Positions 1-64,000 of a stretch of 64,000 bases of DNA are shown here, one piece after another (the first letter of the stretch is position 1; the number at the start of each line of letters is the position of its first letter). Location of the stretch: contig CAZWYF010000007.1 of the NCBI GenBank assembly GCA_964637835.1, positions 7,486 to 71,485 on the forward strand, read 5' to 3'. Both the position numbers and the translations under genes were made by a program. Source of the DNA: an uncultured Fibrobacteraceae bacterium (GTDB lineage: Bacteria > Krumholzibacteriota > Krumholzibacteriia > LZORAL124-64-63). The notes below the pieces were generated by a model, which saw nothing but the letters and a program-made list of their open reading frames with translations, ran no database searches and was not told the DNA's origin.

Positions 1-345
1 CTCCAGAAGTACCCCTGGCCGGGCAACGTCCGCGAGCTGCGCAACATGCTCAAGCGGATCATGATCCTCGAGCAGCCGCCGCGGCTGCAGGAGGACCATT
101 TCCCGGACCATGTCCGCCGCGGCCGCAATCCCCGTGGCGCCGAGCGTGCCGACGCCGGTCTGTCGCTCATGCCGCTGGCCGAGACCGAGAAGCGGCAGAT
201 CCTCTTCACTCTCGAGCAGACCAACAACAACAAGAGCCGGGCGGCGCGCATCCTGGGCATCAGCCGACAGACGCTCCGCGAGAAGCTCCGCGTCTACGAG
301 ACCGCCGCGAGCGGCGACCTGAAGGCCGACGCCGCCGAGGCCTAG
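1..345 (+). CDS. Sigma-54-dependent transcriptional activator, C-terminal fragment (WPGNVRELRN end of AAA+ domain plus Fis-type HTH). 5'-partial; possible FlrA/FleQ-like regulator
   Basis: In-frame translation from base 1 gives LQKYPWPGNVRELRNMLKRIM...RAARILGISRQTLREKLRVYE. This is the typical EBP C-terminus with a Fis-family HTH. Confidence 0.7.
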   Translation, partial: LQKYPWPGNVRELRNMLKRIMILEQPPRLQEDHFPDHVRRGRNPRGAERADAGLSLMPLAETEKRQILFTLEQTNNNKSRAARILGISRQTLREKLRVYETAASGDLKADAAEA

Positions 346-588
346 GGCCAGGCCGGAGCCACACCACCGCTGTCCACAAACTGACCACCTGCGACCCGCC
401 GTCCGGACACGGCGGGTCGCGGTATTCCCGGCCCGGGCCCGCGCCTGGTAACCGACGTTCGCGTGGTCGCTTGCGCGGAATCGGAGAACCTGCCGGCCCG
501 CGCCCCACGCCCGTGGGGACAGGGGCACGCGCCTTGATGAGGAAACCGGCGACACGCCGGCCCCCTCGAGACGCGGAGCGATCCGAGC

Positions 589-1683
589 ATGACCCGAACG
601 TCGATCCAGTCCCGCAGCCGCCTCCGCGGCGCCCTGTCCGCGACGGTCCTCCTTGCGGCGGTCGCCGGTGCGCCGGGCCAGGACCTGGCCGCCGCCGAGG
701 AGGAGGGCTACCTGGTCTGGTTGCGGTCCCTGGAGGCGACGGTGGCAGCCCGGCAGGAGGCCGGTCAGCCCGAGTCCCGCCCCCTGTATCCCTTCGGCCT
801 GCTCGCTGGCCTGGCCGACGGCCCGGCCGGCGTGGACAGCACGCTGGCCGCCGTGGCCGCCGCCCTCGACGAGCTCGAGAGCCGCCCCCGCCTGCTCCAG
901 GAGCCGCGGCCCCTGGTCCCCCTGCACGCGCTCAACCGCGCCCGCAACTACCGGGCGGTCGCGGAGTTCGACAGCGCCCTGGCCTGGTACGAGGAGGCCG
1001 CGCGCCGTGACCGGACGGGCGATCACGCCGCCGAGGTCGCCGCGGAGCGCCTGGCCACGGCCGTCGCCGCTGGCGACTCGATCACCGTCACCCGCCTGGT
1101 CCTCGACCTGGCCGGCAGCCGCGCCCTCGCCACCCGGCCCCGGCAACTGGAACTGGCCTACCGCTTCTTCCTGGCTCGCGCCGATTCCGCCAACCTCGAG
1201 CTGCTGGTGCGTGAGAGCGAGGCCCAGGATGCCGTCCCGCACGGGCGCCCTGCCTACTGGCACGCCGTGGCGCTCGACCGGCTGGGCCACTGGGATCGCA
1301 GCCTCGATCTGCTCCTGGGCCTGGTCACCGCCGGGGGCGTCTCCCACGGCCTGACCGAGGACCAGCGCGCCTGGGTCCTGACGACCATTCCCGACCACCT
1401 GGTGATCCTCGACCGGGAGGCGGCCGCAGAACCGCTGTATCGCGAGCTGGCGGCCAGCGACCTGCCAGCCGCCGCGGTCTGGGGACGCTGCCAGGTGGCC
1501 GCCCTCGATTTCCTGGCCGGCCGGTTTCTCGAGGCCGGTACCGCCTTCGAGGACCTTTGCCGGGCCGACGCCAACGAGCTCTGGCGGGACTATGCCTGCG
1601 GCATGGCCACCCTGAGCGACGAGATGGAACGCCTGCGGACCGAAGGAGAGCCCCATGGCGCCGCTGCTCTCTACCAGCGCTGA
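589..1683 (+). CDS. Hypothetical secreted protein with TPR-like helical repeats
   Basis: N-terminal signal-like segment (RLRGALSATVLLAAVAGAPGQ). Alanine/leucine-rich helical repeats. High GC3 codon usage. No recognisable catalytic motif. Confidence 0.45.
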   Translation: MTRTSIQSRSRLRGALSATVLLAAVAGAPGQDLAAAEEEGYLVWLRSLEATVAARQEAGQPESRPLYPFGLLAGLADGPAGVDSTLAAVAAALDELESRPRLLQEPRPLVPLHALNRARNYRAVAEFDSALAWYEEAARRDRTGDHAAEVAAERLATAVAAGDSITVTRLVLDLAGSRALATRPRQLELAYRFFLARADSANLELLVRESEAQDAVPHGRPAYWHAVALDRLGHWDRSLDLLLGLVTAGGVSHGLTEDQRAWVLTTIPDHLVILDREAAAEPLYRELAASDLPAAAVWGRCQVAALDFLAGRFLEAGTAFEDLCRADANELWRDYACGMATLSDEMERLRTEGEPHGAAALYQR

Positions 1684-2044
1684 GGCCGCGGCGCAGGAGC
1701 GCCGCCTGCTCGACCGCCTCCTCGGCCTCTACGCCGAGCAGGAACGGCTCTACGCCGAGGTCCTCGACCTCTCCCGGCGACAGCGGGACCTGGTACGCCA
1801 GGGCGCGCCGCTGAGCGAGGTCCGCGCGGTCCTGGAGCAGAAGAAGTCCCGCCTGGAGACCATCGGGCGCCTCGACCTGACCGAGGCCGCGTACAAGGAC
1901 CAGTGGCGAGCGGGCCGGCGGGGCTGGAGCGTCGGGGGCCGCACGCGACTGCACGGAGCCCTCGAGGCCGTGGGACGCGTGATCGAGGACATCCTCGCCT
2001 GTGAACAGGAGAACGACCGTGAACTGCTGCAGCAGTCTCGCTGA
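1655..2044 (+). CDS. Small coiled-coil protein, possibly a FlgN-like flagellar export chaperone
   Basis: 129 aa. Helical pattern LLDRLLGLYAEQERLYAEVLDLSRRQRDLV resembles the FlgN family. Overlaps the upstream gene by 29 nt. Sits directly upstream of the flagellar two-component system. Confidence 0.35.
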   Translation: MAPLLSTSAEAAAQERRLLDRLLGLYAEQERLYAEVLDLSRRQRDLVRQGAPLSEVRAVLEQKKSRLETIGRLDLTEAAYKDQWRAGRRGWSVGGRTRLHGALEAVGRVIEDILACEQENDRELLQQSR

Positions 2045-2045
2045 G

Positions 2046-2771
2046 ATGGCCGCGGAGGCCGGCGCCGGGGCCCCGGAGGTCCAGCGGCCAGCGGGCGGAT
2101 CGCGCGACCGGCGCGGCCGCCTGCTTCGCGGCTACCTGCACAAGAGCAGCAACAGCCTCTGCGGCATCAAGGGCTACGCCAGCCTCATCGCCGGCGGTCC
2201 CCAGAGCGGCGGCCGCAGCACCGCCTGGGCCCGGAAGATCATCGCCGAGGTGGAGCGCCTGGAGGACGTCTACCGCTCGGTGCGGGAGATGGCGTTCCCC
2301 GTGCCGGCCTCCGGCCTGGAGGCTGTCGATCCCGGCCACGTGGTGGCCGACGCCTGCGACACGGCGAGCGCCCGCCACGCCAACCTCCGGATCGGCCCCA
2401 TCCCGCCGCTGGGTGGTCGGCTGCTCCTGCCGGCCGGGGACCTGATGCAGGTGATCGCCGCCCTGCTGGACAACGCGGCGGAGAGCCGTCCGGCGACGGT
2501 GGCCGTCACGCTCGCCGCCGGCCTGGATGGCGCCGGCCGCCGCCTGCTGACCATCACCGACGACGGCCCGGGCATGCCGCGGGAGCTGCTGACCCAGGCC
2601 ATCGATCCGTTCGTCACCACGCGGGAGGGCCATCTCGGCATCGGCCTGAGCCGCGTGGAGACCATCATGGACATGCATGGACTGGGCTGGGGGCTGCGGA
2701 GCGTGCCGGAGGCCGGCACGGCCGTGACCCTCGAGATCGCGACGGTCCGGACCACCGGCTCGCTGCGCTGA
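2046..2771 (+). CDS. Sensor histidine kinase (DHp+CA only, no sensor/TM domain), FlrB/FleS-like
   Basis: H-box YLHKSSNSLCGIKGYASLI. HATPase_c motifs DNAAES (N-box), TDDGPGMP (G1) and GLGLS (G2). Start ATG 2046 chosen because it abuts the upstream stop. Confidence 0.7.
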   Translation: MAAEAGAGAPEVQRPAGGSRDRRGRLLRGYLHKSSNSLCGIKGYASLIAGGPQSGGRSTAWARKIIAEVERLEDVYRSVREMAFPVPASGLEAVDPGHVVADACDTASARHANLRIGPIPPLGGRLLLPAGDLMQVIAALLDNAAESRPATVAVTLAAGLDGAGRRLLTITDDGPGMPRELLTQAIDPFVTTREGHLGIGLSRVETIMDMHGLGWGLRSVPEAGTAVTLEIATVRTTGSLR

Positions 2772-2787
2772 ACGGAAAGGGAACCCG

Positions 2788-4158
2788 ATGGCCAAGAAAC
2801 CCCGCATCCTGGTGGTCGACGACGAGCACACCATGCGCGACTTCCTCACCGCCTCGCTCACCGGCCGGTACGACGTCCGCACCGCCACCGACGGCATCCA
2901 GGCCCTCGAACTGCTGCGCGAGGCGCCAGCCGACCTGGTGCTCTCGGACGTGCGCATGCCGGGCGGTGACGGCCTGACGTTGCTGGCCTCCATCCAGAGC
3001 GACCTCGCCGATCCGCCGCTGGTGGTCATGATGACGGCCTTCGGCACCATCAAGGAGGCGGTGGAGGCCACCAAGCGCGGGGCCGTGGACTATCTCACCA
3101 AGCCCTTCGGACTCGATCAGCTCGAGCACACGCTCCGGCGGGCCTTCGAGCTGCGGGAACTGCGCGACGAGAACCGCACCCTGCGCACCACCCTCAAGAC
3201 CCAGCGCAAGCAGCACGGGCTGCTGGGCACCAGCGTCGCCATGGCCGAACTCCGGGACAAGATCGAGATGATCGCCGACTCCCGTGGCACCGTCCTGCTG
3301 CAGGGCGAGAGCGGCACCGGCAAGGAGGTGGCCGCCCGCGCCATCCACAACGCCGGCGGCCGCCGTGATGGCCCGTTCATCCGCCTGAACTGCGCGGCCA
3401 TTCCCGAGACGCTGCTCGAGGGTGAGCTGTTCGGGCACGAGCGGGGCGCGTTCACCGGCGCGGTCCAGGCGCGGCCCGGCAAGTTCGAGCTGGCCGATGG
3501 CGGCACGCTGCTGCTGGACGAGATCAGCGAGATGCCCCTGAGCATGCAGGCCAAGCTGCTGCGCGTGATCCAGGAGCGCGAGTTCATGCGACTGGGCGCC
3601 CGCGAGTCCACGCGCTGCGACGTGCGCATCGTCGCCACCAGCAACCGCAACCTGAAGGAGGAGATCCGCGCCGGGAACTTCCGCGAGGACCTCTTCTTCC
3701 GCCTCAACGTGATCCCGCTGCATCTGGTGCCACTGCGCCATCGCAAGGAGGACGTGCCCCTGCTGGCGAGCCACTTCGTGCGCGCGTTCTGCGCCGAGAA
3801 CGGGAAGCCGCTGCTGAACCTCACCGACACCGCCCTGGAAGCCCTCCTGGCCCATGACTGGCCGGGCAACGTCCGCCAGCTGCAGAACGTCATCGAGCGG
3901 GCCGTGATCCTCTGCCCGCACCAGGAGATCGACCTCGCGCTGCTCGACCTGCACGACGAGATCAATCACGACGAACCGGCCGCCGAGCTCGCTGGCGACC
4001 TGACCATCCGGGAGATGGAGCAGGAACTGATCTTGCGGAAACTCTCACGGACGGGCGGAAACCGGACCCAGGCTGCCACGGAACTGGGCATCAGTGTCCG
4101 GACTCTGCGCAACAAGCTGCATCTGTACCAGCAGCAGGGCGTCGCCATCCCGGGGTAG
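2788..4158 (+). CDS. Sigma-54-dependent response regulator (REC-AAA+-HTH), FlrC/FleR-type flagellar regulator
   Basis: REC domain ILVVDDEHTMRD...[21 protein letters not shown] Walker A, GAFTGA motif, WPGNVRQL, C-terminal HTH. Immediately upstream of flgB. Confidence 0.9.
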   Translation: MAKKPRILVVDDEHTMRDFLTASLTGRYDVRTATDGIQALELLREAPADLVLSDVRMPGGDGLTLLASIQSDLADPPLVVMMTAFGTIKEAVEATKRGAVDYLTKPFGLDQLEHTLRRAFELRELRDENRTLRTTLKTQRKQHGLLGTSVAMAELRDKIEMIADSRGTVLLQGESGTGKEVAARAIHNAGGRRDGPFIRLNCAAIPETLLEGELFGHERGAFTGAVQARPGKFELADGGTLLLDEISEMPLSMQAKLLRVIQEREFMRLGARESTRCDVRIVATSNRNLKEEIRAGNFREDLFFRLNVIPLHLVPLRHRKEDVPLLASHFVRAFCAENGKPLLNLTDTALEALLAHDWPGNVRQLQNVIERAVILCPHQEIDLALLDLHDEINHDEPAAELAGDLTIREMEQELILRKLSRTGGNRTQAATELGISVRTLRNKLHLYQQQGVAIPG

Positions 4159-4162
4159 CGCG

Positions 4163-4573
4163 ATGATCTCCGAGCAAATCTTCGCCCAGGCCCACCTGGG
4201 ACACCTCAAGAAGGCCCTGGACGTCTACGCGAACCGGCACCGCGTGGTGGCCGGCAACATCGCCAACGTCCAGACCGCCGGCTACGAGGCCCAGGAGTAT
4301 CGCTTCGAGGATCTCCTCGCCGGGGCGGACACCCGGCTGCACGGCGCCCGGACGCACCAGGCGCACCTGCCCCTCGGTCGTCGCGACCTGACCGACACCC
4401 ATGGCGAGCAGCGGGAGACCGGGAGCGTCTATGACAACGGGACTAACAACGTGGATATCGACGCCGAGATGAGCGACCTCTCCACCAACGACCTCTCGTA
4501 CCGGCTGGCCACGCGCCTGCTGAGCATGAAGTACCAGAACCTGCGCAGCGCCATCCGCGGGCGCGTCGGCTAG
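4163..4573 (+). CDS. flgB: Flagellar basal-body rod protein FlgB
   Basis: MISEQIFAQAHLGHLKKALDVYANRHRVVAGNIANVQTAGY is the FlgB N-terminal signature. Starts 5 nt after the flrC-like stop. Confidence 0.9.
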   Translation: MISEQIFAQAHLGHLKKALDVYANRHRVVAGNIANVQTAGYEAQEYRFEDLLAGADTRLHGARTHQAHLPLGRRDLTDTHGEQRETGSVYDNGTNNVDIDAEMSDLSTNDLSYRLATRLLSMKYQNLRSAIRGRVG

Positions 4574-4590
4574 GGAATGGAGGCTGAGGC

Positions 4591-5094
4591 ATGAGCAAGG
4601 GCCTGTTCGAGGCCATCCGCATCAGTGGCTCTGGCATGAAGGGACAGCGCGTCAAGATGGACGTGGTGGCCCGCAACCTGGCCAACGCCGAGACCACCCG
4701 CACGGACGAGGGCACGCCCTACCGGCGCCAGCGGGCCGTGTTCCGCGAGGTGCTCGAGCAGCGCGTCAGCCGCCAGCGCGAGCGCATGAGCGGCCAGGCC
4801 GCCGGCGGTCCGACGCAGACGCACCCCGAGCACCTCTCGGGCCTGCGGCCGCTGGGCATCGATGCCGACAGCGCCATCACCACCGCCGTGGACACCGCGC
4901 CGGACGCCAGCGAGTTCCGCGTGGTCCACGATCCCGGCCATCCCGATGCCGACGAGGACGGCTACGTGCTGATGCCCAACGTCGACGTCATCACCGAGAT
5001 GGTGGACATGATCGCCGCCAGCCGCGCCTACGAGGCCAACATCAGTGCGGTGCAGGCGGCCAAGGACATGTTCAACCAGGCGTTGAAGATCTAG
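4591..5094 (+). CDS. flgC: Flagellar basal-body rod protein FlgC
   Basis: MSKGLFEAIRISGSGMKGQRVKMDVVARNLANAETTRT. C-terminal MPNVDVITEMVDMIAASRAYEANI rod motif. Confidence 0.9.
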   Translation: MSKGLFEAIRISGSGMKGQRVKMDVVARNLANAETTRTDEGTPYRRQRAVFREVLEQRVSRQRERMSGQAAGGPTQTHPEHLSGLRPLGIDADSAITTAVDTAPDASEFRVVHDPGHPDADEDGYVLMPNVDVITEMVDMIAASRAYEANISAVQAAKDMFNQALKI

Positions 5095-5107
5095 GAGGCG
5101 CAGGGCC

Positions 5108-5407
5108 ATGGCCATCGGCGGCATCCGTTCCCTCGGCAGCATCGACCCGCGGCAGGCCTATGCCGGCCAGAAGAACCCGGCCGGCGGCGCCGGCTTCGGC
5201 GAGGCGCTGCAGAACGCGATCCGCGAGGTGGACGGCCTCCAGGCGCAGCGGGACCTGAAGGTGGAGCAGATGGTGCGCGGGGAGCGCATCGAGGTCCACG
5301 AGATCATGACCGCCGCGGAGGAGGCCCAGCTGGCCTTCGACCTCATGCTCGAGGTGCGCAACAAGCTCCTCGAGTCCTACCAGGAAGTGATGCGGATGCA
5401 GGTCTGA
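5108..5407 (+). CDS. fliE: Flagellar hook-basal body complex protein FliE
   Basis: 99 aa. C-terminal EVRNKLLESYQEVMRMQV is typical of FliE. Position after flgC. Confidence 0.85.
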   Translation: MAIGGIRSLGSIDPRQAYAGQKNPAGGAGFGEALQNAIREVDGLQAQRDLKVEQMVRGERIEVHEIMTAAEEAQLAFDLMLEVRNKLLESYQEVMRMQV

Positions 5408-5501
5408 GCGGGAAGCCTGCGCCGCGACCGGATGAGCGGATCGCAAGCGAGAACGGGAACGACGACGGAGACGGGACACCGGCCAGCGGGACGGAGCGAA
5501 C

Positions 5502-7040
5502 GTGGACGCACTGCGACAAGCATGGACGGGCATCAAGGGACGCCTCGGCGCGCTCTCGGTCAACCAGCGCCTGGTCCTGGGCATGGTGGCCGCGGCCGTG
5601 GCCATCTCGGCCGCGGCGTTCGGGCTCTGGCTCGGTCGCGAGGAGCAGGCCGTCCTCTTCTCGGATCTTTCGCCCGAGGATGCCAATGCCGCGCTGCAGG
5701 AGCTCACCAAGCGTGATGTGGCCGCCGACCTGAGCAATGGCGGCACCACCATCCTGGTCCCCGCCGCCGAGGTCCACCGCCTGCGCGTGGAACTGGCCGC
5801 CAAGGGCATCGGCTCGAGCGGCGTGGTGGGATTCGAGATCTTCGACGAGTCCCACTACGGCATGACCGAGCAGGATTACGAGGTCAAGCGCCAGCGCGCC
5901 ATGCAGGGCGAATTGACCAAGACCATCGAGAGTCTGCGCGGCGTCGATGCCGCACGCGTCCATCTGGTGATGCCCAAGACGTCGATCTTCCGCAGCCTGG
6001 CCAGCGAGCCCACCGCCTCGGTGGTGCTCACGCTCAACCGCAGCCTGCCGCTCAGCCCATCCCAGGTCACCGGCATCCAGAGCCTGGTGGCCGCGGCGGT
6101 CGAGGGGCTGCCCGCGGCAAACGTCACGGTCCTCGACCAGAATGGCCGCGCGCTGAGCGAGCACTACGCGGACGATGGCGTGGGCAGCAGCGACCGCCAG
6201 CTGGAGCTGAAGAAGGAGGTGGAGGAGTACCTCTCGGACAAGGCCCAGACCATGCTCTCCAGCGTCCTGGGCGAGGGGCGCAGCCACGTGCGAGTGGATG
6301 CACGCCTGAACTTCGAGAAGATCGAATCCGAGCGCACCACCTTCGACCCCAATGCGCAGGTCGTCCGCTCCGAGGAGCGCAACGAGTCCACCGATCCGGC
6401 CAATGGCGGCGGCACGTCCTCCACCATGACCAACTACGAGATCAACCAGACCGTCGAGCACATCGTCGGTGAGATCGGGGGCCTCGAACAGCTCTCGGTG
6501 GCCGTCTCGGTGGATGGCAACTACCGCGCGCCAGGCGAGGGCGGCGACCCGGTCTACGAGCCGCTGCCCCCGGAGGAGCTGAAGAACATCGAGCGCATGG
6601 TGGAGAGCGCCGTGGGCATCGATCGCGAGCGCGGCGACCGCATCGAGGTGGTGAACCTGCAGTTCCGAGGCACGCCCCCGGGCGAGGCGCCGCCCGGCGG
6701 CCCGGTGCCCATGCGCTGGCTGGACCTGGCCTCGCGGTACGGCGGCCGGGGCCTGCTGGTGATCATGCTCGTCGGCCTGGTCCTGGCCTTCCGACGCAAC
6801 CTCTCGGCCGCCCTCGGCGAGTTCGCCCGTCCCGCCACCGCGGGTGCGGACGCTGCCGGTCGTGCGGGCGGGAGCGATGCCGACGGCGAGGGCGCGGAAG
6901 GCGAGCGCTTCTCCGGCATGCCCGAGCTCACCGACCAGATGATCGAGGACGTGCGCGAGTACGCCGCGGAGAACCCCGAACGGGTGGCCGAGGTGGTCCA
7001 GTCCTGGCTCTACGAACCCGAACGCGCCGGTGGCCGGTAG
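5502..7040 (+). CDS. fliF: Flagellar MS-ring protein FliF
   Basis: 512 aa. N-terminal TM (LVLGMVAAAVAISAAAFGLWL), YscJ/FliF ring region, C-terminal TM. Confidence 0.9.
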   Translation: MDALRQAWTGIKGRLGALSVNQRLVLGMVAAAVAISAAAFGLWLGREEQAVLFSDLSPEDANAALQELTKRDVAADLSNGGTTILVPAAEVHRLRVELAAKGIGSSGVVGFEIFDESHYGMTEQDYEVKRQRAMQGELTKTIESLRGVDAARVHLVMPKTSIFRSLASEPTASVVLTLNRSLPLSPSQVTGIQSLVAAAVEGLPAANVTVLDQNGRALSEHYADDGVGSSDRQLELKKEVEEYLSDKAQTMLSSVLGEGRSHVRVDARLNFEKIESERTTFDPNAQVVRSEERNESTDPANGGGTSSTMTNYEINQTVEHIVGEIGGLEQLSVAVSVDGNYRAPGEGGDPVYEPLPPEELKNIERMVESAVGIDRERGDRIEVVNLQFRGTPPGEAPPGGPVPMRWLDLASRYGGRGLLVIMLVGLVLAFRRNLSAALGEFARPATAGADAAGRAGGSDADGEGAEGERFSGMPELTDQMIEDVREYAAENPERVAEVVQSWLYEPERAGGR

Positions 7041-7061
7041 GCCCCTGCAGGCGGTGACGCG

Positions 7062-8072
7062 ATGCCCATCCCCGACGACAAGAACCTGCGCAAGGCGGCG
7101 GTCTTCATCATGGCCCTGGGGCCCGAGGCCGGCGGCCGCGTTCTGGCCTGTCTGGCCGAGGACCTGGTCGAGCGCGTGACCCATGCCATCGCCCACGCCG
7201 GCCAGGTGCCGTTCACGGAGAAGAAGCAGGTGCTGTCGGACTTCGTGCGCCTGTCCAGCTCCATCTCGGGCATCGCCTTCGGTGGCGAGGAGACCGCCAA
7301 GAACATCCTCGAGGCCGGCTTCGGCACCCACCGCGCCAGCTCCCTGCTCAGCCGGGTGACCAGCTACAGCCAGATCAAGAGCTTCGAGCACCTGCGGAGC
7401 CTCGATGCGCTGACCGTGGCCAACTACCTGAAGAACGAGCACGCCCAGACCGTGGCCGTGGTCCTCGCGCACATGGATCCGCGCGACAGTGGCCCCATCC
7501 TCGAGCTGCTGCCGGCCGAGCTGCAGGGCGAGGTGGCCTACCGCATGGCCGTCCTGGACTCCCCCAATGCCGACGCCCTGGCCGTGGTGGAGGAGGTGCT
7601 GGCCACCCAGTTGCAGGGCGAGGTCAACGCCAGTCGCGGCAAGTACGGCGGCCGCAAGCAGGTGGCGGAGATCCTCAACGAGACCGAGCGGGAGACCTGG
7701 CAGGAGATCCTCGACGAGATGCGCGAGATCGACGACGAGGTGGCCAACGAGGTCAACAACCTGATGTTCGTCTTCGAGGACATCATCCTGCTCAATGACA
7801 AGTACATCCAGGAGATCCTCAAGGAGATCGACGGCAAGGAGCTCACGCTGGCGCTCAAGGGCGCCACCGAGGAGATCCAGGAGAAGATCTTCGGCAACAT
7901 GTCCAAGCGCGCAGCGCTGGGCATCAAGGAGGACATGGAGTACATGGGCCCGATCCGCCTCAGCGAGGTGGAGGAGGCCCAGCAACGCATCGTGGAGGTG
8001 GTGCGCAGCCTCGAGGAGGCCGGCACCATCGTCATCGGCAAGGGGGGCAAGGATGCAGAGATGGTGTCCTGA
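7062..8072 (+). CDS. fliG: Flagellar motor switch protein FliG
   Basis: 336 aa. RKAAVFIMALGPEAGGRVL start. C-terminal torque-generating region EVVRSLEEAGTIVI. Confidence 0.9.
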   Translation: MPIPDDKNLRKAAVFIMALGPEAGGRVLACLAEDLVERVTHAIAHAGQVPFTEKKQVLSDFVRLSSSISGIAFGGEETAKNILEAGFGTHRASSLLSRVTSYSQIKSFEHLRSLDALTVANYLKNEHAQTVAVVLAHMDPRDSGPILELLPAELQGEVAYRMAVLDSPNADALAVVEEVLATQLQGEVNASRGKYGGRKQVAEILNETERETWQEILDEMREIDDEVANEVNNLMFVFEDIILLNDKYIQEILKEIDGKELTLALKGATEEIQEKIFGNMSKRAALGIKEDMEYMGPIRLSEVEEAQQRIVEVVRSLEEAGTIVIGKGGKDAEMVS

Positions 8073-8853
8073 GCCCCTGGTCGCCGAACCGGCGGCGGGG
8101 TCGTTCCGGCCCCTGGCGGCGGTCGCGACCACGGCGGCGCACGCCACCCCCGGCTTCCTCCCGGAGGCCGGATTCGCTGATTCCCGCGGTCTGCTCGCCC
8201 AGCTCTCACGGGAGGAGCGCGCCGAGGTGGTGGAGCTCATCGACCAGGATCTGCGGCGCGAATACGAGGAACGGGCGCGTCAGGAGGCCGCCAGCCTGGA
8301 GGCGGCGACACGGACGGCCCGGGCCGAGCAGGAGGCCCTCCGCGTCCGCTGGCAGGAGGAGTTCGGTAGCAGCGTGGAGCGCGCCCACGCCGAGGCCCTG
8401 GCCTCGCTGGCGCGGCGCACCGCCGAGGTGGCGCTGCTGATGGCGACCAAGGTGGTGCGTCACGAGGTGGCCCGGGATCCCGGCGCCCTCGTCCGGGCGC
8501 TGGAGACCGTGCTCTACAAGGTGGATGCCGGCTGCCCGCTGAGCGTCACCGTGCATCCCGAGGACGCACGCTGGCTGGCCAGCGATGCGCAGCTGCGCGA
8601 GCGCCTGCGCATCGCGGAGGTGAAGGAGGACCGCCGCCTGGATCGGGGCGGCTGCCTGGTCCAGGCCGACGGTCACGAGTGGGACGCCACGGTATCGCGG
8701 CAACTCGCGGTCCTGGCCGAGACGCTGGAGGAAGCGCTGGCCACGCCGGGCGAGAGCGCGGGGATGCCGCCCACCGACGCCCGTTCCCCGGCGGAACGCC
8801 GGCCCGGCGCCACCGCTCCGCACGGCGCCGCCCCGGAGGACCCCGATGCTTGA
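8053..8853 (+). CDS. fliH: Flagellar assembly protein FliH
   Basis: Coiled-coil N-terminus. VHPEDARWL and QADGHEWDATVSRQL FliH C-terminal motifs. Start uncertain (ATG 8053 overlaps fliG by 20 nt). Confidence 0.7.
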   Translation: MQRWCPEPLVAEPAAGSFRPLAAVATTAAHATPGFLPEAGFADSRGLLAQLSREERAEVVELIDQDLRREYEERARQEAASLEAATRTARAEQEALRVRWQEEFGSSVERAHAEALASLARRTAEVALLMATKVVRHEVARDPGALVRALETVLYKVDAGCPLSVTVHPEDARWLASDAQLRERLRIAEVKEDRRLDRGGCLVQADGHEWDATVSRQLAVLAETLEEALATPGESAGMPPTDARSPAERRPGATAPHGAAPEDPDA

Positions 8854-10171
8854 CCTGGCCTGGGACACGGCGCGGCAGCGCGTCGAGCTCTGTGACACGG
8901 TGCGGCAGGTCGGTCGGGTCACCGGCCTGGTGGGCATGACCATCGAGGTCCGCGGCCTCGCCGCCCCGGTGGGCTCGCTCTGCCGCATCGAGGGCGGTCG
9001 TCACCGCGACCCCGTGCTCTGCGAGGCCGTGGGCTTCCAGGCCGGCCGATTGCTCCTGATGCCCTACGGGGACAAGCACGGCGTGGCGCCGGGGCAGGCC
9101 GTCGTGCGGCTGGCCAACCAGCTCACCGTGCCCGTGGGCGAGGCCCTGCTCGGGCGCGTGCTCGACGGCCTGGGCAATCCCATCGACGGCGGACCGCCCC
9201 TGCATCACCTGCCCCGGTGTCGCCTCGGCGGGGCTGCCCCCGGGGCGCTGAAACGGCGCCGCTGCACCGAGGCCATGCCCACCGGCGTGCGCGCGCTCGA
9301 TTCCCTGGTGACCGTGGCGCAGGGCCAGCGACTGGGGATCTTCGCCGGCAGTGGTGTGGGCAAGTCCGTGCTGCTGGGCATGCTGGCCCGGGGCGCCGCC
9401 GTGGACGTGAACGTCCTGGCCCTGATCGGGGAGCGCGGGCGCGAGGTGCGCGAGTTCCTCGAGCGCGATCTGGGGCCCGAGGGCCTGGCGCGCAGCGTGG
9501 TGGTGGTGGTCACCAGCGACGAGAGCGCGGTGATGCGCACCAAGGGGGCGGAGACGGCCATGACCATCGCGGAGAGCTTCCGCGACGCCGACCAGGAGAC
9601 CCTCCTGCTCATGGACTCGGTCACGCGCTACGCCATGGCCCTGCGCGAGATCGGCCTGGCCGCCGGCGAGCCGCCCACCACCAAGGGCTACCCGCCGTCG
9701 GTCTTCGCCGCGCTGCCGCGCCTCTGCGAGCGAGCGGGCTGGTCGGACGTCAATGCCATGACCGCCTTCTTCACGGTCCTGATCGAGGGGGATGACATCC
9801 ACGATCCCATCGGCGACGCCGTCCGCTCCATCCTCGACGGGCACGTGCTGCTCAGCCGCGACCTGGCGCGCGAGGGCCACTATCCCGCCATCGACGTGCT
9901 CGGCTCGGTGAGTCGCCTGCGCGGCGAGGTGGTGGCTCCCGGGGACCGCGCCGCCGGTGACCGGCTCCTGCGCTGGCTCAAGGCGCTGGAAGCGAATCGC
10001 GACCTGGTGAACATCGGCGCCTACGTGCCCGGCAGCGACCGGGTGCTGGACCAGGCGCTCGCCGCGCGCGACCACATCCGCGGCTTCCTCACCCAGGCCA
10101 TCGACGAGCAGGCGGACGCGCAGGAGAGCCTGGCCGCGCTGCGGGCCCTGGCGGGCGGGGAGGCGGCATGA
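8846..10171 (+). CDS. fliI: Flagellum-specific ATP synthase FliI
   Basis: Walker A GSGVGKSVLLGMLARG. F1/T3SS ATPase fold. 441 aa. Confidence 0.92.
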   Translation: MLDLAWDTARQRVELCDTVRQVGRVTGLVGMTIEVRGLAAPVGSLCRIEGGRHRDPVLCEAVGFQAGRLLLMPYGDKHGVAPGQAVVRLANQLTVPVGEALLGRVLDGLGNPIDGGPPLHHLPRCRLGGAAPGALKRRRCTEAMPTGVRALDSLVTVAQGQRLGIFAGSGVGKSVLLGMLARGAAVDVNVLALIGERGREVREFLERDLGPEGLARSVVVVVTSDESAVMRTKGAETAMTIAESFRDADQETLLLMDSVTRYAMALREIGLAAGEPPTTKGYPPSVFAALPRLCERAGWSDVNAMTAFFTVLIEGDDIHDPIGDAVRSILDGHVLLSRDLAREGHYPAIDVLGSVSRLRGEVVAPGDRAAGDRLLRWLKALEANRDLVNIGAYVPGSDRVLDQALAARDHIRGFLTQAIDEQADAQESLAALRALAGGEAA

Positions 10172-10638
10172 TGTTCCGCTTCCGGCTGGAGAAGGTGTTG
10201 CAGCATCGCCGGCGCGAGGTGGAGGCCCGCAGCCGGGAAGTGGCGTCCCGACGGGAGGTTCACGCCCGCGCCCGGGCCGCCCACGAGCAGGCGGCACGGG
10301 AACTGCAGCAGGCGCGCGAGGCCGCCGCGGCGGCACGCGGGCAGGGCCCGCTCGATGCGGCGGCCCTGGCGCGCACCGGCGCCTGGTTCGACGCGCGGCA
10401 GGCCGAACTCCACCGACTCGCCGAGCACGTCGCCGGCGCCGCGGCGGACGTGGAGGCGGCGCAGGAGCGCCTGACGACCGCCTGGCAGGACCGTGAGGTG
10501 CTCGAGCGGTTGCGCGACCGGCAGCACCGGGATTGGCGGCAGGAGCAGGCCCGGCGCGAGCGCCGGGCCCTCGATGAGATCGGTTCGATCCGGGCGGCGC
10601 TGGCCCGGCCGGCCCGGGTCGCCGAGGAGACCGGATGA
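10168..10638 (+). CDS. fliJ: Flagellar export protein FliJ
   Basis: 156 aa coiled-coil. MMFRFRLEKVLQHRRREVE FliJ-like start. Start overlaps the fliI stop (ATGA). Confidence 0.7.
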   Translation: MMFRFRLEKVLQHRRREVEARSREVASRREVHARARAAHEQAARELQQAREAAAAARGQGPLDAAALARTGAWFDARQAELHRLAEHVAGAAADVEAAQERLTTAWQDREVLERLRDRQHRDWRQEQARRERRALDEIGSIRAALARPARVAEETG

Positions 10639-10720
10639 TCGGCGGGGCCCGGCGGTCCTGGCGTGATCCCGGCCCGGTGACCGACCCTCGCGGCGTACGA
10701 CGCCGCAGAAAGGCGCGGAC

Positions 10721-11236
10721 ATGAAGAGCGTGCTGATCATCTCCAGCGTGACCTTCCTGCTGATCTTCGGCGGCGTCGCGGCGCTGGTCCTGACGCTGGG
10801 GGATCGGGGGTCTGACGCTCCCGCCGCCGACACCGGCGCCCCCGGGGCGGAGCGGTTGCTGCGCGACGCTGCGGCGGAACGCGACCGGCTGCAGCGCCAG
10901 GGCGAGGAACTGGCGCGCCTGGAAGGGGCGTACGCCGCGCGCGAGGCGCTCATGAGCCGCATCCACAACCAGTTGCTCGAGACCATCGGCAAGCTCGAGA
11001 AGCAGCAGGACGTGTACATCGAGGAGCAGGAGCAGGCGTCCGTGCGACTGGCCAAGATGTACGAGGCCATGAAGGCCGACCGGGCCGCCATGATCCTCTC
11101 GGCACTCGAACTCGACATCACCGTCGCCATCCTCGCCAGGATGAAGGAACGCGCGGCCGCGGAGGTCCTGTCCTTCATGGACGCCGGCCTCGCCGCGCAG
11201 ATCAGCACCCGGCTCAGCCTGCAGGGAGGTGCCTGA
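10721..11236 (+). CDS. YlxF/FlbB-like flagellar protein (single N-terminal TM, MgtE_N/FliG-like helical domain)
   Basis: TM segment VLIISSVTFLLIFGGVAALVL. C-terminal AAMILSALELDITVAILARMKERAAAEVLSFMD. Sits in the fliJ-to-fliK slot occupied by ylxF in Bacillus. Confidence 0.5.
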   Translation: MKSVLIISSVTFLLIFGGVAALVLTLGDRGSDAPAADTGAPGAERLLRDAAAERDRLQRQGEELARLEGAYAAREALMSRIHNQLLETIGKLEKQQDVYIEEQEQASVRLAKMYEAMKADRAAMILSALELDITVAILARMKERAAAEVLSFMDAGLAAQISTRLSLQGGA

Positions 11237-12576
11237 TGGAGATCAACAGCGGCAACCTGGTCCTGGCCCGCGAGGCCAAGGGGGGCAAGGCGACCTCCGC
11301 GACCGACACCCCGACGGAGGGGGCCGGCGGGAAGACCGCCGATCCGTTCGCCGCGCTGCTCGCCCTGCTCGATCCCCCGCCTGCCGCGTCGCTGCTGGGC
11401 GGATCGATGGGCGAGCCTCCCGCTCAGAAGAACGCGGCGGGCGGGAACGCCGGCGCCGCTTCCGGGCCTCCGGGAGGCTCGCGCGGGGCGATGGTGCCGG
11501 ACCTGCTGAGCGGCCTGCTCGGCGGTCCGCCCGTCCCGGGATCCGGGCGGCCAGCCACCCCGGCGGGTTCCGATCCGGCGCTCCTGGCCGTCGTCCAGGC
11601 CAGCGCCGCGCGGGCGGGCCAGGCCGCGCCGTCACGTTCCACCGGGGCGGCGGCGACACCGACGGCCCCGGATCCACGCCCGATCGGCGGCATCCCCGGC
11701 GGCCTCGGCACCACCGCTCCGGCCGCCGCGGGCGCCGACGGCGGCAAGCCCGCACCTCCTGGCGCGAACACCGCGAACACGCTGGCGACGACGTCGGGGC
11801 CGATCCCCGATCCGGCCCCCACGCCTCCTGCCGACGGGCGGCAGCCGTCCACCGGGACCACTGCGCCCTTCGTCCCCGGCGGCCGACCGATCGCCGCGGC
11901 TGGCTGGCTCGGCATCAGTGCACCCGGCGACACGGAGAAGACGCCCGGGCGCGCTCCCCAGGCGCCCAGCACGTCACCGGCGTCCACCACGGATGCGGCG
12001 CCGGCCCAGGTCACGGCTGCCCCGTCGACCCCGACCACCACCGACCCGACCGCCGCCCTCGCGGCTGGCCTGCAGGTGACCACCGCAGGCCCGTCCGCCG
12101 CCACCGGTGCCCCCGGCGGCCTGCCCACCGGCCTGCTCGACGGCGCCCGGACCGGAGACAGCCCGGAGGCCACCGGTTCGCGCTACGCCGCGGAACCGGC
12201 CCACATCCGGGCGCAGGTGGTTCGCCAGCTGGCGGCCGAGAACGCCGCGCCCGGTCAGGCCCGCAACCTGACGTTGCGACTCGAGCCCGAGCACCTCGGC
12301 AAGGTGGAGGTCCGGATCACGGCCACCGATGACGGCCTGGAGGTGGTCTTCCGGGCCGAGACGGCCGCGGCCCAGGACGCGCTGCGCGACCGCTCCGGTG
12401 AGCTGGCCCGTGCGCTCGGCGCGGCCGATGCGCGCTGGCAGAAGGTGGAGATCAAGGTGAGCGAACCTGCAGGAAGCAGGTCCGATCCCGAGGAGCCCGA
12501 CGAGGACGGATCGCAGGATCAGCCCCGTCGCGACCAGCAGGAATCCCGCGATCGCCGCGACGGCGACGATCGCTAG
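11236..12576 (+). CDS. fliK: Flagellar hook-length control protein FliK
   Basis: Pro/Ala-rich disordered N-region. C-terminal Flg_hook domain LTLRLEPEHLGKVEVRITATDDGLEVVFRAET. Confidence 0.75.
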   Translation: MEINSGNLVLAREAKGGKATSATDTPTEGAGGKTADPFAALLALLDPPPAASLLGGSMGEPPAQKNAAGGNAGAASGPPGGSRGAMVPDLLSGLLGGPPVPGSGRPATPAGSDPALLAVVQASAARAGQAAPSRSTGAAATPTAPDPRPIGGIPGGLGTTAPAAAGADGGKPAPPGANTANTLATTSGPIPDPAPTPPADGRQPSTGTTAPFVPGGRPIAAAGWLGISAPGDTEKTPGRAPQAPSTSPASTTDAAPAQVTAAPSTPTTTDPTAALAAGLQVTTAGPSAATGAPGGLPTGLLDGARTGDSPEATGSRYAAEPAHIRAQVVRQLAAENAAPGQARNLTLRLEPEHLGKVEVRITATDDGLEVVFRAETAAAQDALRDRSGELARALGAADARWQKVEIKVSEPAGSRSDPEEPDEDGSQDQPRRDQQESRDRRDGDDR

Positions 12577-12591
12577 CGGAGAGGTCGTCCC

Positions 12592-13242
12592 ATGCCCGTC
12601 AGTGCGGTCCAGAACGCCACCACCCCGGTGCTCGGCTCGCCCGGCTCCAACCCGGCCGACATCGACAAGATCGATTTCATGAACCTGCTGGTGGCCCAGA
12701 TCCAGAACCAGGATCCCCTGAGCCCCATGGACAACGCCCAGTTCACCAGCCAGATCACGCAGTTCACCATGCTCGACGAGATCTCGGAGATGGGCCAGAA
12801 GATGGATGATTCGCTGGCCATGGCCCAGTCGCTGAACAACACGGGCATGCTCGCCCTGGTGGGACGCAACTGCACCGTGGGCGGCGACCAGATCCACATC
12901 TCCGCCGAGGGGGTCAGCGCCACGAAGCTCAACAGCCAGGGCGGCGGCTCGGCCACCGTCATCATCCGCGATGCGGACGGCAACGTGGTCGATACCTACG
13001 TCGAGACGGTCTCCGCGGGCCTGAACGACATCGCCTGGGACGGCCGCGACGCCGATGGCGAGCTCCAGCCCGAGGGCCAGTACACCGTGGAGGTGGCGGT
13101 CACCTCGGCCGACGGCGAGTCCGTGGCGGCCGAGGTCCTGATGACCGGGCCGGTGCGCGGTCTGCGTTACGAGAACGGCGTCGCCGTGGTCGACGTCTTC
13201 GGCGAGGAATTCTACGTGTCCGATATCTACCAGGTCAGCTAG
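12592..13242 (+). CDS. flgD: Flagellar hook capping/assembly protein FlgD
   Basis: IDKIDFMNLLVAQIQNQDPLSPMDNAQFTSQITQFTMLDE signature. Ig-like C-domain. Confidence 0.85.
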   Translation: MPVSAVQNATTPVLGSPGSNPADIDKIDFMNLLVAQIQNQDPLSPMDNAQFTSQITQFTMLDEISEMGQKMDDSLAMAQSLNNTGMLALVGRNCTVGGDQIHISAEGVSATKLNSQGGGSATVIIRDADGNVVDTYVETVSAGLNDIAWDGRDADGELQPEGQYTVEVAVTSADGESVAAEVLMTGPVRGLRYENGVAVVDVFGEEFYVSDIYQVS

Positions 13243-13296
13243 GGAGCCTTTCCCGGCTCCCGGCGGGGCCGGTCGTGGAAGAACAGGAGGAAGAGC

Positions 13297-15354
13297 ATGT
13301 TCAAGTCGCTGTACTCCGGCGTTTCCGGCATGTCGGCCAACATGGCCCAGCTCGACGTGATCGGCAACAACATCGCCAACAGCAACACGACCGGCTTCAA
13401 GTCGGGTCGCGTGACGTTCAACGAGATGCTGACGCAGACCATCCGCTCGGCCAGCCGGCCCATCGCCGGCGGCCTCGGCGGCACCAACCCCCAGCAGATC
13501 GGCCTGGGCACCAAGGTGGGCAGCATCGACACCAACTTCGGCCAGGGGAACTTCCAGACCACCGGCATCAAGACCGACCTCGCGATCCAGGGCGCCGGCT
13601 TCTTCGTGCTCTCCGACGGCGTGAACAACACCTACACCCGCGCGGGCGTGTTCGGGCTGGACGCGGGCAACTTCCTGGTCAACCCCAGCACCGGCCTGAA
13701 GGTGCAGGGCGTCATGGCCGACGAGGACGGCGCCATCGGCAACGGTCCGGTGGGCGATCTGTTCATCGATCCGGGCCAGGTGGTCCCCGCGGCGGCCTCG
13801 AGCTCGGTGGAACTCATCGGCAACCTCGACGCCGACGCGGATGCCCGCGGCAGCATCGTCGAGACCGGCTCGCTGCTCGTGGCCGCCGCCGGGGACGACC
13901 TCCTGGTGAACCTCAGCGGGACCACCACCGGCGATCTCGGCCTGTTCGCCGGCGACGTGATCACCATGAACGGCCGCAGCGGCGGCGCCGACCTCGCCGA
14001 CAGCACCTTCGAGGTCACCGGCTCCTCCACCCTGCAGGACCTCGTGGACTGGTTGAACACCCAGGAGCCGGGCCTGACCTTCGGCCTGAGCGCCGACCCC
14101 GCGCTCGCCGGCGCCATCGAGGTGACCAACGCCACCGGCGCCGCGGTGGAGGGCCTCTCGCTCTCGCTCAACGGCCGCACCAGCTTCAACCAGAACTTCC
14201 TCTTCCCCGGCGACATCGCCGATGGGGCCACCACCACGACGGCCGATGGCGCCAGCGGCGAGGGGCTGCTCCGCGGCTACGCGGACGAGACCGACACCCT
14301 GGCCAGTCTCTTCGGCGCCAACGGCTCCAGCCTGGGGCTGGACCTCAGCGGCGGCTCCACCAACATCAGCATCGGCGGGGACCTCGGTGGCGAGGAGGTG
14401 GCGGCCAGCATCCTGACCGTGGACGACACCACCACCATGGCCGACCTCCTGTCGGAGATCCAGCAGACCTTCGGCATCAACTCCAGCCCCGTGGAGATCA
14501 ACGAGCAGGGCCAGATCGTGGTGCGCGGCGAGGCGGGCATCGCGGCCGCCATCGGCCGCATCTCCATCGAGGAGGTGGGCACGGACAACACCCTGCAGCC
14601 CTTCACCTTCAGCCCCACCCAGCAGGCGCGCGACCAGCAGACCTTCTCGGTCTCCACCACCACGTACGACTCCCTCGGCGCCGAGCACACCATCAACTTC
14701 AGCTTCCAGAAGGTGCCTGGCGAGAACGAGTGGATCTGGCAGGCGGAGATGGAGGGTGGCGAGGCGATCCTCTCCGGCGGCAGCGGCCGCATGCGTTTCG
14801 ACGAGAGCGGCGCCATCAGCAACTTCAGCTACGACGACGACGCCTCCGGCCTGGTCTACGAGCCGCAGGACGCCGGGCAGCAGGGCGCCGGCCCGGTGAC
14901 CCTGCAGATCGACTACGGCGAGATCGGCGGCCTCAGCGGCCTGACGCAGTTCGAGGGCACCGGCAGCCTCCGCTCCATGGCGGACGGCTACACCGCCGGG
15001 AGCCTCGTGGACTACGAGATCGACCAGAGCGGCCTGATCGTGGGCCGGTTCAGCAACGACACCATGCGCAACATCGGCCGCATCGCGCTGGTCCAGTTCA
15101 ACAACGAGGCCGGCCTCGTGCGCGAGGCCAACAACACGTACCGGCTGAGCGGCAACTCGGGCGATCCCATGATCGCCTTCGCCGGCGAGGGCAACGGCCT
15201 GACGCTCACGCCGGGTGCGCTGGAGAGCAGCAACGTGGACCTGGCCACCGAGTTCACGCGCCTGGTGGTGGCCCAGCGGGCCTTCCAGGCCAACAGCCGC
15301 GTCGTGACCACGGGCGACACGCTCATGCAGGAGCTGGTCAACCTGGTCCGGTAG
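13297..15354 (+). CDS. flgE: Flagellar hook protein FlgE (long form, 685 aa)
   Basis: MFKSLYSGVSGMSANMAQLDVIGNNIANSNTTGFK N-terminus. C-terminal RAFQANSRVVTTGDTLMQELVNLVR. Confidence 0.9.
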   Translation: MFKSLYSGVSGMSANMAQLDVIGNNIANSNTTGFKSGRVTFNEMLTQTIRSASRPIAGGLGGTNPQQIGLGTKVGSIDTNFGQGNFQTTGIKTDLAIQGAGFFVLSDGVNNTYTRAGVFGLDAGNFLVNPSTGLKVQGVMADEDGAIGNGPVGDLFIDPGQVVPAAASSSVELIGNLDADADARGSIVETGSLLVAAAGDDLLVNLSGTTTGDLGLFAGDVITMNGRSGGADLADSTFEVTGSSTLQDLVDWLNTQEPGLTFGLSADPALAGAIEVTNATGAAVEGLSLSLNGRTSFNQNFLFPGDIADGATTTTADGASGEGLLRGYADETDTLASLFGANGSSLGLDLSGGSTNISIGGDLGGEEVAASILTVDDTTTMADLLSEIQQTFGINSSPVEINEQGQIVVRGEAGIAAAIGRISIEEVGTDNTLQPFTFSPTQQARDQQTFSVSTTTYDSLGAEHTINFSFQKVPGENEWIWQAEMEGGEAILSGGSGRMRFDESGAISNFSYDDDASGLVYEPQDAGQQGAGPVTLQIDYGEIGGLSGLTQFEGTGSLRSMADGYTAGSLVDYEIDQSGLIVGRFSNDTMRNIGRIALVQFNNEAGLVREANNTYRLSGNSGDPMIAFAGEGNGLTLTPGALESSNVDLATEFTRLVVAQRAFQANSRVVTTGDTLMQELVNLVR

Positions 15355-15363
15355 CGTGGATTG

Positions 15364-15400
15364 ACGGCGGGCGGGGCGCCCCGGGCCCCGCCCGCACGCA
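15364..15400. other. GC-rich stem-loop immediately 3' of flgE (gcgggcggggc / gccccgcccgc arms), possible attenuator or processing site
   Basis: 11-bp perfect inverted repeat read directly. No U-tract. Confidence 0.3.
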
Positions 15401-15417
15401 GGCCGGAGCTAAAGTCC

Positions 15418-15642
15418 ATGATCAAGATCACGAAACTTAATGGCAGGGAACTGGTGGTCAACGCCGACCTCATCGAGTTCGTCGAGGCCACACCGGATAC
15501 CCTGATCAGCCTGACCACCGGCCGCAAGGTCATGGTGCTCGAGGACCTCGACGAGGTGGTCAGGCGCGCGGTGAGCTACCGCAGCCGGGCCCGCATCTAC
15601 CCGGTGCCCACCGGCGGCACCGGCTCGGTCTTCGAGGGCTGA
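15418..15642 (+). CDS. flbD: Flagellar protein FlbD
   Basis: 74 aa. MIKITKLNGRELVVNADLIEFVEATPDTLISLTTGRKVMVLE matches the FlbD family. Placement flgE-flbD-motA as in Firmicutes and spirochetes. Confidence 0.75.
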   Translation: MIKITKLNGRELVVNADLIEFVEATPDTLISLTTGRKVMVLEDLDEVVRRAVSYRSRARIYPVPTGGTGSVFEG

Positions 15643-15676
15643 ATCCCGGCGAAGACCCGGCAGAGAGGCGACGGAC

Positions 15677-16459
15677 GTGGACATCGGGACTGTCATCGGC
15701 ATCGTCGCAGCGTTCGCGCTGGTGATCTGGGGCATCCTGCTGGGGGGGAGCCTGGGCCAGTTCGCGGACGCTCCCTCGGTCGCCATCGTCGTCGGCGGCA
15801 CCTTCGCCGCCCTGCTGGTCGCCTTCCCCATCCAGAAGGTCCTGGGCGTGGCCCGGGTCCTGCGCAAGGCCTTCTTCACCTCGCCCCAGGATCCCGGCGC
15901 GGTGATCACCAAGATGGTCCGCTATGCCGAACGCGCCCGCCGGGAGGGCATGCTGGCCCTGGAGGAGGAATCGGAGGAGGAGCCCGACCTCTTCCTGCGG
16001 AAGGGCCTCAGGCTGGCGGTGGACGGGACGGACCCGCAACTGCTCGAGAAGATCCTGGAGACCGACATCGGCCAGATCGAAGCCCGCCACAAGGACGGCA
16101 AGAGCATCCTGGAGGCCGGCGGCACCTTCGCGCCGGCCTTCGGCATGGCGGGCACGCTCATCGGTCTGATCAACATGCTGGCCTCCCTGGAGGATCCGAC
16201 CACCATCGGCGCCGGCATGGCCACCGCGCTGATCACCACCTTCTACGGCGCCCTGCTCGCCAACGCCTTCTTCCTGCCCCTGGCCAGCAAGCTCGAGTCC
16301 CGTTCGTCCGAGGAGATCCTGGTCAAGGAGATGATCATCGACGGGATCATGGCCATCCAGAGCGGGGACTCGCCACGCATCGTGGAGGAGAAGCTCAAGA
16401 GCTTCCTCTCGCCGGTGCAGCGCGCCCAGGTGGACGACGCCAAGCAGAAGGCCGCCTAG
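15677..16459 (+). CDS. motA: Flagellar motor stator protein MotA
   Basis: GTG start. Four TM helices. LASLEDPTTIGAGMATALITTFYGALLANAFFLPLASKL MotA/TolQ/ExbB signature. Confidence 0.9.
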   Translation: MDIGTVIGIVAAFALVIWGILLGGSLGQFADAPSVAIVVGGTFAALLVAFPIQKVLGVARVLRKAFFTSPQDPGAVITKMVRYAERARREGMLALEEESEEEPDLFLRKGLRLAVDGTDPQLLEKILETDIGQIEARHKDGKSILEAGGTFAPAFGMAGTLIGLINMLASLEDPTTIGAGMATALITTFYGALLANAFFLPLASKLESRSSEEILVKEMIIDGIMAIQSGDSPRIVEEKLKSFLSPVQRAQVDDAKQKAA

Positions 16460-16495
16460 GCCGGTCCCGCCGGCCACCAGCGTCCGGGAGCAGCG

Positions 16496-17305
16496 ATGAG
16501 CAAGAAGAAGCGCCCGGTCATCATCAAGCAGGGCCTCGACGGCTGGGTCATGACTTACGGCGACATGATGTCCCTGCTGCTGACCTTCTTCGTGCTCATC
16601 GTCAGCTTCTCCTCCATGCAGGATACCAAGTTCAAGGACGCCGCCATGTCCCTGCGCCGCGCCTTCGGGGTCATGGTCCAGCCCGAGTCCGTGATCGAAT
16701 TCAACGACCCCCTGGTACCCAGGCACGAGACCAGCGAGCAGGCAGATCTGCTGCTGGAGGTCCGCGAACTGGAGAAGGCGCTGCTCGATCGCGGCCTGCA
16801 GAACGAGGTCGAGATGCAGGTCCAGGCCGATGGCGTCCGCTTCCGCATCGACGCGCCGGTGCTCTTCGAGCCCGCCAGCGTGGAGCTGCAGCCGGCCAGT
16901 TGCGAGGTCCTCGACACCCTGGGCACGTTCCTCGGCAAGTTCCCGGGCGAGGTCCGCGTGGACGGCCATTCCGACGCGCTGCCCATCCGCAACCGCCGCT
17001 ATCCCAGCAACTGGGAACTGTCCGCGGCCCGGGCCGGTGCGGTGGCACGATACTTTCAAGGAACCGGCATGGAACCCGCGCGGATCGCGGCCACCGGCTA
17101 CGGGGAACACCGACCGCTGGCGAGCAACGACACCGCCGAGGGCCGTGCGAAGAATCGCCGGGTGGAGATCTTCCTGAAGGTGGCAGCTAATCAGCCGGCC
17201 ACCGACAGGACACCGCTCAGCGGCACGCTGGACCGCACGCCGCGCACCGCGCCGCGGCCGACCCCGGTCACCGATCGTTTGCGGCGCGTGGGTCGTGAAC
17301 ACTGA
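16496..17305 (+). CDS. motB: Flagellar motor stator protein MotB (OmpA-like peptidoglycan-binding domain)
   Basis: Single TM followed by the plug. VRVDGHSDALPI...NWELSAARAGAVARYF...NRRVEIFL OmpA_C motif. Confidence 0.9.
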   Translation: MSKKKRPVIIKQGLDGWVMTYGDMMSLLLTFFVLIVSFSSMQDTKFKDAAMSLRRAFGVMVQPESVIEFNDPLVPRHETSEQADLLLEVRELEKALLDRGLQNEVEMQVQADGVRFRIDAPVLFEPASVELQPASCEVLDTLGTFLGKFPGEVRVDGHSDALPIRNRRYPSNWELSAARAGAVARYFQGTGMEPARIAATGYGEHRPLASNDTAEGRAKNRRVEIFLKVAANQPATDRTPLSGTLDRTPRTAPRPTPVTDRLRRVGREH

Positions 17306-17314
17306 GGAGCTGGC

Positions 17315-17830
17315 ATGGCGGACGAGAAGAAGGCACCCGAGGAGAGCACGGAGGCGAAGAAGCACGGCCTGCTCGAGAACAAGGTGGTGATCCTCGGTGG
17401 CGTGGTGGGGCTGCAACTGGTCCTGGCCGTGGTGCTGACCATGGTCGTGATCGTTCCCCGTCTCGGGGGACCGGCCTCCGCGGCCGCCACCATGGAGACG
17501 CCCCGCGTCGAGGCCGAACCCATGGGACAGCTCCTGAGCCTGGGCGAGATCATCGTCACGCTGCAGAGCGACGGCAGCGGCAGCGCGCGTTACCTGCGCA
17601 TCACCGTGGATCTCGAGCTGAGCGACCCGAAGGCCGTGGAGACGGCCACGGCCAGGCTGCCGGTGCTCCGCGACACGGTGATCATGACCCTGGCCAATCG
17701 CTCGGCGGCGGATCTGAACCGTCCCGAGGGCATGAAGGGCCTGCGCGACGAGCTCATGCGCCGCCTGGACGAGCGCCTGCCCGGGCAGATCCTCCGTCAC
17801 CTGTACTTCTCCGACCTCGTGATCCAGTAG
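17315..17830 (+). CDS. fliL: Flagellar basal body-associated protein FliL
   Basis: 171 aa. N-terminal TM. YLRITVDLELSDPKAVETATARLPVLRDTVIMTL FliL domain. Confidence 0.8.
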   Translation: MADEKKAPEESTEAKKHGLLENKVVILGGVVGLQLVLAVVLTMVVIVPRLGGPASAAATMETPRVEAEPMGQLLSLGEIIVTLQSDGSGSARYLRITVDLELSDPKAVETATARLPVLRDTVIMTLANRSAADLNRPEGMKGLRDELMRRLDERLPGQILRHLYFSDLVIQ

Positions 17831-17894
17831 TCACCGGACGCCGCGCGACGGCGCCCCCGGCTGGTCGACCACCGAGCGCAAGGACAGCACACCC

Positions 17895-18893
17895 ATGGCC
17901 GGCTCCGACATCCTCGACGACCTCGACCTCGACGCGGCCCTCGACGACGCGACGGACCTCGGTCTGGACCTCGATTCGGTGATGAACGCCGATCCCGAGG
18001 AAGAGGATCCCTCCGGCGTCCGCGCCTACGATTTCAATCGACCCCACAGCATCTCCAGGCGGTTCGGCCAGAACCTGCAGAACATCGCCGAGCAGTTCAG
18101 TCGTCATGCCACGGTGAACCTGACCAGCCTGCTGCGGTCCAACGTGGTGACGGAATTCCAGGACCTGCAGCTGCGATCCTACACCGAGTACCGGGACGCC
18201 CTGCCGCGCCCCACCTGCCTCGCCGCCATGACCCTGCGGCCGCTGGCGGGCACGACGCTGCTGCACATGGACCTGAGCCTGTGCTTCGTGATCCTCAAGA
18301 AGCTCATGGGCGGACGCCCGGACGGGGAGGAACGCCTGCGGCCGTTCACGGAGATCGAACGCGGCATCTTCGCGCATTTCTCCGGCCGCCTCGCCGATCT
18401 GCTCCGGACCGCCACGAGCAAGCTGGTGGAGCTGCAACCCGAGCCGGGGGCCCTGGAGAACAATCCCGACTACGTCAGCGGCGTGCCGGCCGGCGAGACC
18501 CTGATCTGCATGCGCTTCCGCGTCCGGCTCGAGGCGGTCGAGGGCACCCTGGAGTTCGCCTTTCCGCAGTCGGCCTTCTCGCCTGTCCGCGACGTCTTCG
18601 ATCCCGAGGACAGCGTGGAACTGCGTTCGCACGACGAGATGTCCCGGGACCGTCACCAGATCCTCGACCTCATCCAGTCGACCACCAGCGAGCTGGTGGT
18701 GCGCCTCGGCGACCTGGAACTCCCGCTCGATCGCGTCCTGGCCCTGCAGGAGGGTGACCTGCTGCACCTGCCGCAAGCGGTGGATAGCCCACTGACGGTG
18801 TTGATCGAGGGCCGGGAGGTCTTCCTGGCCGAGGCCGGACGCGTCAACCAGAACCGCGCCGTCAAGTTGATCCAGAAACTCGAGAAGGAGTGA
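17895..18893 (+). CDS. fliM: Flagellar motor switch protein FliM
   Basis: 332 aa. VRAYDFNRP..., CheC-like middle domain, C-terminal SpoA-like region. Confidence 0.85.
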   Translation: MAGSDILDDLDLDAALDDATDLGLDLDSVMNADPEEEDPSGVRAYDFNRPHSISRRFGQNLQNIAEQFSRHATVNLTSLLRSNVVTEFQDLQLRSYTEYRDALPRPTCLAAMTLRPLAGTTLLHMDLSLCFVILKKLMGGRPDGEERLRPFTEIERGIFAHFSGRLADLLRTATSKLVELQPEPGALENNPDYVSGVPAGETLICMRFRVRLEAVEGTLEFAFPQSAFSPVRDVFDPEDSVELRSHDEMSRDRHQILDLIQSTTSELVVRLGDLELPLDRVLALQEGDLLHLPQAVDSPLTVLIEGREVFLAEAGRVNQNRAVKLIQKLEKE

Positions 18894-18895
18894 GC

Positions 18896-19282
18896 ATGGC
18901 CGGCGAAGACCGCACCGATCAGACCCCGTCGTCTGGGCCGGAGACCGCCACCGGAACCGCCACCGCCGACCCCGTGCCGGGCGTCAGCGACGCCGCCGCC
19001 ACGGGCAGCGAGGGACTGGAGAACGCCAATCTCGATCTGCTCATGGACGTGGATCTCAAGCTCACCGTGGAGCTCGGCCGGGCCCGCCTGAAGTTCCGGG
19101 ACGTGCTCAACCTGACCACCGGCTCGGTGGTGGAGCTGGCCAAGCTGACCAGCGAGCCCGTGGACATCATGGTCAACGGATCGCTGCTGGCCACCGGCGA
19201 GGTGGTGGTGGCGGAGGACCACTTCGCGGTGCGCATCACCAAGCTGCTCAACCGCGTCGAACGCCTGAAGCGGGTCCTGTGA
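18896..19282 (+). CDS. fliN: Flagellar motor switch protein FliN (short SpoA-only form)
   Basis: LDLLMDVDLKLTVELGRARLKFRDVLNLTTGSVVELAKLTSEPVDIMVNGSLLATGEVVVAEDHFAVRITKL is a canonical SpoA/FliN domain. RBS gaaggag precedes ATG 18896. Confidence 0.85.
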   Translation: MAGEDRTDQTPSSGPETATGTATADPVPGVSDAAATGSEGLENANLDLLMDVDLKLTVELGRARLKFRDVLNLTTGSVVELAKLTSEPVDIMVNGSLLATGEVVVAEDHFAVRITKLLNRVERLKRVL

Positions 19283-19656
19283 TGGACCCCGCCGCCCTGG
19301 ACGGGCCGAGCCTCTGGCAGGTGGGCGCCGCGCTGGCGGCCGTGCTCGGCCTGGTGGTGGTCGCCATGAAGGGCCTGCAGCGCCTGCAGGGCCTCTCCGG
19401 TGGCGAGGACGATGTCCGCCTGCTCTCGGTCCGTCGGCTGGGCCCGCGGCGCGAGGTCCAGCGCCTGCGGGTGGGCGAAGCCGTCCACACCATCTATCGC
19501 CATGATGGCGCCATGGTGGTGCTGGCCCAGGAGCCCTGGCGCGAGACCGTCGTTCCGGCGGCTCCCGTGGCCGGCGGGACCGGCTCGGCGGGGCAGCGCC
19601 TGCGTGCCCTGGCCGCCGCCGCGGGCGGCAGGGTGCGGGAGGCCTCCGGACGCTGA
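19279..19656 (+). CDS. fliO: Flagellar biosynthesis protein FliO/FliZ
   Basis: 125 aa. Single N-terminal TM (LWQVGAALAAVLGLVVVAM), then LLSVRRLGPRREVQRLRVGEAVHTI. Position between fliN and fliP. Overlaps the fliN stop. Confidence 0.55.
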   Translation: MMDPAALDGPSLWQVGAALAAVLGLVVVAMKGLQRLQGLSGGEDDVRLLSVRRLGPRREVQRLRVGEAVHTIYRHDGAMVVLAQEPWRETVVPAAPVAGGTGSAGQRLRALAAAAGGRVREASGR

Positions 19657-19806
19657 TCCGAACCTGAGCATGGTTTGGTCGATTCCCGGCCGCCGGTCTC
19701 CCAGGAGCCCGGCGGCCGTCGCATCTGCCGTGGCGGCCGGCCGGGACCAGGGCCGTGCGGCCGCCGTTCCAGGCCCTCCGGCGCCCTTCTGCGCCTCGCT
19801 CTCCCG

Positions 19807-19822
19807 TGGCACGACCGTTGCG
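19807..19822 (+). promoter_or_regulatory. Sigma-54 (-24/-12) promoter TGGCACgaccgTTGCg upstream of fliP
   Basis: Exact GG-N10-GC spacing. Matches TGGCAC-N5-TTGC at 10/10 core positions. Lies in the 213-bp fliO-fliP gap, ~48 nt before the fliP ATG. Confidence 0.55.
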
Positions 19823-19869
19823 ATGACGCCGCCGTCACCCCATCCGTGCGCCCGCCGCCGGGAGGACCG

Positions 19870-20715
19870 ATGCCGCACCCTCAGCGACCCGCGACCCGCC
19901 GCCGTCCACGCCGGACGGCGCCCACCTGGGCGCTGCTGGCGGTGGCCCTGTTCCTGGTCGGCCTGCTGGCCGGTCCGGCGATGGCCCAGTCGCCCGCCTC
20001 GGGCGCAGGTGCGGCCACCAGCCCACCCGACACCTCGGCCATCGGCTCCGCGCTGACCCTGTCGGTGGCCGCGCCGGAGGGCAACGAGGGCGTGGACGCC
20101 GCGGTGCGGATCGTCCTGCTGCTGACCCTGATCTCCCTCGGGCCCGCCCTCCTGGTCACGCTGACCAGCTTCACCCGCATCACCATCGTGCTCGGCTTCC
20201 TGCGGCAGGCCCTGGGGACCACCCAGGCGCCGGCCAACCAGGTGATCCTGGGCCTCGCCCTCTTCCTGACCCTGGTGGTCATGGGGCCAGTGCTCCAGGA
20301 GATCAACGCCGACGCCCTGCAGCCCCTGCTGGCCGGCGAGATCGACGAGCAGACCGCACTGGCCGCTGCCGAGCGCCCGCTCAAGGAGTTCATGCTCGCC
20401 CAGACGCGCGAGAAGGACATCGCCCTGTTCCTCGAGCTCACCGAGCGGGAGGCCCCGGAACGCCCGGAGGATCTCGGCATGCTCGTGGTGGTGCCCAGCT
20501 TCGTGATCAGCGAGCTGAAGACCGCCTTCCAGATGGGTTTCGTGCTGTTCATCCCGTTCCTGATCATCGACATGGTGGTCGCGTCGGTACTCATGTCCAT
20601 GGGCATGATGATGCTGCCGCCGGTGCTGATCAGCCTGCCGTTCAAGATCCTGCTCTTCGTCCTGGTCGACGGCTGGTGGCTGGTGGTCCGGTCGCTGGTC
20701 GCCGCCTACCAGTGA
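19870..20715 (+). CDS. fliP: Flagellar biosynthetic protein FliP
   Basis: Signal peptide WALLAVALFLVGLLAGPAMA. FliP core LTSFTRITIVLGFLRQALG...PFLIIDMVVASVLMSMGMMMLPP. ATG 19870 preceded by gggagga. The upstream in-frame extension is rejected. Confidence 0.85.
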   Translation: MPHPQRPATRRRPRRTAPTWALLAVALFLVGLLAGPAMAQSPASGAGAATSPPDTSAIGSALTLSVAAPEGNEGVDAAVRIVLLLTLISLGPALLVTLTSFTRITIVLGFLRQALGTTQAPANQVILGLALFLTLVVMGPVLQEINADALQPLLAGEIDEQTALAAAERPLKEFMLAQTREKDIALFLELTEREAPERPEDLGMLVVVPSFVISELKTAFQMGFVLFIPFLIIDMVVASVLMSMGMMMLPPVLISLPFKILLFVLVDGWWLVVRSLVAAYQ

Positions 20716-20734
20716 CCTCCCCGGAGGAGGGGCC

Positions 20735-20998
20735 ATGAGTCCGGAAGCCGTCATCGACATCGGTCAGTTCGCCCTGCGCACCACCCTGCTCGTGGCCGGC
20801 CCCATGCTCCTCGCCGGCATGGCGGTCGGTCTGGTGATCAGCATCTTCCAGGCCGCCACCCAGGTGAACGAGATGACCATGACCTTCGTGCCGAAGATCG
20901 TGATCGTGTTCGTGGTCATGGTCCTCAGCCTGCCCTGGGCCATCAGCCAGCTCACGGCCTTCACCGAGTCCATGTTCGCCCGCATCGCCGGGATGTAG
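20735..20998 (+). CDS. fliQ: Flagellar biosynthetic protein FliQ
   Basis: 87 aa, two TM helices. MSPEAVIDIGQFALRTTLLVAGPMLLAGMAVGLVISIFQAATQVNEMTMTFVPKI. Confidence 0.85.
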   Translation: MSPEAVIDIGQFALRTTLLVAGPMLLAGMAVGLVISIFQAATQVNEMTMTFVPKIVIVFVVMVLSLPWAISQLTAFTESMFARIAGM

Positions 20999-21000
20999 GC

Positions 21001-21780
21001 ATGACCCTGGGCGTGGACATGGGGCTGCTGCTGATCACCGCGGTGATCGCCCTGCGGCTGGCGGTGCTGCTGGCCCTGCTGCCCCTCATGGACAACCGCT
21101 CGGTCCCGCCGCTATGGCGGCTGGCCGTCGCCGTCCCCCTGGCCTGGGCGCTGGCCCCGGCCGCGCTGCCGCACCTGCAGGCGCTGCCGCAACCCCTGGG
21201 CTGGCAGTTGCTGGCCATGGAGGCCCTGAATTCTCTCGTCGTGGGGGCGCTGCTCACGTTCGCGGTGAACCTGGTGCTCACCGGCGTGCGGTTCGGCGGC
21301 AGCCTGGCCGGCATGCAGATCGGCTTCGCCATCGTCAATGCCTACGATCCGCAGACCGGCTCCCAGATCTCCATCATCGCCCAGCTCTACTATCTGCTGA
21401 CGGTGCTGCTCTTCTTCGCACTGGACGTGCATCACCACCTCGTGGCCGCCATGGTGGCCTCGGTGCAGGTGATCCCCCCCTTCGCCCTGCCGGACTTCAG
21501 TCAGGCCGCCGGCGTCGTCCTGCGCAGTTACAGCGACGTCTTCATGCTCGGCCTGCGGGTGGCCGCACCGGTGGCGCTGGTCCTGCTGCTGGTGTCGGCG
21601 GCCATGGGCGTGATCGTCAAGACCGCCCCCCAGATCCATGTCCTGGTGGTCGGCTTCCCCGTGAAGATCGCCACGGGGATCTTCGTGCTCGGCGCCACGA
21701 TGGTCTACTTCGGCGGCGTGGTCGAGCGGGCGTATGCCGGGAGCGAGGATCTGCTCGCTCGCCTCCTGGCGGCGTTCTGA
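21001..21780 (+). CDS. fliR: Flagellar biosynthetic protein FliR
   Basis: 259 aa polytopic membrane protein of FliR type. Follows fliQ by 3 nt. Confidence 0.85.
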   Translation: MTLGVDMGLLLITAVIALRLAVLLALLPLMDNRSVPPLWRLAVAVPLAWALAPAALPHLQALPQPLGWQLLAMEALNSLVVGALLTFAVNLVLTGVRFGGSLAGMQIGFAIVNAYDPQTGSQISIIAQLYYLLTVLLFFALDVHHHLVAAMVASVQVIPPFALPDFSQAAGVVLRSYSDVFMLGLRVAAPVALVLLLVSAAMGVIVKTAPQIHVLVVGFPVKIATGIFVLGATMVYFGGVVERAYAGSEDLLARLLAAF

Positions 21781-21819
21781 CCCCGGCTGCCCTGCAGCCC
21801 AGCCGGAAGGAGGTGAGAC

Positions 21820-22881
21820 ATGGCCGAGGAGACCGCGGGTGAGCGCACGGAGAAAGCGACACCCAGACGGCGCGAGAAAGCCCGCGAGAAGGGGCAGGTC
21901 GCCCGATCGCAGGAGGTCAACAGCTTCTTCGTCGTGCTGGCCGGGACCGCCGCGCTCGCGACCACCATGACCCACTTCCACGACGTGCTGGGGCGGAACA
22001 CGGGTTACCTCCTGGGCCAGGCCCACTTCCTCGGACCGGAGAACCTCTTCGGCGTGCGGTACCTGCTGGCGGGCAACGTGGAGGCCATGCTGCTGGCGAT
22101 GGCGCCGCTGGCCGGCCTAGTGCTCCTGGCCGGCCTCGGGGCCAGCCTCATGCAAGTGGGTCTGAGACTGACACCGTCGGCGATGGCCTTCCAGTGGAGC
22201 CGGCTGGACCCCATCAAGGGCAGCAAGCGGTTCGTCCAGAAGAAGACCTTCCTCGAGCTGCTCAAGAATCTGCTGAAGGTGGGGATGATCAGCCTGCTGG
22301 CCTGGCTGGTGATCCGCAGCCTGATGCCCAGCCTCTGCGGCACGGCTGCGCTGGAGCTGCCCGGGATCCTGGACGTGGCCCAGGAGGGATTCCTCAGGCT
22401 CATGCTGGTCCTGCTGGGGTTCCTGGCCATCCTGGCCATCCTCGACTGGGTGCTCCAGAAGCACCAGCACGAGGAGGAGCTGAAGATGTCGCTCCAGGAG
22501 GTGAAGCAGGAGCACAAGGAGTTCGAGGGCGACCCCCAGATCAAGGCCAGGATCCGCGGCCTGCAGATGGAGGCCGCGCGCCGGCGCATGCTGGCGGACG
22601 TGCCCCGCGCCGATGTGGTGATCACCAACCCGACCCACCTGGCGGTGGCCCTGAAGTACGAGGCCGGCAAGCCGGCGCCGGTGGTCCTGGCCAAGGGCGC
22701 CGACCATCTGGCCGGGAAGATCCGCGAGACCGCCCGCGCGGCCCGGGTGCCGGTGATCGAGAACAAGCCGGTGGCACGCCAATTGTATGCGGAGGTGGAG
22801 ATCGGGTCGTCCATCCCCGAGTCCCTGTACCAGGCCGTGGCCGAGATCCTGGCCTACGTCTACCGGCTTCGCAAGTCTTAA
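21820..22881 (+). CDS. flhB: Flagellar biosynthetic protein FlhB
   Basis: MAEETAGERTEKATPRRREKAREKGQVARSQEV N-terminus. NPTH autocleavage site (VITNPTHLAVALKY). Confidence 0.9.
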   Translation: MAEETAGERTEKATPRRREKAREKGQVARSQEVNSFFVVLAGTAALATTMTHFHDVLGRNTGYLLGQAHFLGPENLFGVRYLLAGNVEAMLLAMAPLAGLVLLAGLGASLMQVGLRLTPSAMAFQWSRLDPIKGSKRFVQKKTFLELLKNLLKVGMISLLAWLVIRSLMPSLCGTAALELPGILDVAQEGFLRLMLVLLGFLAILAILDWVLQKHQHEEELKMSLQEVKQEHKEFEGDPQIKARIRGLQMEAARRRMLADVPRADVVITNPTHLAVALKYEAGKPAPVVLAKGADHLAGKIRETARAARVPVIENKPVARQLYAEVEIGSSIPESLYQAVAEILAYVYRLRKS

Positions 22882-22900
22882 CCGACAGTAGGAGAACGAC

Positions 22901-25018
22901 TTGGATCAGGACAGGGTCATCAGCAGAGACCTCGTGCTGGCCAACAGCAACATCATGAGCGCCGTGGCCGTGCTGGTCATTCTCGCGCTCATGGTGATCC
23001 CGGTCTCACCGGTCATGCTGGACGTCCTGATGACCTTCAGCATCGCCCTGGCCGTGGTCGTCATGCTGGTGTCGCTCTACCTGAAGGAACCGCTGCAGTT
23101 CAGCACCTTCCCCTCGCTGCTGCTGGTGATGACGCTGTTCCGGCTGGCGCTGAACGTGGCCAGCACGCGCCTGATCCTCAGCCGGGGCGAGGCGGGGCAG
23201 GTGGTGCAGAGCTTCGGCGACTTCGTCATCGGCGGGAACTACGTCATCGGGGTGATCGTGTTCGTGATCCTGGTGATCGTGAACTTCCTGGTGATCACCA
23301 AGGGCTCCACGCGCATCGCCGAGGTCTCCGCGCGGTTCACGCTGGACGCCATGCCCGGCAAGCAGATGGCCATCGATGCGGATCTCAATGCCGGGATGAT
23401 CACCGAGATCCAGGCCCGGCAGCGTCGCGAGAAGATCTCCAACGAGGCCGAGTTCTTCGGCGCCATGGACGGCGCCAGCAAGTTCGTGCGCGGCGACGCC
23501 ATCGCCGGCATCATCATCACCCTGATCAACATCATCGGCGGCTTCATCATCGGCATGGCCCAGCTGGGCATGACCGGCACCGAGGCCCTGGGCCGCTTCA
23601 CGCTGCTGACCGTGGGCGACGGCCTGGTCAGTCAGGTGCCGGCCCTGCTGGTCTCCACCGCCGCCGGCCTCGTGGTCACCCGTTCGAGCAGCGACCTCAA
23701 CTTCGGCGAGGCCCTCACCCTGCAGATCTTCCGGCAGGGCAAGGCGCTGGACATCGCCGCCGTGGCGCTGGTGGTCCTGGGGCTGGTCCCGGGCATGCCC
23801 ACGTTCCCGTTCGTCATCCTGGGCGGCGGCACCTTCGCCGCCGGCCGCATTCTCGGCAAGCGCGTGGCCAACGCCGAGCGCCAGGACGCCGAGGCGGAGG
23901 CTGCGGCCACCGCCGAGGCCGACGCGCCACCGGCGGGCGATGGGCCGCGCGGGGAGGACCTCTTCGTGCTCGACCGCATGGAACTGGAGATCGGCTACGG
24001 ACTGATCGGCCTGGTGGACGAGTCCCGCGGCGGCGATCTGCTGCAACGCATCGGCAACATCCGCCGCCAGATCTCCTCGGAACTGGGAATCTTCATCCAC
24101 CCGATCCGCGTCCGCGACAACCTGCAGCTACCGGCTGGCGGGTACGTGATCAAGCTCAAGGGCGTGCCCATCGCCAGCGCCGAGCTGCGCGCCGGGCAGT
24201 TGCTGGCCATGAGCACGCAACCCGACTGCGGCGACCTCGCCGGCGTGCCCACCACCGAGCCGGCCTTCAACCTGCCGGCCGTGTGGATCGACGCCGACCG
24301 CCGCGCCGAGGCCGAGGCCGAGGGCTACACGGTGGTCGAGGCCCCGGCCGTCCTCGCCACCCACCTCTCGGAGCTGATCCGCGCCCATGCCGACGAGCTC
24401 CTCAGCCGCCAGGACATCCGCGACATGCTCGAGTCGGTCCGCGAGTTCGCTCCAGCGCTGATCGAGGAGCTGATCCCGGACAAGGTGCCGGTCAACACGC
24501 TCCACAACGTGCTACGCAACCTGCTGCACGAGCGGATCCCGGTCCGCGACATCGTCTCCATCCTCGAGACCATCGCCAACCACATGGGTCCCGGGGCCGG
24601 GAGCGACCTCTTGACCGGCAAGGTCCGCGAGGCCCTGCACCGCACCATCAGCCAGCTGTACGCCGATCCCGATGGTGCCCTGCACGTGGTGAGCCTGCAT
24701 CCGGAGACGGAGCAGACCATCCTGGAGGCCTCGCGCCAGAGCGAGCAGTCCGGCCAGGTGGTGCTCTCGCCGCGCTTCACCCAGGAGTTCCTCGGGCGCC
24801 TGGACCAGGCCCTGCGCGGCGCCTATGGCGCCGGCGCACCCCCGGTGCTGCTGGTGCCCACGCCCGTCCGCTTCTTCGTCAAGCGACTCGTCGAAACCAC
24901 GTATCCCAACCTGGCCGTGATGGGCTACACGGAGGTCGCCTCCTCCGTGCGAATCCAGTCGGCCGGAACGGTGGTCACCCATGGTCACAACCAGCACGAG
25001 CAACAGGCCGTCGGCTGA
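22901..25018 (+). CDS. flhA: Flagellar biosynthesis protein FlhA
   Basis: 705 aa. TTG start with RBS aggaga. FHIPEP motif SARFTLDAMPGKQMAIDADL. Cytoplasmic C-domain. Confidence 0.9.
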   Translation: MDQDRVISRDLVLANSNIMSAVAVLVILALMVIPVSPVMLDVLMTFSIALAVVVMLVSLYLKEPLQFSTFPSLLLVMTLFRLALNVASTRLILSRGEAGQVVQSFGDFVIGGNYVIGVIVFVILVIVNFLVITKGSTRIAEVSARFTLDAMPGKQMAIDADLNAGMITEIQARQRREKISNEAEFFGAMDGASKFVRGDAIAGIIITLINIIGGFIIGMAQLGMTGTEALGRFTLLTVGDGLVSQVPALLVSTAAGLVVTRSSSDLNFGEALTLQIFRQGKALDIAAVALVVLGLVPGMPTFPFVILGGGTFAAGRILGKRVANAERQDAEAEAAATAEADAPPAGDGPRGEDLFVLDRMELEIGYGLIGLVDESRGGDLLQRIGNIRRQISSELGIFIHPIRVRDNLQLPAGGYVIKLKGVPIASAELRAGQLLAMSTQPDCGDLAGVPTTEPAFNLPAVWIDADRRAEAEAEGYTVVEAPAVLATHLSELIRAHADELLSRQDIRDMLESVREFAPALIEELIPDKVPVNTLHNVLRNLLHERIPVRDIVSILETIANHMGPGAGSDLLTGKVREALHRTISQLYADPDGALHVVSLHPETEQTILEASRQSEQSGQVVLSPRFTQEFLGRLDQALRGAYGAGAPPVLLVPTPVRFFVKRLVETTYPNLAVMGYTEVASSVRIQSAGTVVTHGHNQHEQQAVG

Positions 25019-26132
25019 GTCCGCGGCGGTGGTGGAAGCGCCCACGCTGAAGGAGGCGCTCAAGCAGGTCCGGGCGCGGTACGGTGAGGACGCGCGCGTG
25101 ATCCGCAGCCGCACCCTCACGCGTCGTCAGCCCGGCGGCCTCGGCCAGCAGAAGATGGTGGAGGTGCTGGTCGAGCCCAGCAGCGGTCGCGGGCGCGGAT
25201 CGGGCGCGGCGGCCGGGTCGGGAAGCGGGGGCGCGCCCGCGGCCGGCTCGCGCCTGGCGCGGGAGATCGCCGCCGAGGTGCAGCGCATCGAGGACCTCGT
25301 CCGGCAGATCGCCGTGGGCGAGGCCGGGCAGGATCACCGGCGCCGGGCCGTGCAGGCCAATCCCGTCAGCGAGGCCCTGGTGGCCGCCGGAGCGGATCCC
25401 GGCGTGGTCGTCCGGCTGGGCGAGCGATGCCAGGCGGAGACGGGCGCCGCGCCCGGCGACCGGACCGCACTGCTGGAATACCTCGCCCGCAGCCTGCCCA
25501 CCGGTCGCGGGACCTGGCAGGACCTGGGTGGAACCCACGTCTTCCTGGGCGGACCCGGCTGCGGGCGCACCGAGCTGCTGCTGCAATCGGCGGCACGCCT
25601 GGTCGCGGCCGGGCGGTCGGTGCTGGTGCTGTCGGTGCTGCCGCGGCATGCCGGGGAGATCCGCCGCCTGCAGGCCGAGGCTGCGCAGCAGGGCTACGAC
25701 GCGGCGGTGATCCAGAAGCCGCGCCAGTTCGCGGCGGCCGCCGAGCACCTCGAGCGCTACGACGTGGTGCTCATCGACGCGCCAGCCTTCGGGCGTATCG
25801 GCGATGCCGGCGCCGAGGCCCTGCGGCGCGAGATGGTCCAGAACCCGGCCCTGCACCGGCATCTGGTCTTCCCGCTCGATCGCGACCTGCGCGACTGCCA
25901 GGAGCTGTTCGCCGCCGCGCGGGCCTGGAACTGCGACTGGGTGGCGCTCAGCCGGCTGGACCAGTGTGCCCGCCGCGGCAAGATCCTCGACCTGGTGGAC
26001 CGCCTGCCGTTGCCCGTCTCCCTGACCGGCGACGCGAACTGGCCCGATGGCGAGCCGCGCATCGCCAGCCCGGGGCAGTTGACCGAGTTGATCCTCGGCG
26101 CCGCCGCCCAGCGCGACGCGGCCAACGCCTAG
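24981..26132 (+). CDS. flhF: Flagellar biosynthesis protein FlhF homologue (SRP-type GTPase fold with degenerate G1/G3/G4 motifs)
   Basis: 383 aa. Position after flhA. SRP54-type fold: LGGPGCGRTELLL (Lys to Arg in P-loop), VLIDAPAFGRIGD (DTAG degenerate), SRLDQC (TKLD degenerate). Confidence 0.7.
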   Translation: MVTTSTSNRPSAESAAVVEAPTLKEALKQVRARYGEDARVIRSRTLTRRQPGGLGQQKMVEVLVEPSSGRGRGSGAAAGSGSGGAPAAGSRLAREIAAEVQRIEDLVRQIAVGEAGQDHRRRAVQANPVSEALVAAGADPGVVVRLGERCQAETGAAPGDRTALLEYLARSLPTGRGTWQDLGGTHVFLGGPGCGRTELLLQSAARLVAAGRSVLVLSVLPRHAGEIRRLQAEAAQQGYDAAVIQKPRQFAAAAEHLERYDVVLIDAPAFGRIGDAGAEALRREMVQNPALHRHLVFPLDRDLRDCQELFAAARAWNCDWVALSRLDQCARRGKILDLVDRLPLPVSLTGDANWPDGEPRIASPGQLTELILGAAAQRDAANA

Positions 26133-26145
26133 GCAGGAGGGAACC

Positions 26146-26538
26146 ATGCGACGGCTCGTCCAGACCATCGCCCTGGGAGCGGCCCTGCTGGCCGTCGGCA
26201 GCGGCGTCTGGCGCGATTACGACACGTTGATGGTGCTGCGACGGGCGATCACGGCCTACCTCGCCGCCTACCTCGTCGGCGGGGTGCTGGTGCTGGTGGC
26301 CCGCGCGGCCCTCGGCGCCGTGGCCGATCCGCCGCCGCCGCCGCCGGAACCGGAGGCGGACCGGCGCAAGCGGCGCTCCAGGCGCCAGTCACGAGGACCG
26401 GCGAGGAACGCGCCGGATCCCGATCCCGCGGACGCCACCGGAGCCCCGGCGACCGCCACGGAGCCGCTGGCGTCGGCGCCGGAGACCGCGACCCCCGACG
26501 CGCCATCGCCGGAGCCTGCCCCGGCCCCGTCGCGGTGA
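26146..26538 (+). CDS. Hypothetical small membrane protein (two TM helices plus Pro/Ala-rich tail)
   Basis: 130 aa. IALGAALLAVGSGVW and AYLAAYLVGGVLVLVARAAL hydrophobic segments. Good GC3 codon bias. Confidence 0.45.
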   Translation: MRRLVQTIALGAALLAVGSGVWRDYDTLMVLRRAITAYLAAYLVGGVLVLVARAALGAVADPPPPPPEPEADRRKRRSRRQSRGPARNAPDPDPADATGAPATATEPLASAPETATPDAPSPEPAPAPSR

Positions 26539-26545
26539 ACCGGGA

Positions 26546-26561
26546 TGGCACGGAATCTGCA
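26546..26561 (+). promoter_or_regulatory. Sigma-54 (-24/-12) promoter TGGCACggaatcTGCA upstream of fliA
   Basis: GG-N10-GC spacing exact. A single deviation (C for T at -14) from TGGCAC-N5-TTGCA. Lies 37 nt upstream of the fliA ATG in the intergenic gap. Confidence 0.55.
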
Positions 26562-26597
26562 GTCAGCGGGTAGCACGATACCCGAAAGGCGGAGGCC

Positions 26598-27557
26598 ATG
26601 AGCGACAAGCCCGTGATCGCCCATCAGGACATCTGGCAGCGTTACGACGCCGAGGGCTGCCAGCGAGCTCGCCAGGAACTGGTCGAGAAGTACGCGCGCA
26701 TCGTCAAGTACGTGGCCGGCCGCATGGCCATCGGCTTGCCGCACTACGTGGAGTTCAACGACCTGGTCTCGGCCGGCCTGCTCGGCCTGATCCAGGCGAT
26801 CGACAACTTCGACCACACGCGCGGCATCAAGTTCGAGACGTACGCCATCCCGCGCATCCGTGGCGCCATCCTCGATGAGCTCCGCAGTCAGGACTGGTTC
26901 CCGCGCAGCTTGCGGCGCAAGGCCAAGCAGCTCGAGGAGGCCTACGCCACCCTCGAGGCCCGCCTCGGCCGGCCGGCCACCGACAAGGAGGTGGCCGCCG
27001 AGCTCCAGGTGGAGGTCTCCGAGCTCGACGGCATCGTGGGCGAGGTGGCCGTGGCCACGATCATGTCCCTGGATGCCGATGCCTCGAGCGACGAGAGCGA
27101 GCAGTCCACCAGTCTGGGCGATTACATCGCCGACCCCAAGGCCGAGGATCTGGAGAAGGTGATCGCCGCCCAGGAGATGCGGCAGATCATCGCCCAGCGC
27201 ATGGCCGAGCTGCCAGAGAAGGAGCAGCTGGTCCTGGTGCTCTACTACTACGAGGAGCTGACGCTCAAGGAGATCGGCGAGATCCTCGACGTCACCGAGA
27301 GCCGCGTCTGCCAGATCCACACCAAGGCCATCATGCGCCTCAAGGGGAAGATCCAGCGGCACGAGGGACGGCAGTCCATCGGCCGGCTCACCGAGCAGAT
27401 CCGCCGCCAGCAGCCTCCGGCCGCCGCGGCGGACCCGGCGGCCGAGCCGGTGGCCAGCCCCGCAGCCCTGGAATCGGTGAACGTGACCGCCTGTCTGCCA
27501 CTGGCGCCCCTGGCGACGGCCCTGCTGGCAGCGACCCTCGGCTTGCCGGGGGCCTAG
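26598..27557 (+). CDS. fliA: Flagellar sigma factor FliA (sigma-28/SigD) with ~60-aa C-terminal extension
   Basis: Region 2 (DLVSAGLLGLIQAIDNFD), region 3, region 4.2 HTH (LKEIGEILDVTESRVCQIHTKAIMRLK). 319 aa, versus ~240-260 typical. Confidence 0.85.
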   Translation: MSDKPVIAHQDIWQRYDAEGCQRARQELVEKYARIVKYVAGRMAIGLPHYVEFNDLVSAGLLGLIQAIDNFDHTRGIKFETYAIPRIRGAILDELRSQDWFPRSLRRKAKQLEEAYATLEARLGRPATDKEVAAELQVEVSELDGIVGEVAVATIMSLDADASSDESEQSTSLGDYIADPKAEDLEKVIAAQEMRQIIAQRMAELPEKEQLVLVLYYYEELTLKEIGEILDVTESRVCQIHTKAIMRLKGKIQRHEGRQSIGRLTEQIRRQQPPAAAADPAAEPVASPAALESVNVTACLPLAPLATALLAATLGLPGA

Positions 27558-27572
27558 CGATCGGAGCGCGCC

Positions 27573-27905
27573 GTGGCCGGCGACGGGGTGTCCCTGCAGA
27601 CCAACATCGCCCAGCTCGGCACCGTGGCCAAGACCCAGGCCCGAGGTCAGCAGGGTCACGCCGTGGCGCCAGGGCAGAAGCCCGGCCAGGCCGACGACGT
27701 CCAGCCGCTCCAGAAGGTGAAGGAAGGCGAGAAGGCGGACCCCGAGGGCCTCGAGCCGGAGCAGCGGCGCGAACGTGATCGCCGGCGGGGTGATCGGGAT
27801 CCCCAGGAAGCCGCCGCCGACACCGGGACGGACGGCGAGGACGCCGAGGACGAGGACGACGACGAGGCGCCGTGGCTCGGCGGACACATCGACATCAAGG
27901 CCTGA
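27573..27905 (+). CDS. Hypothetical acidic, low-complexity protein (110 aa)
   Basis: Strong GC3 codon bias supports coding. DEDDDEAPWLGGHIDIKA C-terminus. No recognisable family. Confidence 0.4.
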   Translation: MAGDGVSLQTNIAQLGTVAKTQARGQQGHAVAPGQKPGQADDVQPLQKVKEGEKADPEGLEPEQRRERDRRRGDRDPQEAAADTGTDGEDAEDEDDDEAPWLGGHIDIKA

Positions 27906-27925
27906 CCGACCAGGAGGATCTGCCC

Positions 27926-28378
27926 GTGGAACTGACCAGCCTGCTCGCCGCCGCCCGCGCCCAGGGCCCCGTCTTCTGGGCCGCGACCGGCGCCATCGCT
28001 CTCGGCCTGACGCTCCTGCTGGTGGCCGTCCTGCACCGCTTGCCCCGGCCCCGGCGCCGTCGGCGGACCAGGACGGAGACCGGGCCGCCGGCTTCGAGCC
28101 CGGCGGCGAGCGCCCCCGAAGTCGCGGCCGCGGCGCAGGCCCGCACGGCCTATCAGGACGCTCCGGCCGCGCCCCGGGGCGTCCTCGCCAGCCCGGGACT
28201 GGATCACGACCCGGCCGAGCGCTCCCTGGCCCTGCTCCTGCGCCGTCTGCAGAGCGCCGGCGACCGCCTGGAGGAACTGGCCGGCAGCGTTCCGGCCGCG
28301 GATCTCGCCGCCCCGCAATCGGGACTCAAGGACGCTGCCCCGGACGTCGAATATGTCTTCAGGGCGTGCGGTCCGTAA
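27926..28378 (+). CDS. Hypothetical membrane-anchored protein (150 aa)
   Basis: GTG start 8 nt after a perfect AGGAGG. TM segment VFWAATGAIALGLTLLLVAVL followed by a poly-Arg stretch. Codon usage coding-like. Confidence 0.45.
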   Translation: MELTSLLAAARAQGPVFWAATGAIALGLTLLLVAVLHRLPRPRRRRRTRTETGPPASSPAASAPEVAAAAQARTAYQDAPAAPRGVLASPGLDHDPAERSLALLLRRLQSAGDRLEELAGSVPAADLAAPQSGLKDAAPDVEYVFRACGP

Positions 28379-28417
28379 GGGACCGCTCGTCACGGACCCC
28401 ATCGCGGTGGAGCGGGA

Positions 28418-29299
28418 ATGCTGGACACCGAGGCCACGTCGCGGCCCGAGACCGACGACCCTCAGCTCAAGCAGCTCATCATGGCCATCCGGGACCTGCC
28501 GGCGATGCCTCACGTCGCCAGCAAGGTCCTCGAGCTGTCGTCCGATCCGGACACCTCCGCCGCGCTCCTGCAGCAGGTCATCGCCGACGACCAGGCCATG
28601 ACCGCCCGCATCCTGAAGATCGCCAACTCCGCCATGTACGCCTGCAGCCGGCGCATCAAGACGCTCTCCGAGGCCATCGTGATGCTCGGCTTCAACAGCA
28701 TCCGCTCGCTGGTGGTCACGAGCGCCGCCCGCAACCTCTATGGCGGGAACAACGCGCGCATGGGACTCAAGGAGCGGCTGCTCTGGGAGCACAGCATCGG
28801 CTGCGCCTTCGCCTGCCGCGTGCTGGCCACCGGACGCCATCCCGCCCTGGCGGAGGAAGCCTTCCTGGCCGGCCTGATGCACGACATCGGCAAGCTGGTG
28901 CTCAACCTCCAGCTACCGGACCAGTTCGAGGAGATCGTCCAGATCGTCTACAACGAGAACCGGGAGTTCCATCACACCGAACAGGAGCTCCTGGGCTTCG
29001 ACCATGCCCGGGTGGGCGCCCTCCTGGTGAGCAAGTGGAAGCTCTCGCCGCTGCTCGAGGAGGTCATCGGCCTGCACCACGACGAGGACAGCCTCGCACC
29101 CGACCGGCCGCTGCTCCTGTACCTCGACCTGGCCAACCGCCTCTGTCAGAAGTACGGCATCGGCTTCCAGGAGTTGCCGGACCTGGACCTCGCGAACTGC
29201 CGGAGCGCCCGCATCCTCGGACTCGACGCCGCCGCCATCGACGACGCGGCGCAACGCCTGCAACAGACCCTGGAGACCGAGATGGAGGTCTTCGTCTAG
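28418..29299 (+). CDS. HDOD-domain signalling protein
   Basis: PAMPHVASKVLEL...ARILKIANSAMY...LMHDIGKLVL...GFDHARVGALL are HDOD (HD-related output domain) motifs. Confidence 0.8.
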   Translation: MLDTEATSRPETDDPQLKQLIMAIRDLPAMPHVASKVLELSSDPDTSAALLQQVIADDQAMTARILKIANSAMYACSRRIKTLSEAIVMLGFNSIRSLVVTSAARNLYGGNNARMGLKERLLWEHSIGCAFACRVLATGRHPALAEEAFLAGLMHDIGKLVLNLQLPDQFEEIVQIVYNENREFHHTEQELLGFDHARVGALLVSKWKLSPLLEEVIGLHHDEDSLAPDRPLLLYLDLANRLCQKYGIGFQELPDLDLANCRSARILGLDAAAIDDAAQRLQQTLETEMEVFV

Positions 29300-29309
29300 G
29301 AGGACCGCG

Positions 29310-30179
29310 ATGAGCACCCAGGATCGCCACCCATCGCTCGCGGAGCTGCGCGATTCGATCCAGGAATTGCCCACCATCCCGGAGACGCTCAGCCGGATCC
29401 TCAGCCTGCTCGAGGACCCCAACAGCGGCGCGCGCGATCTGGCCGAGGTGATCCGCGGCGACGCGCCCCTGGCGGCCAAGATCCTCCGGCTCGCCAACTC
29501 GCCGCTGTATCGCAAGCAGCGGGCCATCGGTACGATCCAGGAGTGCGTGTCCGTGCTCGGCTACCGCACCGTCCGGCAGGTGGCCCTCTGCGTCTCGGTC
29601 ATCTCCACCCTCGGCCAGGAGTGCGAGGCCCGCGGCGCCCGCATCGACTATCGCGATCTCTGGCGCCACGGCGTGGCCGTCGGCGCGGTGGCGCAGGCGC
29701 TCGCCCGGCAGGCCGGCACCTGCGACGCGGAGCTGGCCTTCACCTCCGGCCTGCTGCACGACCTCGGCAAGCTCGTCCTCGGCCTCGAGTTCCCCACCAC
29801 CTATGGCGAGCTGGTCGCCCAGCGCTGCCGCGAGGGCCGGCATCTGGTGGAGGTGGAGCGACGGGAACTGGGCTTCGATCACGCCCGGGCCGGCGAGGAA
29901 CTGGCCTCGGCCTGGAGCTTCCCCGTGGAGCTGGTCGAGCCCATCGGCGCTCACCACGAGGCCGAGCCGCCCAGCACCCTGGTCGCGGTGGTGGCCCTGG
30001 CCGACTACCTGGGCAACCTGCTGGACCCCTCGCAGGGCGACCTGGGCTTCGACGCGATGCTCGTGGACACGGCTCCGCTCTACCGGGCGGCCGGCCTGCA
30101 GCGCGAGGACGTGGAGGCCCGGCTCGATCAGCTGCGGGAGGCCATCCGCGAGGCGAGCCCGCTGCGGAATCTCGACTGA
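29310..30179 (+). CDS. HDOD-domain signalling protein (paralogue of the preceding gene)
   Basis: PTIPETLSRILSLL...AKILRLANSPLY...LLHDLGKLVL...GFDHARAGEELA. Same architecture as the upstream paralogue. Confidence 0.8.
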   Translation: MSTQDRHPSLAELRDSIQELPTIPETLSRILSLLEDPNSGARDLAEVIRGDAPLAAKILRLANSPLYRKQRAIGTIQECVSVLGYRTVRQVALCVSVISTLGQECEARGARIDYRDLWRHGVAVGAVAQALARQAGTCDAELAFTSGLLHDLGKLVLGLEFPTTYGELVAQRCREGRHLVEVERRELGFDHARAGEELASAWSFPVELVEPIGAHHEAEPPSTLVAVVALADYLGNLLDPSQGDLGFDAMLVDTAPLYRAAGLQREDVEARLDQLREAIREASPLRNLD

Positions 30180-30267
30180 ATGACCGCAGAAAACCCCTGG
30201 CCCCGTCCAGCAACCTTGCTATGATCCCCTGCGGGCGGCCCGTCGGAACGCCCGATCGAGGAGATCC

Positions 30268-31785
30268 ATGCCTGCACGCGACCTGATCCTGCTCAGCCGC
30301 CAGGCGTCGCTCTACGCGGCGGTGGCGGCCTGGAAGCTCGCCGACACCGAGATCTACGCCTTCGAGGACGCCGCAGCCGCGGTCTCCCGCGCCGCCACGG
30401 GTGCGGCGGCGGTGGTGGTCTTCGACACGCGCGGATTCCCCGCCGTGCGCGCCACCCTCAATCGCCTGCTGGCCGTGGGCGGCGACACGGACGTGGTGGT
30501 GCTCGGCCCCGGCGAGGAGCTGGGCGGCGACGCCCTGCATCCCGAGAGCGGCACCCTCCGTTTCCTGCCGCCGGACACGCCGACCGCCGAGTTGCAGTCG
30601 GTGGTGGAGCTCCTGCTGCGGATGCGCCGGGTCCGCCGCGAGGGCGGCATCGTGGGCCGGTCGCGGGCCGTGGGGCAGATGATCGCCCTGATCGCCCAGG
30701 CCGCGCCCATCGACGTCAACGTCCTGATCACCGGCGAGAGCGGCACGGGCAAGGAGCTGGTGGCCCGGGGCATCCATCGCATCTCCCGGCGACGGGACGG
30801 TCCATTCCTGGGCCTCAACTGCGGCGCCCTCAGCGAGGGGGTGCTCGAGAGCGAGCTCTTCGGCCATGTCCGCGGCGCCTTCACCGGCGCGGTCGCGGCC
30901 CATGACGGGGTCTTCAAGCGCGCCGACGGTGGCACCCTCTTCCTCGACGAGGTGGGCGAGATGCCGCTGGGCATGCAGACCCGCTTCTTGCGCGCCCTGG
31001 AGACCGGCGAGTTCACGCCCGTCGGCGGCAAGGGGATCCTCCGCAGCGACACCCGGCTGGTGGCCGCCACCAACCGCGACCTCGTCCGGGAGGTGGAGGC
31101 GGGCCGCTTCCGCCAGGATCTCTACTACCGCCTGCGGGTGATCGTCATCGAGACGCCGCCGCTGCGCGAGCGCCAGGAGGACATCCCCATCCTGGCCGAT
31201 CACTTCCTGGAGCAGGAGAACCGTGAACACGGGCTGGCGGTCCGTGGTTTCAGCCGCCACGCCAAGCAGCAGCTGCGCGCCTATGCGTGGCCCGGCAACA
31301 TCCGGGAGCTGCGCAACGTGATCCGCGCGGCGGTGGTCATGAAGCAACGCGGCCTGATCGAGGTGGACGATCTCCAGCTCGACCGCGGCGGTCGCGGCGA
31401 GGCGAGCTCGGCGTTCCTGCCCATGATCGTCGACCAGGGAGCGGCCCACGAGCGGCTGGACCCCGGCGTGCTGGCGTCCACGCTGCTGGAGCTGCGTCAG
31501 GACATCAAGGAGATCAAGGCTCGCCTGGAGGCCCTCACCGGCGCGCCCGGGGCCGGCGGCGGGCTGGGGGGGGCGATCCCGGCCGAGGGGCGGGTGGTGG
31601 AGACCCTCCTGCACGAGCAGGGCCTGGAGCCTCCCGAGGGCGGCGGCGACCTGCAGAGCGCCGAGAAGGCCCTCATCGCCGCGGCGCTGGAGGCCACCGG
31701 CGGCAACCGCCGCCGGGCGGCCCAGCGGCTGGGCATCAGCGAGCGGACCCTGTACCGCAAGCTCAAGCATTACGAACTCGGATGA
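30268..31785 (+). CDS. Sigma-54-dependent transcriptional activator with degenerate (FleQ-like) receiver domain, AAA+ domain, ~100-aa linker and Fis-type HTH
   Basis: [26 protein letters not shown]-terminal [18 protein letters not shown]. The N-terminal domain lacks the acidic DD pocket (DLILLSRQ). Confidence 0.8.
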
Positions 31786-31808
31786 GGGCCGCCGGCGAGT
31801 GGCAGGAC

Positions 31809-31837
31809 TTGGCGCGGGCGCGGCCGTGGTGTATACT
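31809..31837 (+). promoter_or_regulatory. Sigma-70-like promoter TTGGCG-N17-TATACT upstream of the outer-membrane protein gene
   Basis: Read directly. A near-consensus -10 in a ~70% GC background. Confidence 0.35.
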
Positions 31838-31893
31838 CAGGAAGCAGAACTGGCTTGTCACACGACACCTTACCCCTGGTTAGCGAGGCAGAC

Positions 31894-32958
31894 ATGCAGG
31901 AGAACCGGTTCTGGCGGGTTCGCCGGGGCGCGAGTCTGTGCGCCCTGGTGTTGCTGTGCATGGGCGCGGACACCGCCCCGGCGGCCAAGTTCGCCGGCGC
32001 CTTCATGGAGAACGGCGGTGGCGCGCGGGCCCTGGGCATGGGCGGAGCGTTCACCGCCGTGGCCGATGACCCGTCCGCCACGTTCTGGAATCCGGCCGGC
32101 CTGGCCCGGACGCGCTCCCGGGAGCTGCTGGTCATGCACTCCGAGCGCTTCGGCGACCTGGTCGATCGCGACTTCGCCTCCTTCGTCACGCCCACGGACT
32201 GGTCGCTGCTCGGCGGCGAGGGTGGTGGTTTCGGCATCTCGCTGATCCGCCTGGGCGTCGACGACATCCCGTTCACCGAACACCTGGTGGACCAGCTCGA
32301 CATCGACGGCGACGGCCAGGTCGACGACGACGAGGTGGTCGGCATCCTCGAACCCGAGTTCCAGGACCAGATCCGCTTCAAGAGCGATCAGGAGTTCGCG
32401 CTCATGTTCTCTTACGGGGAGCGGCGGGGCCGCTGGCTGCTGGGCGGAAACCTGAAATTCATCCGGCAGAGCGTGGGCGACTACTCCAGCCTCGGCATCG
32501 GGGCCGATATCGGCGCCATCCGCCCGGCGATCTGGCGCAACCTGGACTTCGGGCTCAAGCTCCAGGACGTCACCACGACCTACCTCAGCTGGAGCACCGG
32601 CCACAACGAGGTGGTCTATCCGGCGGTGGTCCCGGGGTTCGCCTATCGCTGGCACCTGCCGGCCGCCCGCATGCAGCTCCTTCTGGCCTCGAGCTTCGAG
32701 ACCCGTTTCGAGAATCGCGGCGAGGCCGATCAGTGGTCCACCGGCGCCATCTCGGTCAACAGCCACTGGGGCCTGGAGGTGGGCTTCAGCCAGAAGGTCT
32801 TCGTCCGCGCGGGCCTCGACAGCGGCTTCGATACCGAGGACATCACCGCCGGCGCCGGTTTGTACCTCCACCCCCTGACCGTCGACTACGCCTATGCCGG
32901 CGACACCCTCGACATCGACGAGGTGACCCACCGCATCTCCCTCTCCGTGAGGTTCTAG
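31894..32958 (+). CDS. Outer-membrane beta-barrel protein (FadL/PorV-like family)
   Basis: Signal peptide. GMGGAFTAVADDPSATFWNPAGLA N-terminal motif. Alternating beta-strand pattern. C-terminal aromatic residue (VRF). Confidence 0.5.
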   Translation: MQENRFWRVRRGASLCALVLLCMGADTAPAAKFAGAFMENGGGARALGMGGAFTAVADDPSATFWNPAGLARTRSRELLVMHSERFGDLVDRDFASFVTPTDWSLLGGEGGGFGISLIRLGVDDIPFTEHLVDQLDIDGDGQVDDDEVVGILEPEFQDQIRFKSDQEFALMFSYGERRGRWLLGGNLKFIRQSVGDYSSLGIGADIGAIRPAIWRNLDFGLKLQDVTTTYLSWSTGHNEVVYPAVVPGFAYRWHLPAARMQLLLASSFETRFENRGEADQWSTGAISVNSHWGLEVGFSQKVFVRAGLDSGFDTEDITAGAGLYLHPLTVDYAYAGDTLDIDEVTHRISLSVRF

Positions 32959-32977
32959 CCGGCGATCCGGGGGGCTG

Positions 32978-33082
32978 GCGGCGGCCACCACCCTCTCATC
33001 CCGCATGTCCTCGCGAACGGGGAGCCTGGACGGCTCCCCGTTCTGCTGTGGAGTTGCGGGATGAGAGGGTGGTGGCCGCCGC
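32978..33082. terminator. Nested palindrome: 28-bp outer stem (gcggcggccaccaccctctcatcccgca / tgcgggatgagagggtggtggccgccgc) enclosing a 12-bp inner hairpin (gaacggggagcc-tggac-ggctccccgttc). Likely bidirectional terminator between convergent genes
   Basis: Perfect inverted repeats read directly. Located between the + strand OMP stop and the - strand mltD-like stop. Confidence 0.5.
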
Positions 33083-33101
33083 GGTCGCCGCGGTCTCCGG
33101 G

Positions 33102-34775
33102 CTAGGAGTTGGTGGGGGGCCGGTAGGCGGCGAGGCGCTGGCCGACCTGGAGGCGGCGCGGGTTGGTGATGCTGTTGACGCGCTCGAGGTGGGTGACGGA
33201 GACGCCGAGGCGGCGGGCGATGGCGCCGAGGGTGTCGCCCGGGCGCACGCGGTAGGTGATGCGCTCGTAGCCCTGGGGGGGGACGTAGCGTCCGGCGCGT
33301 TCGGCGCGGGCGCGGGCCTGCTCGGAGAGTTCCCGGGGCATGGGGACCAGGAGCTGGTCACCGGGATGGATGAGGCTGGAGCGGCCCAGGTTGTTGGCCT
33401 CCTGGATGGCGTGCACCGAGGTTCCCCAGGCCGTCGCGATGTGGCTGAGGGTCTCGCCCCGCTGCACCTGGTGCTTGCGCCAGGTCAACCGCCGGTCCGC
33501 CGGCACCTTGCGCAGCGCCACCTCGGCGGTCCCGGCCGTGCCGGCCGGCACGCGGACCGCGAAGTCGCGGGCGCCCGGCGGGGTGGCGCGGCGGAGCAGC
33601 GCGGGGTTCAGGTCGATGACGGTGGCGGGATCCACGCCGGCGCACGCGGCCACCAGGGAGAGGTCGGTGGCCTCGGCCACGGTGATCACGTCCCAGCCCA
33701 CGGGGGCCGGATCCGGCGTGGTGAAGCCATGGGCCTCCGGGTCGGCGCCGATCCGTGCGGCGGCGATGAACTTGGGGACGTACTCGACGGTCTGCCGGGG
33801 CAGTCGGTAGTCCCAGTAGTTGTCGTGCCCGTTGGCGCGCAGCTGCCGCCGGACGCGCCCCTCGCCGGCATTGTAGGCGGCGAGGACCAGCGCCCAGTCG
33901 CCGAACTCCGCGTACAGGTCGCCGAGATAGCCGGCGGCCGCGTCGGTGGCCTTCTCGAGGTCGCGCCGGTCGTCCCGCCACCAGTCGATGGTCAGGCCGT
34001 AGGCCCGTCCCGTCGCGGGCATGAACTGCCAGGGTCCCACCGCCCCGGCGCTCGAGCGCGCGCGCGTGCTCAGCCCGCTCTCGATCATGGCCAGGTAGAC
34101 CAGATCCGCTGGCAGGCCGTGCGCCGCCAGGCGCGTGGTGATCAGGGAATCGAGCTGTGCCTTGCGGTCCAGCCAGATCTGGAAGTAGCGGCGCCCGCGC
34201 CCGGTGAAGTAGTCCACCCACCGATCAACCTTGCCGTGCTGCACCTTGAGCAGATCCGCCTGCAGCGTGGGCAGGTGGGTCCCCGTGGCCGGGACCAGGG
34301 AGTCCGGGAAGCCCACCCCCTGCAGGCCGAGATACTCCGCTGTCAGGAGCGAGTCGGCCCGCGCGGGCGCGGCCGCGTAGGCGGATTGCTCGGCCAGCAG
34401 ACCCCCCAGGAGGGTGGTGCGGCGCAACAGGCTGCGACGATGCTGGAGGTAGAGGGTGTCGGCGTCGGCCGGCGCGGGTGCGCCGGCCCATTCCTGCATC
34501 ACGAACAGCCGGTCACGCGCATGGTCGAGCCGCCCCTCGGCCGCGGCGGCGAGCGCTTCGCGGTAGAGGATCTCCCACTGGTCGGGCGCCACGTCGCCAG
34601 CCGGGGGCTCCGGCCAGCGGGGCCCGAGATCGGGAACGGTGTCGGTGACCGCAAGGTCCAGCAACGTGACCGTGTCCGCGGGAGCGATGGCGGCGGGGTC
34701 GTCCTCGGGTGCAGGAACCCCACTGCAAGCAATGAGTTGAAGGATCAGGGCCAGCAGGGCGGCCAGGCCCGCCAT
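33102..34775 (-). CDS. mltD: Membrane-bound lytic murein transglycosylase D-like protein (SLT domain plus C-terminal LysM repeats), lipoprotein
   Basis: Lipobox LIACSG. SLT motifs LAMIESGLSTRARSSAGAVGPWQFMPATG...AYNAGEGRV. LysM segments (YRVRPGDTLGAIARRLGVSVTHLERVNSI; HQVQRGETLSHIATAWGTSVHAIQEANNL). Confidence 0.8.
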   Translation of the reverse strand: MAGLAALLALILQLIACSGVPAPEDDPAAIAPADTVTLLDLAVTDTVPDLGPRWPEPPAGDVAPDQWEILYREALAAAAEGRLDHARDRLFVMQEWAGAPAPADADTLYLQHRRSLLRRTTLLGGLLAEQSAYAAAPARADSLLTAEYLGLQGVGFPDSLVPATGTHLPTLQADLLKVQHGKVDRWVDYFTGRGRRYFQIWLDRKAQLDSLITTRLAAHGLPADLVYLAMIESGLSTRARSSAGAVGPWQFMPATGRAYGLTIDWWRDDRRDLEKATDAAAGYLGDLYAEFGDWALVLAAYNAGEGRVRRQLRANGHDNYWDYRLPRQTVEYVPKFIAAARIGADPEAHGFTTPDPAPVGWDVITVAEATDLSLVAACAGVDPATVIDLNPALLRRATPPGARDFAVRVPAGTAGTAEVALRKVPADRRLTWRKHQVQRGETLSHIATAWGTSVHAIQEANNLGRSSLIHPGDQLLVPMPRELSEQARARAERAGRYVPPQGYERITYRVRPGDTLGAIARRLGVSVTHLERVNSITNPRRLQVGQRLAAYRPPTNS

Positions 34776-35064
34776 GGCCGGCAGGCGGCGGGGATCGCAG
34801 CGGAGGGGCGTGAGCAAGGTGAGTCCTCCTTGACAGTCGAGCGCACGGTGGGAGAGTGTTCCCCTCCCGGCATCGTAGCAAGCACAGGGCCAGGATCGCA
34901 ACGCATCGCTCGGTCGGCCGCGGTGGTCGCGACGGTGGTCACGAAGATCGCGGATCGGCGTGCCCATGGCCGCGAATGGCTTCGGACGGCCGTCATCCGG
35001 CGATCTGTTCCGCGTCGGCCCCCCGCGGAGGCGGGACTGGCGAACGCGAGATGGAAAAGTCTGG

Positions 35065-35093
35065 TTGGCTTCGGCCTGATGATATGTGATAAT
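35065..35093 (+). promoter_or_regulatory. Strong sigma-70 promoter TTGGCT-N17-(TGt)GATAAT in an AT-rich island, driving the GGDEF gene; divergent from mltD
   Basis: Extended -10-like TGTGATAAT and a good -35. The only AT-rich stretch in the region. Confidence 0.45.
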
Positions 35094-35137
35094 TGGTCAG
35101 ATTCCTTCAACTAGAGGCGGGCCGACAGAGCGTGTTC

Positions 35138-36658
35138 ATGAACGACGAGGGCAGGATCCGGGAGCTGCTGGCACGGCTCCCGCGCGAACGGTTGTCCCCC
35201 GAGGCGCGGGCTCTGGTCGAGAGCGCCGCTCCGGGGCGGCCGGCGGCCCAGCGCATGGCCCTGAGGGCGGCGGTGGGCGATCTGCTGCGTGGGGGGCACC
35301 TGGTGCGCCTGGCCGCCGATGGCGCCTCCGGCGTCCGGGGGCCGCTGTTCCTGCTCCGTGGGTCCAGCCAGGTGCTCGACCTCTCCGCCCTCGGTGGCGA
35401 GGATGTCGACCTCGGCGGCAATGGGAAGGGCGAGGGAGCCCGGGATGATGGCCCGCGGGCGGCGGAGGCCCCCGACGACGCGGATGGCCGGCACCGGACG
35501 GGGGCTCCGGATCCGCCGACGGCGCGCGATGCCCGCGGCGGCGACCTGGATGCGGCCGTCCGCTGCGAGGCGGCCGACGGCGGCGGAACGGTGGCGGCGC
35601 CACCGTCGACGGACGGGGTCGGCGGCGTGCTCGAGGCCATGGAGCGGGCGCAGGACCTCGCGGTGGGCGACCCCCGGACCGAGGAACCGGGCGTGATGGT
35701 CAGCCGCATCCTCGCGCTGCTGGGCGGCTACGTGCCGTCCGTCCATCTCCGTGCCCAGTTGCTCGGCGACCCGCAGGACATGGCTGCCGACGCCGAATCC
35801 GACGTGCTGCCCGCCATCCCGCCGGACCAGGCGCCGTTCTGGTTGCGGTGCCGCGCCCCGGGGCAGGCCGTCTGGATTCCCGACCCGGCGGAGCTGCCGG
35901 TCCCCTTGCAGCGGCAACTCGGGGGCCTGCCGGCCCCCGTCACGGCGGTGGTCCCGCTCTGGTCGCCTGCCGGGGACGGTGGCGAGCTGGGGCTGCTCTA
36001 CGTCTCGGCGACGCATGAGGAACGGGACGGGCTGATGCGGCTGGCGCAGCGGCTATCGGCCTTCGTCACCCGGCGCTGGCGCTGCCAGCACGATGTCAAC
36101 CGGCGGGTCCTCACCGACAGCCTCACCGGGATCCGTAACCGGGCGTTCTTCGACACGCAGTTCCCGCTCGAACTGGAGCGGGCCCGGCGCGGAGATTTCC
36201 CGCTGACGCTGGTGATCGGCGATCTCGACCACTTCAAGGCCATCAACGACACCTACCACCACCAGTGCGGCGACCGGGTGCTCCAGGGCGTGGCGCGCCT
36301 GTTGCAGGAAGCGTTGCGCCGCATCGACTACGTCTGCCGCATCGGCGGCGAGGAATTCGCGCTCATCCTGCCCTACACCTCGCAGGAGGAGGCCGCGGAG
36401 GTCCTCGGACGCCTCGTGGGCCAACCCATGCGCGTCCCGCTCGCCGCCGAGTGGGGCACGGGCGCCGTCTCGGTGACCATGTCCTACGGCGCGGTCACCT
36501 TCCCCGATGCCGGCAGCAGTGCGGGGGAACTCCACCGCAAGGCCGATAGCATGCTTTACCGGGCGAAGGAACTGGGACGGAACCGATGCTGCATCTGGGT
36601 GGGGCCCGGCCGTCACCAGGAACTGCTGCCCTCGCGGTCGCGCGCAGCCGATCACTGA
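35138..36658 (+). CDS. Diguanylate cyclase (N-terminal GAF-like/unknown sensory region plus GGDEF domain with intact GGEEF and RxxD I-site)
   Basis: LTGIRNRAFFD...GDLDHFKAINDTYHHQCGD...RRIDYVCRIGGEEF...YRAKELGRNRC. Confidence 0.8.
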   Translation: MNDEGRIRELLARLPRERLSPEARALVESAAPGRPAAQRMALRAAVGDLLRGGHLVRLAADGASGVRGPLFLLRGSSQVLDLSALGGEDVDLGGNGKGEGARDDGPRAAEAPDDADGRHRTGAPDPPTARDARGGDLDAAVRCEAADGGGTVAAPPSTDGVGGVLEAMERAQDLAVGDPRTEEPGVMVSRILALLGGYVPSVHLRAQLLGDPQDMAADAESDVLPAIPPDQAPFWLRCRAPGQAVWIPDPAELPVPLQRQLGGLPAPVTAVVPLWSPAGDGGELGLLYVSATHEERDGLMRLAQRLSAFVTRRWRCQHDVNRRVLTDSLTGIRNRAFFDTQFPLELERARRGDFPLTLVIGDLDHFKAINDTYHHQCGDRVLQGVARLLQEALRRIDYVCRIGGEEFALILPYTSQEEAAEVLGRLVGQPMRVPLAAEWGTGAVSVTMSYGAVTFPDAGSSAGELHRKADSMLYRAKELGRNRCCIWVGPGRHQELLPSRSRAADH

Positions 36659-39114
36659 TCGTCGCGGGCGCGGACCACTGGCCAGTGGTCTGGGCCGCCA
36701 TCGCCCTCCTGCTCCCCGCCCATCCGCCGTCGTGGCTGTTCCCGCTGGCCGGTGACGCGCCCTCGCCATCCGCCCTGGCCGTCGCTGGCAGGATCCTGGC
36801 GCTGACGCCGCTGGTGCTCGGTCTGCGACGGCCCGACGCCGCGGCCGGGGAAGCGAACGCCCGCGCGCCCGCGGCGGCGCTGTCGGCGGTGGTCGCGCTG
36901 GGCGCCGCCGTGGGGGCGGCGTGCTGGCTGGGGACGGTCGCGGCGACCGTGGCGGCGGCCCGGCCGGCGGCCATCGCGCCCACGGGACTGGCGCCGAGCG
37001 TCCGGATCGGCCACGCCGGCGAGGTCGTCCTGCGGCCGACGGCCAGGGCCCGTCCCGACGGCCGGGGACGCTGGTCGGCGCCCGCCCGGATCCTGGCCTG
37101 GAACCCGGCGGCCGGAGGCCCGGCGCCCGCCGGCTGGCCGGCGCCACCGCGTCCCGGCGATGGCGTGCTGCTGCGCGGTCCTGGCTCGCCACCGGTGGCA
37201 GGTGGCCTGGTCGCGGCGCGGCTGACCCTCCAGGCGCCACGCCCGGCCGCGGTCCCCGGGGGCTTCGACCAGCGCCGCTGGCTGCTCGGGCGTCGGTTGC
37301 ACTGGGTCGCACGCATCGGGCGGACCGATGGCCTGGCGATCCCGGCCGGGCCGGGCCTGGCGGGCGTCGTCGGCGCCCGGCTCGCGCGCGTCCAGACCGC
37401 GCTGCGCGTCCGGCTGTCCGCGTCGCTGCCGCCTCGCGAGGCGGCCCTGCTCGCCTCGGTGCTGCTCGGCGGCGGCAGCGACCGGGCCCAGCGCGAACCG
37501 TTCGCCCGCCTGGGACTCGCGCATCTCTTCGCGCTCAGCGGCCTGCACGTGGGCATCGTGGCGGGACTGCTCCTGGTCCTGATCCGGCCCTGGCTACCGG
37601 GGCCAGGGGTCCAGGCGGCCGTGATCGCCGGCGCGCTGGCGGGCTACGCGCTGCTGGTGGACCTGCCGGGTTCGGTGGTCCGAGCCGCGGGCCTGCTGAC
37701 CCTGGTGGCGGCCATCCGGGCGCTCGGCCGGCCGGTGGACGGTCTCCGCCTGCTCGGCCTCCTGCTGTGGATCAACACGCTCTGGCAGCCCGAGGCCCTG
37801 CTGGACGTGGGCGTGCGCCTGTCGTACCTCGCGGCGGGGGGGATCGTGGCCGGTCAGCGTCTCCTGAGGCCCTGGCTGTCGCGCGCCCCGCATCCCTGGC
37901 GATGGCTCGGGCAGGCCGCGGCGGTCTCCGGGTCGGCCCAGATCGCCACGCTGCCGGTGGTCGCGTCGAGCTTCGGCTACCTGCCGCTGCTGGGCCTGCC
38001 GGCCAACCTCCTGGCGGTGCCCGTGTTCGGGGCCATGGTCAGCGTGGCGGCCGGTGGACTGGGGCTCGCCACGATCTGGCCCTGGGCGGGCGAGGGGCTG
38101 CTCGCCGTCTCCTGGTCCGGGCTGCGGGCCCTGGCCGCGGGAGCGGCCATGCTGGGCCCGACGGCCGCCACGGCCACCCTGGGCCTGCCGGTCTGGGGGG
38201 CCGGGCGCCTGCTGGCTCACCTGGTGCTCATGGCGGTCCTCGTGCTCGCCCTCCGCCGGGGACCGGGCCGGCGGGCGGCGATGGCGGCGGTCGCCGTGCT
38301 GGTCCTCGTGCTCGCCCAGGGCGGCGGACGGCCGCCCGCCGCGGGCGAGGGGCCCCGGGCCTGGTTCTTCGCCGTGGGGCAGGGCGACTGCACGCTGCTC
38401 CGCCTCGCCGATGGCTGGACCGTGCTCATCGACGCCGGCCCCGCTTGGTACGGCGGCGGCAGTCCCCTCGGCCGAGACATCGCGGGCTGGCTGCGCCGAC
38501 AGCGGTTCGACCATCTCGACGCGGTGGTCCTCACGCACGGGCATGCCGACCACACGGGCGGCGTCCGCGACCTGCTCGACGCCGCCGTGACCGTGGACCG
38601 CTGGTGGGCTGGCGGCATCGCGGCCGCGGCCACGCCGGTCGCCGCCGCCACGCCCCTCGCGCCGCTGATCCTGCATCGCCACGGCCCATGGAGCGTGTGG
38701 CTGCTCCCGGGGCGGCGGGCCGCGGCGGCCCGCGAGAACGACCGCTCCCTCTCGCTCGCCCTCTGCCATGACGATTCCCTGCGGGCCCTGTGGACCGGCG
38801 ACCTCGAGATCCGCGGCGAGGCCGAGCTGCTCGGCGTCCTGCCCCCGGTGCCGGCCGCGGGGTGCGACCTCTGGCAGGCCGGCCATCACGGCAGCAGCAC
38901 CTCGGGATCGCATGCGTTGCTGAGGACGGTGCGGCCACGGCGGGTGGTGATCAGCTGTGGGACGGCGAGCCGCCACGGCCACCCCAGCCATGCGGGTTAC
39001 GGGTCCGCGGAGATCCGCCGCACCGACACCCAGGGTACGGTCGTCGTCCACTGGCGGGGTGACGGCGCGGTGGACTGGCGGCCCACCGTCGCCGGGGCCC
39101 CCTCGCCGCCTTGA
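36586..39114 (+). CDS. comEC: DNA internalisation-related competence protein ComEC/Rec2 (competence domain plus metallo-beta-lactamase domain)
   Basis: Polytopic membrane region with LFALSGLHVGIVAG. MBL motif VLTHGHADHTGG...WQAGHHGS. Start uncertain (in-frame GTG at 36685 avoids the 73-nt overlap with the GGDEF gene). Confidence 0.75.
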   Translation: MLHLGGARPSPGTAALAVARSRSLIVAGADHWPVVWAAIALLLPAHPPSWLFPLAGDAPSPSALAVAGRILALTPLVLGLRRPDAAAGEANARAPAAALSAVVALGAAVGAACWLGTVAATVAAARPAAIAPTGLAPSVRIGHAGEVVLRPTARARPDGRGRWSAPARILAWNPAAGGPAPAGWPAPPRPGDGVLLRGPGSPPVAGGLVAARLTLQAPRPAAVPGGFDQRRWLLGRRLHWVARIGRTDGLAIPAGPGLAGVVGARLARVQTALRVRLSASLPPREAALLASVLLGGGSDRAQREPFARLGLAHLFALSGLHVGIVAGLLLVLIRPWLPGPGVQAAVIAGALAGYALLVDLPGSVVRAAGLLTLVAAIRALGRPVDGLRLLGLLLWINTLWQPEALLDVGVRLSYLAAGGIVAGQRLLRPWLSRAPHPWRWLGQAAAVSGSAQIATLPVVASSFGYLPLLGLPANLLAVPVFGAMVSVAAGGLGLATIWPWAGEGLLAVSWSGLRALAAGAAMLGPTAATATLGLPVWGAGRLLAHLVLMAVLVLALRRGPGRRAAMAAVAVLVLVLAQGGGRPPAAGEGPRAWFFAVGQGDCTLLRLADGWTVLIDAGPAWYGGGSPLGRDIAGWLRRQRFDHLDAVVLTHGHADHTGGVRDLLDAAVTVDRWWAGGIAAAATPVAAATPLAPLILHRHGPWSVWLLPGRRAAAARENDRSLSLALCHDDSLRALWTGDLEIRGEAELLGVLPPVPAAGCDLWQAGHHGSSTSGSHALLRTVRPRRVVISCGTASRHGHPSHAGYGSAEIRRTDTQGTVVVHWRGDGAVDWRPTVAGAPSPP

Positions 39115-39186
39115 CACCCCCCGGGGGCGCGCCTAACATCCGGCCCTCGATCCAGCCTCCCACCCGCCAGCCCGCGAGGATCCGCC

Positions 39187-40089
39187 ATGCCCGCCCTGCG
39201 CAGTACCGTGGATCTCGGACTGCAGCCGGACTACACCGGCAAGGTCCGAGACGTCTTCGATCTCGGCGACCAGCTCTTCATCGTGGCCACCGACCGGATC
39301 AGTGCCTTCGACGTGGTCATGAACGACGTGGTGCCCGGCCGGGGTACCGTGCTGAACGTCATGACCCTGGCCTGGCTGCGGTACTTCGCCGACGTGCCCA
39401 ACCACGTGATCACGGCAGCTCCGGAGGAGTTCCCCGCCCCGTTCCGGGATCACGCCGCGCACCTGGGCGGCCGCAGCGTGCTGGTCCACAAGGCGGACCG
39501 CTTCGACGCCGAGTGCGTGGTGCGCGGCTACATCGCCGGCAGCGGCTGGAAGAGCTACCAGCGCGACGGGACGGTCTGCGGCCACACCTTGCCCGGAGGC
39601 CTGCGCCTGGCCGACCGCCTGCCCGAGCCGCTGTTCACCCCGTCCACCAAGGCGGAGCAGGGGCACGACGAGAACATCGACTTCGCCACCATGGCCGGCA
39701 TCGTGGGCGAGGAACCGGCGGCGAAGCTCCGGGATCTCTCGCTACGGCTCTATGGCGAGGGCGCGGCCTACGCCGAGCCGCGCGGCGTGATCCTCGCGGA
39801 CACGAAGTTCGAATTCGGGCTCATCGACGGCAGGATCGCGCTCATCGACGAGGTCCTGACCCCGGACAGCAGCCGCTTCTGGCCCGCCGACCAGCACCGC
39901 CCCGGCGCGGATCCGCCCAGCTTCGACAAGCAGATCCTCCGCAGCTGGCTGGAGACCCAGGACTGGAACCGCGAGCCGCCGCCGCCGCCGGTGCCCGACG
40001 CGGTGCTCGAGCGCGCCAGCGCCCGCTATCGCGAGGTGCTGGAGATCCTGTTCCCCGAGGAGGCGGCCCGTTGGTCCAGGTACCTGTGA
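39187..40089 (+). CDS. purC: Phosphoribosylaminoimidazole-succinocarboxamide (SAICAR) synthase PurC
   Basis: YTGKVRDVFDLGDQLFIVATDRISAFDVVM signature. 300 aa. Confidence 0.9.
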   Translation: MPALRSTVDLGLQPDYTGKVRDVFDLGDQLFIVATDRISAFDVVMNDVVPGRGTVLNVMTLAWLRYFADVPNHVITAAPEEFPAPFRDHAAHLGGRSVLVHKADRFDAECVVRGYIAGSGWKSYQRDGTVCGHTLPGGLRLADRLPEPLFTPSTKAEQGHDENIDFATMAGIVGEEPAAKLRDLSLRLYGEGAAYAEPRGVILADTKFEFGLIDGRIALIDEVLTPDSSRFWPADQHRPGADPPSFDKQILRSWLETQDWNREPPPPPVPDAVLERASARYREVLEILFPEEAARWSRYL

Positions 40090-41648
40090 AGCGCCGGGCG
40101 CTGCTGAGCGTCACGGACAAGTCGCACCTCGACCACGTGGCGTCCCTGCTGGCGAGTTACGACTACGAACTGCTCGCCTCCGGCGGCACCGCGGCCTGGC
40201 TCCGGGATCACGGCTTCGCCGTCACGGACGTCGAGACGGTCACCGGCTTCCCCGAGGTGTTCGGCGGGAGGGTCAAGACCCTGCACCCGCTCATCCATGG
40301 CGGGATCCTCGGTCCGACCCACGAGGAGTTCGCCGATCCGGGCCTGGCCCCGCTGGGCCTGGCCCCCATCGACGTGGTGGTGGTGAACCTCTACCGCTTC
40401 GAGGACGCCCTGGCCAGCGGCGCGTCCCCTGCCGAGCTCGTCGAGCAGATCGACATCGGCGGGCCGGCCATGCTGCGCGCGGCCGCCAAGAACCATCAGC
40501 GCGTCACGCTGCTCACCTCGCCGGAACAGTATGACGAGTTCCTGCACGAGTGCCGCGGCGGCGACGGGGTGCCGTCGGCCGCCTTCCGGCGCCGCTGCGC
40601 GCTGGCCGGTCTGCGGCTCACCGCCGCCTACGACGCCGCCATCGCCGCCTGGCTGGCCACGCAGGTCTCCGGCCATGCCGCCGAGGCCGCCGGGGCCGCG
40701 GACGTCGCCGAGGCGCCCACGCGGAGGGTCGTCCTGCGCTACGGGGAGAATCCCCATCAGGAGGCCGCCCTCGTGGTCCCCGAGCATCCGGACGGCGCCC
40801 TGGCCGGCGTCGGCCTGCAGCAGCACGGCGGCAAGGCCCTCAGCTACAACAACCTGGTGGACCTGGTGGCCGCCGTGAAGCTGGTCCTGGACACCGACGC
40901 GAGCTGCTGCGGCGTGATCAAGCACACCAACCCCTGCGGCTTCGGGCTGGGGGAGCCGGCCGCGGCGCTGGCGAAGGCCCTGATCTGCGACCCCGTCTCG
41001 GCCTTCGGCGGCATCGTCGCCTTCAACCGGGAGGTCGACCGGACCTGCGCCGAGGCGCTGGCCGGACGATTCCTGGAAGTGGTGGTGGCGCCTGGCTATT
41101 CCGACGACGCCCTCACGCGACTTCTCGAGCGTCGGAACCTCCGCGTCATGACCTGGGACCCGGCCGTGTTCCCGCCCGCCACCGCCGGCCGCTCCCGCCG
41201 GTGGGGTCGTCTGGTGCTGGAGCAGGAGGAGGATCGCGGGTTCCCCGAGCTGGCGGACTGGCGCGTGGTCGCCGGCGAGGAGCCCGGGCCGGCCACGCGG
41301 GACGACCTCGCCCTGGCCTGGACCGCCTGCAAGCATGGCAAGAGCAATGCCATCGTCCTTGCCCGCGACGGCGCCACCCTCGGCTGCGGATTCGGCCAGA
41401 TGAGCCGCGTGGACTCGGTGAAGCTGGCCGTGCGCAAGGCGAACGACCAGGGCCTGGACCTCGAGGGCTGCGTGGCGGCGAGCGACGGCTTCTTCCCGTT
41501 CCCCGACGGCGTGCAGGAGCTGGCCCGCGCCGGCGCCCGCTGGGTGATCGCTCCCGGCGGCTCCATCCGCGACGAGGAGGTGGCCGCCGCGGCCCGCGAG
41601 CTCGGCATCACCCTGATCCTCGCCTCGCGGCGGCACTTCAACCACTGA
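40086..41648 (+). CDS. purH: Bifunctional AICAR transformylase/IMP cyclohydrolase PurH
   Basis: GTG start overlapping the purC stop (GTGA). KRALLSVTDKSHL...VKTLHPLIHGGILG MGS-like domain plus AICARFT domain. Confidence 0.9.
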   Translation: MKRRALLSVTDKSHLDHVASLLASYDYELLASGGTAAWLRDHGFAVTDVETVTGFPEVFGGRVKTLHPLIHGGILGPTHEEFADPGLAPLGLAPIDVVVVNLYRFEDALASGASPAELVEQIDIGGPAMLRAAAKNHQRVTLLTSPEQYDEFLHECRGGDGVPSAAFRRRCALAGLRLTAAYDAAIAAWLATQVSGHAAEAAGAADVAEAPTRRVVLRYGENPHQEAALVVPEHPDGALAGVGLQQHGGKALSYNNLVDLVAAVKLVLDTDASCCGVIKHTNPCGFGLGEPAAALAKALICDPVSAFGGIVAFNREVDRTCAEALAGRFLEVVVAPGYSDDALTRLLERRNLRVMTWDPAVFPPATAGRSRRWGRLVLEQEEDRGFPELADWRVVAGEEPGPATRDDLALAWTACKHGKSNAIVLARDGATLGCGFGQMSRVDSVKLAVRKANDQGLDLEGCVAASDGFFPFPDGVQELARAGARWVIAPGGSIRDEEVAAAARELGITLILASRRHFNH

Positions 41649-41661
41649 CCAGGAGGCGGGC

Positions 41662-43215
41662 ATGAGCGCCCCCGGCCACGACCACCCCAAGATCGTCGTC
41701 CTGGACTTCGGCTCGCAGGTCAGCCAGCTCATCGCCCGGCGGTTGCGCGAGGTGGAGGTGTTCAGCGAGTTGCGGCCGTTCACCGCCTGGCGCGAGGTCC
41801 TGGACGACCCGCTCTGCGCCGGGATCGTGCTCTCCGGCGGGCCGGCCAGCGTCAAGGACCCCGGGGCGCCCCACGTGGGCGAGGAGCTGTGGACCGCGGG
41901 CAAGCCCCTGCTGGGCATCTGCTATGGCATGCAGCTGATGTGCGAGGCCCTGGGCGGCGCGCTGGCCCCGGCCGCGAACCGGGAATACGGCCATGCCGAG
42001 CTCACGGTGGTGGACCCGGGCGTGTTCTTCGCCGGTCAGCCCGCCACCCAGCCGGTCTGGATGAGCCATGGCGACCGCGTGGACGCCCTGCCGGCGGGCT
42101 TCCGCCCCCTGGCGCGGACCGAGCACATCCCCTTCGCCGCGGCCGCCGATCCGGGGCGCCGGATGTACGCGGTGCAGTTCCACCCCGAGGTGGCCCACAC
42201 CGCCAATGGCGTGGCCATGATCGAGAACTTCGCCCGGCGGGTCTGCGGCATCGAGGATCGCTGGACGGCCGCGGCCTTCGTGGAGGAGGCCGTCGCCGAG
42301 ATCCGCGCGCAGGTGGGCGACCAGCGCGTCCTCTGCGCCGTCTCCGGCGGGGTCGACAGCACGGTGATGGCCACCCTGGTGGACCGGGCCATCGGCGACC
42401 GGCTGCACGCCGTCTACGTGGACAACGGCGTGATGCGCCTGGACGAGAGCGACCAGGTGCAGCGCGACCTCGACGCCTTCCTGCACCAGCCGATCCAGCG
42501 GGTCGACGCCGGCGACGTCTTCCTCGAGCGCCTCGCCGGGGTCGCCGATCCCGAGCAGAAGCGCCGCATCATCGGCGGCACCTTCATCGAGGTCTTCACC
42601 GGCGCCACCCGCGACCGGGGTCCGTTCGGTTTCCTGGCCCAGGGCACGCTCTATCCCGATCGCATCGAGAGCGTCTCGGTCCACGGCCCGAGCAGCGTCA
42701 TCAAGACCCACCACAACGTGGGGGGCCTGCCCGCCGAGCTGGGCTTCGATCTGGTGGAGCCGCTGCGCGACCTCTTCAAGGACGAGGTCCGTCGCGTGGG
42801 CCGCGAGCTGGGGATTCCCGGAACCCTGCTCGGTCGTCATCCGTTCCCCGGTCCGGGCCTGGCGGTGCGCATCCTCGGCGAGGTGACCCGCGATCGGGTT
42901 GCGCTGCTGCAGCGGGCGGACCATATCTTCATCGAGGAGCTGCGCCACACCGGCCAGTACGACGCCATCTGGCAGGCCGGGGCCATCCTGCTGCCGGTGC
43001 AGTCGGTGGGCGTCATGGGCGACCAGCGCACCTACGAGAACGCCGTGGCGCTGCGCGCGGTCACCAGCCTGGACGGCATGACGGCGGACTGGGCGCGGAT
43101 CCCCACCGAGATCCTCGGCCGGATCTCCAACCGCATCATCAACGAGGTGCCCGGGGTCAACCGTGTGGTCTACGATATCAGCAGCAAGCCGCCGAGCACC
43201 ATCGAGTGGGAGTGA
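41662..43215 (+). CDS. guaA: GMP synthase (glutamine-hydrolysing) GuaA
   Basis: GATase domain KIVVLDFGSQVSQLIARRLRE. PP-loop SGGVDSTV. C-terminal dimerisation domain ending TIEWE. Confidence 0.92.
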   Translation: MSAPGHDHPKIVVLDFGSQVSQLIARRLREVEVFSELRPFTAWREVLDDPLCAGIVLSGGPASVKDPGAPHVGEELWTAGKPLLGICYGMQLMCEALGGALAPAANREYGHAELTVVDPGVFFAGQPATQPVWMSHGDRVDALPAGFRPLARTEHIPFAAAADPGRRMYAVQFHPEVAHTANGVAMIENFARRVCGIEDRWTAAAFVEEAVAEIRAQVGDQRVLCAVSGGVDSTVMATLVDRAIGDRLHAVYVDNGVMRLDESDQVQRDLDAFLHQPIQRVDAGDVFLERLAGVADPEQKRRIIGGTFIEVFTGATRDRGPFGFLAQGTLYPDRIESVSVHGPSSVIKTHHNVGGLPAELGFDLVEPLRDLFKDEVRRVGRELGIPGTLLGRHPFPGPGLAVRILGEVTRDRVALLQRADHIFIEELRHTGQYDAIWQAGAILLPVQSVGVMGDQRTYENAVALRAVTSLDGMTADWARIPTEILGRISNRIINEVPGVNRVVYDISSKPPSTIEWE

Positions 43216-46009
43216 TCCCCGGCGTGGCGGGGCGCCCGCTCGCCCCGCCGCCGTCGCCCTGCTGCTGGCCGCCCTGCTCGTCTGCCTGGCGGCGCCGGCC
43301 CCCGCGAGCCCGCTCGCCGCACCCCGTCCCACCGTCACCGATGCCGCCGCCCTCGCCGACCTGCGGGCCGCCCGCCGCGCCGCCGTGCGCGCCGGCGCCC
43401 TGGCCAAGCGCCAGGGCGGCGCGCCCTTCGGCCTGCTCGTGATCTGCGTGGACTTCGCCGACCGCCGCTTCCCTCCGGGCTTCGATCCGGCCGCGGACCT
43501 GCGCCTGACCGGCGGCGCGGACGGCACCGGCTCGCTCGCCCACTACGTGAGCGCCGCCGCCCAGGGCCGCACCGCCCTGGCCATCACCGTGGCGCCGGTG
43601 GTCTCGCTCCCGGGCACCCGCCAGGACTACTCCGATCTGGGCTGGCAGGGCTTCTCGCGCAGCCGCGCCATGGTACGCCTGGCGCTCGAGGGCGCCGCCG
43701 CGGCGGGCGCGGGCTTCGCCGCCGCCGACCGCGATGGCGACGGCGAGGTGGACGGTGTCCTGCTCCTGCACGCCGGCGCGGGCCTGGAGAACGACCCCGC
43801 CGGGCTGATCGTCCCCATGCAGTACTTCCTCGACGAGCCGGTGGTCCACCGGGGGACGCTGGCGCGCAGCTACGCCATCGCCGCGGCGACCAGCACCCTG
43901 GGGATCTGGGCCCACGAGACCGGCCACCTGCTCGGCCTGGAGGACCGTTACGATCTCGAGCTGCCGGGCAGCGCGGAGACCGGGCCCCGCGGCGGCCTCG
44001 GCCGCTTCAGCCTCATGGCTGCCGGCTGGCAGGGCACGGGCGAGGGCCGCGATCCCGCGCTCCCGGACGCCTGGTCGCGCCTGCAACTCGGCTGGGCCGA
44101 CCTCGACACGGTCCCGCGCCCGGGCGCCGTGGTCCGCCTGCGGGCGGCCGGGCCGCCCGCAGGCGAGTTCTTCCTGGCCGAACGCCGCGATCCCGTCGCT
44201 GCCGCTCCCTATGACGCCGGCCTGCCCGCCGACCGCCTGCTCATCTACCACGTGGATCCGTCCCTGGCGGCCGGGGAGGCCTCCTCCAGCGGTGGACCCG
44301 ACCGCCACCTGCAGGTGGAACTGGTGGAGGCCGATGGCGGCCGCGAGATCGCCCGGGGCGAGAGCCAGGGGGAGCTCGCCGACCTGTTCCCCTCCTTCGG
44401 CGCCAGCCAGGGCCTCGACGACCAGACCGTTCCCGACAGCCGCACCTGGACGGGCGAGCCCACCGGGGTGGACGTGCTGGTGTCCGTCCACGGGGGCGAG
44501 GTGACCCTCGACGACCGCGGCCCGCTGCCCTGGGCCGACGTCCGGCTGATGGTCGAGGCGGACGCCGGCGGGTTCCGCGTCCGGCCCATCGCGCGCCTGC
44601 TGCAGGAATCCCCGCGGCCCGATACGCTCACGGTGACCGTCGGCGTGCTGGACGCGCGCTGGGGCCGGTTCGAGGGGGGCGACACGCTGTCGGGCCCGCT
44701 CCTGCGAGAGGACGACCCCGCCACCTGGGAACACTACCGGGGACCGGCCTGGCGCTGGCAGCCGGCGGCCGACGTGCCGCCGGACGCGGTCACGCCGTTC
44801 GTCACCGGAATCGGCGGCGGCGGCGCCGGGCCGGCGCCGGGCGCCGGACACGCCGAGGTCGTCTGGGATCCCGACCATGCCGACCTCTCCCTGGCCGGCG
44901 AGTGGACCGCGCGCTGGACCGTCACCCGGCCGGGCGGCGCCACCGGGGCCACCTGGCACCGCTGGCGCGGCGACCACCACGCCGGCCTGCCGGACGCGGA
45001 CCTCCTCGCGGCCACGGGAGAGTCCCATGTCGAGGCCACCGCCTGGCCGGCGGTGCGCTATGGCAATGGCGCCCACGCGCGGCTGGAGTCGGGCCCGCTG
45101 GGGACGGCGAACCGCTGGGTCGAGGTGGTGCACGCGGTGGATCTCGAGCTGCTCTTCCCCGGCTCGGCGGCCGATGGCGTCGCGTTCACCTGGGTGCACG
45201 CCAGCGGCACCACCGTCGGCGCCGAACCGGTCGATGGCTGGGCCGGCGTCGTGGACCCGCGCGCCCGGCACCCGCTCGCCGGCCGGCCCACGTTCGCCTG
45301 GGCCGATCCCCTGGGTGCCGACGACCGGCCCCTCTGGCACCGCGAGGCGCTGCCGCTGCCCGACGTGTCGGCGCATGGCCCCGGCCCGTGGCGCCTGCGC
45401 GCCGAGCTGGCCGCCAATCCGGTATTCGGAGCGCGAGGCTGGCTGCTCCTGGCCCCCGCGGCGTACCGTTCGCCGCCGCCGGACAGCGGGTTCTCCGTGA
45501 CGCTCCACGCGGATCGGCTGACCTGGAGCGCCCCTGGCGTCGCGGGGCTCACCGGGATCCGGATCGAGCGGAGCGTGGACGGCGGACAGACGTGGCGGAC
45601 GGCGGCCACGGCCAGCCCCCTCGCCGGAAGCGTGGCCCGCGACTTGCTCGACCTGCCGGCGGGCCGGCGCGCGCGCCTGCGCGTGGTCGCCGAGGGGCCG
45701 GTGACGCTGGTCTCCCGGGTGCTGGTGGTCGCGGCAAGCCCCGAGGTGGTCCTGGGACCGCCGCGGCCCAACCCGGCCCACGACCAGGTCGGGCTCGCCC
45801 TCGACGGTGGCGGGGATCCCGACGCCGAGCTGGCGGTCTTCGATCTCCGCGGCCGCCGCATCGCGCACTGGACGCCCGGCGGTGGACCGGCCACCATCCT
45901 CTGGGACGGAACCGATCACGGGGGCCGCCGCGTGGCGGCCGGGGTCTACGTCTTCCGCCTCGCCGCGGCCGGCGCGGTCGTCACGCGGAAGGTGACCTGG
46001 CTCCCCTGA
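43163..46009 (+). CDS. Secreted M6-family (immune inhibitor A-like) zinc metallopeptidase with C-terminal Por-secretion/FlgD-Ig-like sorting domain
   Basis: HETGHLLGLEDRYD (HExxHxxGxxDxY). Signal peptide. C-terminal AELAVFDLRGRRIAHWTPGGGPATILWDGTDHGGRRVAAGVYVFRLAAAGAVVTRKVTWLP tail. Start uncertain (overlaps the guaA 3' end). Confidence 0.7.
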   Translation: MWSTISAASRRAPSSGSDPRRGGAPARPAAVALLLAALLVCLAAPAPASPLAAPRPTVTDAAALADLRAARRAAVRAGALAKRQGGAPFGLLVICVDFADRRFPPGFDPAADLRLTGGADGTGSLAHYVSAAAQGRTALAITVAPVVSLPGTRQDYSDLGWQGFSRSRAMVRLALEGAAAAGAGFAAADRDGDGEVDGVLLLHAGAGLENDPAGLIVPMQYFLDEPVVHRGTLARSYAIAAATSTLGIWAHETGHLLGLEDRYDLELPGSAETGPRGGLGRFSLMAAGWQGTGEGRDPALPDAWSRLQLGWADLDTVPRPGAVVRLRAAGPPAGEFFLAERRDPVAAAPYDAGLPADRLLIYHVDPSLAAGEASSSGGPDRHLQVELVEADGGREIARGESQGELADLFPSFGASQGLDDQTVPDSRTWTGEPTGVDVLVSVHGGEVTLDDRGPLPWADVRLMVEADAGGFRVRPIARLLQESPRPDTLTVTVGVLDARWGRFEGGDTLSGPLLREDDPATWEHYRGPAWRWQPAADVPPDAVTPFVTGIGGGGAGPAPGAGHAEVVWDPDHADLSLAGEWTARWTVTRPGGATGATWHRWRGDHHAGLPDADLLAATGESHVEATAWPAVRYGNGAHARLESGPLGTANRWVEVVHAVDLELLFPGSAADGVAFTWVHASGTTVGAEPVDGWAGVVDPRARHPLAGRPTFAWADPLGADDRPLWHREALPLPDVSAHGPGPWRLRAELAANPVFGARGWLLLAPAAYRSPPPDSGFSVTLHADRLTWSAPGVAGLTGIRIERSVDGGQTWRTAATASPLAGSVARDLLDLPAGRRARLRVVAEGPVTLVSRVLVVAASPEVVLGPPRPNPAHDQVGLALDGGGDPDAELAVFDLRGRRIAHWTPGGGPATILWDGTDHGGRRVAAGVYVFRLAAAGAVVTRKVTWLP

Positions 46010-46058
46010 CGGATCGCATGACGGATCGCGAGACGAACACCGAGGACGGAGCGACGAC

Positions 46059-48359
46059 GTGTTCACGGAGAACCCGACCCCTCATCCCGCCGCGCTGGTC
46101 GCGGCCGCATCGCTGACCTTGCTGCTGCTGAGCGGCGGCGTCGGCGCGCAGGCCGCGGTGCTGCACGACCCCTGGCTGGCCCGCTTCCAGGTGGGCGAGC
46201 TGCGCGACCCCGGTGACGTCGCCCTGGACGACGGCGCGCCCGCCGGGCTGCTGGCGCCGCTCACCGTGGATCCTGGCTGGCGTCGCGGCGCCGACACCTT
46301 CTTCGCCGACGGGCAGCTGCCCCGTCACCCCGGGCTGACGGCCTGGCGCCTGGCCGTGCCCGCGCTCGGCAGCGCCATGGCCGCCGAGCAGGTCCACGCC
46401 ACCGCGCGAGCCCAGTGGCACGAGCTGAGCGTCCCGGCCGGGGCCGGCGTGGGGGTGAACACCCCGGTCCGGGAGGGCCCCTGGACCACGGAGATCCACC
46501 TGCTGCGCGCCAGCCGGCTCTGGGAGGCGGGCCGCTGGGCCGACGCGGCCCGGGCCGCCCACGCCATCGTGCAGGCGCGGCGGTCGCTGGACCTGGGATC
46601 CGACGCCGCCTTCGTCTGGGCGCTGCGCGCCTGGCACCTCGATCGCCTGGCCGGCCAGCAGCCGGACGACCGCGCGGTCTGGGCGCGCCTGCTCGACCTG
46701 GGCCTCTACGACACCCGCAGCGGCTGGGCCGTGTGGCGGGCCCTGCGCGCGGCCGCCGAGCGCCCGCCACTGCCCGCGGGCGCCGCCGACCGCGCGACCG
46801 CCCGCATGCTCGCCACCAGCGGGGACCTGGGACTGGACGCCGCCCGGTTCCGGGCCGCCGGCTTCCCCGATCAGGTGGCCGCCGGCCTCGGCGGCCTGCT
46901 GCTGCCGCGCGACCAGCTCGCCGCGCATTTCGGGCGCTTTCCCGCGCCGCCGGACGATCCGCTCTTCCAGGGCCACTGGCTGCGTGGCCAGCGGCGGCTG
47001 GACTCCTCCACCGCGCACCTGGAGCGGCTGGCCGCCCGCGAGGACCTGATCGCCGGCCATCGCCTCGATCTGTGGCGCCGCGCCAGCGAGCGCCACCTCA
47101 TCGCCGATCGCTGGGCGCCGGGTCTGCAGGCCCTCGAGCGGGCCCTCGCCCTGCTCGCGGGGGACATTCCCCGCGGCACCGCCTCCCGGCTGCAGGAGTG
47201 GCACGTCCAGGCCCTCGCGCTGGCGGTGCACCGTGGCCGGACCGGCGACGCGGCCCGGATCGTGGACCTGGCGCTCGCCCACGGCGGGCCGGACGCCCGG
47301 ATCCGCCTCGAGCGCGAGGCCGACGTCCTGCTCGCCCGGCTGGGCCGGGGTTCCGGGTCGGCGGCCGCCAGGGATTTCCGGGGGGCCCACGAGGCGCATG
47401 TCCGCACGGGCGCGGCGCAGGAACTGGCCTCGCCGCCGCCCCTGGTCCTGCCGCCGCCGGAGGTCTGGCGCCACCGGCTGTGGGCGCTCTGGGCCGAGTG
47501 GGGCCTGGCCCTGCTCGCCGGGGAGGGTCCCGCGGCCGACGCCGACGCTCGCCGGGCCGGGCTGGAGGCCGTGCGCGGCACGGACGATCCCGCCCAGCGG
47601 CACGCCACCGCCTGCGCCCTGGTGGGCCGCGCGCTGCGCGGCGAGGCGGCCGCGGCGCCGCTGGTGCTCCACGCCATCGAGCGCGACATCGAGCACCTCG
47701 CCGGCGGCCTCGCCCTGCCGGCGCCGTCGCCCTTGCCGGATCTCCGCGACCCCCACCCCTGGGACACGCCCGGCGAGCAGCGCCGTGGCCACGCCCTGCT
47801 GGGCGCCGCCCTCGCCCTCGGGGACGACACCGGCCTCATCCACGCCGCCGTCCGCCTGCCCCAGGCCGGTGTGGACGACCTCACCCGCTGGAGCTTCTGG
47901 TACCCCGTGCCCGCGGATCCCGCGCTACGCCGCGCCCTGGCCGAGGCCGACGCCCCGGCCGACGTGCTGCTGGCCATCGCCCGCAACGAGTCGCTCTTCG
48001 AGCCGGCGGTCCGCTCGCGGGCCGGAGCCCTGGGCTACATGCAGATCATGCCCTTCCACTACCAGGATCCCGCCGGTCCGCCCGGCCCCGGACACTGGAG
48101 CCATCCGGCCACCAGCATCCGCGCCGGCGGGCGCATCCTCGCCGGGGAGATCCGCCGCTTCGGCGGCGACCCCTACCGGGCCGTGGCGGCCTACAACGCC
48201 GGCAGTGGCGCGGTGCAGCGGTGGGACCGCCAGCTCGGCGGCTCGCCGGACCGCGCCGTCTTCTGGGCCTGGATCGGCTATCCCGAGACTCGCGGCTACA
48301 CCCTGCGGGTCCTGCGCGACCGTCGCATCTACCGCGAGCTGCTGGGCGCCACGCCATGA
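46059..48359 (+). CDS. slt: Soluble lytic murein transglycosylase (Slt70-like: superhelical N-domain plus C-terminal SLT domain)
   Basis: Signal peptide. C-terminal ARNESLFEPAVRSRAGALGYMQIMP...AAYNAGSGAV SLT motifs. Confidence 0.7.
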   Translation: MFTENPTPHPAALVAAASLTLLLLSGGVGAQAAVLHDPWLARFQVGELRDPGDVALDDGAPAGLLAPLTVDPGWRRGADTFFADGQLPRHPGLTAWRLAVPALGSAMAAEQVHATARAQWHELSVPAGAGVGVNTPVREGPWTTEIHLLRASRLWEAGRWADAARAAHAIVQARRSLDLGSDAAFVWALRAWHLDRLAGQQPDDRAVWARLLDLGLYDTRSGWAVWRALRAAAERPPLPAGAADRATARMLATSGDLGLDAARFRAAGFPDQVAAGLGGLLLPRDQLAAHFGRFPAPPDDPLFQGHWLRGQRRLDSSTAHLERLAAREDLIAGHRLDLWRRASERHLIADRWAPGLQALERALALLAGDIPRGTASRLQEWHVQALALAVHRGRTGDAARIVDLALAHGGPDARIRLEREADVLLARLGRGSGSAAARDFRGAHEAHVRTGAAQELASPPPLVLPPPEVWRHRLWALWAEWGLALLAGEGPAADADARRAGLEAVRGTDDPAQRHATACALVGRALRGEAAAAPLVLHAIERDIEHLAGGLALPAPSPLPDLRDPHPWDTPGEQRRGHALLGAALALGDDTGLIHAAVRLPQAGVDDLTRWSFWYPVPADPALRRALAEADAPADVLLAIARNESLFEPAVRSRAGALGYMQIMPFHYQDPAGPPGPGHWSHPATSIRAGGRILAGEIRRFGGDPYRAVAAYNAGSGAVQRWDRQLGGSPDRAVFWAWIGYPETRGYTLRVLRDRRIYRELLGATP

Positions 48360-48952
48360 TCGGGGGGGCGCAGGACGGGCCCGCGGCCCAGCAACCCCTG
48401 CGCAACGCCATCCACGTGGCCACGGCCCTGGCCGCCGGCTGGGTGCTCCTGGTGCCGCGGCCCTGGGACCTGGCCGGCATCGCGGCCGTGCTGGTGGTCG
48501 TGGCCGCTGGCGACATCGGGCGCCTCCACGGCGGATTCCGATGCTGGCTGGAGGGCGTGCTGCCCGGTGTCTTCCGCTCCACCGAACTGCCCGGCGTCTC
48601 GGGAGGGACGCTGCTGCTGGTGGGGGACCTGCTCGCCGCCGTCCTCTTCTCGCCGGTCGCGGCGGCCGGCGGCATCGTCGCCCTGGCGGTGGGCGATCCG
48701 GCTGCCGCCGTGGCGGGCCGCTGGTACGGGGCCCGGCGCGGCCTCGCCGGGCAGAAGACCTGGTTCGGCTCGGTGGCCTGCTTCCTGGCCGCCCTGCCGT
48801 TCATCTGGCTGATCCCCGGCCTCGGCCTGCCCGCGGCGACCGCGGGGGCGGCCATGGCCGCCCTGGTGGAGCGCCGGGCCGGTCGCCTGGACAACCTGTT
48901 GCTGCCGGTGGCGGTGGCCATGCTCCTGGGCCTCTGGGCGCCGCGCGGCTGA
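48356..48952 (+). CDS. Integral membrane CTP-transferase-family (phytol/dolichol kinase- or CdsA-like) protein
   Basis: 198 aa. GDPAAAVAGRWYGARR...GQKTWFGSVACF resembles the C-terminal motif of polyprenol kinases and CDS enzymes. ATGA overlap with the slt stop. Confidence 0.4.
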   Translation: MIGGAQDGPAAQQPLRNAIHVATALAAGWVLLVPRPWDLAGIAAVLVVVAAGDIGRLHGGFRCWLEGVLPGVFRSTELPGVSGGTLLLVGDLLAAVLFSPVAAAGGIVALAVGDPAAAVAGRWYGARRGLAGQKTWFGSVACFLAALPFIWLIPGLGLPAATAGAAMAALVERRAGRLDNLLLPVAVAMLLGLWAPRG

Positions 48953-48985
48953 CCGCTGGCCGGGAACCTGGCCCCGGGCGTCCGG

Positions 48986-49014
48986 TTGACACCCCAGCAG
49001 CCCCCCTGTAGTTT
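48986..49014 (+). promoter_or_regulatory. Candidate sigma-70 promoter TTGACA-N17-TAGTTT upstream of secA
   Basis: Perfect -35 hexamer read directly. Weak -10. Confidence 0.3.
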
Positions 49015-49070
49015 CCCCGGCGGCCGCCGTCCGGCGGTGTTTCCGCTTGACCTCAAAGGAGTCACGTCCA

Positions 49071-52096
<3,026 letters not shown>

Positions 52097-52172
52097 TCGC
52101 GACCCCGGCTTGCCAGCCCCCGGCGCCCATGATAGGTTGGCGCCGCCGTCGGAACCCGCTGCGAAGGGCGAC

Positions 52173-52652
52173 ATGGAGCACCTGCGACACCGACTCCGCG
52201 ACCTGCTGCTGCTGCTGATCGAGTCCCTGGTCGATGAAGAGGACCAGGCCGGGACCGGTGGTCTGGAGCTGCGCGCCCTGCTCTCGGCGGCCGGTCTGGC
52301 GGACGAGGATCTCCACGATCTGCTGGCCTGGGTGGAGGATCCGGCCGGCGGCGACGGCCTGCCCGACGACGCCTGGCTCACCGCCCGGCGCTATGGGCGG
52401 GCGAGCGGCGGGGCCCTGCGCCTGATGGGCCAGCGCGAGGACGAGCTGCTGACCGTGGGCGCGTTCGACTACCTGTTGCGGCTCGTGCGGACCGGCCAGA
52501 TCACCGCCGAGCAGATGGAGTCGCTGATCCAGTTCGCGCAGCTCGTCCCCGACGGTCCGCTGACCGAGGGGGAGCTGACCCCGTTGCTCGACCGCGTGGT
52601 CTTCGCCGATCGCCCGGGCGAGGCGGCCGTCGGCCCCGAGCGCACCCACTGA
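52173..52652 (+). CDS. smg: Smg-like protein (DUF494)
   Basis: Helical acidic protein with an LADEDLHDLLAWVED-type motif. Located directly upstream of topA as in enterobacterial smf-smg-topA. Confidence 0.5.
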   Translation: MEHLRHRLRDLLLLLIESLVDEEDQAGTGGLELRALLSAAGLADEDLHDLLAWVEDPAGGDGLPDDAWLTARRYGRASGGALRLMGQREDELLTVGAFDYLLRLVRTGQITAEQMESLIQFAQLVPDGPLTEGELTPLLDRVVFADRPGEAAVGPERTH

Positions 52653-52704
52653 TCCGGAATCCCGGCCCCGCGTGGGCTCATGGTCGCTGCGAAAGGCGAG
52701 GTCG

Positions 52705-55503
52705 TTGAAGCTGATCGTCGTCGAGTCCCCCGCCAAGGCGCGCACCATCGAGAAGTTCCTCGGCTCCGAATACCGGGTCGCGGCCAGCTACGGCCACATC
52801 CGCGACCTGCCGGAGAAGGCGAGCCAGATCCCCGCGCGCTATCGCGACAAGCCCTGGAAGCGGCTCGCGGTGGACGTGGAGGGCGAGTTCACGCCCATCT
52901 ACGTGGTCTCCGCCGACAGCCAGCAGCGGGTCAAGGAACTCAAGCAGCTGATGAAGAACGCCGACGAGCTGCTGCTCGCCACCGATGAGGATCGCGAGGG
53001 CGAGGCGATCAGCTGGCACCTGCTCGAGGTGCTCCAGCCCCGGATCCCCGTGCGGCGCATCACGTTCCACGAGATCACCCGCGGCGCCATCACCCACGCG
53101 CTGGAGAACCCGCGCGCCATCGACGAGAAGCTGGTCCAGGCCCAGGAGAGCCGGCGGATCCTCGACCGGCTGTACGGCTACGAGCTCTCGCCCGTGCTCT
53201 GGAAGAAGGTGCGCTCGGGACTGAGCGCCGGCCGGGTGCAGAGCGTGGCGGTGCGGCTGATCGTCGAGCGCGAGGAGGAGCGGCAGCGGTTCCAGGTGGC
53301 GGTCTACTACGACGTCGAGGCGCTGCTGTACGGCCCCGGCGGCGAGAACTTCACCGCGCGGCTCCACGCCATCGACGACCAGCGCCTGGCGGGCGGTGCC
53401 GACTTCGACCCCGATACCGGCCAGCTCAAGAAGCCTGGCGAGCGGATCCAGCTCGACGCCGCCCTGGCCGAGGAGATCCAGGAGTGCGCGCGGTCGGCCG
53501 AATCCCTGCCCTGGCGCGTGCTCGCCGTCGAGCGCAAGGAGACCCGGCAGCGGCCCGCGCCACCGTTCATCACCTCGACGCTCCAGCAGGCCGCGGCCAA
53601 CCGCCTCGGCCTCTCGCCCCAGCGCACCATGCAGATCGCCCAGCGACTCTACGAGGGCATCGACCTGGGCGGTGGCGAGCGCGTGGGTCTGATCACCTAC
53701 ATGCGGACCGACTCGGTGGCCATGGCCAGCCAGGCCCTGCAGGAGGCCGCCGGCTACATCCACGAGCACTTCGGCGCCGAGTACACCGACGGCCCGCGCC
53801 ACTATCGCACCAGGAGCAAGGGCGCGCAGGAGGCCCACGAGGCCATCAGGCCCACTGGCATCGGGCGGTCGCCCGAGAGCCTCGCGCCGTACCTCGACGC
53901 GCAGCAGCTCAGGCTCTATCGCCTGATCTGGAACCGCGCGGTGGCCAGCCAGATGACCGATGCCCGGCTGGACAAGACCTCGGTGGAGCTGGGCTGCCGC
54001 TGCCACGGGCGGGATCTGCGCTGGAAGGCCAACGGCTCCATCGTCACCTTCCCGGGCTTCCTCAAGGTCTACGGCGACCGCGAGCGCGATTCGCTGCTGC
54101 CCGAGCTGCACGAGGGGCAGCTCATCCCCGATCCGCAGATCGCCGACGAGGATCCCGACACCGACGGCGCCCAGCAGGGCGTGGCCGAGGTGCGGGCGCT
54201 GCGGCACGAGACCCAGCCACCCTCCCGCTACACGGAGGCCTCGCTGGTCAAGAAGCTGGAGGACGAGGGCATCGGTCGTCCCTCCACCTATGCGTCCATC
54301 ATCTCCACCATCCAGCAACGGAATTACGTGGAGAAGAAGGGCAGCGCCCTGCTGCCCACCTACGTGGGCATGGCGGTGGTGCGGCTGCTGCGCGACCACT
54401 TCCCCCGCTACGTGGATCTGAAGTTCACCGCGGCGATGGAGGAGGACCTCGACGCCATCGCCCGCGGCGAGGTGGATCCGCGGGACTTCCTGCGGCGTTT
54501 CTACCGCGGAGACGGCGACCGGGACGGCCTGGTGGACCGGATCCGCGACGAGATGGAGCGCATCGACTTCCCGCGCATCCCCGTGGGCACCGACCCGCGA
54601 ACCGGCGAACCGCTGCTGGTGAAGATCGGCAAGAAGTCGGTGTACGTGCAGAGGGGCGAACAGGGCGGCGAGAGCGTCACCCTGCCGGTGGACCTGCTCA
54701 TCGACGAGCTCACGCCCGACGTGGCGGCCGAGCTGCTGGAGGAGAAGCGCAAGAGCCTCGAGCCCATCGGCCAGGATCCGGAGACGGGCAAGAACATCTA
54801 CGCGCTCATCGGCCCCTACGGGCCCTACCTGCAGCTGGGCGAGCACGACGAGGAGCCCAAGCCCAAGCGCGTGAGCCTGGGCCGCGGCACCGACGTGCGC
54901 GCGGTGGATCTGGATCTGGCGCTGCGTCTGCTCTCGCTGCCGCGGGAACTGGGCACCGATCCGGCCACCGGCAAGGTGGTCAAGGCGGGCCTCGGGCGCT
55001 TCGGCCCCTACGTGGTGCGCGATCGGACCTTCGCCAGCGTCGAGTCCGCGGACCAGCTCTTCTCCATCACCCTGGAGGAGGCGCTGAAGCGGATCGCGGA
55101 CAAGGAGTCGGGCAAGCGGCCGGTGCTCGCCGAGGTGGGTACGCATCCCGACAGCGGCGCCACGCTCGAGGTCTGCAAGGGGCGCTACGGGCCCTACGTC
55201 ACCGATGGCGAGGTGAACGCCACCCTGCCCAGGGGGCGGGAGCCGGAATCGGTGACGGTGGAGGAGGCCGTCGAGTGGCTGGCCGCGGCGGCCGAGCGCA
55301 AGGGCGCCCGGAAGGCGACGAAGAAGACGGCGAAGAAGAAGACCACCAAGAAGGCCGCCAGGAAGACGACCAGGAAGGCGACGAAGAAGACCACCAAGAA
55401 GACGGCGAAGAAGACGGCGAAGAAGAAGACTGACAAGAAGACCGCCAAGAAGACGACGAAGAAGGCCAGCGGTCGCTCGAGCGACGGCCGGTCCGCGAGC
55501 TAG
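52705..55503 (+). CDS. topA: DNA topoisomerase I with lysine-rich (KKT-repeat) C-terminal tail
   Basis: LKLIVVESPAKARTIEKFLG Toprim start (TTG 52705 after AAGGCGAGG; in-frame GTG 52672 is an alternative). Active-site region RLYGYELSPVLW. C-terminal KKTAKKKTTKKAARKTTRKATKKTTKK. Confidence 0.9.
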   Translation: MKLIVVESPAKARTIEKFLGSEYRVAASYGHIRDLPEKASQIPARYRDKPWKRLAVDVEGEFTPIYVVSADSQQRVKELKQLMKNADELLLATDEDREGEAISWHLLEVLQPRIPVRRITFHEITRGAITHALENPRAIDEKLVQAQESRRILDRLYGYELSPVLWKKVRSGLSAGRVQSVAVRLIVEREEERQRFQVAVYYDVEALLYGPGGENFTARLHAIDDQRLAGGADFDPDTGQLKKPGERIQLDAALAEEIQECARSAESLPWRVLAVERKETRQRPAPPFITSTLQQAAANRLGLSPQRTMQIAQRLYEGIDLGGGERVGLITYMRTDSVAMASQALQEAAGYIHEHFGAEYTDGPRHYRTRSKGAQEAHEAIRPTGIGRSPESLAPYLDAQQLRLYRLIWNRAVASQMTDARLDKTSVELGCRCHGRDLRWKANGSIVTFPGFLKVYGDRERDSLLPELHEGQLIPDPQIADEDPDTDGAQQGVAEVRALRHETQPPSRYTEASLVKKLEDEGIGRPSTYASIISTIQQRNYVEKKGSALLPTYVGMAVVRLLRDHFPRYVDLKFTAAMEEDLDAIARGEVDPRDFLRRFYRGDGDRDGLVDRIRDEMERIDFPRIPVGTDPRTGEPLLVKIGKKSVYVQRGEQGGESVTLPVDLLIDELTPDVAAELLEEKRKSLEPIGQDPETGKNIYALIGPYGPYLQLGEHDEEPKPKRVSLGRGTDVRAVDLDLALRLLSLPRELGTDPATGKVVKAGLGRFGPYVVRDRTFASVESADQLFSITLEEALKRIADKESGKRPVLAEVGTHPDSGATLEVCKGRYGPYVTDGEVNATLPRGREPESVTVEEAVEWLAAAAERKGARKATKKTAKKKTTKKAARKTTRKATKKTTKKTAKKTAKKKTDKKTAKKTTKKASGRSSDGRSAS

Positions 55504-55519
55504 CCGCAGGGAGGACGCC

Positions 55520-56947
55520 ATGGCTCACGCCGACATCCACGTGGTGGGCGGCGGCCTCGCCGGCTGCGAGGCCGCGTTGCAGCTGGCCCATCGGGGTCGT
55601 CCCGTCACCCTGCACGAGATGCGCCCCACCGTCTCCACGCCCGCCCACACCGGTGGACAGCTGGCGGAGATCGTCTGCTCCAACAGCTTCAAGAGCACCG
55701 ACCCGGGCACCGCCAGCGGGCTGCTGAAGGAGGAGCTGGACCGGCTCGGCTGCCGCCTGCTGCCCATCGCTCGCAAGGTGTCCGTGCCCGCCGGCGCCGC
55801 CCTGGCCATCGACCGCGAGCAGTTCGCCGCGGCGGTACAGGCCGCGGTGGAGGCCGAGGACCTGATCACCGTGCAGCGCGGCGAGGTTTCGCGTCTGGAG
55901 ACGGCGCCGGACCGCCACTGGATCGTCGCCACCGGCCCGTTGACCAGTCCTGCGCTCCAGGAGCAGCTGGCCGAACTGACCGGGCGCGACGGGTTGCACT
56001 TCTTCGACGCCATCGCGCCCACGGTGACCCGCGAGTCGCTGGATCTCGACGTCCTCTACCGGGCCAGCCGCTACGACAAGGGCGAGGCCGACTACCTCAA
56101 CGCCGCCATGGACCAGGCCCGGTACGAGGCCTTCTACGAGGCGCTCCTCGCCGCCGAGCGCCTGGCGGTCAAGGACTTCGACCGGGCCGACCTCTTCGAC
56201 GGCTGCCAGCCCGTGGAGGAGATCGCCGCCGGCGGCCCGCAGTCCCTCTGCTTCGGGCCGCTCCGTCCGGTGGGCCTGCACGATCCGCGGACCGGCCAGC
56301 GGCCGCACGCCGTGGTCCAGCTCCGCCAGGAGAACGCCGCCGCCACGCTCTACGGCCTGGTCGGCTTCCAGACCCGCCTGAAGTGGGGCGAGCAGAAGCG
56401 GGTCTTCCGCATGATCCCGGGCCTGGAGCAGGCGGAGTTCGTCCGCCTCGGCCAGATGCACCGCAACTTCTACGTGGACACGCCGCGGGTGCTGCGGCCC
56501 GACTTCGCGCTGCGGGCCGAGCCATCCATCCGACTCGCGGGACAGATCACCGGCGTCGAGGGTTATGTCGAGAGCATCGCCGGCGGCCTGGTCGCCGCCC
56601 TGCACCTGGACGCCGCGCTGTCCGGGCGCCGCCTGCCGCCCTGGCCCTACAGCACCGTCCTGGGCGCCCTGCACCACGGTTTCCTCTTCGACGACACCAG
56701 CGAGCGGCTGACGCCCATGAACGCCAACTTCGGCATCCTGCCCGACCTCGACCGGCCGGTGAAGGGCAAGCGCGAGCGCAAGCTGGCCAAGCGCGAGGTG
56801 GCCCTGCAGGATCTGGATCTCTGGCTGCGCATGGTGACGGACGAGGCCGCCGACGCCCGGGCGGATGACGATCCGGACGCGCAGACGGAGCTTGCCGCCG
56901 ACCCGGCCCGCGGCGATGCTGACCCCGACGGCGAGGCCGGCGCCTGA
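55520..56947 (+). CDS. trmFO: Methylenetetrahydrofolate--tRNA-(uracil54-C5)-methyltransferase TrmFO (Gid)
   Basis: FAD motif [30 protein letters not shown]. 475 aa with an acidic C-terminal extension. Confidence 0.9.
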
Positions 56948-56968
56948 CCGGCGGCCGGGGCGCCGCGC

Positions 56969-57934
56969 ATGATCATGAGCCTGCAACCCTTCCTCGATCA
57001 CCTCGCCGTCGAGCGCGGCCTGAGCGTCCGCACGCGCGAGCACTACGCGCGCGACCTGACCGCGTTCCTCGCCACCGCGACCGAGCTGGGCGCCGTCCCC
57101 GTCGACTGCGGCCCCGCGGACTGGCCGGACCTCGCCAGGCGTGGACTGGTCCGTGCCCACCTCGCGCGGCTGCGTCGTCTGGACCGCAGCCGCGCCACCG
57201 TCGACCGCCACCTCGCCAGCATCCGGGCGTTCTTCCGCTGGCTGCAGCTCACCGGTCGCATCGCCACCCTGCCGGACGACCTCACGGCCGGCCGTGGCGG
57301 CCGCGAACGCAGGTTGCCGGTGATGCTGGGGGAGCAGCTGGTGGAACGGCTCCTCGCCGCACCCGATCCGGCCACGGCCCGCGGCCGCCGCGACCGGGCC
57401 CTGCTCGAGATGATCTACGGCCTGGGCCTGCGCCTGAGCGAGGTCGTCGGCCTGGACCTCGGGGATCTGGACCTGATCGACGGTCGGGTCGAGGTCGAGG
57501 GCAAGGGCGGCAAGGAGCGTCTGCTGCCACTCTGCGGGGCGGCGGCCGACGCGCTCGACGATCACCTCGCGGGACGGCTGGACCCGGCCGACCTGCTCGC
57601 CCTGCGGGACGGCCGCCCCGGCCGGGAGCTGGCGCGGCGGCCGGTGTTCGAGGGACGGCCTGGCCGGCGCATCGCCCCGCGCACGGTGCAGCAGCGCGTG
57701 GCGCACCACGCCACGGAACTCGCCGGAATCGCCGGGGTATCGCCCCACACGCTACGTCACAGCTTCGCCACCCACCTGCTGGACGGCGGAGCGGGGATCC
57801 GCATCGTCCAGGAGCTGCTCGGCCACGGCCATCTGGCCACCACGCAGATCTACACCCACCTCAGCCGCAGCGCGGTGCGCGAGGCCTTCCTGCGCGCGCA
57901 CCCGCGGGCTCGTCATCAGGACGGAGACTCATGA
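56969..57934 (+). CDS. xerC: Tyrosine recombinase XerC/XerD family (chromosome dimer resolution)
   Basis: Catalytic R...HxxR...Y box [37 protein letters not shown]. Position topA-trmFO-xerC-hslVU as in the Bacillus codV locus. Confidence 0.85.
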
Positions 57935-58536
57935 ACGACCATCGCGAACGCGACCACGCCACCGGCGCCGCCGGCCTGCCCACCATCCGCTCGACCACCG
58001 TGGTGGCCGTCCTGCGCGACGGCCGCGCGGCCATGGGCAGCGACGGCCAGGTGACCCTGGGCCAGACCGTGGCCAAGCACGGCGCGGTGAAGGTGCGCCG
58101 CCTCTTCGATGGCAAGGTGCTGGTGGGCTTCGCCGGCGGCGCCGCCGACGCGTTCACCCTCTGGGAGAAGTTCGAGGGCCACCTCGAGCGCTACAACGGC
58201 CACCTGCGCCGGGCCACCGTGGAGCTGGCCCGCGAGTGGCGGAGCGACCGCATCCTGCGCCGCCTGGAGGCCATGATGATCGTCATGGACACCAGCGACG
58301 CGTTCATCGTCTCGGGCAATGGCGACATCATCGAGAGCGACGACGACGTGGCGGCCATCGGCTCGGGCTCGGGCTACGCCCTGGCCGCCGCCCGGGCCCT
58401 GCTGCGCAACACCCCGCTGGATGCGACGGAGGTCGTCCGTCAGAGCCTGGCCATCGCCGGCGAGATCTGCATCTACACCAACACCCACGCCACGGTGCTG
58501 GAGATTCCCGAGACCCCGGCCGGAAAGGACGCCTAG
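57931..58536 (+). CDS. hslV: ATP-dependent protease subunit HslV (ClpQ) with ~20-aa N-terminal propeptide
   Basis: [21 protein letters not shown]...[14 protein letters not shown]. Start overlaps the xerC stop (ATGA). Confidence 0.88.
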
Positions 58537-59907
58537 ATGGAGATCCGTGAGATCCGCCACCTCGACGGCGGCACCCAGCTGACCTGCCGCGAGGTCGTCG
58601 AGACCCTCGACCGCCACATCATCGGCCAGTACGAGGCCAAGCGCGCCGTGGCCATCGCCCTGCGCAACCGCTGGCGCCGCATGCGGTTGCCCGAGGCCGT
58701 GCGCAACGAGGTGGTGCCCAACAACATCATCCTCATCGGCCCCACCGGCGTGGGCAAGACCGAGATCGCCCGCCGCCTGGCGCAGATCGGCGGCCTGCCC
58801 TTCCTCAAGGTGGAGGCCACCAAGTTCACCGAGAAGGGCTACGTGGGCCGCGACGTGGACTCCATGGTGCGCGACCTGGTCGAGAACGCGGTGAACCTGG
58901 TGCGCTCGCGCAAGGAGGCCGCCGTCCGCGAGGAGATCGACCAGGCCGTGGAGGATCGCCTCACCGACCTGCTGTTCCCGCCCCTGCGCACCGACGCCGA
59001 GGATCCCGAGCGCCGCCAGCGCTGGGAGCGCAGCCGCGAGAAGGTGCGCGATCAGCTGCGGCAGGGCGTCCTGGAGGACCGCCGGGTCACCATCCGCAGC
59101 CAGCAGAGCAAGGTGCCGGTGGCCAACATCTTCACCTCGGCGGGCATGGACGTCGACCCGGGCTTCGAGGAGTCGCTCAAGAGCATGTTCCCCAAGCAGA
59201 CGGTGGAGAAGGACCTCACCGTCGTCCAGGCCCGCAAGCAGCTCCACGAGGAGGAGGTCAGCCGGCGCCTCGACGACGACCAGCTGGCCCAGGAGGCCCT
59301 CGAGCTCACCGAGCAGGGCGGCATCATCTTCGTCGACGAGATCGACAAGATCGCCGGCAAGGGCGGCGGCGGCGGCAGCGGCCCGGACATCAGCCGCGAG
59401 GGCGTCCAGCGCGACCTGCTGCCCATCGTCGAGGGCACCACCGTCTCGACCAAGTACGGGACGGTGCGCACCGACCACGTGCTCTTCGTGGCCGCGGGCG
59501 CCTTCCACATGAGCAAGCCCAGCGACATGATCCCCGAGCTGCAGGGCCGCTTCCCGGTGCGCGTGGAGCTGCGCAGCCTCACGGAGGAGGACTTCGTCCG
59601 CATCCTCCGCGACACCGACAGCTCCCTGCTCAAGCAGTACCAGGCCATCCTGGACGTGGATCAGTGCCAGCTGAAGTTCACCGAGGACAGCATCCTCGAG
59701 CTCGCGCGCATCGCCGCCGAGCTCAACAAGCGCCTCGAGAACATCGGCGCGCGCCGCCTGCAGACCATCCTCGCCCAGCTCCTGGACGACCTCCTGTTCG
59801 AGGTGCCGCACGCCATGACGGGGCCGTTCGAGGTCACGGCGGAGTTCGTGCGGGAGCGGCTGGCGCCCATCATCACCGACGAGGATCTCACTCGGTACAT
59901 CCTCTAG
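58537..59907 (+). CDS. hslU: ATP-dependent protease ATPase subunit HslU (ClpY)
   Basis: Walker A GPTGVGKTEIARRLA. I-domain. Sensor-2 region. 456 aa. Confidence 0.93.
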   Translation: MEIREIRHLDGGTQLTCREVVETLDRHIIGQYEAKRAVAIALRNRWRRMRLPEAVRNEVVPNNIILIGPTGVGKTEIARRLAQIGGLPFLKVEATKFTEKGYVGRDVDSMVRDLVENAVNLVRSRKEAAVREEIDQAVEDRLTDLLFPPLRTDAEDPERRQRWERSREKVRDQLRQGVLEDRRVTIRSQQSKVPVANIFTSAGMDVDPGFEESLKSMFPKQTVEKDLTVVQARKQLHEEEVSRRLDDDQLAQEALELTEQGGIIFVDEIDKIAGKGGGGGSGPDISREGVQRDLLPIVEGTTVSTKYGTVRTDHVLFVAAGAFHMSKPSDMIPELQGRFPVRVELRSLTEEDFVRILRDTDSSLLKQYQAILDVDQCQLKFTEDSILELARIAAELNKRLENIGARRLQTILAQLLDDLLFEVPHAMTGPFEVTAEFVRERLAPIITDEDLTRYIL

Positions 59908-59914
59908 GGTGGGC

Positions 59915-60028
59915 GGTGGGGCGGGGGGTGTTCCCCCTCGTCCGGGCTGGGTCCTCGCGTTGCGGCCCCTGGACGGGGCCGCTCGCTGCGGAGGCGCCCG
60001 GACGAGGGGGAACACCCCCCGCCCCACC
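59915..60028. terminator. Large hairpin 8 nt after the hslU stop: 33-bp perfect stem (ggtggggcggggggtgttccccctcgtccgggc / complement) enclosing a 48-nt core that contains its own ggcccc-tggac-ggggcc hairpin
   Basis: Perfect reverse-complement arms read directly. Likely factor-independent terminator or RNA-stability element. Confidence 0.5.
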
Positions 60029-60181
60029 TCGGCACCAGAGGGTACCGGGTGAGGGGAGTGGGGGGAGGGGGGGAGCGCGGCGGCGGGGTGGCGATCCGGA
60101 CGAGGATGGGAACGGAGCCTCGGCTCCTGGGTTCCTTCCACGGACCATCATCTCTCGGGCGTTCCCCTGCGGGTGAGGCGT

Positions 60182-60289
60182 GCGGCGGGGAGGTGGCGCC
60201 TCTCTGCGGGCGCCTCCGCAGCGAGCGGTCCCGTCCAGGGGCCGCGAAGCGAGGACCCAGCCCGCGGAGAGGCGCCACCTCCCCGCCGC
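60182..60289. repeat. Second large hairpin: 30-bp stem (1 mismatch) enclosing a 48-nt core that is the reverse complement (45/48) of the core in the first hairpin
   Basis: Arms gcggcggggaggtggcgcctctctgcgggc / gcccgcggagaggcgccacctccccgccgc. Loop gcctccgcagcgagcggtcccgtccaggggccgcgaagcgaggacccag. Confidence 0.5.
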
Positions 60290-60432
60290 CCCCGCCCGGA
60301 GTGGAATTCCCGCTCCCGGCGATTATCTTGGTCGAGCGAATCCCGCGGCCACCAGAGAGGCGCCGCGCCGATCCGAGTCACCCCGGAGGGCTGCCTGGGC
60401 CACGCCGGTCCCGCGACGGCCAGGAGGACGGA

Positions 60433-61350
60433 ATGACGCCGAGCAAGAAGGATTTCCTGCGGATCAACGATTTCTCGCTCGAGGAGTTGCGAGCGATTCT
60501 CGACCTCGCCCGCGAGCAGAAGCCGCTGGCGCGCAAGCACGAGCTGCCGCCATCGCATCCGGGCCGGCAGCTGGCCTGCGTGTTCGCCAAGCCGAGCCTG
60601 CGGACTCGCGTGAGCTTCGAGATCGCCATCCGGCAGCTGGGCGGCAACTCGCTCTTCATCACCGACAAGGAGATCGGGATGGGCACGCGGGAGTCGGTGA
60701 AGGACGTGGCGAAGGTCCTCAGCCGTTTCGTCGACGGCATCATGATCCGCTGGTTCGACCAGGGCGAGGTGGACGAACTGGCCGAGCACGCCACCGTCCC
60801 GGTGATCAACGGCCTGACCGACCTGCTGCATCCCTGCCAGGTGATGGCCGACATCATGACCGTCGAGGAGCACCTCGGCACCATCGACGACCGCAACGTG
60901 GTCATGGTCGGCGACGGCAACAACCTGGCCAACAGCTGGCTCAACGCCGCCTGCGTGTTCCCGTTCAACTTCACCCTGGCCTGCCCCGAGGGCTACGCGC
61001 CGGACGAGAGCATCCTGGCCGCGGCCGACCGCGCCGGCGCCAGCTTCCAGATCCTGCACGACCCCCTGGCCGCCGTGGAGGGCGCCCACGTCATCTACAG
61101 CGACGCCTTCTACAGCATGGGCCAGGAGGAGGAGGCCGCGAAGCGGCGGCGCGACTTCGCGCCCTTCCGCCTGACCACCGAGCTGCTGGCCATGGCGGAC
61201 AAGGAGCACATCGTCCTGCACTGCCTGCCTGCACACCGCGGCGAGGAGATCACCGACGAGGTGATGGACGGTCCGCATAGCGTGGTCTACGATGAGGCCG
61301 AGAATCGGATGCACGCCCAGCGCGCCATCCTGGCCCACTTCATGAAGTAG
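60433..61350 (+). CDS. argF: Ornithine carbamoyltransferase
   Basis: SLRTRVSFE (carbamoyl-phosphate site). HPCQ, DAFYSMG and HCLPAHRGEE motifs are OTCase-type. RBS caggagg 5 nt upstream. Confidence 0.85.
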   Translation: MTPSKKDFLRINDFSLEELRAILDLAREQKPLARKHELPPSHPGRQLACVFAKPSLRTRVSFEIAIRQLGGNSLFITDKEIGMGTRESVKDVAKVLSRFVDGIMIRWFDQGEVDELAEHATVPVINGLTDLLHPCQVMADIMTVEEHLGTIDDRNVVMVGDGNNLANSWLNAACVFPFNFTLACPEGYAPDESILAAADRAGASFQILHDPLAAVEGAHVIYSDAFYSMGQEEEAAKRRRDFAPFRLTTELLAMADKEHIVLHCLPAHRGEEITDEVMDGPHSVVYDEAENRMHAQRAILAHFMK

Positions 61351-61412
61351 GAGACGCCCTGCGCCCGACGGCACGGCAGCACCGGCGGCACCTGGCGAGC
61401 GGGGCCTGGCTC

Positions 61413-62648
61413 ATGAGCCTGGCCCTGCTCGCCGCTTGCGCCCAGCCCCTGCCGCCCCCGGGCGGCCCGGTGGACGAGACGCCGCCACACCTGGTGGCCG
61501 TCACCCCGGACAGCGGCAGCACGGGCCACGGCGCCCTCGATCGCGTCCGCATCGCCTTCAGCGAGAAGATGGAACGGACGGATGCCTACCGCTGGCTCGC
61601 CGTCTTTCCCGACCGCAAGATCCGCGACACGGACTGGAGCGGCGCCCGGGTGGCGACCGTGGAGTTCGAGGAGCCGCTGCCGGCCGACACGGTGGTGGTC
61701 CTGGAGGTCAAGCCGGGGATGAAGGACTCTCACGGCGTTCCCCAGCCACGGGGGCGCATCCTGGTCTTCGCCACCGGCGACACCATCGCCGACGGATCCA
61801 TCGGCGGCGGGGTGATCCTCGACGAGCAGCCCCTGGCCGGCGCGGTCGTCGAGCTGTTGCCCGCCGGCCCCGACTCCGTCCGGCTGGTGCAGCGCCCGGT
61901 CCTGCGCCGCGCCGTGGCCGACAGCGCCGGCATCTGGAAGCTGAGCTGGCTGCCCGCCGGGGGAGAGGCCTGGCTGCTGCGTGCCTATGACGACCGCAAC
62001 GCGGATCGCCGCCCCGCCGAGAGCGAGGCCCAGCGGGTGTTCCCCGACACCTTCCGCCTGCGTCCGGACCGGCGCACGCTCGACGTGGGGCTGCTGACGC
62101 TGTACCGACCGGACACGCCCGGCACCCTGGAGGGCGAACTGGACCAGCGCCCGCCGGTCGACGCGCCCGTGTTCGCCTTCACCCTGGCCATCGCCGAGGA
62201 GGACACCGGGTACGTTCCGGAGCCCGACGCGGCCAACGCGCCACCGGCGCAAGCGGTGCCCGATACCGGCCGCTTCACCCTGACCGGGGTCGGCCCGGGC
62301 CTGGTCCGCGCGGTGTTCTTCGCGGACCTCGATGGCGACAGCCTCTTCAGCGCCGTGGGCGACACCGCCGACACCGTCTGGACCCTCGAGCCCTGGGCGC
62401 TGGTGGACAGCCTCACCGTCGAGCCCGGCCTGCCCACCCCGAGCCCGTCGCCGGTCTGGCCCGACACGCTCACGCCGTGGCCGGCCCCCGCGCGGCCCGA
62501 CACCGTCGCCGCGCCCGACACCGCCGCCGTCGCCGGACCAGACAGCGGGACCGTCGCCGCGCCCGACACCGCCGCCGTCGCCCCCGCCGACACCCTCGAG
62601 GCCGGCACGCCGCTCCCCGATGCCAGGCCCGAAAGGGAGGAGCCATGA
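61413..62648 (+). CDS. Hypothetical lipoprotein (Ig-like/SbsA-like N-region; Pro/Asp/Thr/Ala tandem-repeat C-terminus)
   Basis: Lipobox LLAACAQ. GC3-biased codon usage. No catalytic motifs. Confidence 0.5.
   Translation: MSLALLAACAQPLPPPGGPVDETPPHLVAVTPDSGSTGHGALDRVRIAFSEKMERTDAYRWLAVFPDRKIRDTDWSGARVATVEFEEPLPADTVVVLEVKPGMKDSHGVPQPRGRILVFATGDTIADGSIGGGVILDEQPLAGAVVELLPAGPDSVRLVQRPVLRRAVADSAGIWKLSWLPAGGEAWLLRAYDDRNADRRPAESEAQRVFPDTFRLRPDRRTLDVGLLTLYRPDTPGTLEGELDQRPPVDAPVFAFTLAIAEEDTGYVPEPDAANAPPAQAVPDTGRFTLTGVGPGLVRAVFFADLDGDSLFSAVGDTADTVWTLEPWALVDSLTVEPGLPTPSPSPVWPDTLTPWPAPARPDTVAAPDTAAVAGPDSGTVAAPDTAAVAPADTLEAGTPLPDARPEREEP
62505..62582 (+). repeat. Tandem direct repeat (30-nt exact unit gtcgccgcgcccgacaccgccgccgtcgcc twice, 48-nt period) encoding a VAAPDTAAVA peptide repeat
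   Basis: Exact duplication read directly inside the lipoprotein gene. Confidence 0.5.
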
Positions 62649-63457
62649 GCCTGCCCTTCGTCAAGATGCACGGCGCCGGCAACGACTTCGTCATGGTCGA
62701 CGGCCGCGACCTGGCCGACGGACCGCCCCTGGACCGCGCCCGCATCGCCGCGCTCTGCGATCGTCGCACCGGCATCGGTGGCGACGGCCTGATCATCGTG
62801 GGCCGCGATCCCGACGGCGCGGTCCGTATGACCTACTACAATGCCGACGGCGGCGAGGCCGAGATGTGCGGCAACGGCGCCCGCTGCACGGTGGCCTTCG
62901 CCCACGCCCGCGGCCTGCTCGGCGCCACCGGCGTGCTCGCGACGGCGGCCGGCCCCCTGGAGGCCCGCGTCCACGGTCCCGGGGACATCGAGGTCTCCCT
63001 GCCGCCGTTCCGCGACCTCGCCACCGATCTGTCCCTCGACGGCGTCCCCGCCGGGACGGCCTGCCACCACTGCGACACCGGCGTGCCCCACCTGGTGATC
63101 CCCGTGGACGACATCGACGCCGTGGACCCGGCCGCCGCCGGCCCGCCGCTGCGTCACCATGGGCGCTTCGTCCCCGCCGGCGTCAACGTCAACTGGGTGG
63201 CGCCTGGCGCCGGAGGCGCGGCCTGGCAGCTGCGGACCTACGAGCGTGGGGTGGAGGCGGAGACCCTGGCCTGCGGCACGGGCGCCTCCGCCGCGGCCGC
63301 CGTCCTGGTGCGCCTCGGGCGCGCGACCTCGCCGGTGGCCATCCGCACGCGGGGCGGCGATCTTCTGCGCATCGATGTGGATCTGGACTGCCACCGGCTG
63401 CGCCTGCGCGGTCCGGCCCGGGTGGCCTTCGAGGGAGAGGTGAGACGCCATGACTGA
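62645..63457 (+). CDS. dapF: Diaminopimelate epimerase DapF
   Basis: FVKMHGAGNDFVMVD. The two catalytic Cys contexts (EMCGNGARC, ACGTGASAAA). ATGA overlap with the upstream stop. Confidence 0.85.
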   Translation: MSLPFVKMHGAGNDFVMVDGRDLADGPPLDRARIAALCDRRTGIGGDGLIIVGRDPDGAVRMTYYNADGGEAEMCGNGARCTVAFAHARGLLGATGVLATAAGPLEARVHGPGDIEVSLPPFRDLATDLSLDGVPAGTACHHCDTGVPHLVIPVDDIDAVDPAAAGPPLRHHGRFVPAGVNVNWVAPGAGGAAWQLRTYERGVEAETLACGTGASAAAAVLVRLGRATSPVAIRTRGGDLLRIDVDLDCHRLRLRGPARVAFEGEVRRHD

Positions 63458-64000
63458 GCGCGATCGCATGCGCGAGGGGATCTACACGGCCCTGGTGACG
63501 CCCTTCGCCGCGGACGGCACGCTGGACCGTCCGGCCTGGGAGAAGCTGGTCCGGCGGCAGGTGGAGGCCGGCGTGGCGGGCGTGGTGCCCGCCGGCTGCA
63601 CCGGCGAGGCCGCCGTGCTCGACCGCAAGGAACGCGAGTACCTGGTCCGCAGCGCCGTGGAGATCTGTGGCGGCCAGTGCCTGGTGGTGGCCGGCAGCGG
63701 CAGCAACAGCACCGAGATCAGCGTGCAGCTGACCCGCGAGGTGGCTGGCTGGGGCGCCGACGTGGCCATGCTCATCACGCCCTACTACAACAAGCCGCAG
63801 CAGCACGGCCTGGTGGCCCACTACCGGCGGGTGGCACGGGCCGTGGACATCCCCATCATGCTCTACAACGTTCCCGGTCGCACCGCCTGCAACCTGCTCC
63901 CCGACACCGCCACCGAACTGGCCGGCGAGGCCAATATCGTGGCGTTGAAGGAGGCGAGCGGCGACCTCGACCAGATCGAACGCGCCATCGCCGTGACCGG
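63450..64000 (+). CDS. dapA: 4-hydroxy-tetrahydrodipicolinate synthase DapA (3'-partial)
   Basis: GIYTALVTPFAADGTLD...GVAGVVPAGCTGEAAVL...MLITPYYNKP. Runs off the window end. Confidence 0.8.
   Translation, partial: MTERDRMREGIYTALVTPFAADGTLDRPAWEKLVRRQVEAGVAGVVPAGCTGEAAVLDRKEREYLVRSAVEICGGQCLVVAGSGSNSTEISVQLTREVAGWGADVAMLITPYYNKPQQHGLVAHYRRVARAVDIPIMLYNVPGRTACNLLPDTATELAGEANIVALKEASGDLDQIERAIAVT

What the first reader, a model, noticed from the sequence alone, without database searches (positions are those of the whole stretch)
24981..26538. FlhF homologue with degenerate GTPase motifs and no FlhG partner
- The protein after flhA has SRP-GTPase (FlhF) topology, but the catalytic motifs are altered.
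- G1 is GGPGCGRT (Walker-A Lys replaced by Arg).
- G3 DTAG is replaced by DAPAFG.
- G4 TKLD is replaced by SRLD.
- The MinD-like ATPase FlhG (YlxH) that normally follows flhF is absent. Its slot holds a 130-aa two-TM protein with a Pro-rich tail.
- This suggests a pseudo-GTPase FlhF used as a scaffold, with a different or absent flagellar number/placement control system.
Basis: partly seen in the sequence, partly recalled or inferred. Interest (0 to 1): 0.7.

Follow-up and report, generated by a model that had tools for sequence, protein, structure and literature searches.

The report
FlhF without GTPase motifs or FlhG
The flagellar placement protein FlhF of this uncultured Krumholzibacteriota bacterium keeps its fold and its FliG-binding head but has lost the residues needed to split GTP, and its usual partner FlhG is missing from the operon in about 40 related species, so the textbook FlhF/FlhG switch appears to have become a switch-less scaffold in this lineage.

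Summary
ORF 24981-26132 (383 aa) directly follows and overlaps flhA. Its closest solved relatives, by profile and by fold, are FlhF structures. It keeps an N-terminal domain whose best PDB match is the FlhF FliG-interacting domain.

Three independent alignments give the same motif register:
- G1 is GGPGCGRT (Lys to Arg).
- G3 DTAG is DAPA.
- G4 TKxD is SRLD.
- G5 is gone.

No canonical motif lies offset elsewhere in the protein.

G2 is lost in all 63 family members, and some wider relatives have no P-loop at all. No MinD/FlhG-type gene occurs in the 64-kb window or within 10 kb in about 50 related loci. A control locus with canonical FlhF has FlhG immediately downstream.

The 130-aa membrane ORF is conserved across the clade. 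It probably sat beside flhG ancestrally and does not replace it.

Best reading: a selected, hydrolysis-dead FlhF acting as a scaffold. Nucleotide binding and genome-wide absence of FlhG remain untested. This is a new variant of a known kind, of moderate interest.

The parts
22901..25018 (+). flhA (export-gate protein, 705 aa). Its last 38 nt overlap the start of the FlhF-like gene.
   Evidence: Translation. FHIPEP domain in the orthologous genes of related loci. The overlap is conserved in related loci.
24981..26132 (+). FlhF orthologue with degenerate GTPase motifs (383 aa).
25026..25175 (+). N-terminal FID-like domain (residues 16-65; three beta-strands and one helix). It is the most conserved part of the protein.
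   Evidence: AF2 secondary structure. Foldseek top PDB hit is 9en1, the FliG-interacting domain of S. putrefaciens FlhF (TM 0.79, rmsd 2.7 A, probability 1.00, E 0.14). Majority-residue frequency is 0.76.
25176..25250 (+). Gly/Ala/Ser-rich linker (residues 66-90), poorly conserved and of low model confidence.
   Evidence: pLDDT is below 50 for residues 70-87. Conservation is 0.27.
25251..26066 (+). NG domain (N domain about residues 91-178, G domain about 179-362) with SRP-GTPase fold.
   Evidence: Foldseek matches: Ffh/FtsY NG domains, FlhF 2px3 (TM normalised to target 0.75) and 8r9r (0.78). Family profile against PDB sequences ranks FlhF first: 2px0 5.8e-9, 8r9r 6.8e-8, Ffh 3.8e-5.
25548..25571 (+). 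G1/P-loop GGPGCGRT. The Walker-A Lys is replaced by Arg196.
   Evidence: In the family the position is R in 41, K in 21 and T in 1 of 63 sequences.
25638..25658 (+). Former G2 region LPRHAGE, replacing DTYRIAA. The catalytic Asp and Arg are lost. P221, H223 and G225 are invariant in the family.
25776..25787 (+). Former G3, DAPA replacing DTAG. The Asp is kept, the Gly is lost, and the Pro is invariant.
25854..25862 (+). Family-specific H292-R293-H294 at the start of the strand equivalent to LVLSAT.
   Evidence: R293 and H294 are invariant and H292 is at least 90% conserved. Absent from canonical FlhF.
25926..25940 (+). Family-specific WNCDW motif before the G4 strand.
   Evidence: It is the signature used by the genome scan.
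25950..25961 (+). Former G4, SRLD replacing TKxD.
   Evidence: In the family the Lys position is R in 59, K in 1, H in 2 and G in 1 of 63 sequences. The Asp is invariant.
26146..26538 (+). Conserved small membrane protein (130 aa). The N-terminal ~60 residues contain two hydrophobic segments. The tail is basic and Pro-rich, and varies between lineages.
26598..27557 (+). fliA/whiG sigma-28 factor, which follows the small ORF in the related loci that extend far enough.
7062..8072 (+). fliG, the presumed binding partner of the FID-like domain.
   Evidence: Pfam FliG_N, FliG_M and FliG_C. The FID-FliG interaction is taken from PMC11236974.

Best explanation
This is the FlhF orthologue of a Krumholzibacteriota-type bacterium. 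It has become a catalytically dead pseudo-GTPase, and this goes together with loss of its GTPase activator FlhG.

Shown:
- It sits in the FlhF position, translationally overlapping flhA and upstream of fliA.
- It has the FlhF architecture: FID-like head, disordered linker, NG fold.
- It is intact and conserved in about 40 species.
- It lacks the G2 Asp and Arg, the G3 Gly, the G4 Lys, G5 and, in this sub-clade, the P-loop Lys.
- No FlhG gene is nearby in any member.

Inferred:
- It cannot run a GTP-hydrolysis cycle.
- It acts as a constitutive adaptor. The strongly conserved FID head holds FliG and the nascent MS/C-ring.
- The remodelled NG domain carries new invariant residues (P221, H223, R228/R229, HRH 292-294, D300/D302, WNCDW 316-320). 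It serves as a nucleotide-independent or hydrolysis-independent docking module for the membrane, the FlhA export gate or the adjacent small membrane protein.
- Release of FliG and control of flagellar number must then be achieved without the FlhG-triggered switch.
For: Orthology:
- Synteny flhB-flhA-flhF*-small ORF-fliA.
- TIGR03499 FlhF is the best NCBIfam hit.
- The family profile hits FlhF structures ahead of Ffh.
- The NG fold is recovered.
- The N-terminal domain's top PDB hit is the FlhF FliG-interacting domain 9en1.

Selection:
- 34 columns are invariant across the 61 aligned sequences, which are 39-91% identical to the window protein.
- The FID-like domain is the most conserved region.
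- The ORF is intact in nearly all of about 50 loci; the one apparently frameshifted copy (L045) was not examined.

Motif loss:
- Among the 63 family members none has the G2 Asp, and Pro221 and His223 are in all 63. The G3 Gly is kept in only 10. The G4 Lys is kept in only 1.
- Erosion is stepwise. P-loop Lys always goes with G3 'DT' (21 of 21). Arg mostly goes with 'DA' (33 of 41). All sequences at least 57% identical to the window protein have Arg, except one with Thr.
- Seven representatives in the wider clade have no recognisable P-loop, for example SEHSADRLD and GYSRPQRQE.
- Other P-loop NTPases in the window keep their Lys.

FlhG:
- None in the 64-kb window or in about 50 loci with up to 10 kb of flank. 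No DQAxxLR anywhere in them.
- The probes find FlhG at 1e-45 in the control locus L052.
- Pfam shows a ParA-type ATPase right after flhF in three loci with intact G2.
- It is absent after every G2-less FlhF checked.

Literature:
- FlhG's DQAxxLR helix activates the FlhF GTPase, and flhG is 'consistently' directly downstream of flhF (PMC12826062).
Against: - No biochemistry was done. The glycine frame of the P-loop, the Ser/Thr after the Lys/Arg, the G3 Asp and the G4 Asp stay almost invariant in the family. Nucleotide binding, or binding of some phosphate ligand, may therefore persist.
- Absence of FlhG was tested only in the window and within 10 kb in relatives, not genome-wide.
- G4 Lys to Arg and Pro in G3 also occur in FlhFs that retain G2, and one FlhF with the G4 change has FlhG downstream. 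Those two changes alone do not prove inactivity.
- In the canonical model GTP hydrolysis releases FliG. The scaffold model leaves that release step unexplained.
Confidence: 0.65

Rival explanations
1. It is still a working nucleotide switch with unconventional chemistry. Arg196 would replace the Walker Lys, and His223 or Arg228/229 would replace the G2 catalytic residues. The activator would be something other than a neighbouring FlhG: a distant MinD/FlhG gene, the small membrane protein, or FlhA.
For: The P-loop glycines, Thr197, Asp266 and Asp327 are invariant or nearly so. New invariant His and Arg residues sit exactly in the former G2 region. 21 of 63 family members, and most of the more distant G2-less clades, keep GxxGxGK[ST].
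Against: Four or five motifs are altered at once. Seven relatives have lost the P-loop entirely yet keep the rest of the protein. No FlhG or DQAxxLR occurs in about 50 loci. Lys and Arg interchange freely at the key P-loop position.
Confidence: 0.17
2. The NG domain has been re-purposed as a sensor for a different ligand. The ligand could be a metal bound by the His/Cys/Asp residues of HRH and WNCDW, or a nucleotide second messenger bound in the remodelled pocket. Ligand binding would then control flagellar assembly.
For: There are family-specific invariant residues: H223, H292-R293-H294, D300, D302, C318, D319, W316 and W320. Solved Ffh and FtsY complexes with ppGpp appear among the structural matches. 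Two HDOD proteins and a GGDEF gene lie in the conserved neighbourhood.
Against: This is purely inferential. No coordinates were available to check that these residues cluster. C318 is replaced in more distant G2-less clades. No ligand-binding family matches the protein.
Confidence: 0.1
3. It is a decaying remnant (a functionless pseudogene in the making), or an SRP-GTPase paralogue unrelated to FlhF.
For: Scores against curated models are low: TIGR03499 gives 71 bits against a cut-off of 174, and Pfam SRP54 is barely above its threshold.
Against: The ORF is intact, with conserved length, in about 40 species spanning 39-91% identity. There are 34 invariant columns and a conserved overlap with flhA. 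The FlhF-specific FID domain is retained. FlhF structures are the best profile hits.
Confidence: 0.04

Closest known systems
Canonical FlhF (B. subtilis 2PX0/2PX3; S. putrefaciens 8R9R NG domain and 9EN1 FID)
   Same: Gene position after flhA. FID-linker-NG architecture and NG fold. These are the best profile and fold matches.
   Different: G1 Lys to Arg, G2 DTxR lost, G3 Gly lost, G4 Lys to Arg, G5 lost. No FlhG downstream. The linker is short. The FID is the most conserved part, whereas the G domain is described as the conserved part in canonical FlhF (PMC12713375).
Bacillus cereus FlhF (a species reported to have no FlhG homologue)
   Same: FlhF operates without FlhG (PMC7218170).
   Different: [quoted passage not shown] The protein here has lost the residues for that chemistry.
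Engineered hydrolysis-deficient FlhF mutants (P. aeruginosa, V. alginolyticus)
   Same: They show that FlhF can still direct flagellar localisation without GTP hydrolysis (summarised in PMC12713375).
   Different: Those are single laboratory substitutions in a system that still has FlhG, and they still bind GTP. Here the loss is natural, affects several motifs, and is lineage-wide.
PseudoGTPases (catalytically inactive GTPase-fold domains, e.g. in p190RhoGAP and AAGAB)
   Same: The GTPase fold is retained with degenerate G motifs and is used for protein-protein interaction (PMC5593906 and PMC12490416, listed).
   Different: Those belong to the Ras-like (TRAFAC) class. I found no paper describing an SRP-family or FlhF pseudoGTPase.
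FipA (FlhF-interacting membrane protein of gamma-proteobacteria)
   Same: The 130-aa ORF is likewise a small membrane protein encoded next to flhF in the motility operon.
   Different: FipA has one transmembrane segment plus a cytoplasmic DUF2802 domain, and occurs only with FlhF and FlhG (PMC11620751). The ORF here has two hydrophobic segments, no Pfam hit at all (so no DUF2802), and a variable tail.

Membership tests
FlhF (flagellar SRP-type GTPase) | Encoded directly downstream of flhA in a flagellar operon | tested here: met
   flhA 22901-25018 overlaps the ORF start at 24981. The same arrangement occurs in about 50 related loci.
FlhF (flagellar SRP-type GTPase) | NG-domain fold of SRP GTPases, closest to FlhF | tested here: met
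   AF2 model with pLDDT 87. Foldseek gives 2px3 TM 0.75 and 8r9r TM 0.78. The profile ranks FlhF chains first.
FlhF (flagellar SRP-type GTPase) | N-terminal FliG-interacting domain (three antiparallel strands and one helix) | tested here: met
   The domain model's top PDB hit is 9en1 FID (TM 0.79, probability 1.00, but E 0.14 because the domain is short). Binding to FliG itself was not tested.
FlhF (flagellar SRP-type GTPase) | Score above the curated equivalog cut-off (TIGR03499) | tested here: not met
   71.1 bits against a cut-off of 174.15.
FlhF (flagellar SRP-type GTPase) | G1 GxxGxGK[ST] | tested here: not met
   GGPGCGRT. Arg196 replaces the Lys.
FlhF (flagellar SRP-type GTPase) | G2 DTxR (catalytic Asp and Arg of the insertion box) | tested here: not met
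   LPRH. None of the 63 family members has the Asp or the Arg.
FlhF (flagellar SRP-type GTPase) | G3 DTAG and G4 TKxD | tested here: not met
   DAPA and SRLD. Only the two Asp residues are kept.
FlhF (flagellar SRP-type GTPase) | flhG (MinD-type ATPase with DQAxxLR helix) directly downstream | tested here: not met
   None in the window or in about 50 related loci. The positive control L052 was detected.
FlhF (flagellar SRP-type GTPase) | GTP-dependent homodimerisation and GTP hydrolysis | not testable with these tools
   Requires purified protein.
PseudoGTPase (functional class) | GTPase fold with catalytic motifs lost, yet under purifying selection | tested here: met
PseudoGTPase (functional class) | Demonstrated lack of hydrolysis, with or without nucleotide binding | not testable with these tools
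   Biochemical assay needed.
FipA (for the 130-aa ORF) | Single N-terminal transmembrane segment plus cytoplasmic DUF2802 domain | tested here: not met
   No Pfam hit at E<=0.1. Two hydrophobic segments. FipA definition from PMC11620751.

The most novel reading that the evidence does not exclude
A whole bacterial lineage (Krumholzibacteriota and allied uncultured groups) has replaced the FlhF/FlhG nucleotide switch with a switch-less system. The FlhF NG domain has been rebuilt into a nucleotide-independent, or new-ligand-dependent, docking module. It works with the conserved small membrane protein and the FlhA gate. In the sampled loci, loss of the G2 catalytic residues always goes with absence of FlhG. 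This natural experiment would imply that the GTPase cycle of FlhF exists only to be controlled by FlhG. It would also point to an unknown mechanism for releasing FliG and for counting flagella.
Probability: 0.3. Interest if true: 0.7.

Novelty: new variant of a known kind. Interest (0 to 1): 0.55.

Why it matters
FlhF and FlhG are presented as a conserved, always-paired switch that sets where and how many flagella are made (PMC12826062). A selected, lineage-wide FlhF without catalytic motifs and without FlhG separates the protein's scaffold role from its GTPase cycle. The scaffold role is FliG capture through the FID domain plus docking through the NG domain.

It also gives a set of natural variants for biochemistry:
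- P-loop Lys with G2 lost.
- P-loop Arg with G2 lost.
- No P-loop at all.

It raises a concrete question: how is FliG handed over to FliM/FliN, and how is flagellar number limited, when neither GTP hydrolysis nor FlhG is available?

There is also an annotation point. These proteins are mostly annotated as hypothetical or fall below curated thresholds, so automated surveys of FlhF/FlhG distribution may miss them.

Tried and rejected
- Single-sequence phmmer against PDB sequences gave only low-complexity Gly/Ser-linker matches. The family profile was needed.
- The N-terminal domain profile against PDB sequences returned only artificial alphaRep/HEAT repeats through a short 'G.LG.E..VE.L' resemblance. 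I treated these as chance. The fold search was informative instead.
- The afdb50 fold library was unavailable.
- Model coordinates are not exposed. I therefore could not measure whether HRH, WNCDW and H223 cluster or where they lie relative to the pocket.
- FipA-like identity of the 130-aa ORF was rejected: no DUF2802 and a different topology.
- The idea that the 130-aa ORF replaces FlhG was weakened. A similar ORF follows flhG in canonical locus L052. This rests on one locus and marginal scores.
- The in-frame FlhF-small-ORF fusion in L035 was considered as evidence of interaction. I rejected it as a probable long-read indel, because the close relatives L033 and L034 are not fused.
- GC or Arg-rich composition as the cause of Lys196Arg was rejected as a sufficient explanation. 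Other P-loop NTPases in the window keep their Lys.
- Genome-wide search for FlhG in Krumholzibacteriota was not possible.


Full report
WHAT IS THERE

The window has about 71% G+C. It carries one long plus-strand flagellar cluster:
- a weak FlgN-like ORF, a histidine-kinase fragment and a sigma-54 response regulator;
- FlgC, FliE, FliF, FliG, FliH, FliI, FliJ, FliK, FlgD, FlgE and FlbD;
- MotA, MotB, FliL, FliM, FliN and FliP, then three ORFs that I did not scan here but which correspond in position and size to FliQ, FliR and FlhB of the related loci, then FlhA.

The ORF of the finding, 24981-26132 (383 aa, ATG), begins 38 nt before the flhA stop codon. It is followed by:
- a 130-aa ORF (26146-26538) with an AGGAGG ribosome-binding site;
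- fliA (26598-27557);
- two small ORFs, two HDOD proteins and a sigma-54 activator.

Public assemblies call the same 383-aa and 130-aa products. The identical protein lies on an NCBI contig of 111,638 bp. Where its relatives carry a name, they come from Candidatus Krumholzibacteria / Krumholzibacteriota MAGs.

IS IT FlhF?

Curated models see it only weakly. Pfam SRP54 scores 23.7 bits against a cut-off of 22.7. TIGR03499 FlhF is the best NCBIfam hit but scores 71 bits against a cut-off of 174.

Other evidence supports orthology:
- A profile of 61 family members hits the two FlhF crystal-structure sequences first (2px0 5.8e-9; 8r9r 6.8e-8), ahead of Ffh (3.8e-5).
- An AlphaFold2 model built on the family alignment is confident (pLDDT 87.2, pTM 0.79). 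It shows a small N-terminal alpha/beta domain, a disordered linker and an NG domain.
- Foldseek places the NG part among Ffh, FtsY and FlhF. The highest target-normalised TM-scores are for FlhF (0.75 for 2px3; 0.78 for 8r9r).
- The N-terminal domain was modelled alone (pLDDT 80.6). It has three strands and one helix. Its top hit among 350,542 PDB chains is 9en1, 'FliG interacting domain of SpFlhF (FID)' (TM 0.79, rmsd 2.7 A, probability 1.00). The E-value is only 0.14 because the domain is short.
- This matches the published description of the FID: three antiparallel strands and one helix, with the first 60 residues necessary and sufficient to bind FliG (PMC11236974).

So position, architecture and both folded domains say FlhF orthologue.

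THE MOTIFS

I recalled the B. subtilis FlhF sequence from memory and verified it. Residues 79-366 are identical to PDB 2px0. The same search printed the aligned S. putrefaciens 8r9r sequence.

MAFFT of these two with 63 family members, hmmalign of about 150 representatives to the family HMM and the HMMER profile alignment to 2px0/8r9r all give one register:

| Motif | Canonical (B. subtilis) | Window protein |
|---|---|---|
| G1 | GSTGAGKT | G190-GPGCG-R196-T197 |
| G2 | D213-T-Y-R216 | L220-P-R-H223 |
| G3 | D-T-A-G | D266-A-P-A269 |
| G4 | T-K-I-D | S324-R-L-D327 |
| G5 | GQxVPED | unrecognisable |

- Its G3 'DAPAFG' is a misreading. There is no insertion, and G271 aligns with the residue after the motif.
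- It missed the G2 loss, which is the most diagnostic change.
- The Lys-to-Arg change is not a by-product of the Lys-poor, Arg-rich proteome. FliI (GSGVGKS), both sigma-54 activators (GESGTGKE) and HslU (GPTGVGKT) in the same window keep their Lys.

THE FAMILY

The word-indexed search found 63 homologues, about 39-100% identical to the window protein. A scan of one genome per GTDB species found 40 loci. They are labelled Krumholzibacteriota/-iia, 'uncultured Fibrobacteraceae', Latescibacterota, Gemmatimonas or plain 'bacterium'.

Counts across the 63 family members:
- The G2 Asp is never present, and Pro221 and His223 are invariant.
- The G3 Asp and Pro are invariant, and the Gly survives in only 10.
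- The G4 Lys survives in 1, while the G4 Asp is invariant.
- The P-loop position is Arg in 41, Lys in 21 and Thr in 1.

The P-loop residue covaries with G3. Lys always accompanies 'DT' (21 of 21). Arg mostly accompanies 'DA' (33 of 41). Every sequence at least 57% identical to the window protein has Arg, apart from one with Thr. This looks like stepwise erosion, with the window protein at the far end.

The family is clearly under selection:
- 34 columns are invariant across the 61 aligned sequences, which are 39-91% identical to the window protein.
- The FID-like domain is the most conserved part (majority-residue frequency 0.76, against 0.67 for the G domain and 0.27 for the linker).
- New family-specific invariants appear: P221, H223, G225, R228/R229, P268, H292-R293-H294, D300, D302 and W316-N-C-D-W320.

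An exhaustive profile search of 1.84 billion representatives gave 8,053 hits at E<=1e-3. Of these, 73 scored below 1e-30. Scores then fall off and level out near 1e-23, where most hits carry canonical FlhF motifs.

Among the 132 listed representatives that cover all four motifs:
- 27 are fully canonical.
- 85 lack the G2 Asp/Arg. Of these, 58 keep the P-loop Lys, 19 have Arg and 8 are classed as having neither.
- Seven of those 8 have no recognisable P-loop (for example GYSRPQRQE, SEHSADRLD, GEYPGESLD). The eighth, P0098, is a truncated sequence that still reads GSGRTD. Most of them keep the WNCDW signature and the rest of the G domain.

A fold that persists without any P-loop argues strongly that nucleotide chemistry is dispensable in this clade.

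One caution applies. [ST]RLD at G4 and DTPG at G3 also occur in many FlhFs that keep G2. Those two substitutions alone are weak evidence of inactivity.

FlhG

- Six-frame phmmer with E. coli MinD and B. subtilis YlxH probes, and the patterns KGGxGK[ST] and DQAxxLR, find nothing in the 64-kb window.
- They also find nothing in 46 related loci, each with up to 10 kb on either side. The order there is flhA, flhF-like, small ORF, fliA, followed in most loci by HDOD genes.
- More distant G2-less clades also lack flhG. These are P0107 from a Krumholzibacteriota MAG, P0108 and P0124.
- The method works. In L052, which has a fully canonical FlhF (P0147), a 309-aa ParA-type ATPase starts 8 nt before the flhF stop. 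It carries DQAEKLR and KGGVGKT and is hit by the YlxH probe at 1e-45.
- FlhG is also directly downstream of two further G2-intact FlhFs, P0132 and P0133.
- One near-canonical FlhF (P0145: DTSR, DTPG, TRLDE) is followed directly by fliA.

In this sample, every G2-less FlhF lacks a neighbouring flhG, while 3 of 4 G2-intact ones have it.

[quoted passage not shown] It also states that the Gln of FlhG's DQAxxLR helix is the co-catalytic activator of FlhF (PMC12826062). Loss of the activator together with loss of the catalytic residues it acts on is therefore coherent.

Genome-wide absence of FlhG or MinD could not be tested with the tools available.

THE 130-aa ORF

- Its first ~60 residues, with two hydrophobic segments, are conserved. 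It was detected in all but one (L044) of the related loci that extend far enough.
- A profile search returns 125 small (51-106 aa) unannotated proteins. Where they are named, they come from the same lineages.
- The tail varies. It is Pro-rich and basic here (20 Pro in 73 residues) and a charged, helix-like stretch in another sub-clade.
- It has no Pfam hit and is not FipA, which has one transmembrane segment plus DUF2802.
- In the canonical control locus, a 90-aa ORF with two hydrophobic segments sits between flhG and fliA. It matches the family weakly (HMM E=2e-4 in a small database; hhalign 62% probability, E=7e-5).

The simplest history is flhF-flhG-small ORF-fliA with flhG deleted, not FlhG replaced by the small protein. 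This rests on one locus and marginal scores. Whether the small protein interacts with the FlhF-like protein is unknown. An apparent in-frame fusion in L035 is most likely a long-read indel.

HOW IT MOST LIKELY WORKS

Shown: an FlhF orthologue that is intact and conserved. It has a strongly conserved FID-like head, a cognate fliG in the same cluster and a remodelled NG domain. It lacks the catalytic G2 and G3 residues, and no flhG is nearby.

Inferred: the protein no longer cycles through FlhG-stimulated GTP hydrolysis and acts as a constitutive adaptor.
- The FID holds FliG and, through it, FliF.
- The NG domain provides hydrolysis-independent docking. The partner could be the membrane, the FlhA gate (the genes overlap) or the adjacent small membrane protein.

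Experiments in other species make this plausible. [quoted passage not shown] B. cereus is reported to have no FlhG homologue, although its FlhF forms a GTP-dependent dimer (PMC7218170).

The weak point is the release step. In the canonical model hydrolysis frees FliG for FliM/FliN. Here another mechanism is required.

I put the pseudo-GTPase scaffold reading at about 0.65. The rivals are:
- a still-active but unconventional switch, about 0.17. The glycine frame, Thr197, Asp266 and Asp327 remain conserved, and many relatives keep the Lys;
- a re-purposed ligand sensor, about 0.1;
- a functionless remnant or a non-FlhF paralogue, about 0.04.

NOVELTY

Full-text searches combining FlhF with pseudoGTPase terms, and FlhF/FlhG with Krumholzibacteri*, found no description of a degenerate FlhF. 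The components and the fold are known, and FlhG-less FlhF has a precedent. I therefore rate this a new variant of a known kind, not a new system.

It would interest flagellar biologists as a natural separation of FlhF's scaffold and switch functions. The organisms are uncultured, and everything beyond sequence and predicted structure remains to be shown.

Noticed in passing
L035:9932-11431 (compare L033, L034): In one MAG the FlhF-like gene and the small membrane ORF form a single reading frame. The close relatives L033 and L034 have them in different, overlapping frames. The contig name (tig...) suggests a long-read assembly, so this is probably an indel artefact and not a true fusion.
   Followed up: partly
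L051:6001-8002: A near-canonical FlhF (P0145: DTSR, DTPG, TRLDE) on a 954-kb metagenome contig is followed directly by fliA, with no flhG and no small ORF. FlhG-less flhF operons therefore also exist outside the degenerate clade.
   Followed up: partly
L044:1-1392: In one Krumholzibacteriia MAG the FlhF-like gene ends at position 432 and fliA starts at 445. No small membrane ORF was detected between them, so that ORF may not be universal.
   Followed up: no
window 27573-28378 and 28418-31785: Downstream of fliA there are two small ORFs without Pfam hits (about 110 and 150 aa; one could be an anti-sigma factor), two tandem HDOD/HD proteins and a sigma-54 activator without a receiver domain. This block is conserved across the clade and in more distant G2-less lineages. 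It is a candidate for alternative control of flagellar number.
   Followed up: partly
window 26146-26538 versus L028, L032-L035, L040: The small membrane protein keeps its ~60-residue N-terminal part, but the tail differs between lineages. It is Pro-rich and basic here, and a charged stretch ('EDWQRRRAEK...EEKKRREAEKAAKKGK') in another sub-clade.
   Followed up: partly
L053:11162-11647: In a Firmicute-like canonical locus (flhF-flhG-cheB-cheC-cheD-fliA), the gene after fliA carries DUF6115 and a weak DUF2802 hit. This suggests FipA-like proteins outside gamma-proteobacteria.
   Followed up: no
P0004, P0081, P0084, P0092, P0095, P0128: Individual family members have Thr at the P-loop Lys position, or have lost the P-loop altogether (e.g. 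SEHSADRLD). They form a natural series for testing whether nucleotide binding matters.
   Followed up: partly
window 10721-11236: A 171-aa ORF between fliJ and fliK has a weak, sub-threshold MgtE_N-like match (22.5 bits against a cut-off of 25.9). I did not examine it further.
   Followed up: no
window 24975-26168 (minus strand): A 397-aa mirror ORF lies on the opposite strand of the FlhF-like gene. This is typical of high-GC DNA. The plus-strand gene has third-position GC of 0.92 and homologues, so I treat the minus-strand ORF as spurious.
   Followed up: partly

Follow-up and report, generated by a model that had tools for sequence, protein, structure and literature searches.

To our knowledge the function of HDOD domains has stayed obscure since the domain was named; several HDOD mutants are altered in motility, and we know of no mechanism that accounts for this. 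The two-tier flagellar cascades of Pseudomonas (FleQ/FleR) and Vibrio (FlrA/FlrC) pair an orphan master activator with a two-component activator, and Vibrio fliA is transcribed from a sigma-54 promoter, the arrangement predicted for the locus described here. The Caulobacter sigma-54 flagellar activator FlbD has a degenerate receiver and is under the control of FliX, a small trans-acting protein encoded among the flagellar genes. In E. coli the class 3 genes pdeH and ycgR, which code for a phosphodiesterase and a c-di-GMP effector, are expressed from sigma-28 promoters alongside late flagellar genes.

HDOD proteins influence motility in Xanthomonas, Campylobacter and Pseudomonas. Specifically, PSPTO_4229 of P. 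syringae, Cj0248 of C. jejuni, GsmR of X. campestris, SadB of Pseudomonas, and PFL_0554 and PFL_5871 of P. protegens are genetically linked to flagellar motility, their biochemistry not being known. The classic HDOD architecture is a fusion to a receiver, as in GsmR and DVU0330, and the HDOD protein SadB serves as a protein adaptor for a transcription factor. To date c-di-GMP activity has been shown for no HDOD domain: no c-di-GMP hydrolysis was found with the DVU0330 HDOD, which has intact HD residues, and SadB of P. aeruginosa does not bind c-di-GMP. SadB of P. fluorescens, in contrast, is reported as a c-di-GMP binder.

Here we describe a 64-kb stretch of DNA (the window) from an uncultured Krumholzibacteriota bacterium in which a pair of HDOD genes closes a flagellar gene cluster and is followed by a gene for a sigma-54 activator, EBP2 (Table 1). 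HDOD1 and HDOD2 share PF08668 with the motility-linked proteins named above, and PSPTO_4229 has the same stand-alone format of ~270-300 aa. Unlike those proteins, the pair consists of two diverged tandem paralogues, is located inside a flagellar cluster, has a predicted sigma-28 promoter and belongs to an uncultured FCB-group phylum, whereas the comparison group is proteobacterial. We give about an even chance to the reading that we favor, namely that the locus comprises two adjacent, separately controlled units, one a flagellar tail with sigma-28-class HDOD1 and HDOD2, and the other the orphan activator EBP2.

Table 1. Positions of genes, protein domains and promoter-like elements in the window
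Feature	Position	Strand	Basis or remark
Histidine-kinase-like gene	2001-2771	+	HATPase_c match; head of flagellar cluster
EBP1, canonical receiver-bearing sigma-54 activator	2788-4158	+	Response_reg 3.8e-27, Sigma54_activat 7.3e-69, HTH_8
Kinase-like gene and EBP1 together	2001-4158	+	Start of flagellar cluster; rival candidate activator for fliA promoter
Predicted sigma-54-type promoter, core TGGCACGGAATCTGC	26545-26562	+	36 nt 5' of fliA start codon
fliA (sigma-28, FliA/WhiG family)	26598-27557	+	TIGR02479 and Pfam Sigma70 r2/r3/r4
u110, conserved small protein	27573-27905	+	High-GC3 ORF; orthologues 3' of fliA in related loci
u168, conserved small protein, hydrophobic N-terminus	27872-28378	+	Orthologues in related loci
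Sigma-28-type promoter-like element	28326-28353	+	64 nt 5' of HDOD1
HDOD1, 293 aa, stand-alone	28418-29299	+	Pfam HDOD and HD
HDOD2, 289 aa, HDOD1 paralogue	29310-30179	+	Pfam HDOD and HD; HDIG domain
EBP2 promoter-like element	30197-30225	+	CTGGCC-N17-TATGAT, read from sequence
EBP2, sigma-54 activator, 505 aa	30268-31785	+	Sigma54_activat, AAA_lid_14, HTH_8
EBP2 N-terminal pseudo-receiver, aa 1-126	30268-30645	+	AlphaFold2 and Foldseek
EBP2 AAA+ sigma-54 interaction domain and lid, aa 128-371	30649-31380	+	PF00158, PF25601
EBP2 linker, aa 372-460	31381-31647	+	Conservation profile and full-length model
EBP2 Fis-type helix-turn-helix	31648-31785	+	HTH_8 1.7e-14; three helices at 461-502 in model
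PorV/PorQ-family outer-membrane protein gene	31855-32958	+	NCBIfam PorV_fam 93.2 bits (cut-off 90)
GGDEF diguanylate cyclase	35093-36658	+	Pfam GGDEF 1.8e-42

Two HDOD proteins with complete di-metal ligand sets

An earlier reading of this DNA, made from the letters alone (the sequence-only reading), had noted two adjacent HDOD proteins of ~290 aa, and both the open reading frames and the domain assignment are borne out exactly. HDOD1 and HDOD2 cover the full Pfam HDOD profile PF08668 (1.6e-59, 201.1 bits, and 4.5e-56, 189.9 bits, respectively; cut-off 22.9), and both are recognized by the HD domain model too (2.2e-08 and 8.9e-11). At 35% identity over 230 residues (E 9e-44), the two proteins are old paralogues rather than products of a recent duplication; their genes are separated by 9-14 nt across related loci.

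The best solved relative of HDOD1 is PDB 3HC1 (E 1.5e-32, residues 18-254 aligned), a structural-genomics entry from Geobacter sulfurreducens without an assigned function whose di-iron site of five His and one Asp is described in PMC12075610. Further solved HDOD relatives are 3M1T (3.8e-30), 9QZK, 3I7A, 3P3Q, 3LJX, 3MEM and 1VQR. All six residues that hold the two iron ions of 3HC1 are conserved in HDOD1 (H124, H155, D156, H196, H220, H221) and in HDOD2 (H119, H150, D151, H191, H215, H216), while SadB and GsmR are without most of them. These ligands are unchanged in 29 orthologues of HDOD1 and 36 orthologues of HDOD2, where mean column identity is 80% and 68%, respectively. HDOD1 also has an Arg-Arg/Lys pair (R78-R79) within a conserved ANSxxY...R segment, and in PSPTO_4229 R84-R85 are required for function. 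Because the full five-His/one-Asp site is kept, as in the Geobacter structure, HDOD1 and HDOD2 most probably act as weak hydrolases or as sensors that depend on metal, and would tune motility as the flagellum nears completion, a role to which the genetic phenotypes of other HDOD proteins also point.

A predicted sigma-28-type promoter within the end of u168

The HDOD pair has an apparent sigma-28-type promoter of its own, embedded in the 3' end of u168, a gene whose product matches no Pfam family (the neighboring u110 likewise has zero Pfam matches at E<=10). The general form of this element, TAAAG-N15-GTCGAATA, resembles the established sigma-28 consensus TAAA-N15-GCCGATAA; the window copy, TCAAG-N15-GTCGAATA, has a weaker -35 part, and most relatives read CTAAAG-N15-GTCGA(A/T)TA. 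It occurs a single time in the window and is found at the same place, always with a 15-nt spacing, in 22 related loci. Within it synonymous sites are fixed. Specifically, Leu is coded by CTA in 19 of 21 distinct sequences, as opposed to ~1% genomic use of this codon, and in 21 of 21 the Val codon is GTC and the Glu/Asp codons end in A or T (GA[AT]); the 15-nt spacer, by contrast, has diverged completely among relatives. Note that the element is inside a coding region, so that part of its conservation could be attributable to the peptide motif LK-x5-VEY. In locus L005, which has no HDOD genes, the -35 part of the element is gone. A promoter that is detectable only through fixation of rare codons would be a useful example of regulation hidden in coding sequence.

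HDOD1 and HDOD2 thus look like late flagellar-class genes, for which pdeH and ycgR provide a precedent as signaling proteins expressed from sigma-28 promoters, their protein families being different from that of HDOD1 and HDOD2. The ~80% column identity of HDOD1 across a phylum, the site in the flagellar cluster, the apparent sigma-28 promoter and the intact di-metal site together give the HDOD pair a testable placement, late flagellar class and metal-dependent, and offer two clean proteins for biochemistry.

The fliA promoter and its candidate activators

The product of fliA scores 273.5 bits against NCBIfam TIGR02479 FliA_WhiG (cut-off 189.6), and the interval between flhF and fliA holds a single unknown 130-aa protein and nothing else. 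The sigma-54-type element TGGCAC-N5-CTGC ahead of fliA is the only strong match in the window (PWM score 27.1, with the next best, 13.3, lying inside a gene) and recurs in the corresponding position in 21 of 22 related loci. A search 5' of the fliA promoter found no enhancer-like site, so neither EBP1 nor EBP2 is directly tied to it.

That this promoter answers to EBP2 and not to EBP1 is our inference. An unlikely alternative has EBP2 unconnected to flagella, with EBP1 firing this promoter, EBP2 controlling genes elsewhere and the HDOD adjacency being a by-product of the position of the flagellar block. Such an arrangement would suit the location of EBP1 and the kinase-like gene, which open the cluster like FlgS/FlgR and FleS/FleR, the lack of an enhancer site linking EBP2 to the fliA promoter, and the persistence of EBP2 with PorV-SLT-GGDEF in loci that have no flagellar genes. 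It is harder to reconcile with the distribution of sigma-54-type promoters, since at every flagellated locus the fliA promoter is the sole example within 10 kb of EBP2, and the surroundings of PorV, SLT and GGDEF, like the aflagellate loci, yielded no sigma-54 site. Moreover, cascades that use both an orphan and a two-component activator are well known from Pseudomonas and Vibrio.

EBP2 and its N-terminal pseudo-receiver

EBP2 has a AAA+ domain (PF00158 Sigma54_activat, 1e-64) with its lid (PF25601 AAA_lid_14, 4.8e-26), and contains Walker A (GESGTGKE at 156), GAFTGA (at 203) and Walker B (LFLDE at 224) motifs. The linker before the helix-turn-helix, which the sequence-only reading had singled out as unusual at ~100 aa, measures ~93 aa from the end of the lid at 371 to the start of HTH_8 at 465, and its model shows a conserved helix (399-425) between two disordered stretches, the second of which is Gly-rich.

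Residues 1-126 match no Pfam family at E<=10, including Response_reg and the FleQ domain PF06490. The AlphaFold2 model of this N-domain (pLDDT 85.6) shows the beta-alpha fold of a receiver but lacks helix 4, and the solved structures that resemble it most in Foldseek are ordinary receivers (TM 0.6-0.7, 11-19% identity). When measured against a canonical phospho-receiver (acidic pair following strand 1, acceptor Asp following strand 3, Thr/Ser following strand 4, Lys following strand 5) the domain is non-canonical, with S10-R11 in place of the acidic pair, G80 in place of Thr/Ser and L100 in place of Lys. The earlier description of a receiver without its phospho-acceptor pocket is therefore right for four of the five pocket residues and wrong for the acceptor itself, since D53 is retained and is invariant in orthologues. 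The EBP2 receiver is thus predicted not to be phosphorylatable in the normal way. A search of 1.84 billion representative proteins gave only 15 relatives of the N-domain at E<=1e-3. We read EBP2 as a phylum-restricted orphan sigma-54 activator with a lineage-restricted N-domain.

EBP2 has several features in common with FleQ (Pseudomonas) and FlrA (Vibrio): each is a sigma-54 activator that combines a receiver-like N-domain, not open to phosphorylation, with a Fis-type DNA-binding domain, and each is associated with flagellar genes. The EBP2 AAA+ core is also similar to the FleQ and FlrA structures (E ~1e-70). We take the c-di-GMP contacts of FleQ to be R144, R185, N186, E330 and R334 (P. aeruginosa numbering). 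In an alignment to PDB 8P53 these correspond to G126, R167, G168, H312 and Q316 of EBP2, so that four of the five are absent and a generic Arg alone is shared. In addition, the top 50 fold matches to the EBP2 N-domain do not include the FleQ receiver. These results, together with the missing FleQ-domain match, speak against the description of EBP2 as FleQ-like that the sequence-only reading had given. Unlike FleQ, EBP2 also keeps the central Asp, has an N-domain nearly without relatives outside its own family, and has no FleN/FlhG encoded in the window, where no deviant Walker A motif (KGGxGK[ST]) of a FlhG/FleN-type ATPase occurs in any frame. Similarity of EBP2 to the FlbD model is confined to the AAA+ region (residues 123-412, 286.6 bits; cut-off 750).

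A predicted separate control region for EBP2

EBP2 starts 88 nt after HDOD2 (gap 30180-30267), as had been noted, and this gap is 88-170 nt across related loci. It contains an element of the extended -10 type, with TG two bases upstream of TATGAT, whose -10-like TATnnT aligns across relatives. Because this element is conserved even in locus L083, which is without HDOD genes, EBP2 has its own predicted promoter/operator region, separate from that of the HDOD pair. In 30 of 39 distinct relatives, L083 among them, the element is fused to a palindrome, TGNCA-N3/4-TGNCA, that is mostly located 16-36 nt ahead of the EBP start codon. Elsewhere in 498 kb of these loci the palindrome hardly occurs, and the window itself is missing it. 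No terminator is predicted between HDOD2 and EBP2, so read-through is possible.

We infer that these conserved elements are active promoters. In the favored reading of two separately controlled units, a sigma-54-dependent promoter would drive fliA and the two small genes 3' of it, and a FliA-type promoter in the last codons of u168 would drive HDOD1-HDOD2, so that control would run from a sigma-54 activator to fliA, from fliA to sigma-28 and from sigma-28 to HDOD1 and HDOD2. EBP2, with its own promoter/operator, intact GAFTGA ATPase and DNA-binding domain, would constitute the second unit, which stays where the flagellar block is missing. The analysis thereby sketches a sigma-54 to sigma-28 flagellar cascade in the Krumholzibacteriota, a phylum for which we know of no cultured representative, with an activator bearing a lineage-restricted pseudo-receiver as part of that picture.

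Conservation of the locus and possible HDOD-EBP2 contacts

The order HDOD1-HDOD2-EBP is present in ~38 of 42 related loci sampled via EBP (~90%) and in four of four sampled via HDOD1. The arrangement that the sequence-only reading had pointed to is therefore conserved, but not specifically so, since housekeeping synteny extends equally, through ComEC and PurC. With synteny reaching so far beyond the trio, the HDOD-EBP adjacency carries little weight. A PorV/PorQ gene follows EBP2 in every sufficiently long related locus, whether flagellar genes are upstream or not. L083 and L004 lack the HDOD genes together with the flagellar block and retain EBP2-PorV-SLT-GGDEF-ComEC-PurC, while L005 keeps its flagellar genes and has no HDOD pair at the locus, so that in L005 there is either no strict requirement for the pair or it has moved elsewhere. 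The occurrence of EBP without HDODs in these three loci, along with the separate conserved promoter-like elements, speaks against the earlier view of the genes as fused into an operon.

It is possible, though we consider it improbable, that the HDOD proteins are feedback partners of EBP2. According to this model HDOD1 and HDOD2, made late from sigma-28, would bind the EBP2 pseudo-receiver and switch its ATPase, closing a loop from flagellar completion to sigma-54-dependent fliA transcription in the role that FleN has for FleQ, FliX for FlbD and VemR for Xanthomonas FleQ. FlbD-FliX is the best analogy, HDOD proteins being unrelated to FliX. The adjacency seen in both sampling directions would agree with such a loop, as would the window's lack of a FlhG/FleN-type ATPase and the need of a receiver that is not normally phosphorylatable for another input. 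Receiver-HDOD fusions such as GsmR and DVU0330 hint at receiver-HDOD contacts, VemR, which is encoded beside fleQ, binds FleQ, and SadB is a precedent for an HDOD protein as a transcription-factor adaptor. Arguing against it, beyond the extended synteny, EBP2 and its conserved N-domain residues are unchanged where the HDODs are absent (L083, L005, L004), and the N-domain of L083 hardly differs from the one found in L082, its flagellated relative. Furthermore, no HDOD gene turned up within 10 kb at any of 75 unrelated activator loci from other phyla, so the HDOD-activator pairing is without independent recurrence. A more specific version, in which the two HDOD proteins are made under sigma-28 control and pair up as a metal- or redox-sensing heterodimer that docks on the pseudo-receiver and sets output at the fliA promoter, is distinctly unlikely; if true, it would be a flagellar checkpoint built from parts used nowhere else for this purpose, and would for the first time give a metal-competent HDOD domain a defined molecular role.

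The evidence instead favors HDOD1 and HDOD2 as outputs of the sigma-54/sigma-28 cascade, and not, as the sequence-only reading had it, as second-messenger inputs to the activator. That reading, in which HDOD1, HDOD2 and the activator share an operon and pass a c-di-GMP signal, possibly made by the GGDEF protein close by, on to sigma-54-dependent flagellar transcription, is very unlikely given the separate promoter-like elements, the missing FleQ-domain match, the replaced FleQ contacts and the negative c-di-GMP results with P. aeruginosa SadB and DVU0330, even though gene order is conserved, no terminator is predicted after HDOD2 and P. fluorescens SadB is reported to bind c-di-GMP. The flagellar cluster upstream and the GGDEF gene, 3.3 kb downstream of the HDOD/EBP2 region, are positioned as had been stated, and the GGDEF protein has an intact GGEEF motif and an RxxD inhibition site (RRID, 5 residues ahead of GGEEF). 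However, the GGDEF gene is part of the same general synteny as ComEC and PurC, and it stays in loci without flagellar genes.

Gene order around EBP2 and the HDOD pair

The window has a G+C content of ~71%, public data label its close relatives Candidatus Krumholzibacteriota, and the stretch from ~2 kb to 30 kb is a flagellar cluster with nearly all genes on the + strand (see the table). We collected related loci by three routes and read gene order in the fetched loci by tblastn. Specifically, we scanned species-representative genomes with the whole EBP, where generic activators dominate and only five true relatives were found, we looked up the exact proteins of EBP homologues of 55-61% identity, and we scanned metagenomes with the N-terminal domain of EBP2, the sigma-54 activator that follows the HDOD genes, using a 6-sequence alignment.

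Features of the window, with positions in nucleotides
Feature	Position	Strand	Remark
Kinase-like gene	2001-2771	+	first in the flagellar cluster order
EBP1, sigma-54 activator with canonical receiver	2788-4158	+
Rod, MS-ring and hook genes, then flhB			between EBP1 and flhA
flhA	22901-25018		followed by flhF
u130, 130-aa gene			between flhF and fliA
Sigma-54-type core before fliA (predicted)	26546-26560
fliA	26598-27557	+
u110	27573-27905		downstream of fliA
u168	27872-28378		downstream of u110
HDOD1	28418-29299		downstream of u168
HDOD2	29310-30179		downstream of HDOD1
EBP2	30268-31785		after an 88-nt gap from HDOD2
PorV/PorQ-family gene	31855-32958		after EBP2
Lytic transglycosylase (SLT)			opposite strand
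GGDEF cyclase	35093-36658		after SLT
comEC, purC, housekeeping genes			after the GGDEF gene

The order flhA-flhF-small-fliA-small-small-HDOD1-HDOD2-EBP2-PorV-SLT-GGDEF-ComEC-PurC was observed in ~38 of the 42 loci with enough upstream DNA, and sampling through HDOD1 homologues returned the same order in 4/4 loci. As a background check, 0/75 unrelated activator loci from other phyla had an HDOD gene within 10 kb. The arrangement of two HDOD genes and the activator that the sequence-only reading described recurs in relatives, but the synteny extends into comEC and purC, indicating that gene order in this phylum is kept regardless of function, and EBP2 also occurs without the HDOD genes. Locus L083, on a 3.8 Mb contig, has an EBP that is 56% identical and an intact EBP2-PorV-SLT-GGDEF-ComEC-PurC order; flagellar and HDOD genes are lacking at the locus, where the upstream neighbors of EBP2 are dxs, NAD kinase, recN and polysaccharide genes. 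The EBP2 N-domains of L083 and of L082, a flagellated relative, are nearly identical. L004, whose EBP shows 44% identity, also lacks flagellar and HDOD genes at the locus; directly upstream of its EBP2 lie a kinase and a receiver-activator of canonical type. At only 39% identity, this pair is at most a possible orthologue of EBP1 of the window. Finally, L005 has fliA, u110 and u168, with EBP2 98 nt after u168 and both HDOD genes cleanly missing from the locus. These exceptions indicate that EBP2 is the fixed element, with no strict link between it and the HDOD pair.

A tRNA-gene-like sequence (GCGCCCGTAGCTCAGCTGGATAGAGCG...) is present at L083:3640-3730, a few kb upstream of EBP2 in this locus without the flagellar block. 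Loci L003 and L005 show clear Krumholzibacteriota-type synteny and an EBP identity of 57-58%, yet are labelled Fibrobacteraceae or Fibrobacter sp., and HDOD1 homologues include one labelled Gemmatimonadales and another Lysobacterales. The Fibrobacter, Gemmatimonadales and Lysobacterales labels are probably binning or taxonomy label errors.

Predicted control regions of the HDOD pair, EBP2 and fliA

An element of the form CTAAAG-N15-GTCGA(A/T)TA is located 60-160 nt before HDOD1, in the last codons of u168, with invariant spacing in 22 loci. It resembles the established sigma-28 consensus TAAA-N15-GCCGATAA; L117 has CCGATCAA, and the window has a weaker -35 of TCAAG. Since the element is coding (peptide LK-x5-VEY), we tested its synonymous sites. 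Among these related sequences, which are non-independent observations, the Leu codon is CTA in 19/21 distinct sequences as compared to ~1% of Leu codons in these genomes, the Val codon is always GTC (expected ~37%) and the last base of the Glu/Asp codon is invariably A or T (expected ~41%). The five codons between the -35 and -10 parts are fully diverged, showing that synonymous sites are otherwise saturated, and the codon fixation suggests that the DNA itself is under selection. In L005, with no HDOD genes at the locus, the CTAAAG part is lost (CGCCTGGCG) and GTCGAAT is kept.

The gap between HDOD2 and EBP2 spans 88-168 nt, versus 9-14 nt between HDOD1 and HDOD2, and holds a -10-like TATnnT. 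In 30/39 distinct loci the TATnnT is joined to a palindrome, TG(T/C/A)CA-N3/4-TG(A/G/T)CA (TGNCA-N3/4-TGNCA), positioned 16-100 nt, mostly 16-36 nt, upstream of the EBP2 start (L081-L118 and L083; for example L083:7955-7967 and L082:7955-7967). Across 498 kb of these loci there are 35 copies of the composite, essentially all at this gap position, and the EBP2-upstream element is also present in L083, without HDOD genes. The subclade of the window (with L001, L002 and L085) has kept CTGGCC-N17-TATGAT with an upstream TG and has lost the palindrome, which is absent from window 30180-30267. We rejected the EBP2-upstream element as a sigma-54 site because its GG/GC spacing does not fit. The conserved gap element indicates that EBP2 has its own control region with a probable operator; the palindrome itself looks like an operator, and autoregulation by EBP2 is possible. 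The proposal that the HDOD genes and the activator form one operon is thus not borne out, given this control region and the predicted sigma-28-type promoter of the HDOD pair. No intrinsic terminators were predicted in 26-36 kb, so read-through from HDOD2 to EBP2 is possible.

A sigma-54-type core, TGGCA(C/T)-N5-(C/G)TGC, lies ~36-40 nt before the fliA start codon in 21/22 loci. With a weight matrix built from these sites the window copy scores 27.1, and the next best site in the 64 kb, which is intragenic, scores 13.3. We therefore predict that fliA needs sigma-54 and an activator. A search upstream of the fliA promoter for an enhancer site (shared inverted repeats and 7-mers, 17 loci) returned nothing conserved beyond coding sequence, and no convincing sigma-54 sites were found near PorV, SLT or GGDEF or in the aflagellate loci L083 and L004. 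A TGGCnCG...TGCA string in the GGDEF gene (TGGCGCGCCTGTTGC, window 36291-36305), ~300 nt before comEC and in the same place in 12 related loci, was dismissed as a sigma-54 site; it encodes a conserved VARLLQ and is probably a by-product of coding.

EBP2 has a lineage-restricted pseudo-receiver

EBP2 has a complete sigma-54 interaction module, a Fis-type helix-turn-helix and, as the sequence-only reading described, a non-canonical receiver. A Pfam search at E<=10 gave no match for the first 126 residues, and a model of the N-domain (28 orthologues, pLDDT 85.6) has a receiver fold without helix 4, for which Foldseek returned ordinary receiver domains (TM 0.6-0.7, 11-19% identity). On alignment the pocket is S10-R11, D53, G80 and L100, versus DD, D, T/S and K in a canonical receiver, and D53, W22, D73 and D75 are invariant among orthologues. 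Only 15 of 1.84 billion representative proteins matched the N-domain at E<=1e-3, most being of fragment length (84-200 aa), indicating a lineage-restricted pseudo-receiver. Two candidates for full-length distant orthologues, L017 (Deltaproteobacteria) and L022 (Planctomycetota), were rejected, having canonical receiver N-domains (DDD...D...T...KP) and unrelated housekeeping neighbours. The linker before the helix-turn-helix, which had been estimated at ~100 aa, is ~93 aa and contains a conserved helix (399-425) flanked by two low-confidence stretches.

The likeness to FleQ is looser than had been claimed. There is no match to the FleQ domain in EBP2 (Pfam, E<=10), and on alignment to full-length FleQ (PDB 8P53) its c-di-GMP contacts, R144, R185, N186, E330 and R334, correspond to G, R, G, H and Q in EBP2; the one shared Arg is also general among activators. 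EBP2 is, as judged from these alignments, FleQ-like only in having a non-phosphorylatable receiver.

HDOD1 and HDOD2 retain a di-metal site

Both genes flagged as HDOD paralogues match the Pfam HDOD family (1e-59 for HDOD1, 1e-56 for HDOD2) and pass the HD model; the proteins are 35% identical. Their orthologues form separate groups, with HDOD1 orthologues 65-90% identical to HDOD1 and ~30-34% to HDOD2, indicating that the duplication is older than the sampled diversity. HDOD1 has an unusually high mean column identity of 80%, and a search for its homologues was filled by orthologues of 67-90% identity, making it uninformative on other phyla. Among solved structures, HDOD1 is best matched by the Geobacter protein 3HC1 (1.5e-32), whose pocket holds two iron ions by five His and one Asp (PMC12075610). 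HDOD1 and HDOD2 each have all six of these ligands, with no variation among 29 and 36 orthologues, respectively, whereas SadB and GsmR lack most of them.

Several HDOD proteins have been linked to motility. GsmR has a role in flagellum synthesis, Cj0248 mutants show reduced migration, and loss of PFL_0554 or PFL_5871 enhances swimming. The fitness profile of PSPTO_4229, a stand-alone HDOD protein of 273 aa, groups with chemotaxis genes, and its overexpression blocks swimming with Congo-red staining, a c-di-GMP-linked phenotype, unaltered. SadB is an adaptor for AmrZ proteolysis, and the HDOD of DVU0330, with intact HD residues, was weakly active on bis-pNPP with no activity on c-di-GMP. For HDOD1 and HDOD2, the most likely role is that of metal-dependent sensors or weak hydrolases adjusting motility.

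A proposed regulatory cascade

In the cascade that we propose, one of the two activators, EBP1 or EBP2, would act with sigma-54 to turn on fliA, and FliA would transcribe HDOD1-HDOD2 from the promoter embedded in u168, making the HDOD pair late flagellar-class proteins. EBP2 would be an orphan activator with a transcript of its own. It makes a reasonable candidate to act at the fliA promoter, because no other sigma-54-type site lies within 10 kb of EBP2; EBP1 is an equally conventional candidate. The HDOD pair had been read as a second-messenger input to the activator, and the proposed cascade most likely reverses that arrow, with the HDOD proteins downstream of sigma-54 and FliA.

A feedback in which the HDOD proteins act on the EBP2 pseudo-receiver is possible. 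It is favored by the adjacency of the pair to EBP2, by the lack of FleN in the window, by how common receiver-HDOD fusions are and by the precedents of VemR with FleQ and of SadB. What argues against it is that EBP2 shows no change in loci from which the HDOD genes are missing. Relative to this feedback, the cascade running from sigma-54 through FliA to the HDOD pair is our preferred reading. The locus combines known kinds of components, motility-linked HDOD proteins and pseudo-receiver sigma-54 activators, and the regulatory placement of the HDOD pair makes HDOD function more testable.

Additional observations

FlhG/FleN, a MinD-type ATPase whose usual place is the flhF-fliA interval, is absent from window 24981-26598, and the rest of the window likewise encodes no FleN/FlhG-type ATPase. 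The interval contains u130, which is rich in proline, begins with a hydrophobic stretch and matches no family; its counterparts in relatives are 66-101 aa long. In nearly all flagellated relatives, fliA is followed by u110 and u168. A Pfam search at E<=10 with u130, u110 and u168 gave nothing credible, FlgM included; with no FlgM-like factor recognised, u110 or u168 might fill a FlgM-like anti-sigma role.

Upstream of EBP1, the kinase region (window 589-2771) is called as three overlapping ORFs of 364, 129 and 256 aa, of which HATPase_c matches the last only, with no HisKA domain detected in the region. The same three calls occur on the independent contig L087, making an assembly error improbable. 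A look-up with EBP1, aimed at sequence beyond the upstream edge of the window, led to no more than a 5.8 kb contig.

In the GGDEF protein the GGEEF motif is intact and is accompanied by an RxxD inhibition site (RRID), so the protein is probably an active cyclase subject to product inhibition; no family matches its N-terminal ~330 residues. Finally, no sigma-54 site was found before the PorV/PorQ-family gene, which codes for a type IX secretion-like outer-membrane protein and is the most constant neighbor of EBP2, located 30-200 nt after it in all related loci reaching past EBP2, including those without flagellar genes.

Follow-up and report, generated by a model that had tools for sequence, protein, structure and literature searches.

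Several classes of small palindromic elements have been described from the intergenic DNA of bacteria. REP, BIME, and REPIN sequences are extragenic palindromes located at gene 3' ends, where their hairpins can stop read-through or exonucleases; the copies of a REP agree in the sequence of the short stem and vary in the loop or linker, and a genome contains hundreds of them, tied to a RAYT gene. ERIC (IRU) and Correia (NEMIS) elements are imperfect palindromes of 100-150 bp that lie in transcribed intergenic DNA in either orientation. Their long hairpins are RNase-processed or alter mRNA stability and termination, and they are conserved over their full length, terminal repeats included, with Correia elements duplicating a TA target. 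Invertons, such as fimS and those of Bacteroides, are phase-variable segments, typically hundreds of bp long, that possess a promoter inside and a dedicated invertase. At the level of mutation, two studies describe template switching as a process that homogenizes the arms of inverted repeats, makes multi-base compensatory changes, and inverts loops (PMC8604942; PMC8794818). Here, we describe long intergenic hairpins that, judged by sequence comparison, belong to a repeat family not described before, which occurs in a small group of uncultured, Krumholzibacteria-like bacteria.

The window, by which we mean the whole stretch of DNA that was analyzed (64,000 nucleotides, ~72% G+C), contains mostly a flagellar gene cluster plus housekeeping genes, and the names of the best homologues of its proteins point to Candidatus Krumholzibacteriota/-ia MAGs. 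The cluster extends from 4591 to 27557, almost entirely on the + strand (flgB/C-type rod genes, fliE/F/G, fliI/J, flgD/E, motA/B, fliL/M/N/P/R, flhB/A, and a sigma factor gene), and three gaps in our crude, GC3-based gene map (11237-12591, 40090-41661, and 48360-48985) are probably missed genes, not intergenic DNA. By gene map, the original prediction was roughly right that most intergenic gaps are short. A 525-nt spacer separates hslU (58537-59907, + strand; NCBIfam TIGR00390, E = 1e-173), the last gene of a xerC-hslV-hslU unit, from argF, the ornithine carbamoyltransferase gene (60433-61350, + strand; NCBIfam NF001986, E = 9.6e-124). Eight nt past the hslU stop codon begins a first long hairpin, el1 (59915-60028, + strand), whose 33-nt arms (59915-59947 and 59996-60028) are 100% complementary and flank a 48-nt tip, or apex, that reads in the sense orientation on the + strand (59948-59995). 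The second hairpin, el2 (60182-60289, - strand), has 30-nt arms (60182-60211 and 60260-60289) that are 97% complementary, with one mismatch, around a 48-nt tip at 60212-60259 whose sense lies on the - strand. Both hairpins had been predicted, and an inverted-repeat search confirms them: a 33-bp perfect stem around a 48-nt core in the first, and a 30-bp stem with a single mismatch around the inverted core in the second. The cores are identical at 45 of 48 positions when one is read as the reverse complement of the other, such that the el2 tip, differing at 3/48 positions, is flipped relative to the el1 tip. The two elements are further linked by an 85-nt inverted repeat with 82% identity (59943-60027 and 60180-60264).

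Predicted folding energies place both hairpins far from shuffled sequence (el1, -116 kcal/mol, z = -11.4; el2, -104 kcal/mol, z = -11.9), and the fold of the entire spacer has a z of -8.6. Because the spacer has two inverted copies of one repeat, an alternative core-to-core fold is available to it: the minimum-energy structure pairs hairpin 1 with hairpin 2 (96 pairs, -374.9 kcal/mol), compared with -362.1 kcal/mol for the two local hairpins. The core-to-core pairing put forward in the original prediction is therefore real in silico, and with the two folds only 12.8 kcal/mol apart and the spacer located upstream of argF, one could suppose, as that prediction did, an argF leader acting as an attenuator or riboswitch, in which the mutually exclusive folds set argF expression. 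Comparison with relatives leaves this reading barely credible. Downstream of hairpin 2, and outside of the repeat as defined by alignment to hairpin-less relatives, lies a promoter-like block followed by a leader with a ribosome binding site (60298-60432, + strand). The block consists of GTGGAAT (60301-60307), a 16-nt spacer, and TATCTT (60324-60329), and in four genomes the same order is found, GTGGAAT-N16-TATCTT, then GGCTGCCTGG and CCYGCGACGGCC, then AGGAG (window 60298-60432; L021 11413-11544; L024 10105-10221; L081 60-201). Conservation suggests that GTGGAAT-N16-TATCTT is probably the argF promoter, and the leader downstream of this putative promoter is probably structured.

The relatives L021, L022, L023, and L024 were found through HslU, with nucleotide identity given relative to the window. 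No hairpin precedes argF in L021 (83%), where the hslU-argF spacer is 176 bp, in L024 (74%), where it is 162 bp, or in the 201 nt preceding argF in L081, whose contig starts there and is silent on an el2 orthologue. In the first ~60 nt of that contig, ahead of its own argF promoter block, the sequence looks like a stretch from within the argF coding region (...GTCTTCGCCAAGCCCAGCCTGCGG...), which is due either to a duplication at this locus or to chimeric assembly of the contig's end. The promoter-like block and leader are thus common to genomes that lack the hairpins, a member of the same family sits between unrelated convergent genes elsewhere in the window (described below), and Rfam offers no match, all of which count against an argF leader. 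The window aligns to the hairpin-less spacers of L021, L024, and L081 only from ~60298, ~10 nt past el2, which places a ~390-bp hairpin block after the stop codon of hslU and ahead of the putative argF promoter; on the evidence of this alignment, the block is a lineage-specific addition. When the empty L021 and L024 spacers were aligned to the inserted block, as ancestral targets from which the arms might derive, they scored no better than shuffles, leaving that origin of the arms unsupported.

Closer relatives carry the block. L022 (92%) possesses a complete el1 and the segment that follows it before its contig ends (1650), and L023 (90%) possesses the start of el1 before its contig ends inside the core (1901). 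Both contigs thus stop inside or just after the hairpin region, and short-read assembly probably fails at this spacer because of the inverted core copies, which may explain these contig ends. An assembly artefact as the source of the elements themselves was rejected, as they recur in independent NCBI, JGI, and Logan assemblies.

The original prediction had also considered a core that occurs only in the hslU-argF spacer. This is not the case, as a diverged third copy, el3 (32955-33105, + strand), fills the gap between two convergent genes, 31855-32958 (+) and 33102-34967 (-); no other gene pair in the window is convergent. Apart from the LysM/SLT gene on the right-hand side of el3 (33102-34967), the window has essentially no clear - strand gene. 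el3 is the sole other long inverted repeat in the window, with a perfect stem (32978-33005 and 33055-33082), a tip at 33006-33054, a centre sequence of TGTCCTCGCGAACGGGGAGCCTGGACGGCTCCCCGTTCTGCTGTGGAGT, and a fold of -124.6 kcal/mol (z = -12.5); its arms are unrelated to those of el1 and el2.

What the three copies share is the tip. Three blocks are common to el1, el2, and el3, namely TCCTCGC, CCTGGACGG (with the loop TGGAC), and GCTG(C/T)GGAG, while the inner stems between them differ entirely yet remain complementary (GCGGCCCC/GGGGCCGC in el1, GGGGCGCC/GGCGCCCC in the L022 orthologue, and GGGGAGCC/GGCTCCCC in el3). All copies share one fold. Its base is the long outer stem, above which a small internal loop, asymmetric in shape, leads to a UCC:GGA helix of 3 bp; next come a CGC:GC(U)G helix in which the U is bulged, an inner stem of 8-12 bp, and a 5-nt loop. 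The tip can accordingly be written as an asymmetric pattern of 48-49 nt, TG(GG)-TCCTCGC-N3-4-[8-12-bp covarying inner stem]-loop TGGAC-...-GCTG(C/T)GGAG. The outer stem has 26-33 perfect bp, or up to 56 bp when imperfect pairing is included, and its sequence is locus-specific. Whole elements are ~100-150 bp long, intergenic, and found at gene 3' ends.

A covariance model, R1, built from el3 orthologues only, scores el3 at 115 bits, el1 at 59.3 bits, and el2 at 50.8 bits (- strand). With filters off, R1 finds nothing besides these three above 22 bits in the 64-kb window, and its application to ~111 kb of relatives' loci yields no new copy. A search for perfect stems of 16 bp or more with loops no longer than 80 nt, covering the window and ~95 kb of DNA from relatives, returns family members only, and the known copies are three in 64 kb, plus orthologues. 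The best non-family R1 match, at 22 bits, is a 26-nt overlapping palindrome at 61393-61434, between argF and the next gene (encoding a Big_5-domain protein), which looks like an ordinary terminator-type hairpin.

Searches outside of these loci covered several collections. Scanning the window with Rfam 15, as the original prediction had proposed for a known RNA family, gave no match at gathering score and only sub-threshold look-alikes of miRNA precursors. No family relative was found in plasmids and phages by blastn or in viral contigs with a relaxed pattern. A scan of a genome collection with the central mini-hairpin GCGGCCCCTGGACGGGNCCGC returned 20 matches with 24-31/48 identity to the core; these were rejected as family members and are unrelated terminator-like hairpins, GCGGCCCCTGGACGGGNCCGC being a poor probe because the inner stem varies between copies. 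A metagenome scan with a fixed-spacing core returned nothing, since the L022 core has a 1-nt insertion. Allowing variable gaps, a scan of JGI metagenomes returned 50 matches, of which only L041, on the same contig as L022, is real; this pattern demanded TCGCTGCGG, so that el3-type cores were invisible to it. Given that only the orthologous L022 locus was recovered, the el1-type core is not highly repeated in the JGI metagenome collection of L022.

A coding function for the tip was likewise rejected. A 19-codon open reading frame (ATG...TGA; MSSRTGSLDGSPFCCGVAG) at 33004-33063 spans the el3 tip, but el1 and el2 lack its start codon and have a shifted frame, and by eye its stop codon is lost in L077 and L078, two of the el3 orthologues.

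Between el1 and el2, the 153-nt middle segment (60029-60181, + strand) folds as an imperfect long hairpin. Positions 60046-60093 directly repeat sequence from el2, namely its 5' flank and outer arm; the segment's CCGGACGAGGATGGGAAC matches the inner arm of el1, and it further contains a degenerate tip-like hairpin, GAACGGAGCCTCGGCTCC, and G-rich, arm-like pieces. The match to the el3 tip is weak (score 23 against a shuffle mean of 15.2, with 6/500 shuffles reaching the score). We tentatively assign the segment as probably a decayed copy of the family, which would be the third element of the spacer and give a cluster of el1, decayed-copy candidate, and el2 in alternating orientation. Two runs on the + strand, 59908-59930 (GGGTGGGCGGTGGGGCGGGGGG) and 60046-60093 (GGGTGAGGGGAGTGGGGGGAGGGGGGG), are G-rich and could form G-quadruplexes that compete with the hairpin arms.

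To compare the arms across genomes, we used four el3 orthologues, L075, which is the window genome in its Logan assembly, L076, L077, and L078, with 44 pairs and hence 176 pair cells. The site is defined by the LysM/SLT transglycosylase gene on one side and a gene of 354-367 aa on the other. All 44 pairs are Watson-Crick in all four orthologues, with G-U pairs in 0/176 cells, and while half of the pairs (22/44) have changed on both sides, none has changed on one side only. In control alignments, 0/500 shuffles reach these values, and partner columns slid out of register are ~47% paired. This perfect pairing is retained although the 26-bp arms differ between orthologues at up to ~40% of positions. 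The arms of el1 and el2 give a similar picture, with 12 pairs altered on both sides, one altered on a single side, and the other 17 unchanged. Two pair flips separate the inner stem of el1 from that of its L022 orthologue, the L022 stem being fully Watson-Crick.

The tip behaves in the opposite manner. Across the four el3 orthologues it is nearly invariant: three inner-stem pairs have changed, each with compensation, and one further position is T or C. Among el1, el2, and el3, whose arms are unrelated or ~40% diverged, the tip is the conserved part. The conserved 5' and 3' blocks of the tip are variably spaced, 41 nt apart in el1 and 45 nt in el3, while the inner stem, counted from the small helices up to its loop, keeps a length of about 12 steps; together these fit a hairpin and not a double-stranded DNA site of fixed spacing. 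Given that the unpaired residues and the two small helices are invariant while the adjacent intergenic DNA cannot be aligned, the folded tip appears to be under purifying selection.

Conserved loops and bulges on covarying helices are what would be expected of a structured RNA selected at the RNA level, for example as a protein-binding 3'-UTR module or an RNase III site, with the palindrome as a mere consequence. The elements lie in likely transcribed regions, directly past stop codons, and the two G-T mismatches carried by el2 are both G-U wobbles on the + strand, further points in favor of an RNA. Nonetheless, we consider this explanation unlikely. The absence of G-U pairs from all el3 pair cells, together with the fully Watson-Crick stems of el1 and its L022 orthologue, is not what selection on RNA typically leaves behind. 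Orthologues differ in the orientation of the tip, as do el1 and el2, so that a given transcript often carries the antisense tip, and if the tip works as RNA, the el2 orientation is 'wrong' for + strand transcripts. No promoter was found for a free-standing RNA, and there is no Rfam match. Of the structured noncoding RNA proposed in the original prediction, therefore, the strongly maintained structure stands and such an RNA is possible, but the pattern of maintenance points to DNA: no G-U pairs, both strands equally perfect, and a tip inverted between genomes. The missing G-U intermediates, the multi-base compensatory changes, and the inversion of the spacer between the arms argue for a process at the DNA level rather than for RNA-level selection alone.

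The inversion is seen when the el3 loci are compared with the LysM/SLT gene set on the + strand, as the tip is antisense in L075, and likewise in the window, and sense in L076, L077, and L078. The imperfect outer parts of the L075 and L076 arms align better collinearly (scores 27+31) than crosswise (22+24), which indicates that the breakpoints lie within the perfect arms and that the centre has flipped. The el1 and el2 tips show the same inverted relationship. With both orientations present and each tip bounded by long perfect inverted repeats, and with a xerC-type tyrosine recombinase gene 2 kb upstream of el1, a programmed flip-flop comes to mind, in which a recombinase or co-opted template switching inverts the tip and thereby sets which transcript bears the sense tip. 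We judge this to be quite improbable. A single flip explains the el3 tree and no flip is seen among three el1 orthologues, so flipping looks rare and occasional, not rapid. The xerC-hslV-hslU unit is also present in the hairpin-less relatives, and no recombinase gene adjoins el3. A segment of 48 bp is too short for looping of double-stranded DNA, and there is no promoter-like site inside the tip, where a promoter scan finds neither a sigma-54 nor a sigma-70 promoter and the spacing is, by eye, unfit for either.

At the el3 site, presence tracks relatedness. el3 is present in L076, L077, and L078, with LysM identities of 90%, 81%, and 80%, and absent from L079 and L080 (73% and 67%), each of which has a short ordinary terminator hairpin in its place; by overall identity, it is present down to ~78% and missing at ~75-76% (L079 and L080). 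Small, palindromic, exclusively intergenic elements that are variably present among relatives, and that in the hslU-argF spacer form a cluster of alternating orientation, could be a classical MITE or REP, moved in trans by a transposase that recognizes the terminal inverted repeats. The evidence makes such an origin highly improbable. Copies differ by ~40% in their arms and agree in the internal core, which reverses the pattern of a MITE or REP. Of the conserved terminal inverted repeats and target-site duplication that characterize MITEs, neither was found here; no flanking direct repeats adjoin the stems. Furthermore, no transposase, RAYT, or element-specific recombinase gene was found in the scanned open reading frames of the 64-kb window. 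Of the readings in the original prediction, the miniature mobile or REP element nevertheless comes closest, given the diverged third copy and the variable presence of the block, whereas its MITE-like terminal inverted repeats were the wrong picture, because the conserved part is the loop-side core and not the arms.

The explanation that we favor, with moderate confidence, is that these are lineage-restricted palindromic intergenic elements whose arms and tip are subject to template switching and which probably serve as hairpins at transcript 3' ends. Under this model, intra-hairpin template switching or inter-arm recombination during replication would keep the arms complementary at the DNA level, and the same events would occasionally flip the tip. 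The tip itself would be under purifying selection as a folded single strand, either as RNA or as single-stranded DNA at the replication fork, and would be recognized by some factor. Once transcribed, a hairpin of ~-100 kcal/mol may provide a 3'-end structure, be it a terminator, a read-through barrier or insulator, or a block to exonucleases, and in the hslU-argF spacer such a hairpin would separate hslU from argF. That the element probably acts as a hairpin at transcript 3' ends is suggested by the location of el1 directly after a stop codon, by the replacement of a plain terminator hairpin by el3, and by analogy to REP, ERIC, and Correia elements. el1 and el2 are not canonical intrinsic terminators, because no U-tract follows the hairpins: there is no T-run after either arm, and a terminator scan finds 0 sites in 59700-60700. 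Terminators with a U-tract are rare across the 72% G+C window.

A bolder extension of the favored explanation is that the elements are recombinase-independent toggles, in which template switching flips an asymmetric, protein-binding tip and thereby chooses the transcript that carries the sense tip. We give this idea very little weight, but if it is true, an uncultured phylum would possess a new way of regulating its mRNA 3' ends heritably and reversibly. The changes seen here would be an unusually clean natural case in which template switching has kept a helix of 30 bp perfect and turned a 48-nt loop around, in ordinary bacterial operons. If the tip binds a factor, the family would also open a new way into the biology of mRNA 3' ends in a phylum that lacks a cultured model. 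The motif can be searched for in Krumholzibacteria-like MAGs, and it serves as a caution to annotators that such spacers are not riboswitches.

Among known systems, the hairpins described in the template-switch studies have the same perfect Watson-Crick stems, compensatory changes, and loop inversion as the elements reported here (PMC8794818; PMC8604942). Those loop inversions mostly concern loops of ~4 nt, in contrast to the 48-nt module found here, and the studies treat a mutational mechanism and not an element family, which explains neither the conservation of the 48-nt tip nor the appearance of copies at new loci. With invertons, the family shares a segment that lies between inverted repeats and occurs in both orientations, here between genomes, but the segment is 48 bp and comes with no promoter-like site and no element-specific recombinase. 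With canonical intrinsic terminators, it shares the GC-rich hairpin but not the U-tract. ERIC and Correia elements resemble it in size, intergenic position, and long hairpin fold, and differ in that this family conserves nothing but its tip and shows no duplicated target. REP, BIME, and REPIN sequences resemble it in their extragenic location at 3' ends, in their occurrence singly or as a cluster of alternating orientation, and in a presence that varies between relatives, and differ in that here the stems are locus-specific while the 48-nt tip is conserved. The elements are therefore REP-, ERIC-, and Correia-like in niche and likely effect and opposite to them in conservation pattern: conserved stems are the defining feature of REP, ERIC, and Correia elements, whereas the family described here is defined by a conserved tip on stems that are changeable yet perfect.
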